From assembly GCF_036588685.1 (NCBI RefSeq), contig NC_086375.1, positions 69,316,001-69,380,000 on the forward strand: a stretch of DNA of 64,000 nt, written 5' to 3'. Positions 1-64,000 of this stretch are shown here, in pieces; the stretch's first letter is position 1; the number at the start of each line of letters is the position of its first letter. Both the position numbers and the translations under genes were made by a program. The notes under the pieces were generated by a model. That model was given only the letters and a program-made list of their open reading frames with translations. It was not told where the DNA came from and made no database searches. The stretch comes from Mytilus trossulus (taxonomy: Eukaryota).

Positions 1-3000
1 ATTGTGGTTATTTTTGTATGAACTTGAGATAAATCAGTATCTATTTGTGGTGAACATATATGTAACTGAAATTTAGAATTTAGACTCAGTTTGCATACAA
101 TAGAATTCATGAGGTGGCCACAGAACCTTGTGTCTCATCAGCTTTTATAACTGTTAATAAATCTTAAGGCAAAGACTTTCATGTTTTTTTTATGATGGAT
201 TTCTTGACTATGAGAACGCCATATTCAGATTTGCCAAAGCTAATAACCTGGGTTATCAAATGTTGAAAGTGTCAGAAAACTGTCAAGTTCAGTGAAAAAC
301 TACAGAAAAGTAAAAAATATTATCAAAAATTTAGACAAATAGCACTGTCAAAAAACAGGAGGATCATTTTTTTGGCAGATTTTTTTTAAACTTAGATGTT
401 TTAGGACTGAAATAAAATGGCCACCAGAAATTTGAAAATACTCCTGTGTAAATTTTCATGAATCGATATGGTCACATACTAATTACTCAGTGTACCATGC
501 AAACCTTACGGTAAAGAGGACTTATCACACAAGCACAAACTTTATGATGGTTTTCGGCTTTTTAGACAAATATCATGAATATGGATTGAAAAAACTTTTT
601 CACATACACTAGATTTTAGAGTTCTTAACCAAATTATTAAATTTATTTCAATTTCATAAACAAGTATCCAACTATATATAATCTATAATAACTTGAATAA
701 GGGATGAACATTTGACCCAATCATTTTGGAGTGGGGTTGTTCTTCAAATTTCAGTTAAGGATAATAGTAATGCTCCATGTTTCATTGCCACCACCAAAGT
801 GAATTCTGCATTATATACAGGTGTAAATTAAAACTTTTTATATATATATATTGAACTATATTAAAGACAACGTAAAGAAAACTGTCAACATCTAAAAATT
901 CTTTATAGACTTGTATATAATCATAAACTGGTTTATTCATTTTGTCATCAAATAAAATAGTACATGTTAAGCTTTCAAAGTGTCCAAAACGAAGGGAAAA
1001 AAACACGAGTCAGTCCTCAGCTCTCTTTTTTATTTTACAAGCTACAAATGTAGATGACAAAAATGAGCATGTCAATCATATATACATATTATTTTGACTA
1101 TTAATGAGATTTTGTGTATTATATTATATAAATATCACACCAAAACATAACAATGTTACACTAAACCACTACACTAAACAATGTGATGGAGACAGCATAC
1201 AAAAGTGATGGCTGAATTGTACTTTAGAATCATTTGTCTATTTAACACTACATAGGAATGTAAACCATCGAGTTTTTGTTGTTTGTCCAAAATTCCTTAA
1301 CCATGTATGTAAATTCTTTTTACTTGTACAGTAAATTGAAACACTGAGCACCATCCCACAATTTAGTTATTAGGTAGCCTTCATTATAACAAAGTTCTTC
1401 AGCTCCATTGTCTCAAATATTGACTGGCATATTTCAAACCTTGCACCTATAGCTGACTAAGTGGTACAGACCTGAACTCACAAGAATTTATGGAGTTCCA
1501 TGGTATAATAAATTGAAGGACCACTCCATGTCACAAAAATAAAATAAGAGTATGTACTTATTCTACTTAAGCTTATACATAGCTTTTACATGTAAAATAG
1601 TGTTTTTTTCTTATTTTAACAACATATGCAACGAAAAGTCCATAAATTTAAGTGTTTGAAGGTTGATATTGGCATGTTAAACTAGTTTATATCGCCACCA
1701 CTTGAATAAACAGCACATGCCTTTTTTGAAAAAAAAAAAAGTTCTTAAAGGGTGGAAGTTTTTAATAAAATGTTTTTACAAATAAATCTAACTTTACTGA
1801 CCTTAGCATTTGTTCATTCTTGGGACTTGGAGAAATTTAATTAGTAAGGTTATCCTTAATTTTATTGAATAAGTTGTGTCCAGCAAAGAACCAATTAAGA
1901 TGAAGCCAACAACATGCTGGGCTGGAGCCAATCTCCAAACCAGTACTACAAAGACCTCACACTTTTTCAAGTTTTTTAATAATTCAATTAAATCTTATTG
2001 GGCCAGTAAAGTACATGTATATCTTGATAAAGTAATCTGGGTGATTCTGGTTTGTAGGCAATGAATGTTTAGCTTACAGACTGCCAAATACCTGTACAAT
2101 GACAGAAATGATGTATTTTAGTCTGCTTAGTTGGTAGGATCTGAATAACTTTAGTACAAGTGTACATGAATACAATCGAAAACAAATATTTTACAGTAAC
2201 CAGGAGTGTCTTTAACAGAATTTATACTCATCAAATGCACTAATTTTAACTTTTTACAAAGAATTTCAATTTTCCAAAGCACCTGAAACTACTCATAGAA
2301 TACATTAATCATGGTTTTACAATGCAATAATTTACTTTTCAATAAGCCATGCATTGAAGTTTTGAATATATAAATTCTAAGAAATGAAAAAATATGCAGA
2401 GGATGTAAAAATTTGTATTTTAAAGATAATAAACTTGCAGACATGTCTCTTCTAAATCTGGTTGCAACCTTCATGAAGATTTTTATTTGAATGTTCTTGA
2501 AATCAGTACGCTCAAAAATATATTGCTGTAGGTTGGCTTTCAAAAGATTTTGGCAGACAACTGGTGATTATAATTGCTTGATCTTAAATCTGTATGTATG
2601 AAGCCTGGAAAAGCCATCTTTGTGATGGCCTGTCTTGTAATCTCTCAAAAACAGATTTAACATTAAAGTAATTTTCTATCCATTATAATACCAAACATGA
2701 GGCTCCAAGGAGACTGAATTTCTCATCTGGATTATACACATACCAAATACTCAAAACAAACAAACTGTTCGCATGGACCATGGTAGCAGCCATGCTCAAC
2801 ACAAGTTGGGGTTTCAAAATCTTGCTCAATGTGAATCAAAATTTAGTTTGTTAGACTGAATGTTAGGTTGTAATTCTAAATTTTTTTAAATTTTGAACTT
2901 AAATATTTTAGTGCATTCTCCAATGTAAAGACCACGTTTGTAAGTTTTTGTGGTCAGTAACCACAGTAATACCATTCATTCAGATTAGTTAAAGCGTTTA

Positions 3001-3932
3001 CAAAAGTTTTTGAAATTTTCATAGAAATATTAGGCAGAAAATTACAGTGGGTCAGGAAAACCTCAACTCATATTTTTTGGCCTAGTTGAAGCTATAAATT
3101 CTTAATATTTTCAAAAATAAGTGAGCTAATGGTTGACATAAGTCCTTAAATGAAGATTGTGGCATAGATTTTATCTTACAAAACCTAAGGGTAGTATCAT
3201 TTGTTAAATCAAATTTTGTGATAACAAGTGAATTAATAAAATGTTTTTTTACTTCATGTATTTACAAGTATAGAACGTTAAAACTTGAATCAAAAGTCCA
3301 ATTAAATCTGCCAATTTGACCAATAGAAATGAATTTTCATTGAATCTATCAAGGTATGATTTTTAGGGGTTCAAAAGGCAAAACATTTCTGGTCCTCAAA
3401 CTCCTGTTCCCGCATTTGGTTACCTCATTTGGTTACCTCTCAGGTAAATTCATGCCAACTTATTTGATAAACACTAACAGTTGTCTGTTCTCAAGGTTTT
3501 AAAATTTTGATATATGGAAAACTTATTTGAGGTTTGGTTCAATAACTAAAATATAAAGCAGGATATTATTTTTTGGGACTTTCCTACAAATTTATTCCAA
3601 AAGGTCAATCCTGCAGTCCTACCAGCTGATGTTTGAAATGAAAATATCTTTGTCAAACATCCTGATTACAAGTAAGAACAAAAATTATGTTCTCAGATGC
3701 TGTGAGAGATCTTCAAAATATATCCACATTTGTACATTTATAACTTATTCTTTTAAAATACTAGCTACATATTTTCTTTTTTAACCTTTCACACAAAGAA
3801 GCCAATATTAGTACAATCAAACCAATCTTTCCCCTTTATAACCGTACACTAGGAAACATTTTATTTTTACTTTTCATTAGTACAATTCAGCCATCATTTT
3901 TGTGGAGAAAAGCATTAAATGACAATATATAC

Positions 3933-3978
3933 CCATGATTGCGTCACCGTTTGATTCTTCGGTCATCATGTGCTGCAT
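3933..3978 (-). CDS. Putative first coding exon (isoform B) of an unidentified gene continuing beyond the left window edge; MQHMMTEESNGDAIM + phase-1 donor
   Basis: Minus strand reads tttaag|GTTAAC (acceptor, exon starts 4062). An in-frame TAA lies upstream of the ATG at 3978, followed by 15 codons + G and a GTATAT donor. The segment is a GC-richer island in AT-rich intron-like DNA. Confidence 0.5.
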
Positions 3979-6900
3979 CTGTTCTGGGGTGCCTACAACG
4001 AGTGAAGGTTGATGATGATAGGATAATGATTAATGATGTGAGTATATGAAGGAGGAGTTAACCTTAAATCAAAATAAATCATATGGTAATGAGCAAATAA
4101 AGCCCCAATAAGCTAACATGGTCTGAAAATATTAAACATGGAGAACCATTTTGATCCATGTACATACTGTAAGTTTAAAATGAATGTGTGCATTTATTAA
4201 TGTGCATCTTTTTATAATTGTTATGTTGTAGAAGAATACAATTGCAAGTACATTGTAAATGACAATATTTCAGGTATTTTATATACACATTACATTTTCC
4301 CTCTAATAAACCAAATATAATTGTAATTTTCTAAACCCATGAATCTTGAAATTAGTACATTTTATAAAATTGAATTCTGAATGTATTTATTCATCTCTCT
4401 TGAAAGACTATTGGTGAAAAATCTACTGTTAGTTTGAGTGTCTCTGACAACATACATAAAATGATAATATTGTCAATATTTCCGGTAATTATACAGTTTA
4501 GAAGAACCTGTTTTTTGTATTCTTCTACAACATTTGTAACTGTTTTTAATCTTATAATATAGCATTTGACACTAGTATTAAAATACTTAAATTAAACAAA
4601 AGGTACATCTATTCAAATCAAATCAACATTACTGATTATTCAAAGTATTTTTTTTTTTATTCAAATTTTGTTCAGCTTAAAGAATAAGAGATTATGAAGA
4701 GCCAATGCATGCTTCACCTAAGGTCACTTTAAATACTTTCACATTGTCACAAAAGTACAAATACTGAATTGTCTTGCCTGCTTTATTCAGATCATTAATG
4801 GATTCAAAGTGCAAGAAAAAAAACCCCACAAAAACAGAACAATAAAGGTCAAGGTCACATGAACTCTGCCTGAAGGACATGTGCACCTAACAATCATTCC
4901 ATACACCCAAATATAGTTGACCTAACATTTATCTACAATATCTCTTTATTCTGATATATGGACATAACCAGGAAAACTTAACTTTGACCAATGAACCAGG
5001 GTCAAGGTCAGCCAAACTGCCAGATATACATGTGCACTTAACAATTACATTGTATTCCACATCCTATATATATTTGACATATTGCCTTTAGAATCTGAGG
5101 TATAAAATTGACCACAAAAATAGTAACCTTGATCCAACATAAAGACCTTACAAGGTTCATATAAAGCACTATTATTTATCTCTATACAAATAGTTTGCAC
5201 TGTTCAATGCCACCAGATTAGCATCCCTATGTGTTGCATTTACTACAAGTTAAATATCCCAAAAAATTATATATCTGACACATTTGGTTTTGAATTTACA
5301 GTTTATAGTCTGAAGTTCAACAATCAGACAACAATGATTCATTGATTGAAATACTATAAATATAATTTCTGTTTTTAATATTTTGTTTATCAGTTTACAA
5401 AACCTAGCATCAATGCCGCCATCATGTTTAGTAATGAACTATTCAACATGGTAAAGATCATTCTTGGTCAGTGAAGAAAATCCTAATTGGAAATATTCTT
5501 AATTTCAAACATGACCCTAAAATTTTTAATGTAAGATGGGTTTCATGTTCAAAATATTCAGACCAGTGTTAGCTCATAAATAATAATAAAATAATAATGC
5601 ACACAAACTATTCTCTAATCTCTCTTTAAATCTACATGAAAATAAAATAAATATAACAGTACCCTCACTTGTTTAACTTGTCTTTTATTTTTAACTTTTT
5701 ATTAAAACTCTGGCTACCAAGCAAAGATCACCAAATGCATGCTATTTTTCTGATAAAATTCACCAACACTGAATGAACAAAAATACATTCCACTAATGTG
5801 TCAACCATACATGTATATATACCAATTTGGATATAGTAAGTATAAGATACATTCATGTACAAATATTTAAGGCGGTACCCTAGTTGGGTGTATCTAGTTT
5901 ACACCAAGTTTTTATCGGTTAGATGAGGAACTTTCAGCAATCTGTCTTTTTTTTAAAGTGTAAAAGCATGATTGATGCAGGATATTCAATTTCTTCAAAT
6001 GACAAAATCCATTATATTTTTTACTAAAATTTAAACTAATTTTACATGAACAAGATTATATGTATGCTTCTATACAATGTAGCATATCAACTCATCTGAC
6101 ATCAAAAGATAAAGCACAGGTGAAAAGATCAACTTGTATACCAGCTAAAACATTACCGTCTATTTCCCCCTTTAACACAACAAAACTTGTTCATTTCGTA
6201 AAAACTAAACAGAATTTCAGATATCTGTTGAGATCTCCGCACTTGAATTATTTCTATTAGATATTTCCTTTTTCAATAAATATTAACTGCCATATGTTGA
6301 AACTTTCATAAGAAATACTTTGAACTGAACACTATTTTATAAATCAATTTCCTATTGTACATGTAGGTTAAGATTTTTTATAAAATTTTCATTGAGAAAT
6401 CATATATTAAGTACATTTAATGTATACTAAATTAACATGTGATGTACATGTAACATGTGATGAGTAGTATGTTTTACAAATATACTCATTTTTAAAACAT
6501 CACTTCATTTACACATGATCAAATCCTTGAATCACACGAACTATCTTGTTAATGAATAATTTCAGAAAAACAAAGTTATGGCTATGAATGTTTATAACTT
6601 TTTAAAATACATGTATATTAAGTTAACCAATGGAACCAGATTATTTTTTATAGGAATGTACATTGTATGTCTAAACTGATGGTCCAAAATCTATGAATAT
6701 GTAATTATTTCAATAGGATTTATGTCCAATAATAAAGTAATTATAAAAAAAAATATTGGTTTAGAAATAAATTCAAATCTATAAGTACATGTAGAATAAA
6801 TATATGTTACATGTACCATGTACTTGCATGTAGGAATGTTTTAGTAATTTACTAAATTTGTTATTTCAACAATTTTTTTTAAGAATATGTATTAAAAAAC

Positions 6901-8320
6901 AACCACATAAAGTGTAATACATTGTACATGTACATCTATCAAGATTGATTCAACTTAAACAAAACATTAGTAAAATGTTTTCATTTTTAGGGTGGATCTA
7001 CCTCACAAGTACATATAATAATGTATGTTTACATGTATATGTATGTACTATAGAATGTACACTTCAGTAAATCAATGTTGAAAGCAGAAAACTAATTGTA
7101 CAAATCTACTGTGTAATTAAGAATTTATATTTATAACACTTAGGTACAACAATAACCAACTGTGAAACTATTTTGAAAGATTTCATCAGTAATGTTACCA
7201 TTATTTATATTGTGCAACTCCCACACAACCTAGTGTGTACAAGTACAATGTAAAGCGTAAATTTCTGATTTATTTTGGAAGGTACAGTTGTATGAAACTG
7301 CGTCATTGAAAACATTCCTGACTTCTGATTATATGAATTTAATAAATTAACTAGATTGAATCTATAAAAAAAATTGTGACACCTTCCACAAATTTTGGTG
7401 GATGTGGAACACTATGCCACATTTTGCACGCCTTATAATGTGTATTACTTTACTCTTATAATTATTGGATAGGTACAATGTACCTGTATACAGTATAATT
7501 GATTTATTCAAAAGTAAGTTTATTCCTAAGGCAACTTGGTGGAGACCTAATATACTTAACAGGGTTTATCTAATCATTATACATCATACATGTACATGTA
7601 CATGAATCCACTTTATCTTACATTATAAACTCTTTATACAGAGATATATAATATCTAAGATGTCTTGGCTGCTTTCAACAAAATTTTAAGAAAAGTCATA
7701 GCAGATTACCATTTGTTGAGGAGTACCATTACCTACTAGTAGGAGGTACCTTTCCATGTATTCATAAAAAAATCTGAATTCTGGAGGTACTGAGTCTGAT
7801 GTAGGGAATATACTGTGTATAGGCATAATCATTGATATACTATATTTTTATGAGGTACTGATATACAATTTATGCTTTTGAAGGGCTCATTACCATGATT
7901 ACATATGTACCAGTTGGACTTAATCCACAAGGAAATAAAAACTTCCAACTGTACAGAAAACAAAATATTTTAGCCTTTCAAATTGTACCAATTAAAAATT
8001 TAGTTAATGGATTAAGACCAGACATAGACTGATATATATGAAATCAGATTATCCACTAATGCAAATGAATTCCAAATATCTGATCCAATAAAAAACTTTA
8101 ACATTTAAAATAAGGCAAAATAATCTCCATGGAAATCAGATCCAGCTACATGTATTTGAATGCATCTCCATTGGTGTACCAAATATAATTGACTTTATAA
8201 TAACTGATTTCTGTTACAAACTGTAGTCAGTAAAATTTAACATGGAAAATATTCAAAAAAAAAATAAAGTCTAGAACCATGAATGAGGTGCTAAATAATC
8301 TCTTAGAGGTGTCCTGTGGC

Positions 8321-8405
8321 GTTACTTCTACAGCAGTTGCATATGCATTAGAACATGTGCACTGTACACATGTTCTTAAACATTTGCAACTGTTGCAGAA
8401 GTAAC
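8321..8405. repeat. Near-perfect 85-nt palindrome/hairpin (mini-MITE or pre-miRNA-like)
   Basis: 5' arm gttacttctacagcagttgcatatgcattagaacatgtg pairs with 3' arm cacatgttcttaaacatttgcaactgttgcagaagtaac: ~40-bp stem, very short loop. Confidence 0.75.
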
Positions 8406-9574
8406 TCTCTCTTATTTATAATGCTGATATGATGAGAAAATTTTCTAAGAAAAAAAAGTCTTAGTTTTGACAAAGTTATCAGTTAAAAGGTAATAACCTG
8501 GTTCATACTACCTACTTATAAGGGCATTGTATGGTAGTGGTAAGTATCCATTCATCAATAGTGTATACCTATAAATTATTCCCAACATTTAAAGATTACA
8601 TAATGGTAATCAACATCAACAAAAAAAACTCAAGAATGTTAAGCATACATCAAAGACAATCAGAACTGGTATTTCCAGAATCATCAAAGAAAATGTAATA
8701 TATGACATTGAAATAAAGTTGCTACATTATGATACACACATTATAACTAATCAATACATTTTACAAAATGTAATAGCCTTTATTACTTACAATATACATA
8801 TGGTTCAGCAAAAGAAGACATCTCCCCTATTTGACCAGAAAGAATGAACTCTGAACTGAATGGATGCATCATCTACACACAACAATATCCTTCAAGCTAT
8901 CTAAAGCAGCTGACAGATGTGTAATGAATAATAACTACACATACCAGATAGATATAGATGTAAGTAAAGCCCTCCCATCTTTATCTATCATCTAATTATC
9001 TATGTTAATAATGATGATATGTAGAAACTATATCTATGGGTAGTTACCTCAGGGGACATTAGAGCTTGGTAACCCAACACTTTACACTGACATTCGTCAC
9101 ACTTCACTGATTTTAACATGTTTGTTGGAAGTTGAGTGTTTTAATAAAAATATTTCAAGTTTGACAGGATGAAAATAATACCATCAATGTGTATGGAGGA
9201 TGATTAAAATTCCTTTTAAAGAAAATATTTCCCCTGGTTAAGTTAGGACCATGGTTTAAAACACCCATGGACACACAGATAAACACATGTAAACTTGTCA
9301 ACATATGCTTGTCTCAGCAGTTCTAACAATCCTGAATTACAACCATATAAGGCTTCAAAATAAGTTGAAGCACCTACAAATAAGTCATTCAAACATCAAT
9401 ACAAAATTATTAATTAAAAATGATGTTATGAAGTAAATAAAAGGACTGTATGACACGTATTCATTTTCCTCCATTCCCAATAGCAACGGTAAATTTTCAA
9501 CGTTGATTTCAAGGTGTTCGGAAGTGAAAATGAAAAAATAAAAGCATGAAAGGTTAAACCGTAAATTGAAATAC

Positions 9575-9671
9575 CTCTCCAGACGTTAAAACTCATGTAA
9601 TCTTGGGTTTCAGTCATTGGCTCGTCCAAATTATTAAGACCAGGAGACCGATGAAGGTCAAGAAGGGTCAT
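9575..9671 (-). CDS. Putative alternative first coding exon (isoform A) of the same unidentified gene; MTLLDLHRSPGLNNLDEPMTETQDYMSFNVWR + phase-1 donor
   Basis: ATG at 9671, 32 codons + G, then AG|GTATTT donor. Lies in a GC-richer block (9575-9950) just downstream of a promoter-like region. Same splice phase as the 3933-3978 exon. Confidence 0.5.
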
Positions 9672-10074
9672 TCTACAACTGTGTCAGACGAAAGAGAAGT
9701 TCCAAGAAGTTGACGTGTTCTTTGATGAAAGTCGACCACTCTCTCCGTTGTTGACCAAAGCTGTTTAGACCTATCCCGTCTCTAGTCGCACAAGGGTCTG
9801 TTTGTGTGTGCCAGAGCCGGTTAGTGAGAACGAATGCCCGGATTGGTGGCTTTCAACACATGTTTATACATGCATGCCTCCACTTGAAATCGATGTATGC
9901 CAGCTTGTCATGTGAATACATCGCCGATACGAGGCGAGTTAATCCTTCAAACAATTGCAAATTCCACAAATAAATAGTTCAATCATTAAATTTAATATCT
10001 GAGGCATTAAATGTAAGAAACGACTAAGAAATAAGACACCTCTCGAAAAATTTCAAGGCTAGTCAATTTCCTAC

Positions 10075-10600
10075 CGGCTGTCAATTTGCAGCCATATTGA
10101 TCCCGATCGTCTGTGCAATTTTGCTGTTTATATTAAATAATCATGTAAAAATGCTGACCTGCACCTTGGTTTGATCTCTTAGGTACCCCATTATCTATTT
10201 CTGTGTCCAATGGCCTTTTTCTTGAGTCGGAAGTGTCCATGTCAGTGCCATTCATGCCGTCGTAATTCATCGCCATTTTCCACTTCGTTCAGTTCTCGTG
10301 GGGTAACGTTTTGTATACAGTCAATGTCACGAGATTTGGTCAAGCGGAACAGCTAGATAAATATTGCTTATTTTTATATGAATTACAATTATTTCACTTG
10401 TGTTTTATAAAAAGTACCGTTAGGTTTATAATCGGTACCCGAAAGGTAAAGAAAGTATGCACGAATCTATCTATTTCCTAAGATATCCGATTACACATAA
10501 CAATGTCAGAGCCACGCCCCCCAAATCCACGTGTTGAACTGTCAAACTGACATTTAAATTGTCAAAACATTCGGCAATACACAATTTACACATTTGCGCA
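10075..10600. promoter_or_regulatory. CpG-richer promoter/TSS region (probably bidirectional), including a short non-coding first exon on the minus strand ending at 10075
   Basis: Minus-strand AATATGGCTGC (10088-10098) followed by CCG|GTAGGA donor. ETS-like CGGAAGTG (~10228), YY1-like CGCCATTTT (~10271), Sp/KLF GC box GCCACGCCCC (~10510), E-box CACGTG (~10528). Confidence 0.55.
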
Positions 10601-11614
10601 TGTTACAGTTTGGATGCTTTATCAACTTTAGAGATATGATTGATAAACCCAATAAATATGTTTGAAGGTTGGAATTATTTATATTATATATATTTTATGT
10701 TATTAAACGCTAAAAAGTTTGACGGAAATAACAAAAATTATATAAATAAATTAATAAACAAAAATCGTTTCCTCTCTATTAAATTCAATAAATAAAATAA
10801 AAGTGAATTAATAAGATGAAATAAATGATGATAAATTAAGCAAATACACAAAGCCAATTATTCAATTAATTTTTTATATCAATTTTTTTCAATGTTTCTA
10901 AACTTTGTGCCGTCTACAGCGTAAACATCGATCATGGGAACATACTGTTATCTTGGGGGAAATTCTGAATTAAGCCAATACATGCAGGTATATCCTTATC
11001 CAAGATGTTTTTACACAGGGACCCTGTAATATGAAATTGGATAATGTATATTGTTTCAAAGACATTAAATTTTATATATCGTGAAAAAAATGTAATTATT
11101 TTTTGGGGGCAACCATAGCCATGTGACACAAAGCCTTAATTCATATTGAAGATTTTGTTAATACTCTTTTGCTTTTGCAGGACATTGAATGATGAAGGCA
11201 AATCAAAAGATCGACATGTTGGCGTAAGATGTTACAATATTTCGATGTACAACACCCGCACCCGAAAAGAATACTACTGAAAAACCTGGGTGGTGAACTT
11301 TAGATATAAATCATTATAAGAATAAGGAGCTGAGTTTTATTGCCAATGAGCCAATCATAGTCCAAACGAGGAGAATAAAATATTGGTCACCGTACGAAAT
11401 TCAACAATAAGCAAAACCAAAATCAATACATCATACAGTCCCTTTAAAAGCCCTCGCCATGACAAATGTAATACAATTCAAAGAAAAAACAAACTGATGG
11501 CCTGATTTACGACAAAAACAATATACGAAGCGGATGTGTCTCAGATAGAATAACATAAGAACAAACTGAAATCAATTTGAAAAGGCCTAACGCAACAAAC
11601 TGGTACAAAAATAA

Positions 11615-11885
11615 ATAAGAAGACATGTGATATGAGTGCCAATGAGACATCTCTCCGTCAAGCCTCAATGTATAAAAAATTAACAAGAAAGGTCAACGTA
11701 CCGATCTCAACACAAAGCCTGAGCTCACACCGAACAGTAAGGTATAAAAGACACCAACATGACTAGTGCAAAACAAAGTAAACATGAAAACCAACGGTAT
11801 ATAATTTATTTATATGATATAAAGAGCCGTGACAAATATGAACCACACCAACAAACGACAACAACCGAACAACAGGCTCTTGACT
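11615..11885 (+). repeat. Copy of an abundant interspersed repeat (core AAGATGTGGTATGATTGCCAATGAGACAAC)
   Basis: Core motif recurs, in either orientation, at about 11325, 11620, 18060, 18420, 20490, 22960, 27905, 31865, 48240, 49125, 53980, 60775 and 61065. Confidence 0.7.
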
Positions 11886-12009
11886 TAACAAAGCACTAAA
11901 ACAACTAGCATAAAGCTACATACACACATATTACCAACCCAAGTGTACTCGCATTTACTGGAACCTACTACATGTAGTACTCGAGTATCAATCATTACGC
12001 ATCCAACGG

Positions 12010-12188
12010 ATTTACAGCCGATTTCACTGAGTGTGTAGGCAAAGGTAATATTTTTGGTTGGCTTGCTTGCTAGCTGAACCGTGAAGTCATTATTAGATAA
12101 GGTATACTACCCTCCTTTTGAAGTAGCAAGCAAGCAAACCAAAGATATTACCTTAGGCTATACACTCAATGCAATCGGTTGTAATGTT
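12010..12188. mobile_element. Palindromic MITE-like element
   Basis: aaggtaatatttttggttggcttgcttgcta is inverted by tagcaagcaagcaaaccaaagatattacctt; the outer arms (ttacagccgatttcactgagtgtgtagg / ctatacactcaatgcaatcggttgtaa) are also complementary. Confidence 0.65.
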
Positions 12189-13238
12189 AAAGACATGCAG
12201 TCTGAGATAAACATGAATTTGTGTAATGCTAACATACCAGTAAATGGTATCGACAGGATGTAAGAACACAAGTTTTCAAAACTGTATAGCAGTACAGATC
12301 AGTTCATATAAGAATCTTGAAGTCTATAAAAATAATGAGCCTCACATTACTTTAAACATTTGAACGTGGTTTTTTTTCAAATAAAATACAGTTGCAATAA
12401 TGCTATGGGAGAAAGTGATATAACCTTGTGCCTTCTTTGACATAAATTTCTAACCTCAGTTTAAAAAGGGTCCGTGTTGCTCTTGCTTTGGTTTTCAGTT
12501 TTTTACTAAGTACTTTTTGATTTACTAATATCAGCAATGCTTTTACCGGGAACAGTTATGTCTATCCTTTGCTCACACATCATTTTCAATATAATGGAAT
12601 TTGATGCCACTGTCATACAAGTGAGAGATATAGCTAGCTATAAACCCACTAATTTCTACAAAAGTAAATACATGTACAAAGTCAGGAATATGACAGTTAT
12701 TATATAAATGTTTTGTTTGAGCATTTAATGTTGCCATTCCTCGGAGTTCAGTATTTTTGTGATTTTACTTTTTGAAATGAAAAATGTGTTTCAATTAATA
12801 AAAAGTTCACGATAAGTTCACAATTAACTTCATGTTATACTTATAGTGTTAAAAAAATAACATGACAGACCATGGTTTGCGAATTTGGTTACTAGTATGT
12901 TTTGGAGTGTGATAATAGTCTGTTATTCAGTGGTTGTTGATTTCTTGCTGTTTTCATTTAGTTCGATTATAAGAAGACAGCTGTTTATGGTAAGTATAAA
13001 GACCTGGACGTCCGGAGCTTAGTTCTTGTCGGTTTAGCAAGTACTTATCCTATTCTAATCTCTGGCTACAAGGTAATCTGTTACTTTGTCACACATGATG
13101 TGCCGTGATTCTTGTTGCTTCGTTTGTACCCGTTTCCATTCTAGTTAACAGATTTTTTGTTATATTCTTAATTAATTTTAGGTACTAGTATTTATTGCTT
13201 TTTTTCAGTTAACATTACCATATGTACTATTATATTAT

Positions 13239-13731
13239 TAGGACCCAATCGAATGGGGGGGGGGGGGGGGGGGGCGTGGGGGCGCCCTTTAGTGGTCAAT
13301 CTGCCCGTCTGTCTGTCCGTCCGTAGTAAATTGTGTCTTCTCTATATCTAAAGAACCGTTATGATTTCAAAGTTTACACTTGACATGTCTATTAACCAAC
13401 ACAAGAGGGTGTGTCATTATGTAAATACCCCTTTCTAGGTCAAAGGTCCAGGTCAAAAACTTTTAGTTGATAACCCCATGTTCTATGTGAAGGTTGTGTC
13501 CACTTTATATTTTGAAAACCGTTATGATTTCAAAGTTTATACTTGACATGTATTTAAACCAGCACCAGAGGGTGTGGCATAATTTATGAACAACTTCCTA
13601 GGTCAAAGGTCAAGATAAACACTTTTGTTTCAGTTGACAACCTCATGTCCAATGTAAAGATACATTTTTTTACCACACATTATTTACAGCGGGTCACACA
13701 GAGATAGCTCTTATCTCAATGATATCTAGTT
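13239..13731. mobile_element. HINE/Helentron-like non-autonomous element with GTCY microsatellite and two ~163-bp tandem units
   Basis: Terminal GC-rich stretch/hairpin, then (gtct/gtcc)n. The unit aaccgttatgatttcaaagttta starts at ~13354 and ~13517. Ends in ctagtt. Confidence 0.6.
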
Positions 13732-14264
13732 TATTTATGTATTTCTCTGTAGTGAGTGTTGTTGCATTTAATTGTTCTTTATTCCTATCATTTAACGGCG
13801 CGAGGTTTGGATAGCCTAAAAACCAGGTTCAAACCACCATATTTTTTTATCTAATAGTTCGTTTCTATGTATGGTGCATTGTCGTGTTTTTTGTTTCCCT
13901 CGGCTTTAGTCACAATTTCTTGTCTCAGAAAAAAATAGTTCGGTTTACCTTAATACATCAACACGTATATAGGAATTATTTTTACTGAGACAAGTGCCTG
14001 TGGTTTTAGTTTGTAACACGGATTTTTTTTCTCTCAATCGATTTATGACGTTTTAACAGCTGTATACTACTGTTGCCTGCATACTGCAATACCCTGACCT
14101 CAAACCTTCTCACTGTTGAGTAGCAGTAGCGGGCTTGTGGTAAGTCGTTAAACAAAAAAGGAAAAAGATCAGGTTCGTAGACTGATCCTTGTGGTACTCC
14201 CTATTTTACTGTCAACTCAGTCAATCTTATGATTCACATCTCATTTCTGGCCACCATTTCTTGT

Positions 14265-14640
14265 GGTATATCAATGAGAACTTCCGATTCCGTTTGACCA
14301 TTTTGCTTGTTTGATATCAGATATGTTCCTTACGTCGTAACTCTTATCCCCTTTCCTTTCATGAATGTGACCTACCGAATTTGACTTTTTATCGAATTTT
14401 TTATCACATAAGCAACACGACGGGTTCCACATGTAGAGCAGGATTTGCTTACCCTTCCAGAGCACTTGAGATCATCCTTTTTTTATGGGTTTCGTGTTGC
14501 TTATTCTTTAGTTTTCTATGTTATGTCATTTGTACTATTGTTTGTCTGTTTGTCTTTTTCTTTTTTAGCCATGGTGTTGTCAGTTTATTTTCGATTTATG
14601 AGTTTGGCTGTCCCTCTGGTATTTTTCTCCCCTCTTTTAC
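14265..14640 (+). repeat. Interspersed repeat, probably the 3' tail of a retroelement
   Basis: Contains gagcaggatttgcttacccttccagagcacttgag...gtgttgct...tagttttctatgtt. Degenerate copies at ~12430-12500, ~16380-16470 and, reversed, ~60350-60490. The overlapping hydrophobic ORFs are artefacts. Confidence 0.55.
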
Positions 14641-15299
14641 TCGTTAAGCCATGTTTGAGTGAGACACCTACAAGAGAAAAAGTGATAAAGACGATGTAAC
14701 ATCACTAAGAAAAAATAGGAAACTAGAAACTGGATACAATAAATAAGGCAATTCACCAAACGATCAATTCTAATATGACTTCTTCTAAGAGCTCTCAAAT
14801 CTCTGCATATCCGACATGACAGATCTACCAGAAAAATATCAAAACCATCGTTAAAGGTCCAGATACCTTTTGTTAAACAAGTGTCTTCATAACATCCCAT
14901 AATTATATTTCCTCTAAATATTTCCAATAATCTTGTTTTGATATTTGATGTCTTTGATATAACATATTAAAAAGTTATATAAAGGTGTTTTGTTGTTGTT
15001 TTTTTTTTTTACTTTAGAGACAATTGCCTGTGTTTATTTGGCTTTTTATGAAACATTTTTTTCAAGCGTCACTAATGTGGTATTTTTTTTATAGATTGGC
15101 GAAACATGCGCCTGGCGTACACTATTTAAGCCTGGTATCTTTATTGATTTTGTTTTGTTATCTCAAGTAGTTGTTCTGTTCTCTATATATTTCCAATAAG
15201 CTTGTCTTGGTTTTCTTTTCTGTTTTTTTATTCTTCATTTGGCAACTTGCATAGATAATTTGCTATCAGTAACACGGTTTACTCTATATACCCATACCA

Positions 15300-16270
15300 A
15301 AATCATTCGACAAGCTATCACATAGACGACTTGTGCATGAATTACATCAATATGGAATACGGGTTAATCTTCCTATCTGAGTGAAAAACTTTCTAAACGA
15401 AAGAACACAGCACGTCGTCTTCGAAAACGGAAGATCAAACACTGCACCTGTCTCATCAGGAGTTCCTGCGGGCAGCGTCTTGGGTACAAGCCTATTTCTT
15501 TTATACATAAAAGACCATCCAGATTACACTGTCAACAAATCAACAGTTAGACTATTTGCAGATGACACTGCGAATCTGCAAAATATCCTGGAGGCAACAT
15601 CTTCCATAAGTGAACTGGAGTACCTACATAGACCAAGAATTAAGGCCTGAAAGCCAACAACACTAGGGTTTATATCAGGTTTATTAGTGTAAATGTGTAT
15701 TCATGTGTTTTTTTGTTTTTTGTTGTTGTCTAAATGTACTTTAATCATTCTAATCATTTTCTGTGATTTATTTTGTAATTCCTTCATTTGATTGTATAGC
15801 TCAAATTTTGGGCACCATGATTGGTTAATATTTTTTTTTTTATCTATCTAGGGTTTTTATGCAGTGAAGTATACCCAAGCAAGACCAAGGAGCTCTGCTA
15901 CAAGACCCTTGTGAGACCACAGATGAATATGTCAAAATCATTTTGGATCCACACACAGCAGACAACATTCATAAAACCATTTACACCAGCTGCAATAGCC
16001 AACCCTAAAAATACCGCTGTCGCAGAGCTACGAACAAATTCATAATGATGTGTACCACATAGTTATTCACCAATACCACCATCTTGCCTTAATCTAACAA
16101 CAGCAAACTCAAGAGGACACGACTCAAAGATTTCTCGTTCAATTTGCAAGAAAGCCGCTATACCAGCACTAGTTCTTCCCAGACACATTCAGATTATGGA
16201 ACAGCCTGTCATCAACTGTTGTAGCCTGCAACTCAATTGACACAATCAAGTGCGAGTTGCAAATGACATA
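15300..16270 (+). mobile_element. Degenerate non-LTR retrotransposon (CR1/L2-clade-like) reverse transcriptase fragment
   Basis: Translates FDKLSHRRL...NFLNERTQHVV...VSSGVPAGSVLGTSLFLLYI.D...RLFADD (RT motifs), later KTLVRP and FFP.T.RLWNSL. Contains stops, frameshifts and deletions. Confidence 0.85.
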
Positions 16271-17252
16271 GTTGTGTTAAGCTCTGTGTGTGATTGTAAC
16301 TGTACATACTATTTTTAACTGCACTGTAAATATTGGTTTGACTGCATCAAGCATCAGGTCTCAATTGATAGAGTTCCTGTTGCTGGGTCTTTAGTTTTCT
16401 ATGTTATTTAAACTGTTGTCAGTTCGTTTTCGACTTGTCAGTTTTGTTATCCTTTTGTATTGTTCACCTCTCTTTTGGTCATAAGAAGGTATAGTGTGCT
16501 TTTATTTCTAGTTGGCTTTGGTACCTTACAAGCATTCCATACACCCAATATGGTTGATATATTTTTTATAGTTTCTGATAACCTAGCAAAACAACAAAAA
16601 CGTAACATTGACCAATGAACCATGAAAATGTGAATGTCAAATGAACCTACCAGAAATATATATGCACACCATGCAATGTTTCGGATAACATGGCTAAAAC
16701 ACAATGAAATAACCTTAACCTATGAACCATGTTAATGAGGTCAAGGTCATGAACGCTGCCCAACAGACATAAACACTTAAATTTAAAAGTACCCAACCTA
16801 CTGGAATAGAACCATGGTGTCCTGTCTAGTACTATCTACAACTGTTCTTCCAGAGACTACAATGTTTTTATACAGCCAAGTATAACTTGTTTATATGCTA
16901 TGTGAAAGGATGTATAAATGTAAGCTTTGACCTTTATCTATTTCCCATCTACTACCCTGCTATCTATTTCTCATTGATAATTCAAGAAGATTAATAAAAT
17001 ACTTGAAATTGAAATAAATATATTAATGAAATTACACAGGGAAGAAACACTATCAAATGACAAACATGAATGAAATAATGTCCAATAGATTCCAGATGAA
17101 CCCTAGAGTTACAGCTCTGAAACTATTAGAATATTGTGTACTTAATAATTGATCAGATGTCATACATGGTGATAATGGAATCATAAATGTATATTTTAAA
17201 TTTTACTTTTTTAAAAGAAACTTTAAGAAAATCTTAGCAGTCTTCCTTACAA

Positions 17253-18055
17253 CAACAATGCGTCCAAAGTAGACGGATGCCCCACTCGCATAATCATTTT
17301 CCATGTTCAATGGACCGTGAGATTGGATAAAAAATCTTATTTGGCTGTAAAATTAGAAAGATCATATCATATGGAAGTTTCAAGTGGATTGGACTTCAGC
17401 TTCATCAAAAACTACCTTGACCAAAAACTTTAACCTGAAACTCGCGATTCCATTTTCTTAGTTCAGTGGACCATGAAGTTTGGGGTAAAAAATCTAGTTT
17501 GGTTTTAAAATTAGAAAGATCATATCATAAGGAATATTTGTACCAAGTTTCAAGTTGATTGGACTTCAGCTTCATTAAAAACTACCTTGACCAGAAACTT
17601 TAACCTGAAAATTGCACTATCATTTTTCAATGGACCATGAAATTGGGGTCGAAGTCTAATTTGGCTTTCAAAGTTAGAAAGCTTATATCATAAGGAACAT
17701 GTGTACTAAGTTTCATGTTGATTGGACTTCAGATTCATCAAAAACTATTTTGACCAAAAACTTTAACCTGAAAATCACAATTTCATTTTCTTTATTCAGT
17801 GGACTGTGAAATTAGGGTCAAAAGTCTAGTTTGGCTTTACAATTAGAAAGATCATATCATAAGGAACATGTGTACCAAGTTTCTTCAAGTTGATTGGACT
17901 TCAGCTTCATCAAAAACTACATTGACCAAAAATTTTAACCTGAAGCAGGACGAAAGGAAGAACAGACAGACAAACGGATGGAAGAACGAACAGAGGGACG
18001 GATCACAGACCAGAAAACATAATAGCCCTCTACTATCATAGGTGGGGCATAAAAA
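17253..18055. mobile_element. HINE/Helentron-like element carrying a satellite-like array of four ~160-167-bp units
   Basis: Unit aattagaaagatcatatcat...aagtttcaagttgattggacttcagc...ttgaccaaaaactttaacctgaa starts at ~17351, 17510, 17675 and 17842. Followed by a GACR-type microsatellite and a terminal hairpin gccc...ggggcataaaaa. Confidence 0.75.
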
Positions 18056-18893
18056 TAAGGATCTGTGGTATGCTTACCAATGTGACAATTATCCACCAAA
18101 GATCAAATGAATTGCATGTAAGCTTAGGCAACTGTACTTCAACAATGAGTCTATTAAAAATTAAGACATAATGCATTATCCTCTTCCCAGGTTAAACATT
18201 TTTGACCAAAAGGATTTGTCAACTTACTAACGAAAATGTCTGCCCAACTTATGTAAATTAAAAATAATATGCAATTTATAAATGCTCTTAAGTATTAAGT
18301 ATTATTCAGTTAAATCTGTTTAACAGAGATACCCAATAACTCTATTTGACTTGTTCTTATCCAACATGTATTTGACCTCTAATGGTTTACTTTTATATAT
18401 GTTACTTGGATTGAGAGGTGTCTCATTTGCACTCATACCACATCTTCTTATATCAATAATTTAAACCTCATGTGATCTGAAGAATCTTACAGAAAATCAT
18501 ATTTTCATGTTCTCAATGTTCGCATGTTCATTAACATTTTAATCAAGTGTTAAACATAGTACAACAAATTGCAATTGAGACATTTTAAAAGAACAAAACG
18601 TAAAACAAAACATCTTTTAAATTTATTTATACAACAATAGAATTATTTGCAAAGTAACACTCTTAATTCTGTCATAAATGGACCAACAGAACTAAAAGTC
18701 AATCTATCACTTACTATATACAAGTCTACATCAAAACTCATTCATATATCAGGAGCAAGTGGAGGCAGGGTGAAATGGTCAAAAAGGGAAATAACTCTGT
18801 CAATAGAAAGGGAAGCCAGAACAAATTTGATATCAAACTTTCCATTTTTAGTTCATGATAATAGAAATCATACCAAAAATCTAGATAAGAATA

Positions 18894-19099
18894 CTGTAAA
18901 TTCAGAAATGATTGCGAGGTTTTTATTATTGCGAAAAATGCGACAGAGTTGTAAACGCATTAATTTAAACTCGCATTTTGAAATATTTTATATGAATGAA
19001 ACAGGATTTTTCTCAAAATCCAAAAAAATAAAATCGCATTCAAGTTTAAAATTACAAAATCGCAATAATAAATGCACACAATAATTTCTGAATTTACAG
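18894..19099. mobile_element. MITE with TA target-site duplication (Tc1/mariner-type)
   Basis: TA|CTGTAAATTCAGAAAT ... ATTTCTGAATTTACAG|TA. Confidence 0.85.
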
Positions 19100-19928
19100 T
19101 ATTTAAAATCCACAGGCTATGATGTGTAAAATCATGATCTAGCTGCAGAAAAAGACCAGCTTAATATCTGCAACTTTCATTAATTTATTTTAAAACTTTA
19201 ATATAATTTAAAAAGGAGATTGTAGAAGGCATCATGGCTAAATCATAAGCTTTTTAACTGAATCATTTTAACGATTTATGATTTATATTGCACATAATGC
19301 AATTTTTTCTATCTCACACTACTTAAGTGATGAGGGTTTTGCTCAGGCAAGTAGAGGAGTAGAAAAATATATTATCAATTGTCAAAAATGTTTATAATTT
19401 ACATGCCAACTCAAGGCTTATTAATGAGATTGCAGCAGAAAAATTCCTTGATTGAAGAACCACACATGCACACCCTGAACTCCAACATAGTAACACTGTG
19501 CCAAAACATAAATCCCTACAGTTTCTAACTGTTGTTCATCAAACAAATAGTGACAACAGCAACTAACACTGGACTTTTGATCTAGGTATGATGTGGGTAT
19601 ATCTCATTGGGGTCTAAGTGTGACACGGGATTGTCAACTTTTTGTAAGCGTGACAAATGAAAATCAAATTATTGTGCTTTCTTTAAAATAAATATAAAGT
19701 TTAACTTATAATTGACATACAAAATAAAGACTCACTGTCAATATATAATAACTACATAATTTCCATTGCTTAATGCAGCTTATTAAATAACATGCAAGTA
19801 TACTTCTTTACGAATTCTAAGTCTTTATAGAAACATAAGACAAGAAGTTATACTATCCCTCTTTTATCCTGGATGGGGCATAACAATCTTACTCATTATA
19901 TAAATTAATGTTCTAAATTTGATAATCA

Positions 19929-22900
19929 TCATAATTCTGTTTCAATTGTCCCAAATTGATAGTTGTCCCATATTTGATCAAATAATGTTGCACAGTCAAC
20001 CTGACTTTCTAATTTGGCACATAACAGAAAAGATCCAGCCATTTTTCTGTGTAAGGAATAAGTTTCCTCTGGTGGTGGTGTGAGTCTATGTTTAGCCATG
20101 ACGGGTATCTGGTCTTGAATCTGACTAGCTGTAGACTGTTTACCAAAGTCAAATGGTTCTTTGCTTGCAAATGCTCTGCCTAAAATCATCACTGATTCTA
20201 TATGGGCTTTCTCCATAATCTGAAATTATTAAGGTGAGAAAAAGTTTTAACAAAACCCATGTTAACTGGACTATAATAGAGGGAGGGTAGGAGGGGTCCT
20301 GATCCCGAAATCCCGGGCTTAAAAACATGAAATCCCAAGGTCCCTAAATTCGAAAAAAAGAATTCCCGGATCCTGGAAGGGTCAATCCCGAAATCCCGAG
20401 CTTAAAAATACCCAATCCCGGAGTCCCGATAAAGGTCCTATCCCCCCTCATAATACAGCTGCTGTCATTTAGTCTCTGGTTGAGTGTTGTCACATTGGCA
20501 ATCATACCACATCATCTTATTTTAATAATACTATGATATTTGTTCCAATGGCATAAATTCTTTAGCAATTTTTAAATAGACTTGATCCCTACAAAATTTT
20601 AATTGAAGATAACAAATGACAGATTATATTCAACCAATGCTCCTTATTGTAGGCATTAAAACTATAAAGATTTTTCATTACCTTAGTTTCATATCCTGTA
20701 AGGAAGCCTGTGGCCTGAGACCATTTCAGTATTCCATCCCTGTCTTGATCTCTGGCTGATTTTATAATCCTGATGTAATCATCAACAAACTTTTTATGGA
20801 ATTCTCTAGTGGCACCAAAATCTAACAGAATCACCTATAAAGTAGAAACTTTGTATACTTGCTAGCTTTTATCAATTTTACAATGAAAGGCTGAAAATTA
20901 TTTAGAGGCTGTAAGAGGCAGAGGAGGTAACTGCATCCTCAATCTTATTCATATTGGCCAAAAAAAATCATAAAATAAAAGAAGAATTTGCCTATGGGAC
21001 ATAGATTCTCCTGCTTGAAAGTATGCATGAGTCAATGAACTAATTTGTACCTATTGACGTTCTGTTTTCTTTGACATTTCCTTCAGTATGTTGTCTTTAG
21101 AGATTGTTTTGATGTTTGACGTCACTCAAGTTGAACTGTGTTTGGTAGTTCATTGTGTAAAAAGCATTGGGTATACACGTAAGTTTTATAACATTTGTTA
21201 GAGGCATAGTAAAGTTACAGTGTTGAAACACTTAATTCACCATTTTTTTCTTTATTGGCTCTTTCTTTCTTTTCAAAAACTGTATTTTACTTTTTTTTTA
21301 TTTTTACTTAAAAATGTGAATCCAAATCTTTTTTTTATAGATTCTATATAACAGTGCAATTTACCTTTTCCTTCCAAATGCTGCTTTTACTCTTTCTCTC
21401 TAAACACTGTGTATTTTACTCTTTCATACTTTAAAAGACTGTATTTTACTCCTTCTTACTTAAGACTGTGTATTTTACTACTTCTCTCTAAACACTGTGT
21501 ATTTTACTCTTTCTTTCTTAAAACTGTGTATTTTACTTCTTCTTTCTAAACACTGTGTATTTTACTCTTTCTTTCTTAAAACTGTGTATTTTACTCTTTC
21601 TCTCTAAACACTGTATTCAACTCTTTCTTTGTAAACTCTGTGTTTTAATCTTTCTTTTTAAACACTTTTTTACATATTCTTTATATTACTTTTTTTTCTC
21701 TTGAACACTTGTTTATTTTACTCTTTTTCTCTAAACACTGTGTATTTTACTCTTTCTTTCTTAAAACTGTGTATTTTACTCCTTCTTTCTAAACACTATG
21801 TATTTTACTCTTTCTTTCTAAACACTGTGTATTTTACTCTTTCTCTTTAAACACTGAGTTTTTTACTCTTTTTTTCTAAACACTGAGTATTTTACTTTTT
21901 CTCTCTAAACACTGTATTTTACTTCTACATTCTAACAAATGTGCAGTTTACCCTTTCTCTCTAAACACTGAGTATTTTACTCTTTCTTTCTAAACACTGA
22001 GTATTTTACTCTTTCTTTCTAAACACTGAGTATTTTACTCTTTCTTTCTAAATGCTATTTTTGTCTTTCTTTCTGAACACTATATTTTACTCCTACTTCT
22101 AACCAATGTGTATTTTATCTTTCTTTCTGAACACTATATTTGACCTACCTTATCTGTTTTAGGATCGTAGAAGAAATTTGACCAGTTAGGATCTGTCTGC
22201 ATAAATCTCCATTCAAATAATTCTGTTAAAGTTAGATATAGTAAATTTTGACCAATCTGAAATGAGAAGGACTTAAAATTAATGATATGAAGCAAAAAAA
22301 CTGATCTGACTACTGACTACCTTTTTAAAATTAACAATTTCATATCTTTGACTGAAGGATTCAGTTTGATTTGTAGTTAAGGCAGTATTTTATTTTTGAC
22401 TTTCAAGTGTGTATTTGAAGAAATATATGTTTTCTCTTCATTTCAATCTAAGCAACAATTAAAAGCAGTAACTTCAAAAGTTCTGCAATTTCCAAGAAAA
22501 CAATAATGATAATGACTCATCATTTTTTAAGGGAAAATGGTGATTTTATTACCAAAAATCTAATCATACTTTAGAAAAGAAGGTCCTTTCAGATTGTCTT
22601 CTTTGAGTACTTTTCTCAAAATTAAAATGATTTATTTGTCCTGTATACATTGTTTGTTATGTATCTTCAATCTAAGTGACTGAATAAACTTGTAGTTAAA
22701 CTACTGTATCAGTCAACACCGAGGTTTAGAGTTTGACTCCCAAACATGGCAGGTACTCTTGACTAGAAGAGTTGGGATCCCACTAACATGTTTAACCCTT
22801 TTTTTGTACATAAATAAGGCTGTTAGTTTTCTCTTTTGAATTGTTTTTCATTTGTGATTTCAGGATTTATAGATTACTTTGCAGTATGGGCTTGCTCATT

Positions 22901-25900
22901 GTTGAACGCCATACAGTGACCTGTAGGTGTAATTTTTGTGTCATATGGTCTCTTGTGGAAAGTTGTCTCATTGGCAATCATACCAAATCTTCTTTTTTTA
23001 TACAATCTTAATTGATTACAGGTAGGATAGTCAGTTTTCCTATGGCTTCTCTCTGGCTTCCTCCACCAATAAAAACTGACCACCATGAAATCACACAATA
23101 GTATTGTAAGTGGCATTAAACACCAATCAATAAATCAAGTAACCTGCTTGTTATTATATAGCAAAGATGCATATTATACAGTAAATACTTCCTTAGGTAT
23201 GACTGTAGGGTGTCAACAATGGAGGTATAATACAGGTGCAAGTTAAGTAAATGGACACAGTAATGTGTGCAATACAAGAGCAACAGTAACCACTTATATA
23301 TATCTTTGAATAGGTACAATTCATTCTTCAAATAAACATGCTCCCACAGTTTATTCCTAAGGAATTCAATTAAAAATGCACTCAATACATTTAAAATTTA
23401 GGGTAACATCAAAATGTTTCTAAAATGCACATCATTCACTAACTGTAAGAGCTAAATTGTATTTTAATTTCATAATTTCATTCGGTGTCTAGAGAAACTT
23501 GAGGTTCCTAGGTTTGAATTCAAAAACATGATAGTGATGATCATTGCCGTCTTCTTTAAATAATGTTTGTTTGTTTGTAAAAAAATATATTCTTAAATAC
23601 ACACTTCAAGGACTATGCTCAACTGAAATAAAGACCTACAATTTATTCTCTTACTTCAATGCCAGTATAATATTATATATTTCATAAAAATCAGGTTCCT
23701 TAGCAGTCATTTTAATCACTCTATTAATGACCAATACAATGAAATTAATATCTCAATTTTCTTGTTTATCAATTTTGCTATATATACTGTTTTTTTTGTA
23801 TCCATTTTATTTTCAAGAAAACATCCAAAAACCTTAATCTTGAAAATGAAAAACATGATATCTATAAGATTGGTTCTTTGTGTTTTATTCATTGTTAGTT
23901 GTTTTTTTGTGCTGTGTGCCTGGCAGATGAGCAAAGCCCTTTTCTAATGATTTTTTTATAGAGATTAGTTTATTGTTATATTGTGTTACACCAAATATAT
24001 CAAACCAAGCCTGTGCCAAGTCAGGAGTCTGTAATAAAGTGATGTCTTTGGTTGCTTTCCATTATATTTGTTTTTTGTTAATTGTTCTGTCATTAATCAG
24101 CTCTTTTTTTTTGAGTCCATATGACAGTCTGTCAGATATCATAGCTTTCAAGAATCCAAATTTAAATATCTGTGGACTGGTGAATGATAATCAACGAGAA
24201 ACACAGCTCGACAAAACTCTTAACCATTACATGACAGCTTGAAAAAGAGGTCAAACCAAGGAAGGTACATAATCATGATGAGCAAGGTCTAACCCTAAAT
24301 TAATTCCATGGAAATTTTGGTTGACCTAGGAGGTAAAGAGAACAAGTCATTTGCAACAATTTACGTATAAGTAATATTAATGATTCTTCATTTTGGCAAG
24401 AGATTTTCCATAAAATTCAGGGAACAAACTTTTTTGGAAAGTGCAATAAAGTATGGTACAAGTAGTTGACGTGTCTGTCAAATGTTTATGATGTTGGGTT
24501 AGTACTATACATCCAGGGGAGATATCACATACTTAGAGTATAAGTTTATGTGATACAAATATGAACCCTGCTTTTTACTAGACCAACAAGCTACTTGTCA
24601 AAGGAACAGTCACACTATTCTAACCCTGAGCCATCCGGTCTTTGCTCTTACTACTACTTACTTAACTGCAGCTTGCTAAGAAGTAGCTTTTACTTATTTT
24701 CAAAACAAACCAGCCAATCTGAACTAAAGACCTCACGCTTTGAAGGTTAGGACAGGAGACAGGAATTACATAAAATACTATACAGTACAAATGGACATAA
24801 ACCTTCTATCAGCTCCTTTAAGAAGGACTTTAAAAACAGACGTTCAAAACAAAACAACAAACAAATGGTTTAAATAGTCTGCCTTGTAATCGACACAAAA
24901 TGATATGGAATTTTTAAATGCACCTCTCATTCAAATTGTCAAAAGTGATTTTTTTTAAATTATTTTTTCTTGTATATTTTTTGTTAGATCCAATCAAACC
25001 TGTGATCAATGCATTTTTTCAGCATACTTGACTTTATCAAATAGCTTGCAGCAGAAAGTATAAAAATCTTTTCCAAACATTATAACCTATGGGAGATAAC
25101 TCCAAATATTTAGCTAGAAGTTCATCTGGTAAAAAAGGTTTAAAAAAATGTTTTGATTAATGAAGTTTTGAAATTAAAATAAGCAAATGATCTCCAATTA
25201 AATTCAGTAAAATCTAACCAATTCAAACAGTTTTATTTTTATTCTAAAAGCCATAAATATAATTGGATAGGAAAGTAAATTAGTTGTTAATATCATATCT
25301 AAGAAAAATATGTTTAGAAGCACAATACAAATACCCGATATATCTAACAAAATATAAAAGTTTAGAAGAAATATTATATACACATGTTGTTTTAAATTTA
25401 TAGGAAACTAAAGTCTGGTAGTCATTGAACTGTTCATAGAACTAGCCGTGTCACTTTTACTGAATGAGAATGTTCCGTCACTGAAAACACTATGTGGAGT
25501 ATCAGCATCGCTAGCGACACTTTGTGGTGTCTCACAATCAGATACATCTCCGTAAGATGATGTGATGCTATCACTTAAGTTAGATTGGAGAGGCTTAAGC
25601 ACCTTTTCAATTGTAAACAATGAACTTTTTCTGTTTTGAGATTTGGTGAAGTTGTATGTCCCTTTTATTCCATAATTTTGTTTCACGGAAGTCATTTGCC
25701 TAATACTAGATGTTTTTCTACAACAAACTATCATAAGAAAGGCAGTTCGGAAATCTTCTCTAAGCCAACAATATATGAAGGGATTTACAGCAGAATTACT
25801 CATAGCAAGAGTCAAAAAAATATTTTTGATCATCTCTGATGAGTCCTTATTGTTAGAAATGTACTTTATAATGCAGCCAATCATAAAGGGGATCCAGAAT

Positions 25901-28900
25901 AGGTAGAACAGTATAGAAATCAGTCCCATCATCTTAGCTGATTTTGTATCCCTCTTAAACTGCCTTCGTCCAAACACCTTATTGGAGGAGGTGGACCTTC
26001 TCTCTAATTGACGTTTACTATAGCTAACTGTTTCTTGATAGATTTTGAAATACAAGTAGGTTGTAATTATAATAGCTAGCATAATAACAACTGGTGTGGT
26101 AAGAATTGTATATGGCACCGGTAATACCGTGAAAAAGTTACAGATGTGAGTTACGTTATTATTTAATTCATTGTAATGATTCCATCCAATCAATGGTAAG
26201 AAAGCCACAATCACATGATACATCCATATACCAACTATTAAAAACATAGCTCTTCTTTTGGTCATTGTTACACGATAAATTAACGGTCTTGTAATAGCAA
26301 TGAATCGGTCAAATGCAATGGCAACAAGGCTTATCAAGGATGCACTTAACGTTCCCAGTGCAAAGCTATACTTTATTAGACAGAGATATTTTATTCTACT
26401 TAAAGCATCACCATGGAAATAAAAGCACACATACAATGGTAAAGTCACCACACCTAGCAGAAGATCAGCCATAGCCAGACTTCCTATCAATAAATTGGTT
26501 GTGGTTCTAAATTTCGGAAATCTGTACAAAGTTATAATAACAAGAGAGTTTCCAATAAATATAAAAGGAATCATGATTGCAACAACACATCCAAATATAT
26601 CATCCGTTGAAATCGAGTAAACAGTGTCATCAAAACTTAAATTCCTTCTTTCAGGAAAACAATCCTGAGTATTCCAAAATGGATCTTCCTCCTTGCTTAG
26701 TAGATCCTCCATCTCAGTTCTTGCTCTTTCAATAAAATATGCTGGAGACTATAAACATTCTATATAATATCAACAGCCAGTAAATGAACTTTTAACAAAT
26801 GCAAAACAATTAATCTTCCTCTTTCTACTTAATATATTATGATGTGGTATTTGTTTTTAACTGATAAATTAACAGAATGAAAGATTAACTTTCAAAATGA
26901 ATCAACACTTATACTATAGATCTCGACTGACATTTAGAGTAAGGGAATTTCCCTTAAATACAGTGAGTTCATTTAAGCTAAATTGTATTCATTTACATTT
27001 ATAAGCAAAAAAAAATTTAACTAATTAAATTTAGTTAAATTCCATTATAAGATTTTTTTACTTTAAAAGTTCTTATTATTTAAAAACATAATTTCTTGAC
27101 TTTTTTATGTGTATTCCATTTTAGATATTAAAATCTTACATTAAATTTATTTTGTGTATTAAAAAGTTCAAAAATTTATTCTTAAAAATTTGATCTACAG
27201 TATCTTACAGTTTTGAAAGTTTGAAGACTTATGTAGGACATATAATACTGAAGATCTTGTCAAATTTCTAACATGTCTAATAACACATGTGTTTTATCTC
27301 TCTGAAACTCACTGACTTTTTGTTTCCATTTAAAAACAAGACAATTATGTACTTTTAAAATTACATAACTAGATCAGTCATTGGATATCAAGATAGAAAC
27401 ATACTTTGAAAACAGTTTAACCTATCATCACAAGTAAGATTTGTTAAAGCAGTCACTGCATAGTAACATAGTATATTTAACACCTGTACAAAGTGCACCT
27501 TTTATAAATCAAATATGTACTTTTATATGGAACATAACTTAGAGTATTAGAATTCCATTTCAAACAACTAAAAGGAAAACCAAAACACAGATGATTTTTT
27601 TATTATGAAAATCTGTCTCTAGCAAAAAACAGGTAAAATGGTCTTATGTAGTCTCTAAGAGCAGTAATACAATAATAAGTGAATCCACACGAAACACTCG
27701 CAGTGACACAGTGACACTTAGTCTGTAAGACATCATCATAACAATCAGCACAATATATGTTAACATCTCAGGTGCTGAAGATCCTGTACTCACCTGCAAA
27801 TTTTATATCGACCTCATTAGAGCACTAGAAGTGTAAAGTAGAGGCTGTTAGGTCTAAAGTGTACCTCTCTTCATAGACATAGGTATCTATGCCTGAATAT
27901 CAACAAAAGATTTGGTATGATTGCCAAAGAGACAACTTCCACAAGAGAACAAATGGCAATGAAATTATAAACTATAGGTCACTGTACAATCTACAATCAA
28001 CAATGAACAAAGCTCATACCGTATAGTCAGCTATAAAAGGCTAAGAAATGAAAATGTAAAATGATTCAAAGGAGAAAACTAACAGCCTGATTCATAGACC
28101 CACTGACTGCCTAAAAGGGGGCTCCACTTCAGTCATGTTTGGAGGCAGTGTTGTAAGGTAAATATTATTGCACCAAAGTCTGAGAACAACCATAATAAAT
28201 CACATCAGTCAAAGGTAAGCATTTACAGCATGTGTACAAAGTCAAGTCTACAGAAATATTGTGGTAAGACAAGCCATTTATTAACATAAATTTAGGAAAA
28301 TTTTCAGGTGAAGACATACTTTTATACATTGACTAGGAATTAAAGAGGATTTTTATCTACATTAATGATACACCTATACAAATAAGTATGATCAGCAATA
28401 ATCATTAAAAGATAAATATTAAATTATCAAATAATTTTATCTAAACACTTTATAGATTTAATTTTGATAAAGACGTGATCTCAAGTAATCAAGTCATAAT
28501 AAATTTATATAAATATGGCAACATCTTTACCACAAGAACAATGTCCATCCTTATGCCAGTTGTGTAATAGAGATCCAAAAATAAAATGGAAATGTGTGGA
28601 CTGTGACCTACTGATGTGCATACAATGTAAAAACAATATACATAATAAAATCAAAACAGAGCGACAGCATAGAATCATTGACATTAAGGAAGTAAGCAAT
28701 GTAGAACTGCAAGCACCTGCTACTGAGGTTCATATAACTAGTGACAAGAAATATTCAACTAGAATGGATTACATCAGGTGTTTAGCTGTATCCCTGGATG
28801 GTTCTCTGTGGATTGGTGATGGAAAGGTTGTATTTCACCCATTCACTTATGTCACTCATGCTACAGCACTGCAGAAAGTCATTGTTGAAGATGATAAACT

Positions 28901-31900
28901 CAAGGTAATATCTAGTTTTAATGTAGCAGTGCTAGATGTTGCAGTAACTCCGACAAATGATCTCCTTCTAGCTACAGGGGAATCCAGACTGAAACAGATC
29001 AGTTCAGGCTCAAGTAAAATTATAGACTCTACATACTGTGCAGATTTTGCCAAGTTAGAGAGAGTGCATGTTGATGCAGGTGGTCGAGTAGTAGTTGCCG
29101 GAGAAGCTCCCTTTCCATACAAAGTTGTAGTTATCATTATGAATATGGACGGCAGTGTTGCAAATGTGTTTGACAATGATAAAAACAATAAACCTATAAT
29201 CGACAGCTATCCACAGTCGATTACAAGTACAACCAATGGCAACATTTTTGTAGTGGATGGTAGTAAAAGAGTCATGGTGTTTGGAAAGACTAATATCAAT
29301 TTCTATAAAGGACAACATGGCATTAACTCACAGGAATATTCATTTGACCCCCAGTCTGTGGTGACTACCATGTCAGACAATGTTGTAGTAGCCGACTTTG
29401 TCAATAGTGTATTACACATTATAAACAATACTGGATATCTCTTGACCACCTGTGATACAAAGGATATAGGGATATTACATCCCATTTCTTTAGCTATTTG
29501 CTTGGCTGGAAAAAGTAGTGAGCTGTTTATAGGATGTTGGACATCAAAAGACACCTCTGACAAAGCAAACTTGTGCAAGATAAATATATCAGGGAATTAT
29601 TTGTGATTAAATTATGTGATGACACTTTTCCTTGCTGTGTGATTTTAAGCAAAATTCAAATGGTTCTAATAAAAATTGGTGTCCATTTTTTTGTGTATCA
29701 CAAACAAAAAAATGGTCCCTGAAGGACATAATGAAAACTTATTATAAAAAACAACCTATGTGCCTTGACAACACACCCATACCATTACACAACAACAAAA
29801 TATGCAGTCATATAAAAAATGATTTGAGCTTGGCTATAAGCTCTGAAAAATAATCAAAGTTGATTAGTTGTCTGTTCTAAGTAAAGACCATACTTAGTAA
29901 ATAATTAGAGATTCTAAGGAGTTATAAGCTGCTTCCTGTACATTTTTTTGGTTTTTCATTTAACTTTGATTGCTTGGGGACCTGTATGGTTAACCATTGA
30001 TTTTAGACAAGAACAGGTAATAACAGGTTATAACAGGTGTATAACACTGACATGAAAGTCTTCCTTAGTGATGATGGGATGGATATATAAACTATCTATA
30101 CCCTACACTGAAAAGGTGCCACACAAATTTAGGATGTAACAGGTCATAGTCTTGAAAGTGCAAACAATGGCCTTTTCCTTCAGACAAGATGAATTTTGTA
30201 TTGACCTGTACTGTGACCTGTACACTTTGTGTTATTTTTATTTCAGTACAAATGTATAACTATTACCATGATTACAAGACTATCAAACCCATAACTTGTT
30301 CATTATCTTTTGTTTTTTATTTTTTTTCTGTTAAGAACCGTTAGTGTATGTACTTTGTGTAACACTTTTGTAAGTTCGTATCTTCTTTTTTAATATATAT
30401 GATCAGCTAAAGGCTGGTCGACTTTGAGTCAGAATAATGTATCAAGGTAGGGTGCCACATCTTCCTTAGGCCTAAAATAAAATATTGTTTGTTTCTCCAA
30501 TCCCAACCAACCCTGCAAAATTGGTGCTACTCATAAAATTTTATTGTCAAAACTAAGTCAAATATTATTTTATTCATTTTGGATTTTCAATCTTGCAGGA
30601 TCGTGCAATAATGTTCAAGCTTTTTGGAAAAAATAAAATCATTTCCCTACCTTCCTACACACACCTGGCTTGGCAGGGTTGGGATTGGGGAAACAAACAA
30701 TATTTTAATTTGGGCCTTATAACAATGTAAACTAGCATGTTAAAATTCTGATCAGCGTGTTAGTGTAGTAAAAAGCAGTGTTCATAACTTCATATTCATC
30801 AGATTTACTTATTCTTGTCCTAAATATGCATTTAATTTGCATATAAAATTCAAGCAGTTAGTGAAAGTTAACATCATTTGTTTTTAAAGCAACAATCAAG
30901 TAATCTCAATCTCAACCTGGTGAAATTAATAATTAAGAGGTGCACAAATAAATGTAGCATAAAATACTTCTTCTTTTCATATATTCCTATGCACATTGTA
31001 GATCCTTCTGTCTTGATTTTTTAAGTATTTTCAAACCCAACATGTTTTGAAATGATATACCCTAATAATATACTAATAAGATGGGGGCGGTGGTAATTTC
31101 ATAAGATAACCTTTTCATTTCACACAACAAACTAGTAAATAGACATTTGAACCTGATTTTGGTCATCTATACTATTAAACGAGAATACCTCATTTTTGGT
31201 GTCGCTTCTCTTCTTTCCACAATAAAATAATCAACACGCCTGTGTGTCCTATAGGTACAGTGCATAGTCGCATTTGTCATCCATTCATATGATTATTCAG
31301 ATTGAGTTATTTTGGGAGAAAAACGAGAAAAAAGGCATCCGGATATTGTCCCGTCATTGGACGAAATTTTAAGTCTGATTAAACTTCCGGTTTGTGTTTT
31401 CCTGTATACTGTATTTTAAAAATTCTATCTGCTATCATTTTCAAGTTTACTATCCACGGCGGTCACATAGTTTATTAAATAGAGAGGGTCTGTATACTTT
31501 ATCAATGACCACCATGGATCGATTAGTAAACTTAAAATTGAAAGTAAATACACTATATTTATATACTGTATATATATACTGTATTTTAAAAATTCTATCT
31601 GCTATCATTTTCAAGTTTACTATCCAAGGCGGTCACATAGTTTATTAAATAGAAAGGGTCTGTATAATATATCAATGACCACCATGGATCGATTAGTAAA
31701 CTTAAAATTGAAAGTAAATACACTATATTTATATAGTAAGTAATGAATGATAATAATATACAGATAAGCGCTAAAATTATTCATGTGAACTTTTGATACC
31801 TTTTCTGAAATTCTCCAGTTATTAAATCTTTTATCTTTTACAAAATTCATACAAGATTACAAAAAAAGAAGATGTGGTATGATGGCCATGTTGAGACAAC

Positions 31901-34900
31901 TCTCCACAAGAGACAAAAATAACACAGAAATTAACAACTATAGTTCACAGTACGACCTTCAACAACGAGAAAAGTCCATACCGCATAATCAGCTTTAAAA
32001 GGCCTGAACTGACAAGGTAACACAATTCAAACCAGAAAACTAGCGGCCTTATTGATGTACAAAAAATGAACAAAAAACAAATATGTAACACATAAACAAA
32101 CGACAACCACTGAATTACAGGCTCCTTAATTAAATGTTCATAACATACTCAATGTATTATGTTCATATTGAAATTGATCGAAAACCAAAAATTGGGAATT
32201 TTGGAAATAAAGGAGGAGGGATATAAAAAAACATTTTCCTGTCCCCAATAACCTATGACTTACGATACTTTTGCTGAAATTCCCCACTAAATGTATTATG
32301 TTCATATTGAAATTGATAGAAAACCAAAATTGGGAATTTTGGAAATAAAGGAGGAGGAATAAAAAAAATCACATTTTCCTGTCCCCAATAACCTTTGACT
32401 TATGATACTTTTGCTGAAATTCTCCAGTCATTCAATATTTTACATAATTCTTCCAACAACACTTTACATACTTTCAACTACGCTCTGAATGCCCGCGATA
32501 AATCGCGGGTGTGTTCTAGTGGGAATAAATCTCTCAAAGTGTAATGTGCTCCAAATATCTATCATTGACATAGTAACTTTATACATAATGGAAAATAAAA
32601 AATTGATAAAAAATCTTTGTAAAAATATTCTTATCTATTATGCCAAATTTATGATTCTTACAAACAGATTTTTAACACAAACATTATACATTGAGAGAAG
32701 GGAGATAACTCTAATTAGAATCATTCAAATACTTCATGAGAGTGTTCACAGTTGTTTTAAAGGCTTAGATTCTCATGAAAGTTTCTTAAACTATATGATA
32801 GATACAAGTGATATTAGGACTGGAACAACAGAAATACATTGGTAATCTCTATGTTAGAAAATAGTGGGCTGACATGATCACAACACTTTAACATGTAAAC
32901 TATGCAAAATACTCTCAAAGTCAATGGACACAACAGAGTGGAGGAGTCAATAGGATCTCATTGGAAATGAGTTATACCAATCATTATACAACTGTATTTA
33001 AAAAATATTGACTCATGCATAATCAGAATAATTTAATTACTAACTTTAACAGTTAACTTAGCAGAAGTTTCCATATCAAAGAACTCTGACTGAGGGATTC
33101 TACCTTCCTAATATCATTGACCTAAACTGAAGCTTTAACAAACGTTGATGACAGCAATGCCACTAGGAAGAACACTTTTAATCGAAATAAAAGAAGAATA
33201 TGTCCATGGGACACATATGTTCCAGCTTGTTAATATGTGAGAGTCAATGCTAAAGTAACTCAAACCAATTCTTGATGTGTTAATGTATTCATACTGTTAA
33301 TGTTTTTGGACACTTGTCAGTTCTAACCAATCAAATCAATTCAAATTCACTAATTAACACAAAGAAGTCATTCATTTCCATCATAAAACAAGCACTTTGA
33401 ATCTTCTAAATTAAATTTCATGATATTTCAATTCATAAAGTTTGGTCTTGTAGGTGTCAGGACTTCCTTGTTCACAGGTACCTCCTATATATAAATGACC
33501 TGACAGAGACATAGCTAGAGAATATGGATTGTTGATTCCTATGTCCAAGAGATTGTGGAAGGTAATGAACTGTCCATTACTATCTAAAATATGTAATGTT
33601 TGGGTTTTAATATCTGTAACAATGGTACCACCTGATAAAATTGTTGATATATCTCCAGGAATAAATGGTCTGTCAACATTGTTGATTTGAGGATGACCAG
33701 AGTATATATGTATGACATCTCCTCCACGTGCTAGAACTACTATTCTACCTCTTTCATCAGTATGACATAACATAGTGTCTAAAACACATATATTACCATC
33801 TTTAGTACAAGTTATGTTTGCAGGGTGTGTAAATAATGGTATATTGTTATTATCATGTTCATATTCCATTAGGCAACTCCCTTTTTGATCCATGACTATC
33901 ACAACACATCTTACTGTGGCACCCATGTCTTCTTCTGAAGATCTACCTCCTACTATGACTCTCTGATCTTGAGTTACATGTATGGAACATGACTTTAAAG
34001 GATGAACACTGTATACTGAATCTGTCATCTCTCCTGTCTTTATATCAAATAATTTCAGCCTTGTGTCACCAGTTGATATAAGTATGTCACCCGAAGGACT
34101 GACTGCCATGCCAAATATCTTGATGGTGAAGTTAGCTATCACTTTGGCACTGGTTTCCTCTAACTTCACATGTTGCAGTACTTCTGATTGATTGCTCGGT
34201 ATCAACAGTGTTTTGTCAGATAACTCAGTTAGGAAATGAATACTTCTAATATCTGTAGTATAGGTTTTAACTACTTTGGTTGTTTCTGAATCTGAATCTG
34301 AAGTTTCTGAATCAGAATTTGATGTTTCTGAATCAGAATTTGATGTTTCTGAATCTGAATCTGTTTTTTCTGAATCTGAAGCTGCTGTATTTAGTTGATC
34401 AAACTCACTGACTATAAGATGCTCTTTAATAAATTCAGATATTGATCCAAAATTTTCTTTAAGTGGTTCAATATCACAATTCAATGATGAAATTAATTCA
34501 TCAAATTTCTCAAAGAACTGACTGAAATCTTTTGAACTCGTTATCATGTCAACAATATCTATGAACTCCTTAATCTTTCCTTTTTCTCTATCAAGGTTTG
34601 TCAATTCTGTATCAATTGTCTGATTCACTGATTTAATTTTCTCGTCCAATTTAAAAAGTATGTCCTCTCTTGCTTTTTCATGGACATCTTCTATTGCTTT
34701 ACTATACATCTCATCCTCCAATTGTTTAATATTATTCAGTTTCCGTTCGTCCTTACAGAGTTGATCTATTTTTTTCACTGCACTTGTTTTTCCTTCCCAT
34801 ATTTGTTTTTTCTTACAAAGAAAATCTTCTTCACTTACAAACTTATGTCCATTATGTACTGTCATTAAACATTTTACACAGACAACTGTATTACAAGAAC

Positions 34901-37900
34901 TACAGTACGAACAGCAGACCTCATCAACATGTTTCTTACAATGCACATCACTAAAGTTCAAACTTTCTCCTGAATCTAGCTCCCCTATATCACAAATACT
35001 AATAATTTTGTGGACTTTAGCAATTCTAAGATGTATGTTGTCTTTACAACTGGTGCACATTAAAAGCGGACAATTTGTACATTTCCACTGAATTGTATTT
35101 TTACCCTGACAGAGCTGACATCCAATGGGAACCTGGCCTCTCTGGACCGAACTTGCAGTCCCCATTTTAAAAGAAGATCTTTAAAACTGTTATTATAACT
35201 AAGTCCACTATCAGATGTTTAAACAGTTTTATATTAAAGTTAGTAAGATTGGTAAATACCAAGCTGTCAATGGAATTTACAAAATCATTGTACCGGTAGC
35301 TGTTTTAAAACTTATCTCATTTATTTGATAAATTCAATATCAAAGTACATACAATGTGTATCATACCAAATGAAATCAATATAAGATCAATAATTCGGTA
35401 ATTTTTTGTTGTTCAGTAATATACTGAACAAATAAATGGGGAATTTGTCCATGGGACACAGATGATGCCCCCACTTGCATATCATATAAGGTTATAAAGG
35501 CACATAATTGAAGAACGGTAAAAGTGAAGCTATCCAAATTTGTACTACATCTGAGTTTTGTGGAAATAATAATTGTGTATATGTCTCATAAGAATTGGTT
35601 GAGGCTATTTTATCACAGCTCTTCAAGAAATCTCAAGTATTGGCACTTTCTTAGTTCTCACTACTACTGTACTATTTTCCACTATCATACATCTGTTTTC
35701 TCAATCACTATACCATTTGTTTTTTTCAGAAGTTTATTACAAAATTTTAAATACTTTAAAATACATATCCATTTTTAAAGATTGAATATCTGTTAAGATG
35801 TATGCATGTTGTTATGTCTGCATTGAATAACAGAAGATGCCCGCTAGTATATAAAGCTACAAAAAGACATAGCTTAAGAACTGTAAAAGTGACACTTCCA
35901 AAAATTGAATTAAAACTCCAGTTAAAGAACGAAAACGTAAAGTCTATCATTTTTTTTCATTTGTAAAGGGGCATTACACTAGAAGAGTAATAAAAGTGCT
36001 TGTAAGCACTGAACTGTAAAGATTGCTTTAATTTATCAGTAGGAACTGCATTACAAGTATAAAGCATTGGTTGTAGTTGATTCAACCATCATTCTGGACA
36101 AAGAAAGATAACTCCAATTTTCAGAGAATACTTTTAAAAATTTTTACAAAAAAATGGAATTTAGCAATTTTTCCGTTTGTAAAGGGCATAACTTTAGAAT
36201 AATAAAAGTGACACCACCAAAATTCAAACTTGCTCTGTGTTTTGTGGATATAAGCATTGTTTATAAGTTTCGTAATATTTGATTGAGGCAAACTACATTT
36301 AGAGAACAGAAACCAATTTGGGAGGTAAGGACGTACATACAAAGGTTAGAATTAATGTGTCCTCCGCTACGGCTTGGGCATAAAAAGCAAATGCATCTAT
36401 CATGGGATTTAAGGAAAAGTTGGTTTAATGAGCTTTATGGGAATCTATAATCTAACGATACTTTTTTTTCACAAAATATTATATGGAATATGTATGTGGA
36501 TAAAAATGTAATTATGTTCATGATTAACATAGACATTTTTTTTTTTTTTTTAATGACCAACAATAAATATATTTTTTTTATTTGCGTTTTAAAGTTTACA
36601 TACTCAGCATATATCAAAGGCTCAGCATATATCAGGTAAATCTAGACATGTTGTAAACAATCAATGTGCTTGTTGAATTTTACCTAAAATTTTATTATGA
36701 CAAGTAAGATAAAAAAAATCACAAGCATAAGGTATTAAAATTATATCACCGTCCTCATTGGCTAGGAATATAGATATTGCTCTACGACTGATGGGGCCTG
36801 GAGAGAACACTGGGCAAAATGAGTCAATGCAAGTTCTAAAGTACAAAAGTTATGTTCAAGATATCAATCAATGAAAGATTGACCTGCCTTTGGTAAATGT
36901 ATATGTATGTGAAACTTTTAATGTAGAAAAGTTATAAGCTGGACATGAAGGATATACTTCAACATGTTTGATAGGGGTAAAACTTCAGTCAGGGTGACCT
37001 TACTTTTGTATATGGCATAACCCTAGCCCAAAATAAGTCTGCTAATCATGTTCAGAGGTACTTCAGTAGAATCAATATCTAAAAAATGTTTAAAATCGAT
37101 TATAATTAATTTCAACAAGCAACATACACTGAGTTTATATTAAGAAGCCAAGGTTTTATGCAAACTATGACATAGCCCATTTACTGTTCCTTGGTCATAA
37201 GAAGGTTTTAGAATATAAAATCAGTCGTTACTTATAATCAAATTTCCAGCTTAAAAAACTCACATTTTCTACCTTGCACATATGGAGTTATCTCCCTTTG
37301 AGCACAACTTTGCCAAGAATAAGCTACTGTGGATTCTTTATTATTTGTTGGACACAAATTTAGTGGATTTCTTGTGTACAAATGAACTACCAATTGAACT
37401 TATCAACAAATTGCAAATCTGCTATCAGGTTGTATGTCAACTTTTGCAAAACCACAAAATCAAATATCCACTTAAAAGACAGTTTTTTTCAATTCACGAA
37501 AATTAGTACCCATGAAAAATATTCAGTATCACAATTGCGTGTCTGGCAAATATGGGTCAATAATAAATCGAAAAGAAGAACCAAATTTAAATTCTCCATG
37601 GGATGCAGCTTGATAAGACAGCAAAGATGGAACCATGAACAGTTGGGGCAATTATGGTCACTACATTCTAGCTTGATATATCTCAGAATTTGGATTTTGT
37701 AAAGATATTTGACATAGCATAGGTTTCTGACACAGATTGAATGTTGTCTAAGAACTCAAGTTATTGTCTGGAAACCAAATATCTTCTGAAAAGAATGATA
37801 AAGTAATGAATTTTGTGCCAATCAATATCAAAATTTTTGTGCTCATATACCGTAAAGCGTAAATTGAACATGTTGAGGTAAAAGTGAACATGTGTTTGTT

Positions 37901-40900
37901 AAAGTGTGACTTGAAGTGAAACCTCATAACATAAAGGCACAACATGAAGATTATATTGAAATCAGATTGGAGACAGCTAGTATGAGCTCTATATAATCCT
38001 ATATGCCCTATTAGTCACTCTATTACTTATACTATACAATGATATGAACAACAACTCACTTTATTTCTGGTTTCTTGGTCCAAGTCTACACACTGATCCA
38101 ATGGTAAACCTTCTACATACTCTGTTGTTAATATCTCTTTGGTGCTTAATTCATTTATCACTTCAGGTACATAGAAATTATCATTGTCGGCTAAAAAGTT
38201 CCTGAAAAATAAAATACTTAACAATGTACTAAGTATAATATGAAGTTTATTTCCCAAAAGCAAAAACGACAAGATTTTCCAAATCAAACATAAAACAAAT
38301 TTTAATCATTGGGGATCCATTTCAAATTCAACAATTCAACAAATTTATATATAGACATTGCAATATTCAAGTTCATTCAAGTTCTCAAACACTTTAAATA
38401 AATGGGTTTTCAATAAAACATTATATTAGAGTAAAGTAAGTAAATTCAATTCACCAACATACATATAACTTGAAAAAAATCTTTAATCATCTTAAAAGTG
38501 AAATAAACGAACAATTTGGCACGCCCATTAGTATTCAGTAAATAGAAATTTTATCAGCCATGGATGTGAAATGAATCACATGGTGACATAACCTCACATG
38601 AAGCTTGGTACACAAATTTAAGGAATCTCTGATTTATAGTTCCTCATATAAATCAAACACTGTTCCCTCTACTATTGAATTAAGGATATACACAATTTCA
38701 ATGAAACAATTAAAAGCTTTGATTTTTTATTTGCATGTCTATTAAAGAATACATTTTAGTTACACCTACTTGAATTTTCTTCCACATTCAGCTTCCCTCA
38801 CATAGTCAACTTCCCATGCTAATTCTATTTTGGCTACCTCCATCACATTTTCTACATACAGGCCTAAAAGTCAAAATGTTAATATGAATTTTTGAAACAT
38901 ATTGCCTTTTCTATGCAAGAAAGTCATTAATTTTTTTGGTATAAAAAATTCATAGAGAAATAATGTTAGCTTTGTTATCTAACAAATGCAAATCAAAATA
39001 CCAATCATGTTTCAAACTTTTTAATCTTTAGTGTCACTTACTAGAAGTCCTAGGAATGTCTGACATGTAAGCTTAATATTGCCTTATTTTCTATAAATAG
39101 CATCTTAGAAATTATCAAATGACCTCATGATATAAGACAACACAGAGGTTAATCAAACTCAATGCATATTTTTTTTATAAACAGACAAGTTATTGTAAAA
39201 CTACCCTATTATTTTGGAGAATACATGATTCAAACCATTATCTTAAAAAAAAAAAAAAAAAAATCCCACGCCCTATATTTGTATTTTGAATAAAACTCAA
39301 GTGTGTTGATCAAGGTTATTTTCATAGAAGGGCAATTTTTCAGCTAATTCATTTAAAAAAAAATTAAATGTAAAATCCACATTAAATGACCTATATTTCA
39401 TACTCCAGAGTTAGGAATGACATCAATAGTTCAATGTACGATAAAAAATTTAATTCACATAGTTTTTTCACTGACCCCCCCCCCCCCCCTCTTAACTTAA
39501 TTTTGAAAAAATTGATTTACCAATAGGGATATATGTAAAAATCGATTTTAGATATACAAAACTTGCAGAATTTTACCCCCCCCCCCCCCCCCCAAACTAT
39601 TTGAATTAAGTTTTTTTATCCTACATTGATCTTTTGATCGTCCCTTAATATAAACCTACCTTTAGGTAGAATATTGTAGATGTTAATTACTGACATCAGG
39701 TTATTTATATCACTGTTAATACTTTGAGCTACTCCTGGATACTGTTAAAGAGATAAAAAGATCATTTAAGATGTTTGCGTTTAGTCACAATGTCATCATA
39801 CAAGACTTTAATAATATTGCTGTTAAGAAGGCAAAGTAACTGTTCCAATAGCTTTTAAGACCAGTGTCGGATCCAGAGATGGGTTCCGGGGGATGGAACC
39901 ACCCTTTTTTTTGGCTGATCAATGCATTTGAATGGGGACATATAGTTCGAACCCCCCCCCCTTTTTTCAGCTGATTAATGCATTTGAATGGGGACATATA
40001 GTTGGAACCCCCTCTTGATCCTGGGTTGGGACCCCCCCCCCCTTTTCAAAATGGCTGGATCCACCCCTGAAGACAATAATTATAACAACTGTAATTAATT
40101 TTCTAATGAAATAAAATCTATATACATGTGGAGAGAGTACATCTTGAAAGTATTAAAAGTAAATAATTAAGTAAGACTTTAGATTTATAGGTGTGAAATG
40201 TACCTTCATTACTTACCTGTATTTTAATTGCCACCTCTCTACCATCATGAAGTACACCTTTATGGACCTGTCCTATAGATGCCGCAGCAAATGGCTTCTC
40301 ATCAAACGATTCAAGTTTATCCTGCCAGTCATTTCCAAGTTCTCTCCTCAAAACTTTCTGAATAACAAGATTTTTTATTAGAATATAAAAAAAAGTTTAT
40401 ATCAGAACTCTTTACCTAGACCTCCAACTTTGGGATTGACATATTGATGGTATAGACTTGTGATTACAGCCATTGACTTTGAAAACATTGTTAACGTTCC
40501 CTCCTAACAATTTTGTTAGCATGACTAATGAGAAAATAAAATACAGCTTCACAGAAATCCTACAATGTCTGTTTCACATTCAATATTAACCTTAAATGTT
40601 TTTCTTTGATACAGGTTTATAGGTATAGTGGAATAATAGTTTCATATATACATTTATATTGTTTCTCAGAGATATCCAGATTGCGCAATTGAACCGGGAA
40701 AATGAAAAAGCTGAGAGGAAAAATATTTATTATACTTTGAAAGGTTTTTTTACTTTTCTCCTGGTACATGATATTTTTTGCAGGATACCATGCGTATAAT
40801 TTCTATTGCAGTGACTTCATAATTTATAATTTATAAAAGATACTCATTGTGGCAAAATCGCCTTTGTTGCAAGAACACAATGTATGACCTGACTGGACTG

Positions 40901-43900
40901 TAATAGAAACACAAAATAAGATGTATTTTATACTACTTTTTCACATGTACGTTTTATTTCAAGGATAATGGCATAGGACAAAAACATATAAGATAATAAT
41001 TATTTTATTCTAAATGATATTGTCACATCTTTATCTGTCAAAGAAAGGAAAACATTTGTTCAATTTTTAATACACTGATTTTGAAGCACACCTGTGCAAC
41101 CAAGATCGATTAAATGGTCATAGGTAAATTATCTGGGTAATCTGTTATGTTGTCACGCGTCGTTAATTTTTAGTACATCAAATGGGCAATAAACCAATTA
41201 ACATCCATGCAGTGTTGGAATCTTTGGAGGATTTTAGGAGTGAAATCCGCGGTACTCAGTGTGATTCCGAGAAACACAGAAATCGGAAAAAAACGATTGC
41301 AAATAGATATTTTTGAAGGGTACTGTATGTACTAACCATCATCTGCCATGTTGGCATGAAGTCTGCACTTTGTCGGACTCTGTCAAATATCTTTGTTATC
41401 TCTGGATTGATTAAAGAATTGTCTGCAAAGAATACAAATTACGTTTAATAACAGGCTTCTTAAAAATGTTTATTTCGATTCTGTATTTTAAATTCGAAGG
41501 TTTTTGAGAATTGAAGTGTAGTCTTGTAACCAAAATTTACTTAAAAAGATTTTTTCTTCTTTTAAAATTACACAGCAATCTAAAATACAGCTTTATTCTA
41601 TGAATATATTGAAACTGCTACAACAGGTCAGGTTTGAAATATTTCATCTTATACAGATAGCATACATCATTCATTGATTGTAATTTTTCCATAAATAATA
41701 TGGATTTATGCTTTTTCATCCATTATCAAAATATACCAATATTAGACTGCATTTTGTTATGGTACAAAATCTTTTGCATTAAATCGCTTTAGGGAAAATA
41801 TACCCTGAATGCTGAGCATCTGCCCCAGTTTGAGTGCTGCTCCCCTCACACGACACAATGTGTTCACAATTCTTTCAGCATTAGCTTCAGTAAGAAATGG
41901 ATTGGACTTGTCTAATATTGCTCCAGCTGTCATACCTGTTATGAAAAAGAGAAAATTAGAAACCAGAAACAAAAACACCTAAGCTTGTCATCTACTATAC
42001 CCAATTCATTAAGAAACCACAATGTTCACTTTCTTCTTAATGAGTTTTAGACTTTGTCTCCAAGAATTTGTCTTCAAAATGAAATATATCAAGTCAGGAA
42101 AAACCAAACTGGATCTATAGATATTGAAACACAATTTAAGCTGCATGTATTTTACAAGACACCTTTAATAATCATCTGGAAACAATATTTTTTTTACAAT
42201 TCTTAAGATCTGCTTCTGTCTTCTTTTTTTTTTAAATATGTTCACATGTATCTAATGTTTTAATATGATGAGACATTGTACATATACATGCAGATATCAA
42301 GCAAGTGACAACATAGGGTTTTGATTACATTAGATTGATTGATTGATTATTTGGGTTTTTTTTGTATTCAATAACCAATCTTTCCTTTATTTCTATCAAA
42401 TTTCTATATAGTTCTCTACTGTTGTTTTTTTTTAACTCAAATTTTCATTTAACTTTCAAGAAAAAATAATCCACCCTGTTGTGTCAGTACATGTGAATAA
42501 CTGTATACCATTACCTGCATCTTTTGAAATTCCTAATGTTCTTCTTGTCTGTTCAGCTAAAGCTCCCATGCCTAGACCTGCTGTTAAAGCTAAAATTAAA
42601 CACAGTTTAAAATCAATATAATCAATACAATACAAAAACATATGATTAACATAAAACTAAATTATTTTACTAAATATTGATTATTATGACTTAAATCAGT
42701 GCCCAATTTTGACTTCCTTTGTGGCCTCAAATTACAGTTTAAAGCTTTTGCTACTTACATTTAGCTGCCATTTACTGAAATGTTACTGAGTTAATTCCCT
42801 TGTTGTACATTTGTAATATTGTAAATGCCTTTTATCTCATGAATGCGATATAGGAAAGCATCCTTATCCTATTGACTAATTCTTTTTCCTGAAGGTTTTA
42901 TATGTAATTTCATCCATGATCTATAAAGTTATTACCTCCATAGTTCATAAGTCTTCCAATTCTAGATGCTGGAACTCTTCTTTCTTTGGCTCTTTCACTT
43001 AGCTAAAAGAAAAAAGTCAGAAAATGTTTTAAGTACACAAATTTAAATAAAATCATAAAAAGGCTAAAACAAAATCATTCAAATGACAAGACCTCATCAA
43101 AGGTTACATGTATACTAAAGTAAAACTGATTAGTTCCTTCTATAGAGGCCAAGATATAAGTTTGACAAACATTTTCCTTGTAAAATCTCTAACATTCTGC
43201 AAACAAGGGTTCAGAATTTTTTTCACCTAATTCCGGTCATTTTGAGATACCTTAAAGGTTGGTGGCTTTTTTCAAAAAAAGATTGTCAAAATCACATTCC
43301 TGAGTATGCTCATACTCATAGCCTCAACAAACTTGCTGTTGCTAGAATCGCATTTACTTAATGAAATTTCCAAGGGTCCGGTTTCAATGCTGATGTAATG
43401 AATGTTTACCCATTACAATCGAAATAATCAAGCTTCAGACCAAAAATTAGATTATTCTCTTACATAGAAGCCAAGAAAACTTTGACTAAATTTTTTTAGG
43501 AAAGGTCTTACACACTGACAAACAAATGGGGCCGAGTGGTTACTAAATAATCTCTCCTATTTGCCTGTAAATAAAACTGGTTTAAAGTATTCTGTAGTCT
43601 GTGCATTTCATAAAAATTGTCCTAATTGCATTTTCCAAGGACATTTTATATCTAATTTTATGGACTTAATTGTATAATATTTGTATGTATGTACCTTTGG
43701 TGTAGCAAGATTAACAGTTCTTTTTTGACTAGATGCTAATGGTTTTGGTGGAACAGATTTAATTTTCTCTGTTGTTGCAGAAGTTATCTCAGGTTCTTTT
43801 AACCCTTCAACTTTTGCAGACTCAACTGTATTCAGATCTATTGCAGCTGCACTCACATTGGCAAATGAGTTAACTGTTACCCCATCCAATAAGCTTCCCT

Positions 43901-44927
43901 TGATATTGATTTCTTTTTCAGATGACTTTGGTGGATTAAATTGTGTACCTAGATCAGGTGAAGTTTCAATTGTTGCAGAGTTTATATTATGTAAATTAGC
44001 TGTGTTCAATTCTTCACTATTAACTCTATTGATGTGAACTTCCTTGACAGCAGATGTGTGCAATTTTTGGTCTTTTGTTTCATTCTTCATTCCAATTGAT
44101 TGTTCGGAAAATAGCATTTCTCCTGGAACATCTGAAAGGTCAAAGTCATCAAATAGTTCTTCACTTTTTGAATTCATAAATCTTGATCCTGTTGATGTTT
44201 GAGATCTCGCCATTTCTAGAACTGTTTTTGCTTGTGTTGCCATTAGAACTATTTTATCCTGGACACTTTGCTAATGAAAAAGAAAAAAGAAAAATCATGG
44301 AATAAATTTATTTGAAAAAGAAATAGTTGTAATTTTACTATTAATATAAAACAACTTCTCTTGGCACATTACATTAAACATGCAAATAATGATGTTACAA
44401 CCCCTTAAAATATGCATTAAGTGTGAAGTAATTGAAGTTTTGTTTCATCTTTTCAAAAAATCATGACAATATCAGTCTCCGACTTTTGTGTCTAGACAAT
44501 GCTAGAGATTCAATATTGAAAATATTATAAAACTTTTTACATGCAAATACAAGTGTACATGTAAGTATATTATTGTATATTTTATATTTGAATAAATAAA
44601 ATGAAATGTCATTTACAGACATAAGTCAAAGTGATTCATTGTGATTTATTTTATGTTATTGTTGCAGGCACTGACTTCCATGACTTCCATCTGACACAAA
44701 CAAATGATTTATAAATATCTCAAATCTGTACAAACCTGTATTTCTGGCTGTTTAGATACAGCATCACTGAAAACTTCTTCACTTTTGACTTTAAGGTCTT
44801 TAACAATAGGCCTTAAAGTACTATTCTTCCATGCCTGTTGTACTTCACCACCCTGGGTCTCTATTAGAGCTTTTGTTATGCTCTCTAGACCTTTGATGAA
44901 TCCTACGAGGTCTGATCTCCTTGCCAT
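19929..44927 (-). CDS. COQ8: Atypical kinase COQ8 (ADCK3/ADCK4, ABC1/UbiB family), mitochondrial CoQ biosynthesis; 13 coding exons, 712 aa
   Basis: Exons (minus): 44927-44736, 44270-43695, 43002-42936, 42589-42515, 41935-41804, 41422-41337, 40357-40217, 39741-39660, 38863-38770, 38201-38060, 22256-22149, 20834-20682, 20219-19929. All GT-AG, phases consistent, total 2139 nt. Motifs: [18 protein letters not shown], KxGQ (GAALKLGQ), A-rich loop [20 protein letters not shown], catalytic [13 protein letters not shown] (LLDFGA), [17 protein letters not shown]. Confidence 0.96.
20279..20451. mobile_element. Short MITE-like element with internal atcccg subrepeats in the last COQ8 intron
   Basis: Imperfect TIRs gagggagggtagga ... 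tcctatcccccctc, flanked by TA; internal duplicated aatcccgaaatcccg.gcttaaaaa. Confidence 0.65.
21370..22140. repeat. Minisatellite, ~29-31-bp unit (aaacactgtgtattttactctttctttct)
   Basis: About 25 degenerate tandem copies, directly abutting the donor of COQ8 exon 22256-22149. Confidence 0.9.
22690..23135 (+). mobile_element. Mollusc-type tRNA-derived SINE (Meta-like core), interrupted by a reversed copy of the abundant interspersed repeat (~22775-23000)
   Basis: Head fragment gagtttgactccc...atggcagg; core ttcctccaccaataaaaactgac...gtggcattaaacacc and (caat)n tail. A reversed copy lies at ~46715-46900. Confidence 0.6.
25408..26712 (-). CDS. Class A (rhodopsin-like) GPCR, single coding exon, 434 aa; adenosine/biogenic-amine-receptor-like, ligand unknown; nested in COQ8 intron
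   Basis: Seven hydrophobic segments; GN in TM1, SLAMAD in TM2, DRF (DRY variant), W in TM4, FWIP in TM6, NPFIY (NPxxY), CC after helix 8, Ser/Thr-rich C-tail. Confidence 0.95.
   Translation of the reverse strand: MEDLLSKEEDPFWNTQDCFPERRNLSFDDTVYSISTDDIFGCVVAIMIPFIFIGNSLVIITLYRFPKFRTTTNLLIGSLAMADLLLGVVTLPLYVCFYFHGDALSRIKYLCLIKYSFALGTLSASLISLVAIAFDRFIAITRPLIYRVTMTKRRAMFLIVGIWMYHVIVAFLPLIGWNHYNELNNNVTHICNFFTVLPVPYTILTTPVVIMLAIIITTYLYFKIYQETVSYSKRQLERRSTSSNKVFGRRQFKRDTKSAKMMGLISILFYLFWIPFMIGCIIKYISNNKDSSEMIKNIFLTLAMSNSAVNPFIYCWLREDFRTAFLMIVCCRKTSSIRQMTSVKQNYGIKGTYNFTKSQNRKSSLFTIEKVLKPLQSNLSDSITSSYGDVSDCETPQSVASDADTPHSVFSDGTFSFSKSDTASSMNSSMTTRL
27905..28092 (+). repeat. Copy of the abundant interspersed repeat between the GPCR and B-box gene 5' ends
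   Basis: aagatttggtatgattgccaaagagacaac...cagctataaaagg...gaaaactaacagcct. Confidence 0.7.
28515..29606 (+). CDS. B-box type 1 + NHL-like beta-propeller protein (RING-less, TRIM-like), 363 aa; nested antisense in COQ8 intron
   Basis: [25 protein letters not shown] zinc-binding B-box, followed directly by beta-rich repeats ([58 protein letters not shown]). Uninterrupted ORF; acceptor ttatag ~59 nt upstream of the ATG. Confidence 0.9.
   Translation: MATSLPQEQCPSLCQLCNRDPKIKWKCVDCDLLMCIQCKNNIHNKIKTERQHRIIDIKEVSNVELQAPATEVHITSDKKYSTRMDYIRCLAVSLDGSLWIGDGKVVFHPFTYVTHATALQKVIVEDDKLKVISSFNVAVLDVAVTPTNDLLLATGESRLKQISSGSSKIIDSTYCADFAKLERVHVDAGGRVVVAGEAPFPYKVVVIIMNMDGSVANVFDNDKNNKPIIDSYPQSITSTTNGNIFVVDGSKRVMVFGKTNINFYKGQHGINSQEYSFDPQSVVTTMSDNVVVADFVNSVLHIINNTGYLLTTCDTKDIGILHPISLAICLAGKSSELFIGCWTSKDTSDKANLCKINISGNYL
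30469..30716. mobile_element. PIF/Harbinger (Tourist-like) MITE with TTA TSD
   Basis: TTA|GGCCTAAAATAAAATATTGTTTGTTTCTCCAATCCCAACC ... GGTTGGGATTGGGGAAACAAACAATATTTTAATTTGGGCC|TTA. Confidence 0.85.
31166..32519 (+). mobile_element. Non-autonomous Helitron
   Basis: A|TCTATACTATTAAA 5' end; 3' hairpin CCCGCGATAAATCGCGGG followed by tgtgttCTAG|T (inserted between A and T, no TSD). Internal tandem duplications of 170 bp (31409/31579) and 140 bp (32151/32291); embedded interspersed repeat at 31862-32125. Confidence 0.85.
33411..35165 (-). CDS. RING-less TRIM-like protein: B-box1, B-box2, coiled coil, acidic Ser-rich linker, NHL-like beta-propeller; 584 aa; nested in COQ8 intron
   Basis: [23 protein letters not shown] (B-box1); [24 protein letters not shown] (B-box2); helical K/E-rich segment; (SDSETSN)n; propeller repeats ([44 protein letters not shown]). 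Confidence 0.93.
   Translation of the reverse strand: MGTASSVQRGQVPIGCQLCQGKNTIQWKCTNCPLLMCTSCKDNIHLRIAKVHKIISICDIGELDSGESLNFSDVHCKKHVDEVCCSYCSSCNTVVCVKCLMTVHNGHKFVSEEDFLCKKKQIWEGKTSAVKKIDQLCKDERKLNNIKQLEDEMYSKAIEDVHEKAREDILFKLDEKIKSVNQTIDTELTNLDREKGKIKEFIDIVDMITSSKDFSQFFEKFDELISSLNCDIEPLKENFGSISEFIKEHLIVSEFDQLNTAASDSEKTDSDSETSNSDSETSNSDSETSDSDSETTKVVKTYTTDIRSIHFLTELSDKTLLIPSNQSEVLQHVKLEETSAKVIANFTIKIFGMAVSPSGDILISTGDTRLKLFDIKTGEMTDSVYSVHPLKSCSIHVTQDQRVIVGGRSSEEDMGATVRCVVIVMDQKGSCLMEYEHDNNNIPLFTHPANITCTKDGNICVLDTMLCHTDERGRIVVLARGGDVIHIYSGHPQINNVDRPFIPGDISTILSGGTIVTDIKTQTLHILDSNGQFITFHNLLDIGINNPYSLAMSLSGHLYIGGTCEQGSPDTYKTKLYELKYHEI
34281..34380 (-). repeat. Coding 21-bp tandem repeat (SDSETS[N/D]) within the TRIM-like gene
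   Basis: gtttctgaatcagaatttgat-type units, ~4-5 copies. Confidence 0.85.
35430..36385. mobile_element. Degenerate HINE-like repeat fragments
   Basis: Starts gtccatgggacacagatgatgcccc (also at ~33200); repeated aagggcataac...aaaagtgac units; ends ggcttgggcataaaaa like the 17253-18055 element. Confidence 0.45.
39414..39645. mobile_element. MITE with ~55-bp imperfect TIRs and TWA flanks
   Basis: ggaatgacatcaatagttcaatgtacgataaaaaatttaattcacatagttt is inverted by aaactattttgaattaagtttttttatcctacattgatcttttgatcgtccc. Confidence 0.7.
39862..40069. mobile_element. hAT-like MITE with 5-bp TSD
   Basis: AAGAC|CAGTGTCGGATCCAG ... CTGGATCCACCCCTG|AAGAC; internal ~57-bp direct repeat. Confidence 0.8.
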
Positions 44928-45582
44928 CCTTATAATATAGAAAAGTGTTGTAAGAAAAACTATACATTTTAAAATGCTTCAAATTAAATATATATACATT
45001 TGTACATATACATATTTACACTTACAGGACGTCTGAATTGCAGACACTGTGAGTCATATTAAGTGTCAAGGGAACCAACTTAGCAATAAATACATTCAAA
45101 GTGAAACACAATAGCTTATGACCTCTACAATGTACTAAATGTCTTACAATGTATTTATTTAGCTGTTAGATTGATGTTTAATTGTCCTTCAGCACTAGTT
45201 GATTGTTTCTCAAAATAAGTGATTTTTTACTGGATTTTAAATTTTATTACATTTTGGTGATACATGTTTGTAGTTTCCCGTCTGCATAGTTTGGTTCATA
45301 ATCACTTTCTATTTTTTGTTAAAAATAGAATTTGTTTTTAGTCCTATCAGAAAAATTAAACTTAATGTCTTTAAATATATACATGTTCAATATAGGTAAA
45401 CAACTTATCGTAGACAGATAAATCTACTAAGAAATACTATGTCAATCTGCTGTAGTATAGTGAACATACAATGTACATGTATTTACAAATCAAAAAATTA
45501 TAATTCATGTACAATGTATGTTTATCTGCAAGTACAGTCAAAGGACAAAAGTGAGTTCCCACTCAAAGATAGTCCAATCATT

Positions 45583-46024
45583 TCAACTAAAATCGACATT
45601 TTTCAAAAAATATTATATATAATTACAAAGTGACATTACATGTACAAATGATATATGAGCTATTTTAATGAAATAGATGCCATAAGCATGATAAGATGTA
45701 GAAATGTCCGAAGTTTAGTTGTTTATTTGGCCATTATTTTCATGAGGTAAATTGTTTATTTTCATTATCGGATTAGTTAAACACAAATGTAAATTCTTAC
45801 AATTTCTATACCGTTAGAATACATTCATGTAGTAACTTTTCAAAAAAATAAATTCTATGTGTTCACCTCATCAAAAAATTAAATTTGCTTGAATAATATC
45901 ATAACCAAATAAACAATAAAACTTTAAACATTTCTTCATCTTATGGTATTTATTTCATATGAATCAGTCATGTACATGTAGTTACTTTGTAATATTTTTT
46001 GGAAAAATATTGATTTTAGTTAAA
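45583..46024. mobile_element. Old long-TIR MITE/inverted repeat upstream of the first COQ8 coding exon
   Basis: aactaaaatcgacatttttcaaaaaatatta...ttacaaagtga...tacatgtaca is mirrored by tgtacatgta...actttgtaatattttttggaaaaatattgattttagtt. Confidence 0.6.
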
Positions 46025-46189
46025 GTCATAAGAAACCTCAAATCAAAAATAATTATGCATATGTTTTTTTATAACTAAATGGATAGTTTTCATTATACAA
46101 CTTATGTACATATACTTTTTTCTGAGGAACATTCTTTAATTTGTCCACATTTAGAAGAAGTTTACTTATTTTTAATTGCTTGCTTCCAG

Positions 46190-46450
46190 GAAGCAATTCA
46201 CCGACATATTTTCCGTATGCATAGTGACCTGAGCGTAACTCTTCTCGTAAAAATACGGTGATCGCAATACGCATGGATCTGTCATTAAAATAAACAATTA
46301 TCTGATTGTACATGTTAAACATGTGCTCAATTTGCATGCTTTTTGTTATTTGTTTACTATAAGGTGACAATCGGTAAACTTCGGCTTTAAAATACGGCAC
46401 TCAATGAGCAGCCATATTTATTAAATCATAACAGACAGAGAGATAAAAAA
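46190..46450 (-). promoter_or_regulatory. Probable COQ8 TSS / non-coding first exon region
   Basis: The first coding exon begins at an acceptor (tataag|G ATG, 44928), so an upstream exon is implied. CpG-richer block with AATATGGCTGC (46408-46418) and candidate donor CG|GTGAAT at 46202. Confidence 0.45.
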
Positions 46451-47994
46451 TTGACAATTATATGACATATTTGTGTAATTTGCAATTGGTTTGAAATCTG
46501 ATTGAAATTATATATAAACCTATTTAAAACTATCATTTGCAAATAGTCTACATTTGTACATGTGCATGTATATTAGCATGATATATTCGGTTTTGTGATG
46601 GTAGTTAACTTTTTATACCGAAATATGAGATAGGGCCTTAGACAGTTCCTTGAGGCACTCCGCTTGTGACCGAGACAGTTTTTCAGGGTATGCGCTTGCT
46701 AAAAAAAAAAGTTTGATTGATTGGCATTCAGCACCACTTTCAACACTACTGTTCTATTTCAAGGCTTTCAGTTTCTTTTGGTGGAGGAAGTCCAAGTGCT
46801 GTGAGAAAACCATCAAGCTACGGTAAAAACTTTCAATCCTAGTCAATTAGTGTAGTGTAACCATCCCGTGCCGTATTCAAAATCACAACCTCAGGATAGA
46901 CAACTTTTGAGTTCGATGCATTTCCGTCTAAAACTCTGGTTTTAGTGAACATCATTCATGCGTTTAGGTGCATCTTCACTTTCGTTCCAATGTTGAAGGA
47001 GAGGTTGAAAAACTATAGATCTATATTGTGCCAATTATACAGCAAATAGAATTCTCATAATTGACAATCAGCACTGCTGTCATTAGGGAATTATGATTAA
47101 GTACCTACAAAACACCTATTTTTTCTAGTTTATCCAACACAATGACACTTTAAGAACATTAATAGTGCAAGGATATAAGGGACCCCCTCTATCTGGTAAA
47201 TGAGGCTACAAAAGCGCGCATAATTGAAGAGTTTTTTCCAGTGACGGATGAACTCGAAAGTGGTCTATTGACAGATTTGGGATTCAGTAGTTGGACTACC
47301 TAGTATTAAACCACTCGAACTCAGAGGCCCTCAGGCTCAGCTTGTCTTATATTTTCAGACAAACTCAATTGAGAATGTTTCTGTCAAAATCAAACTTTTT
47401 GTATTTGTACCTGACAATTATCCTTGTATCAACTTACATGTATCGTTATCTATTCAATTTCTTTGATTAGCAAAACAATGTTTTACAGTTTTACCCTTCT
47501 AGTATCTCAAGTCCTATCCGAGCGACCAAGCAAATCTTTAAAACATTATGTTTAATTGCAAACAACTTTTGTTGAATGTGCGTTTTACATAACTGAAGTT
47601 TCCACAAGGACAAGCATGTGTGGTTCGTGATTTCGTAAGATCAAAACTTCCGGTCAAATGTCAAGGTTCCTAGTTCATTATATTGCATAGAGCTAGCTAG
47701 ACATGTAATCTGGAGAATCCAGGCGATGGAGATTGTACATTTAAACCAACATCGGAAAGTGTAAATGATTCCGAACAATGTAATCGGATAAATGATCATT
47801 ACTCTGTTCAAGGATATAATAACTCTGTTGAAACTGGGAACATTATATCAATATGTATGTTCCTGGTTGAAAAGAACAGAGACAGTAAACTTTAAATAGT
47901 TCCAAAACAATACATTTTAGCAGGAACATATATATTGTTCCCAGATTCAACTTAGATAAGTCAGTATTAAAAGAGTGAACTCTGAAAGTGAAGT

Positions 47995-48270
47995 CAGGTC
48001 GAGCCTGTAATCAGTAGTTGTCGTTTTTCTATGTGTTACATATGTGTTTTCGTTCATTTTTCTTTATATATAAATAAGGCCGTTATTTTTCTCGTTTGAA
48101 TTGTTTCACATTGTCATTTCAGCCGGGGCCTTTTATAGCCTGACTATGCGGTATGGGCTTTGACCATCGATACAGACCGTACGGTGACTTTTAGTTGTTA
48201 ATTTCTGTATCATTTTGATCTCTTGTAGAGAGTAGAGGTTCATTGGCACTGAATCATACCACATCTTCTT
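47995..48270 (-). repeat. Reversed copy of the abundant interspersed repeat
   Basis: Reverse-complement match to 31862-32125. Confidence 0.75.
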
Positions 48271-49976
48271 TTTTTTTATTTATTAAGTTTATATTATATA
48301 ACTTATCAAGAATTCACGATAAACATGGACAGGGACAGTCTATACTAACTGTAATAGTATGGACTGTCCCTGATTTGTATATCCTTGAACACCGTTTTCA
48401 AAGTCTCATACTGTGTTTTACATTGAATTAGATTTGCAAATTAATCTAGAATCATGGAATGTGGACCGACTAACTTGATTGATTTTTCACTATGAAAATG
48501 AAGAGGACTCAGTTTTTAATAAAACTACTAAGCCAGCTAAATCGGCCACTAATTTGATTATAATTGTCTATTCTGAATTATGTAAATGATTTTCGAAATC
48601 AAAATTTTGTAAAAGATTTAACGCATTTTCAAACAAATGTTATCAGCCAGGTTTTGTAGGTTAGACACACTATGTTGGATCGATTTTTCAAAACTGAACC
48701 GTCATTAATTTCCCTAAATTTCGACACATGTTTACGCTTATTTCTATTTAGGATTTTTATAATTTATCAATCGATGTGCATTATCTTGAAATTGTTGTTG
48801 TTCTACATTACCATAACTTGATCACGGAATAAAGCATATCAAAACTAGTGGCCAGGAAGACTAAAGTAAGCGGTATATTGTTTTGTATTATTATATTTAA
48901 CATAAATTTAAATTCATTATTCAGTTGATAGTGAGTTAGCTCGTTGTGAGCCATAATCATTTTTTTAACGACTTTCTTAAATTTGGAACATATGTGAAAT
49001 TGGTTTTATTTCTATTTCTGCAGCTTCGATATCTTGTTCAGAGCAAGCCTTAGCCTACTCTGTCGTTAAATTCACCACAAATAAGTATTGGTTTCCTGTC
49101 TCTATATAATATAAATGTAATGAAGAAGATGTTGTATGATTGCCAATGAGACAACTCGCCGCAAGAGACAAAATGACACAGAAATAAAACAATGAGCAAA
49201 CAATACCACATATTCAGCTATAAAAGGACTCGAAATGACAAATATAAAACATTACGCACAACCAACAATATTGCAATTCAATAAGTTTATTATACACGAT
49301 TCATGTGCTATGTACAATTCTAAGTATTATGCACATTTGTAATAAACAAGGATTAATGTTTATAAAAAAGATCATGTTTCAAAATGTGTCCTTGCCGGAT
49401 TTTTCCACTTAGATCATGTACGTGTGTTGGCGGTGCGCATGCAACATGGCAAGGAAACATGCACACACTATTCCATTGGATCTCATTAACATAACATTTT
49501 TTTGTCAAATTTGAAGCTTGAAAACGTGTTTGTTTGAAAATAATCATCTGAAAAGTTAGAAATTGCCTGATATTTTGTCAATGGGGAACACATATTCACC
49601 GTTTTTATAGATCTATTTAAACCCAAATAACTGCAGCTTTAAACAATATTTTACAAATTAATTTCATTATAGATGGCAAAAGCAGACATTTTAAAGGTGT
49701 ACATAACTGAAATTTAGGGCAATCAGTCAAATATTTACCTAGAAATACTTCTTTGAAATCGTGTTATTTATTCAGAAAAATTGGCCGAAAATCGTTATCC
49801 GTTTTTCGGTCATTTGCGCTAAGTGCCGCGATTTTGTCGCAGTTTAAAATAAAATCATATTTGTTATTAAATCTTAGTAACCGGCATATTTCTTCTATTT
49901 CAGCCATCAGGCGAAATTGTGTCCCTGGCGAATATGCGCACCCCACTTTATACCTAACAACAAAATCATTTCATTA

Positions 49977-51547
49977 TGCGGGGTTCACACATTGCCGATT
50001 ATTGCTCCCGTTTGAGATCAGACAGCGATACGAAACGAAAAGTGAAAAGTCGGATTACTATCCTCAATTATCTGGAATGTCGTATCATTGTCTGATCACA
50101 GTCGTTTAATTTCGTAACAGATTCCTACGGGTCGGGAAGGGTCCGAATAGTTCGGCGAGGCACCCCGACAGTTAGGTGCGTCACGTAAAGCTGGGGTCAC
50201 ACATTCACGATTTTTACTACCGTCCTCGACAGGACCATTCCCAAATAAAAAAATTTAAAAGTCTGATCAAGATCCTGTGAATCGTGGATGGAAATTCAAA
50301 CTTAAATTAAAATTTGCAAAAAAAATAATTTAATCACGACAACAATCAGATAGTGTTCAGGAAGCGTCGATATTCAACCGTTTCTAGGCGAACTAGTCCC
50401 GATAATCCCGTTCTGAATCAGCATCTAATCCGATTTGTATTTTTCGCCAGGTAAAATTCGACCGAGTCTGTCACGACTGCGTCCCGACTCTACCGAATGT
50501 AATCCGACAAAGATCAGACAGTGACCAGACAGTGAACCGACGCTGACGGAAGTTATCCGTTCGAAAACTGTCGGCATATTCGGGATGATCAGGTACTGTC
50601 GGAACGTAATCCTATCATGATCCGCTATATCGCATTGCAAACGGCTTTGTCTGGTCTCAGTCGTATTGTATTCTGTAATTGTCGGGACTCGGACGTGGGT
50701 ATCATTCACGAATTTCGTCTTAATAACGGGACTGTTTCGGAACGGTTTCGGCAAAAAGTGGTTCGCAATCGACAAGATCTGGATGCAATCTGGACTCAAT
50801 CGGCAGAAAAACAGCTATGAAAGATTACCCCAGATCATTGCCGTTCCACAGGATACCGTCCAGAATACACAAGACATTGTTCGGAATTCGATCCGATACA
50901 GCAGAATCTGTCACGACATAGCCACGATAGTAATCCGACTAGACAAAATCGGCTGAGTTGTCCCGAATGTTACGGGACGCACATAACTGTCGGGGTGCTT
51001 TGCCGAACTATTCGGAACCTTCCCGACCCGTAGGAATCTGTTACGAACTAAAACGACTGCGTTCAGACAAAGATAGGACATTCCAGATAATTGAGGATAC
51101 TAATCCGACTTTTTCACTTTTCGTGTCGTAATGTGGTCTGATCTCAAACGGGAGCAATAATCGGCAATGTGTGAACCCCGCATTACATTCCGGGAAACTC
51201 AGCCGATTTAGTCTAGTCGGATCACAATCGTGCCTTTGTCGTGACAGATTCTGCTGTATCGGATCAAAATCCTTACAATGTTCTGTGTATTCTGGACGGT
51301 GTCCTGTGGAACGGGAATGATCTGGAGAAATTTGCTGTTTTTCTGCAGATTGAGTCCATATTGCATCCAGATCTTTTGAGGATTGCGAACCGTTTTTGCC
51401 GAACCGTTTATTTGTTTTACAAATTTTAATTGAAGTTTGAATTTTCATCCACGATTCACAGGATCTAGATCAGACTTTTGAAATTTTTTAATCGGGAATG
51501 GTCCAGTCAAGGACGGCAGTAAAAATAGTGAATGTGTGACCCCAGCT
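49977..51547. mobile_element. PIF/Harbinger-type non-autonomous element (internally deleted) containing a longer inverted copy of the same family at 50189-51182
   Basis: Outer: TTA|TGCGGGGTTCACACATT...AATGTGTGACCCCAGCT|TTA. Inner: TAA|AGCTGGGGTCACACATT...AATGTGTGAACCCCGCA|TTA. 49977-50188 is the reverse complement of ~50975-51182; 51186-51547 mirrors ~50740-50970 and ~50189-50330. Confidence 0.88.
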
Positions 51548-54211
51548 TTACCTGCGTATCATATTATTGCAAACGGAGGATTTTTGTTCAAGCTTATTTT
51601 CGTTTTTTCTGAAATTGTTTCACATTTCAAAGCGATATAATACTGTTACTTTAATTGTGCATCCCTTATTTTATTCACTTTGTTTTTACATTGCATCCGC
51701 ATAGATCAAATTTATTCGTTCAGTGTATGTTCACTTGTGTTAATATATATATATGTCTCTTGATTGAATTAAGCCATTTCAATTGATATTTTATAGTGTG
51801 TCTTTTTATGTTGTGAGGTTGCTCTATTCTTTCAGATAAGGGTGAAGGTTCAAGTTGTATCCATTCAAACGTTTGAACCCGCTGCGATTGTTTGCACCTG
51901 TTCTAAGTAAGGAATCTGCTGTTAAGTAGTTGTCGTTTGTTGTTGTGGTTCGTAAGTGTTTCTAGTTTCTTGTTTTTATATAGGTAAGACCGTTGGTTTT
52001 CCCATTTGAATGGTTTTACACTAGTAATTGTCGGGCCCTGGAGCACATACCACAGCTTCTTATATCTTCGAATTCATAATTTCTAAATAATTAAGTGTTG
52101 TAATACCACTGTCCCAAGTTCTGTTGGGGTTGAGTGCACACATACATGGTTTTATAGAGGCCTCGTCTGAATTGTATCTTTTTTTTTTTGGTGTCGGGGC
52201 CTTTGTGGCTGACTATTAGAACGTCACGCACGATGTTCCTACAACCCCTATGATTTAAAACAGAATCTTTGAAATTTCCTCCGCAAAACAAAATAAAATG
52301 TTAATTAACGCTAACCACTATAAAAACTAATTCAGTATACATGTATGTTTTCCTTTATGTTCTTATAGCTCTTGGTCATATGCTTAGTAATATCTAGTAT
52401 ATTTGAGGAGTAAAACAACAAAGCTATATGAAAAAACGGATGTCCAACGTTACATTTTTGAACAACTGTTTTATCTCTTATGTATAGTGATCCTATTTCT
52501 TATTCTCTGATCTTCCCAAAACTTGACAGAAGCAACGAAGTGTGTCAGTTCTTTCTTAAATTGAAGCCGTTCTTTTGTCGAATTTTGTTTGACTCGGTGG
52601 CTCCATATTAAGCTGGGATAAGAAAAGTGTCCAATGACGTTTTTCGTTGACTTAACGGCTAAAAGGTAGTTTTATAAGTAGACATAGCTAAAAATGTCTA
52701 ACAAATGTGAGATAATTATAACATCTGCCGAAAGAACAAACATTTGCCTCATTGTTCGTGAGTTTAAAAATAGTAGATTCTATAAAACCATCTCTACACA
52801 GTCGTTTTTCAAGCGGTAGCCATTTTGTCCAAGTTGATATTTCATTTGTCCAAGCAATTAATGCGGGTTTGTTACCTGATATTTCAATAAGTATTTTATA
52901 ATTTACCAAAGCAAAATTTAGATACACAAAAAGAACATAAAGTCTAGATTCTTTTTTTATTAACTGCATGTTTGGATTTTTACAGGAATAAAATGCTACG
53001 AAACATAACAAAACGGTAGCCATTTTGTCCCAACGTCGAGAAACCTCGAAAAAACAAACAAACGCTTTTTTTTTTCGACGTTACATGTGCAAAATTTGTT
53101 CCATTGTACATGTGTATTCCCGATACTTAAAACGAATCGTTTGGTGAAATTTAAAAAATAATTGCTGGTTGTCGAAAAAACCCACGGTGCATGTTGTGCA
53201 TGAAACGGAGGTAACTGAAAGACTTATCGGAAACAGCGACAAAACAGTTTCATTGAATTGATGCAACCCCGTATTATACGGACGATTCAGGAGAATATTA
53301 GTACATTTTGAAAGAAAGCAACTTCAAATGACTGGGAAAATATTTTCAAGATCGGGTTATGATAATTTATTTAATGGTTGTATTGCGACACGTTATGTGT
53401 CAAGCAATTTTTTAATACAGATCTATTCAAATTAATCAAGGGTAAATATGTTTTTATTTACGTGCAGAGTGTCGGATATATAAATATATATTTGTATAAG
53501 GGTAGAAACAAGATATGAAAAATGTACATGACATATGATATTCACCATGCAATCTTAGCAGTCTGCGAGTGAAGTTTTGTTATAATTCATTTATTGAAAA
53601 CCGTTTACCTCTGTGCCATTTTCCCTTCCTTCAAGTTCATTACTTACGACAATACAACATTTTAAGGTTAATTATGGGTAAAAATTATTTAATCGATTTC
53701 CACAACTTGATATAAATAAATTCATGGTAAATAGACATCACAAGTTTAATAGAGACATATTTAGAATCAACCAACTACACGAAAAAAGCAAATGAAACTT
53801 GCAAATTGAATAAACGTACGTCAAAAGTCTCAGAAAACTCTCTTTGACATCGTGGTGGTGTAACGTCGTGTTGTAGGAACATCGTGCACAACGTTTAGGT
53901 ATGAGTTTTTCTCATTGTCGAGGTTCGTTCGGTGACCTATTTTTGGCTATATCTTTGTCATTTGAACTCTGGTGGATAGCTGTCTCATTCATAATCATAC
54001 CATTCCTCTGTTCATTTATTAATACAGTGGTACATAGTTATCGATTCTACATGGTTATTATAGCCAAGTTTAAATTTAATTTGATTGATAAAATTAAAAT
54101 TATCTATATGAGACTACTATAACGTAATAGTAGTCTCAGTTTCTATTAAGATGTAAAAAATTTGAACGATATTATATGGAACGCCCTGACTGCCTTATGT
54201 TAATGATCAAA

Positions 54212-54830
54212 ATTATATTCAGTGCTCACACCATTATATGCAGTGCTCACACCATTATATGCAGTGCTCACAACATTATATAAAGTGCTCACAACATTAT
54301 AATAGGCGCTCACAACATTATATTAAGTGCTCAGAACATTATATTAAGTGCTCACAACATTATATGCAGTGCTCACAACATTATATGCAGTGCTCACAAC
54401 ATTATATTAAGTGCTCGCAACATTATATTAAGTGCTCACAACATTATACTAAGTGCTCACAACATTATATTAAGGTCTCACAACATTATATAAAGTGCTC
54501 ACAACATTATATGCAGTGCTCACAACATTATATACAGTGCTCACAACATTATACTAAGTGCTCACAACATTATATTAAGGTCTCACAACATTATATAAAG
54601 TGTTCACACCATTATATGCAGTGCTCACAACATTATATTAAGTGCTCACAACATTATATTAAAAGTGCTCACAACATTATACGCAGTGGTCCAAACATTA
54701 TATGCAGTGGTCACAACATTATATGAAGTGGTCACAACATTATATGAAGTGGTCACAACATTATATGAAGTGGTCACAACATTATATGAAGTGGTCACAA
54801 CATTATATGAAGTGCTCACAACATTATACG
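54212..54830. repeat. Minisatellite, 21-bp unit (agtgctcacaacattatatgc)
   Basis: About 29 tandem copies; produces the (CSQHYIK)n and (VVTTLYE)n ORFs. Confidence 0.95.
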
Positions 54831-55404
54831 TTTTTTGTTGTATTATGAGATTGATGTATGATGAGATAAACGAATGATGAGATCATTCGGTAAACTTCGT
54901 ATTTTAGCGGAAATTACCGAATCCATAATTGGTAAATTACGTTAAATTAATTCCCAGCAAACAAATTTAAACAGTTATTGTTATATGTTATCATTAAGGC
55001 AGTATACAATATTTAAAATTGATTAAAATAAGTAAGTTAAGAAGTATATGATCAATTTAACACAAATTTATTCCACACCATGCAGGGCATTTAAAACTTA
55101 TTTTGAGGATCAGTTTCACCATATTCACAACTTAATATGTATATATATATTTAAGTGTTTATTAAATTGCTTGAATGCAGTTGGATACGACCGCAGAGGT
55201 CCAACCCTAAACCGTTCGGACAAAAATGGACACACTATTCACGCTTGATTCAGGTCTGAATTTGGAATGTAATTAAATATTTGACACATAATAAATTTCT
55301 GACAAAAAATGTTTATTTCGACCCCCTTTTTGGCCCCTTATTCCTAAACAGTTAAGACCATAACCCCCCAAATCAATCCCAACCTTTCTTTAGTTGTTAT
55401 GTTC

Positions 55405-55500
55405 CAGACCGTATGAGTATTTGGACCGTGCGCGTACGGTCTGGACCGTATGCGTACTTTTCAAAATACTCATACGGTCGGACCGTACGCGTACGGTCTG
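55405..55500. repeat. Palindrome-rich transposon end (GACCGTACGCGTACGGTC subrepeats)
   Basis: ccgtatgagtattt...aaatactcatacgg hairpin plus two near-perfect palindromes. Confidence 0.65.
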
Positions 55501-56081
55501 ATCAATATGTAACAGATCAAAATAACTTTACTCTCAAATTAATATGGAAAAGTTCAATTGTAATTGAAATAAAAACTTTATTTTTTAATACATGTATTTA
55601 AAAAATTCACGCTTATTAAATCTGTTAATATCTAGTTTTTAGCATGTTGATCAGTAATACATTAATTGAATGATGATCATTGAATTTGACGATACCGGAA
55701 GTAAGCATTAATGTCGGAGGACAATTGTTTAGAATATTAGAAACTTTACAAAAACTTCAGATTGATGGTGACATAACACAGTTGCTCTTTAAATCGAGAC
55801 AAACTAGGTATTTCTAACAAAAAAAATCGATATGCAAGAAATATCTCTTCCCTATATAGAGTACAAGTGGCCCCGAAGACGACTTACTAGAAAACTAAAA
55901 CAGTATCAAAGAGTTCATCTAGCAAATTTTAATGTAACAATGGTAGTGTAAAAATGGAAACAAGTCTAAACAAGAATAATCTTTATTCAGAAAATCGTCA
56001 TGGCCACCGATACACCTCTTTTACTTTTCTTTATTTGTTCCCCATCATATTACATTTTTTTTTTTTTTTTTTTTTATATTA

Positions 56082-56890
56082 CAGTGCATGGAGATCACTT
56101 CTAACCTCTCATTAGTTCTGTCAGCATAATCTGTCATAGAACTGTTCTAACCTGTCCTAGAACAGTTCTAGGATATAAAACAGTTCTACCCTAGAACTGT
56201 TCTAAGTAGAACTGAAAGAATTAGTTCTAGGTAGAACTGACCAAATCAGTTCTATAGGTAGAACTGTCCAAGTCAATTCAAGCCGTAGAACTGTCAGTCG
56301 GACTGACCAAATCAGTTATAACCGAAGAACTGTCAGCAGAATTGACTAAAACTGTTCTAGCCGTAGAACTGACCAAACCCGTCATGATCGTAAAACAGTA
56401 CTAAATGACGTCACCTTTAATATATATTATATTCTTTGAACTTATTTAGATTTAAGACAAAGAGTTAAAAAACAGTTATATGGATCGAACTGACCAAATC
56501 AATTCTTATCGTATAGAACCGACTAAATCAATCCTAATCGTAGAACTGTTCTAGCCGTAGATCTGTTCTAGTCGTATAACTGACCAAAGGTTTAGCCAGT
56601 TCTAGGTAGAACTGTCTAAAACTGTTCTAGGGTGGAACTGTCAGGATCAGTTCTAGGTAGACCAGTCTAAATCAGTTCTAGGTAGAACGGTCTAAATCAG
56701 TTCTAGGTAGAACGGTCTAAATCAGTTCAAGGTAGAACTGACCGAATCAGTTCTAGGTTAGAACTATTCTAGCTAGAGCTAACTGAAAGGTGTCAGGATG
56801 ACCGTTCAACATACTGTCATAAAACAGTTCTCATGACAGATTCTGGCAGATTTGAGGAGAGGTATGAACATGATGAAGTAATCTCTACTG
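56082..56890. mobile_element. TA-flanked MITE with internal short-repeat arrays (gtagaactg / cagttctag)
   Basis: TA|CAGT..gagatcacttc ... gaagtaatctctACTG|TA imperfect TIRs; ~25-bp internal units aaatcagttctaggtagaac. Confidence 0.7.
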
Positions 56891-57033
56891 TAACGATTAA
56901 CGTTTATCCATAATTTCTACCAAAATTGGGTCAATCAACTTTACATTGCATAAGAGGAACAAACACATGGGAGGACACGCAAGGATATCTTGAAGGCCAT
57001 TATAAATCGTAAGATCACAAAATACCTTAAAAC

Positions 57034-57046
57034 GATAACGTTGTTA
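57034..57046 (+). promoter_or_regulatory. Conserved upstream element GATAACGTTGTTA of EPDR paralog 1
   Basis: Identical 13-mer at 61716-61728 upstream of paralog 2; 99 and 111 nt before the respective ATGs. Confidence 0.55.
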
Positions 57047-57132
57047 GAATGATGTCCTCAGAAGGCTAACAAAGTTTATTTAAAGTGATCGACAACTGAC
57101 CCTCGCAGTCCGCTAGTCACATTCGAATCGAA

Positions 57133-60100
57133 ATGAAGTACCTTATTGCTCTGTGTCTTTTTGTTGTTTCGGCTTACGCCCAGGCTCCAAAACCATGTGG
57201 TAAGTACTATAATATATACTATTACGTATAGTTACTAAATATATACGTACTCATTTTGATGATGAACTTCAAGTGAACAAAGTATGTACAGGGTCCAAAT
57301 GAACCCATATCTTCAATAACAAATTCTAATAGAAAATCAATATGAACATTATTGACGTTCTCAACAAACAACTGTAATACTACATACTTCTTTGCTTTTA
57401 AATTTTCAGTTTCACCATTGATGAATAATTTTAAGCTATGCAATTAAAGAAAAGGGTGCGTCGGACGCACCATATGAGTAACATCTTTTTCATTCATTAA
57501 CGATTTTGCATTTGTTATAATATAGATATCATTCCCTTTTCAGATTCTCCAGCACAGTGGGAGGCCAGAGAAATTAGGGTAAGTAAGCTTTTCCTGTTTT
57601 TAATTGTGTTTTTAATGAAGTTTTATATAATGCATTATTTTTTTTGATTTTGTTTTTATTTCAGAATCATACTTAAAGGAATTCTCAACTTTCATTGTAA
57701 CTAATTCCAGAATAAAATTTTTGGCAATATCAAATTTTGATATTGGAAAAATGAATGAAGTTACAATATTCAAAATTGAATGCTCAGGATTTATATATAC
57801 ATAATCTAAAATTCAGATTCCATTAATTCTGCGGCTGCTTTAACCCGCCCTGAAGCAGAAGAATGTTAGATACTATTTTTCTGTTAAATATTGCCTAATT
57901 ATATATAACAATTGTATTTAAGTTTTTTTTATCATTTGCAGCAAGATTACTCAAAGAAGTTTGCAGAGTACCGTAAACTTAGTTATGATGAGACCAACAA
58001 AAGGATTCGTGAGGTTGAAGAAATCATTATTGGAACTGACAAAGAATATTACGATAGACTTTATTTATTTAACGAGGTAAAAACGACTAAAAATAAGAAT
58101 TCAGTTTACTATATTTTCTGTTGAGCTAGATTCATAAATTTTGATAGTCAATTTTTTTTTTTAAATTCAGCGTTTATTGAATAACTATTCTTTGAAATAA
58201 ACAGACGAAATACAACGCATAAAAGTGAGTGAATACGTGTCTGACTTTTCGATAATTCATTTAAGTTAACGTTCAAATGTGACACTTTTTTTACAAACGA
58301 AATTACGACCTTTTTCATTGCAAACATTGTTTGACGAAATATCAAAAGAGAATATTAATTAAGGATATTGTAACTATCTATACTATACTCTGTATATCTA
58401 CGTCATTTCGTAAGAATTAAGTCAAAATATGTCTATGTCATTTTTGTAGAACAAGAATTATTCAGTAGACTTGAAAACCAGAAAGTGTGTAGTATCTGCT
58501 CTGACTAGGCCATTCCGTTACAGAGGTGTCTACCCTCAGGCTAAATTTGACGGTATCTTTAACATTGGAGCTGTCGGTGTTTCTGGAGAAGTTGTTGCCG
58601 TACAAGCATGGTCTGCCAATATAACTGGAGGTATATTAATACGGTGTATATATAATTAACTCAACAACGCGACTTATACAAACCGAATATCTATTCCTGG
58701 ACAAAGAAGGTGGGAAAATGTCCTGCAAGAAAGCAATCAAATCAAATATTAAAACATAAGTTGCACACATATATTCAAGATGCAGTCATTACAGGTCTCT
58801 TAAACCATACTATATAATACGTGTCGTATTACTTACCTTTCTTTAGCTTGATTGATCGATTGCTAGTTGCTTAACGCGTCCATTCGGAAATATTTCATAC
58901 ATTTTCATACGTTACCTTTCTTCAGATTTATTATTTAACGCCCATCGTCAAATATTTCATGCATATGCATTGCTTAACCGTTTCTTTAGATACCAATAAG
59001 TTTTAACAATGAAATTAAATATTTTGAACTAATATAATGAATTTAGATTAAATATGACCTATAGTTTAAGGAGTGAGAGAAAAATATGGGATATAGGTCA
59101 TGAGATAAATATCTTACGAAATACTTCATGTATCGAATAGACCGATCAGTTATCATTGTTATTACCTTACCCAAATTTCATCTACATTACTGATGGAAAC
59201 ACTTAAAGCCTTTGCATTATATCAGCTGAAGGAAGTGACAGTAAAAGACCGTGTCAAACATTAATAACTACTATGTTATAATCTATTTACAACTATAACG
59301 TAACAAATAACACGATGGACATGAATAACATTAATTCTAACAAGTTAAAAAAAAAAAAAAAAATTGCAGGAATACTTACTTTGTGTCATTCACAAACTTC
59401 TTTAATTATGTGATACTAATTGCTGGCTTTTTTTTAAGGATTCTTTTACACTGGTTTAGTAACATATCCTAGCTGTTATCCCGTACAGAACATCTACGTC
59501 AGTAAAGACTATGGATTTGAACATTCCGAGTAAGTTATCTGACAAGATGCAAATATTTCTCTCTATCATTGATAATTCAAAATTTTGAAATTTCAAAAAT
59601 ATATCCACATTTCGGTCAAACTTGGAAAGATTTGAACAACCGGAAGGGAGAAGTCAAGAGAGGTCTACATTTCTTTACTACAGCGAAAATAAGAGTGAAA
59701 ACTGTCGCAACCGTTTCAAGGCAAACTGGAGGTAGACCATGCAGCTATGTTGACGACGTATACATTTCCTGCCTTCATCACATGTTATTTGTTATGTTAT
59801 TGAAAAATACTGTTATTTCAGAATTGAATGTTAAAAAAATTAATAGGGGACATCCACCGAAATAAATAACAGCTTTCTGAGTACCAATACCTATTAGTTT
59901 TAAGGTTTTAACACAAGTATACGAAAATATTTCTTGTCTCAACTCAAGGTAACTTTGAAATAATTGGGAATAATAGACCAAACAACACATATATAAAGTG
60001 TACTATAAAAATTTTATATATAAGTCCGATATTATATGAACACTATTTTTTTTACAGTTATTTCGATTTGAACATTGGTATTGTGGACTTGAACGTGTTT

Positions 60101-60169
60101 GTACCACCACGTGAATGTGTGCAAGCAGAAAAAGAGTGGGAAATGAAGAACATCTCACCAATTGTTTAA
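57133..60169 (+). CDS. EPDR: Ependymin-related protein (EPDR/MERP family), secreted, 206 aa, 6 exons
   Basis: Exons 57133-57199, 57544-57578, 57942-58076, 58450-58630, 59439-59529, 60058-60169 (621 nt, GT-AG, in frame). Signal peptide MKYLIALCLFVVSAYA; QAPKPCDSPAQWEAR; SYDETNKRIR; KTRKC; CYPV; FDLNIGIVDLNVFVPPREC (four conserved Cys). AATAAA at 60190. Confidence 0.92.
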
Positions 60170-61826
60170 CTCATGAACTTTATTATCACAATAAAAAAAT
60201 AAAAAACACCATTCGTATATTTATCTTATATTTGAAAGATTTTTGAATGTCATAATTTATGAAAGTAAACTTAAAAGGGACAACCAAGAACCATAATAGA
60301 AAAGGAAAAATCGATAACTATGATACAAAAAATATTTACAAAAAAATAACACTCAATAAAACACTACAAAGAAATGGAAGATTGAGCAACACGAACCCAC
60401 AAAAAAAAATGAAAAAGAATTGAGCAACAAAACTCCATTAAAACCAAGGGATAAACTTAGGTACTTCTGGAAGAGAGGCATCTTCAGCTCCAGTAAACAT
60501 GTCAGGTTAAAGTAAACACATCTGAGAAAAACAGGATTGTACCATAACGTTTGTCGACCTTGACTAGACAGCAAGAGTGGACACATTGTTACACTCTTAC
60601 CGGAAACATTCGAGTTTTATCCTTAAATTAATCTATAGGAAATATGTATATACATATAGCATTATGTAGCTTTCTCTGGTGTTTCAAAAAAATATATGTG
60701 GTTCTCATTGTCGGAGGTAGGCCGAATGTTGGCTTGCAGTTGATACCATCTACGACATAAGGTCTGGTGGATAGTCGTCTCATTGGCAAGAATACGCCAT
60801 CTCCTTATTTTCTGCACTGTAAGATAAAAAACGGGAATATTCTAATATGTTAAACTATTTTCTATAAGTTTGTTGCTTTCCTTCTAACTATTTTGATATA
60901 GTATAACACTTTAATATTCCAAAACTCGATGTGATGCCATCAAAAATATTGTTTGTCTCGTATAATGGTACATTGGACTGGTCATAATAGTACTGAAGTG
61001 CAGATCGAACGTTTATAGCATAGAAACGTATAAACACATTGGAAGGATCAATTTATAAAATATGTGGTGGGAGTGCCAATGAGACAACTCTCCATCCAAA
61101 TAACAATGTTTAAGGGGAAAAGTTGACCAAATCAGTTTTGTATGGAGTCCTATTAACTATTTAACTGTATAGCAACCTGAAATCAAAATTATGATTAATT
61201 TCGTTACAAACATGTTCTGGTACGCTTTGAAGAACAAAAACAAATGTTTACAAGAAACAAAACCGAGACTTCCAACTTCGCCTTATACGAATACGGAGTA
61301 AAAGTAAATGAGACAGTGAAAAAAAAAAAAAAGTATTTTTCAGTTTAAGTTTCTGGGTGGAAATTTAAGGCATAAAAGCGTAGTTTTTCTTGTCAATCAT
61401 GGAGACAAAAAGTGAACTATCTTTTTTAATAGACAACACGAGTTCTGATGTAGTATACACTGATGCAACCGAAGCAAACCAGAATACAATTGACACTGAC
61501 ATGTCCACGAAAGAAGATTACAAATACGAACAAGGTTTTTATTTTTGACGTAACCTTGTAAGATAACCAATTTTAACCTTATTTAAATTAAATGATGAGA
61601 AGCACATTTTTGCAGGTTACTATCACAAGTATTATGTCTTTAAACAAACTCCAGCGAGATAAAAATTTCGTCTAGTGGACTGTTATCGACAATTCTCTGG
61701 AGGATGCCAAAGGAAGATAACGTTGTTATTGTCAGATGGTCAGAAAATGGAACATGAAGATAAACAGAATAAAAGTACCCGGTTACCAATTAATTGTGTC
61801 AGTTGGTTGGTCTCATCTGAATCGAT

Positions 61827-63496
61827 ATGAAGTACCTCATTGCTCTGTGTTTGGTAGTTTCGGCGTTTGCTCAGGCTCCAAAACCTTGCGGTAAGTCATA
61901 TTAGTAAAACAAAATTTTGGTAAACTTTAATACATGCATATGTTACTTTTTAAATCCTTTATATTATATACAGTGGTAACCTTACTATGAATTGTTTTAG
62001 TTGTGCTACCGTTACATATTTTAATGCCGGACAAATGGATGATTGAATGATGAATTTCTATTTCAGATTCTCCACCACAATGGGAAGCCAGGGAAATTAG
62101 AGTAAGCTTTTCAAATTAAGAACAGTTTAATTACAGTATGAAAGAAAAGAGAAAAGAAATAAACTGAATAATCCTTTAAAATTTTTATTTAGAAATCTCA
62201 ATAAAATCTATAGTATACTAAATAGAACTTTTAAAGATGTGGCTTCAACACTTGTTAATAGTTTGTGATTTGGTCACATGAGCAAGATATTTCTCTGTGT
62301 TACCAGTTTACTTTAATTCAAATTATTTTTTTCCCTGCTATTTTTTTTTATCATATTAACATCCAGAGTTATAAGTTTATGTGGTTACATTGATTTTCAA
62401 CAAACTATCAATGAAAAGTCATATACAATGATAAGTTATTGTTCCAGTAGAGAAAAATATGAAAGTATAATAATAATTTAAATAGATGTGGCAAAGATGA
62501 ACATAGATGGGTTTGGCTGTTACTTTTTGGTCCTATAAGGTCATTTATCTCATCAACTGTATCATTGGGTTTCAAATATTCGCCTTTTGTCGATCCTGAA
62601 AAAGGTTAATCCAGAAAAGTGCTTCGTACGCATGAAATGTAAAAAGTGTGGTTTACATTTTTTCTTATCAATATGTCGTCAAAACAAGCCAAGAACGTGC
62701 ATCATAGATCTTATATTTCTTAAATTAATGAGAAAATATGAGAGAGAAATTGTTCAATATAATGAACCTTTTATCTGTTTACAGCAAGATTACTCACGAA
62801 AATTTGAGGAATTTCGTAAATTGAGTTATGATGAGACCAACAGGAGGGTACGTGAAGTGGAGGAAATACTCTTGGGATCAGATAAAGAATATATTGACAG
62901 ACTCTATTTGTACAATGAGGTAAGACATACTCTGCCATGCTACTATTATATTGACTAATATTGAATTAACGTTGAGTGATTTAGTGACATACTTATTTAC
63001 AAAATAACCCAAAAGTAGGGAATAAAAAGATGCAAGATGTAAACTGAAATACTAATGATATTAATTGGAAAACCTAAACGAGTTGTATTCTACAGTCTAA
63101 TGAATAAGCTGAAATTTTTATAAATAGTTGAATCAGGGTAGCATTAGAATCTTAACTAGAGAAACATGCAACATACATGCACAGTAAATTTTAAAATTTT
63201 CAAAACATTAATGTGAAGAAAAAAATTAATTGCATAGAATGCATGTATAATAAACTAAGCGGTTTTATCCATTATTTTAGGTTGTCTATTTATGCAATGA
63301 ACGTTATTTCAACAGGCCAAGAACTACTCACTCAATCTGAAAACCAAAGTATGCACAGTAACAGCTTTAACCAGACCATTCCGTCATCGTGGTGTATTCC
63401 CAGATGCTAAGTTTGATGGTATTTTCAATATTGGTGCTGTCGGAGTCTCAGGAGAAGTAGTAGCAGTTCAAGCTTTCTCAGCAAACGGAACTGATG
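61827..63496 (+). CDS. EPDR: Second ependymin-related paralog (first 4 exons; continues past the window end)
   Basis: Exons 61827-61890, 62067-62101, 62785-62919, 63316-63496. Same phases and exon 2-4 lengths as the upstream paralog; MKYLIALCLVVSAFAQAPKPCDSPPQWEAREIRQDYSRKFEEFRKLSYDETNRRVRE. Confidence 0.92.
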
Positions 63497-64000
63497 GTTA
63501 GTTACATATGCATCTGATCAAACGCACCATGATTCTAATAAATGTCGTTTACTAATAGTCGTTTAAAAAAGTTTTAAAAGTTTACTGTCTGACGATGAAT
63601 TTATTTTTATTATCTAAATGTTCAATGCAAAATGATGTGTGAATGAAGGTAGACGGGGATATACGCGAACCACACAGCACACAAACGACTAAAAAACCTT
63701 AACAAATATATCAAGTTTTCAAAATGGTATTTGACAATTTAATTCACAGACCGTACTATATTTCCATTGATTTAGGTTGTCTGTTGAAGATATACGGATT
63801 CTTTTTAGGTGTCAGACCACCAATTAAAAATCCCTATCTGTTCAACCAAATTTTGCAATTTTCACAGCTTTCTAAATATTTTACCTTAAGTTTAACTTCA
63901 AGGAAACCAGGTAAATCCTGAATTGTACATGTATCACCCACCTTCCTACATGCCAATTTTCAACCAATGTTTAGTCTTGTAAGAAATTTATGATTTTGAA

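Follow-up and report, generated by a model that had tools for sequence, protein, structure and literature searches.

Three single-exon genes nested in one long intron of the mussel COQ8 gene, probably derived from separate insertions

Introduction

Nested genes in mammals favour the largest intron of their host, are not strongly biased towards either orientation and for the most part lack any correlation with the host gene, according to a survey of host/nested pairs (10.1101/2023.05.02.539096). The expectation that nested genes are mostly antisense, on which an earlier, sequence-only reading of the locus described here had drawn, holds only in mild form for mammals. In humans, a single intron of NF1 holds OMG, EVI2A and EVI2B (PMC4394429). 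Like the mammalian pairs, and with the reservation that the catalogue is a mammalian one, the nest in COQ8 occupies the largest intron of its host and contains genes in both orientations. As in NF1, a single long intron of COQ8 houses three protein-coding genes that have no relationship to their host. However, the NF1-nested genes are all antisense and lie in a 283-kb host, whereas the coding span of COQ8 is 25 kb and its nested genes comprise two sense and one antisense gene. A further difference from NF1 is that two of the COQ8-nested genes belong to a fast-turnover, lineage-specific family. Our literature searches found neither a paper treating gene nesting in Mytilus nor one describing a nest in COQ8; they also returned none on intronless G protein-coupled receptors (GPCRs) nested in host-gene introns, and none on bivalve or mussel TRIM, NHL, B-box and RING genes or dispensable B-box genes of M. 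galloprovincialis.

Results

COQ8 and its intron 10

All coordinates refer to a 64,000-nucleotide stretch of the Mytilus trossulus genome (NC_086375.1, positions 69,316,001 to 69,380,000), from now on referred to as the window. COQ8, an ABC1/ADCK3-4 atypical kinase, runs from start to stop codon over 19929-44927 on the minus strand and consists of 13 coding exons encoding 712 aa. This exon map agrees residue for residue (100%) with the 712-aa M. trossulus record 'atypical kinase COQ8B-like' (P0040), and the ABC1 domain is recognized on one of the exons (Pfam, E 1.1e-18). Coding exon 10 (38060-38200, minus strand; NFLADND...DQETRNK), the DNA of which has a single match in this genome, is followed by the donor GTGAGT with its GT at 38059. 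Coding exon 11, the catalytic-loop exon (22149-22256, minus strand; IGQNLL...QTDPNWSNF...KTDK), follows the acceptor TTTCAG ending at 22257. Intron 10 (22257-38059, minus strand, phase 0) is flanked by these canonical splice sites and spans 15,803 bp, while the remaining 11 introns measure ~346-1,314 bp, split codons moving some of their ends by a few bases. The exon map and splice sites confirm what had been read from the sequence alone, namely one 15.8-kb intron between DQETRNK and IGQNLL in a gene whose other introns are short. All three nested coding regions fall between these two consecutive exons and together account for 4,152 bp, or 26% of the intron.

Full-length 712-aa COQ8 joining DQETRNK directly to IGQNLL is present in several records. 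One of these comes from a 2,987-bp Logan contig, representing an edulis-type allele from an individual other than the one assembled here; the contig is too short to be genomic, so it must derive from a spliced transcript. These records indicate that COQ8 is still spliced across intron 10.

The nested GPCR

An intronless class A (rhodopsin-type) orphan GPCR of 434 aa is encoded on the host strand (25408-26712, minus). It matches the full 7tm_1 profile (PF00001, E 1.7e-49) and carries DRF (D/ERY-type), FWIPF (CWxP-type) and NPFIY (NPxxY) motifs, in keeping with class A membership. Automatic naming has labelled its database records adenosine A1-like or beta-2 adrenergic; in the Atlas, the closest cluster consists mainly of molluscan 'adenosine receptor A3-like' proteins. 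An aminergic receptor is ruled out by position 3.32, where Ala118 aligns to the Asp of the beta-1 receptor and replaces the aminergic Asp. Adenosine receptors have Asn 6.55, His 6.52 and His 7.43 in their ligand pocket. The nested GPCR has Cys, Met and Met at these positions, respectively, which argues against an adenosine receptor. Compared with invertebrate orphan 'adenosine-receptor-like' class A GPCRs, it has the 7tm_1 fold, DRF and NPxxY in common but differs by Ala 3.32 and by the same three pocket residues.

Identity to edulis/galloprovincialis-type proteins is 95-96% for the GPCR, 97.8% for the COQ8 core, and 88.4% and 86.5% for the two other nested genes, A and B. Rough dN/dS values, which are estimates combining nucleotide and protein divergences from different animals, are 0.07-0.08 for the GPCR, 0.21-0.26 for A and 0.32-0.41 for B, all below 1. 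On these estimates, strong purifying selection acts on the GPCR, an orphan receptor that has been conserved.

The nested B-box/NHL genes

Gene A (28515-29606, plus strand, antisense to the host; 363 aa) is a short-type B-box/NHL-propeller gene with one B-box, a weak NHL match (Pfam) and no coiled coil. Gene B (33411-35165, minus strand, as the host; 584 aa) encodes a RING-less protein of B-box1/B-box2/coiled-coil/NHL-propeller type. Pfam detects two B-boxes in gene B, with zf-B_box in two stretches (E 2.8e-07), while a structure model places helices at residues 112-228 and a propeller at residues ~300-580 (pLDDT mostly 70-93), the best Foldseek matches being the NHL domains of TRIM2/TRIM3 (E 1.7e-14). 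No RING was found in A or B by Pfam, nor any RING-like pattern in the reading frames upstream of either. Gene B is predicted to be a RING-less TRIM-NHL-like adaptor combining zinc B-boxes, a coiled coil and a beta-propeller, and would not be a self-sufficient E3 ligase because it has no RING. Its edulis ortholog is named TRIM71-like in databases. B-boxes, long helices and a propeller are common to gene B and TRIM-NHL proteins (TRIM2, TRIM3, TRIM71, Brat, Mei-P26), but gene B differs in having no RING, 11-19% identity to solved NHL domains and one coding exon; gene A differs further, being without the second B-box and the coiled coil. The family assignments of the three genes and the locus anatomy given in the sequence-only reading were correct.

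That reading had also described three intact single-coding-exon genes, two on the host strand and one antisense. This applies here, but 'intact' holds for this haplotype: among four other records of gene A, one is full length, one is without the B-box, one enters unrelated sequence past ~residue 110, and in one contig the gene is split into two ORFs. Gene A appears to be decaying in some lineages, judging from these broken records. In gene B, a 21-bp repeat at 34281-34388 adds 21 aa that the edulis and galloprovincialis orthologs do not have. For M. californianus and M. coruscus, the 12 matches listed for gene B include none at 60-83% identity; this is uninformative because the GPCR is also without a record there and nested genes are often unannotated.

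A and B are 33% identical in the propeller. A tree built from 47 propeller sequences groups A with its orthologs in a 15-row clade (99/95) and B with its orthologs in a separate 14-row clade (100/100), with path lengths to the nearest non-ortholog of 1.31 for A and 0.68 for B. The closest paralogs also lie on different contigs, A being 52-55% identical to a cluster on C10 and B ~60% to a locus on C2, and neither tree nor paralogs point to a common origin or joint movement of A and B. A recent segmental duplication bringing in either gene with its flanks was considered and rejected: for A, apart from a 38-nt repeat, nothing matched further than ~15 nt outside the coding region, and for B, homology to the C2 relative stops ~50 nt beyond each end. 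Inspection by eye of the 80 nt preceding loci L002-L035 revealed no splice acceptor directly before the ATG that the family would have in common.

Nested relatives elsewhere in the genome

Both families are large in this genome, with at least 117 candidate loci scored for the GPCR, at least 112 for A and at least 75 for B. The nested GPCR has a 63% identical, ortholog-like relative elsewhere; its nearest paralog in the same genome is 47-48% identical. A small survey of hand-picked top matches, covering 10-40 kb on each side and skipping members of a cluster at C7:65.8 Mb and a match at C7:85.16 Mb, placed three of seven GPCR paralogs inside host introns: NPC1 (~11.5 kb, antisense), SMG1 (~23 kb, sense) and CFAP61 (~13 kb, antisense). 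In all three cases the flanking host exons match the human protein, those on either side encoding consecutive or nearly consecutive residues. No host was found within 10 kb of the remaining GPCR loci (C7:6.54, C1:65.55, C12:5.95 and C3:74.02 Mb).

One of the ten B-box loci surveyed is clearly nested, between exons of an SRCR gene. Two paralogs lie beside, not inside, a V-ATPase subunit a gene (Pfam V_ATPase_I; C2:53.66 Mb) and a gene with a Pfam Myb match which we take to be CDC5L-like (C10:44.73 Mb). Those at C7:38.96 and C2:65.71 Mb likewise adjoin, without being contained in, genes that are presumably syntaxin-8-like and PRPF38B-like, respectively. C10:56.99 and C42:1.77 Mb showed no host, and the survey also took in C2:73.01, C2:1.34 and C10:77.34 Mb, without a host call. 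The earlier proposal that intron 10 acts as a special landing site is weakened by the GPCR relatives in NPC1, SMG1 and CFAP61 introns.

Discussion

The three single-exon genes of COQ8 intron 10 are unrelated to one another and probably arrived by separate insertions of intronless copies, not as one functional cassette. Several of their relatives have likewise landed in introns of other genes. Serial, independent insertion would have taken place into a tolerant intron: COQ8 can tolerate nested genes since splicing removes intron 10 in its entirety and full-length COQ8 results all the same. Of the three genes, the GPCR has probably been there longest, given its ortholog-like relative elsewhere and the much lower identity of its nearest same-genome paralog. 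A and B would each descend from a different subfamily of the B-box/NHL genes that have expanded and dispersed in mussels, and would have entered the intron through retroposition or DNA-level duplication, two routes that would be indistinguishable at this age. Each nested gene is presumed to have its own promoter.

An assembly error that put an unrelated 15-kb block inside COQ8 is extremely unlikely. No single contig from the DNA runs spans intron 10, which is rich in high-copy repeats: three copies of an interspersed repeat with very high read depth lie at 22799-23011, at 27896-28095 (between the GPCR and A) and at 31838-32134 (between A and B), with strand unassigned and the latter two in opposite orientation to the first. 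However, the same neighbours occur by consecutive accession in four other annotation sets, namely CAG2226304-308 of M. edulis (COQ8 C-terminus, GPCR, A, COQ8 N-terminus plus B), VDI20223-225 (COQ8 C-terminus, GPCR, A), XP_071163945-948 (COQ8, COQ8, B, GPCR) and XP_076097939-943 (COQ8, COQ8, one record not seen, B, GPCR). The same nested order is thereby found in three Mytilus species, M. trossulus and, from records, M. edulis and M. galloprovincialis, which argues against the misassembly that the sequence-only reading had named as its refutation. Equally drawn from that reading is a dispensable presence-absence island in an essential gene, with some chromosomes carrying a short intron 10 without the nested genes. 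Such an island would fit the massive presence-absence variation of Mytilus, with hemizygous blocks of up to 30 kb (PMC7653742), and a M. galloprovincialis scaffold with full-length COQ8 (VDI26937-9) contributed no nested protein to the clusters read. That scaffold would be explained by annotators modelling either the host or the nested genes, never both, and the dispensable genes of Mytilus include fewer GPCRs and kinases than their share (PMC7653742). All three nested ORFs are covered at low-copy depth in four of four DNA runs, a small sample that is biased towards presence, having been picked for containing this DNA. Each run bears a different organism label, and one may stem from the source sample; in run X1, both the GPCR and B occur as two alleles. 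With the order also kept in two other species, the island finds no support in this sample and is quite unlikely.

The shared order could in principle reflect a receptor-plus-adaptor module, as had been proposed, in which the GPCR and both B-box/NHL proteins act in one pathway and are held together by selection, and the estimated dN/dS below 1 for all three genes would agree with this. The order needs no selection, however, because the three species are closely related, and A and B come from different subfamilies. Nor do the three genes appear to share constraint or to be retained jointly, as dN/dS differs between them and A is frequently broken. No B-box gene was seen in the stretches read beside the nearest GPCR paralog, in NPC1, and in humans the majority of nested genes have no functional relationship with the host (PMC4394429). 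We regard the module as very unlikely. The three genes may instead have moved in from elsewhere as a single block, the genomes compared being those of the edulis complex. A different kind of coupling has been suggested, in which same-strand transcription of the GPCR or B ends COQ8 transcripts at a nested poly(A) site, or COQ8 is spliced into B, yielding COQ8 without its catalytic-loop and DFG exons and less coenzyme-Q synthesis in the cells concerned. Exon content bears out that truncation at exon 10 would remove QTDPNWSNF (catalytic loop) and the DFG exons, and a double AATAAA ~165 nt past the GPCR stop (25232-25243, minus, host strand) is a candidate poly(A) signal. Two M. edulis gene models (CAG2226307/8) continue in frame from DQETRNK into gene B at VCCSY, and such interference is documented for human nested genes (PMC3192792). 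On the other hand, host-strand AATAAA is not enriched in intron 10 (28 in 15.8 kb, 1.77/kb) relative to the remaining introns (14 in 7.06 kb, 1.98/kb). Downstream of the gene B stop, the first 1.5 kb contain no such motif. The fused models end out of frame and have implausible N-terminal extensions, resembling ab initio errors. In this genome, neither B nor the GPCR can be entered through an in-frame YAG acceptor that has a pyrimidine tract, and a COQ8-B fusion protein was rejected here, the acceptor being GAG without such a tract. None of 16 listed COQ8-cluster members ends at exon 10 (10 sequences read, the others judged by length). This coupling is unlikely, though if nested poly(A) use or splicing did truncate COQ8 in a regulated way, the locus would matter more.

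Under the favoured reading of separate insertions, the locus probably represents gene nesting of an ordinary kind, although it remains uncommon for an otherwise compact gene to hold three genes in a single intron. The COQ8 nest would be a clean example of big intronless mussel families spreading into core-gene introns, and the NPC1, SMG1 and CFAP61 cases suggest that many more such nests have been missed. The locus defeats automated annotation: COQ8 is split in two public sets, one of which also fuses it to gene B. RefSeq sets include models of the GPCR and of B. By exact match, the protein collection contains neither A nor B of this genome. A more far-reaching possibility, which we hold to be improbable, is that an intronless orphan GPCR clade of mussels colonises housekeeping introns (COQ8, NPC1, SMG1 and CFAP61; four of eight loci including this one). 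Intron 10 would then be a sink that also caught two B-box/NHL genes, and, once the same-strand GPCR is active, its poly(A) site or splicing into B would truncate COQ8 before its catalytic loop, tying signalling or immune state to coenzyme-Q synthesis.

It should be noted that the presence of two B-box genes in one intron is a coincidence on this reading, given that one in ten of the B-box loci surveyed is clearly nested.

COQ8 intron 10 holds three nested genes

COQ8 lies on the minus strand of the window (mussel DNA at G000:C3:69316001-69380000, 32% GC), from 44927 to 19929, and its 13 coding exons, when joined, give a 712-aa Mytilus trossulus record named COQ8B-like. Exon 10 ends with DQETRNK at 38060, followed by the donor GTGAGT, and exon 11 starts with IGQNLL at 22256, preceded by TTTCAG. 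The intron between them, intron 10, is a phase 0 intron of 15,803 bp; the remaining 11 introns measure about 346-1,314 bp. Three genes with a single coding exon, each a long open frame, are found inside it: a class A GPCR of 434 aa (25408-26712, minus strand), a B-box/NHL gene of 363 aa referred to as gene A (28515-29606, plus strand) and a 584-aa gene with two B-boxes, gene B (33411-35165, minus strand). Splice sites, exon map and open frames thus agree with the sequence-only reading, which had described a 15.8-kb COQ8 intron with two frames on the host strand and one antisense. Nested coding sequence accounts for 26% of the intron, and high-copy repeat for a large share of the rest. A 29-bp tandem repeat at 21385-22135, whose roughly 27 copies are rich in purines on the host strand, begins 14 nt past the exon 11 donor and occupies more than half of intron 11.

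The COQ8 intron nest is real. Misassembly of the 15-kb block into COQ8 is unlikely: no contig of the four DNA sequencing runs spans intron 10, as an assembly error would allow, but the same neighborhood recurs in other annotation sets, where it was read from consecutive accessions and is therefore indirect positional evidence. In M. edulis, CAG2226304 (C-terminal 165 aa of COQ8), 305 (GPCR), 306 (A) and 307/308 (N-terminal part of COQ8 plus B) follow one another, as do VDI20223, 224 and 225 (COQ8 C-terminus, GPCR, A) in M. galloprovincialis. The RefSeq sets place XP_071163945/6 (COQ8) beside 947 (B) and 948 (GPCR) in M. edulis, and XP_076097939/40 (COQ8) beside 942 (B) and 943 (GPCR) in M. galloprovincialis. 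The CAG series itself shows nesting inside COQ8, and nesting is conserved in records of three close Mytilus species. All three open frames are covered at low-copy depth in each of four DNA runs (out of 24 listed, with four organism labels), a sample that leans towards presence because the runs were chosen by carrying this DNA. Contigs of runs X16 and X18 are about 92-94% identical. Run X1, possibly the source sample itself and not independent, has two alleles in both the GPCR and gene B. In the clusters examined, one galloprovincialis scaffold is represented by full-length COQ8 (VDI26937-9) and by no nested protein, which could stem from the way it was annotated or from a genuinely short allele. 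In Mytilus, presence-absence variation is described as common, with GPCRs and kinases under-represented among dispensable genes (PMC7653742).

The nest is probably undescribed so far, as no literature on it or on Mytilus nested genes was found in a search whose coverage lacked most subscription journals and supplements.

Characteristics of the nested genes

The nested GPCR covers the complete 7tm_1 profile; among receptors of solved structure, the adrenergic and histamine H2 types are closest to it. Ala at position 3.32 together with Cys, Met and Met at 6.55, 6.52 and 7.43 indicates that it is neither aminergic nor a true adenosine receptor, the latter exclusion being based on the ligand-pocket residues typical of adenosine receptors. 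Judged by sequence, it is an orphan receptor. Identity is 95-97% among 13 cluster members, a more distant relative is 63% identical and the nearest paralog in the genome searched (G000) 47-48%. Over 25588-26530, run X1 carries a second GPCR haplotype besides the window's allele; most of its listed variants recur in X16 and X18, the pattern that introgression or a hybrid would give.

No RING is present within or upstream of gene A or gene B; both have a TRIM-NHL-adaptor-like build and fall outside the RING-bearing E3 family. A structure of gene B predicted from a 13-sequence alignment (mean pLDDT 66.6, B-box region poor) consists of long helices and a propeller, with the NHL domains of TRIM2, TRIM3, TRIM71 and Brat as top fold matches. 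The protein collection holds no exact match of this genome's A or B. Gene families expanded in bivalves include B-box genes (PMC8382680). Several B-box/NHL paralogs (stretches L020, L024, L026, L027) have a GGAAGT/AGAAGT-like motif 25-45 nt upstream of the ATG, which could belong to a compact promoter and was not seen ahead of gene A or gene B.

Gene A is full length in only one of four other records; a second has no B-box, which may reflect how it was annotated, and in a third the gene is split into two open frames on one contig. The fourth, the galloprovincialis model VDI20225.1, turns into unrelated coiled-coil sequence past about residue 110, which suggests an insertion or gap in that haplotype; this tail presumably resembles LINE ORF1.

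The nested genes had been proposed to form a receptor and adaptor module, which is not borne out. The propellers of A and B are 33% identical to each other; gene A reaches 52-55% identity with a cluster on contig C10, and gene B about 60% with one locus on contig C2. A tree built from 47 propeller sequences puts gene A and its two orthologs into a 15-row clade (support 99/95) and gene B and its two orthologs into a separate 14-row clade (support 100/100), placing them in different subfamilies. Constraint is likewise unequal. The GPCR differs from edulis-type alleles by 4%, gene A by 12% and gene B by 13%, and rough dN/dS values, combining nucleotide and protein figures from different animals, are 0.07-0.08, 0.21-0.26 and 0.32-0.41, respectively, indicating some purifying selection on all three genes. 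The incomplete state of gene A in most other records also speaks against a module.

Similar nests elsewhere in the genome

Flanks were examined for seven dispersed GPCR paralog loci and ten B-box paralog loci drawn from the top matches, using an exon finder that recovered eight of ten COQ8 exons in a control stretch. Three of the seven GPCR loci are nested in host introns. The nearest paralog runs antisense to NPC1 inside an intron of about 11.5 kb (G000:C11:65.175-65.187 Mb; L003, L048, L049), between exons matching human residues 972-1014 and those leading to 1033-1088. A near-identical copy on a small contig (C21:1.26 Mb; L004) may be a haplotig. About five further tandem copies of the 3' part of one NPC1 exon extend into the next intron (L049:4578-5391, 125-bp unit). 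The next paralog is sense in an SMG1 intron of about 23 kb (G000:C7:84.971-84.994 Mb; L050, L005, L051, L073), whose flanking exons meet at human residue 2389; within this intron, a 108-bp tandem repeat also takes up 8 kb or more. The third is antisense in a CFAP61 intron of about 13 kb (G000:C3:30.240-30.253 Mb; L054, L055), the flanking exons meeting near residue 1007.

Among the ten B-box loci, four are just outside genes, two are without a host found, three gave no clear call and one, a short-type B-box/NHL gene, lies in antisense orientation between SRCR exons of a gene for a multi-SRCR membrane protein (G000:C4:54.479-54.483 Mb; L068, L069), assuming that these exons belong to one gene. 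No-host results are weak because the SMG1 upstream exon was 17 kb away. With three of seven loci against one of ten, these intronless GPCRs are frequently nested in housekeeping genes and B-box genes occasionally so; a pair of B-box genes within one intron is a mild coincidence.

Possible consequences for COQ8 and probable origin of the nest

Nested genes could truncate or fuse COQ8, and a stop after exon 10 would delete the QTDPNWSNF and DFG exons. On the host strand, a double AATAAA is located downstream of the stop codon of the GPCR; AATAAA density in intron 10 (1.77/kb) is not above that of the other COQ8 introns (1.98/kb), and none occurs on the host strand within 1.5 kb after gene B. Two M. 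edulis models, CAG2226307-8, join COQ8 exon 10 in frame to gene B (34919), and the public CAG series also separates the COQ8 C-terminus from the rest. The fused models have odd N-terminal extensions and out-of-frame ends, the acceptor in this genome would be a GAG without a pyrimidine tract, and spliced full-length COQ8 is present in records. The fusions are probably annotation errors due to the nest. Given nested-gene interference described in human cells (PMC3192792), truncation or fusion is possible, though unsupported here.

Taken jointly, it is fairly likely that intronless copies entered intron 10 separately, the GPCR earliest, that each would be driven by its own predicted promoter, that the host tolerates them since the intron is spliced, and that gene A is decaying. 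Human NF1 likewise holds three coding genes in one intron (PMC4394429). More than one in ten mammalian genes is reported to contain a nested gene, which usually sits in the host's largest intron; orientation is little biased, and expression is for the most part uncorrelated (10.1101/2023.05.02.539096).

Other features of the window

Two similar exon copies of one gene (QQDYSKKF...; AKFDGIFNIGAVG...) are located at 57909-58643 and 62539-63498 on the plus strand, two scanned pieces of which gave no Pfam match. At 54208-54828, a 21-bp tandem repeat of about 30 copies yields a spurious long open frame.
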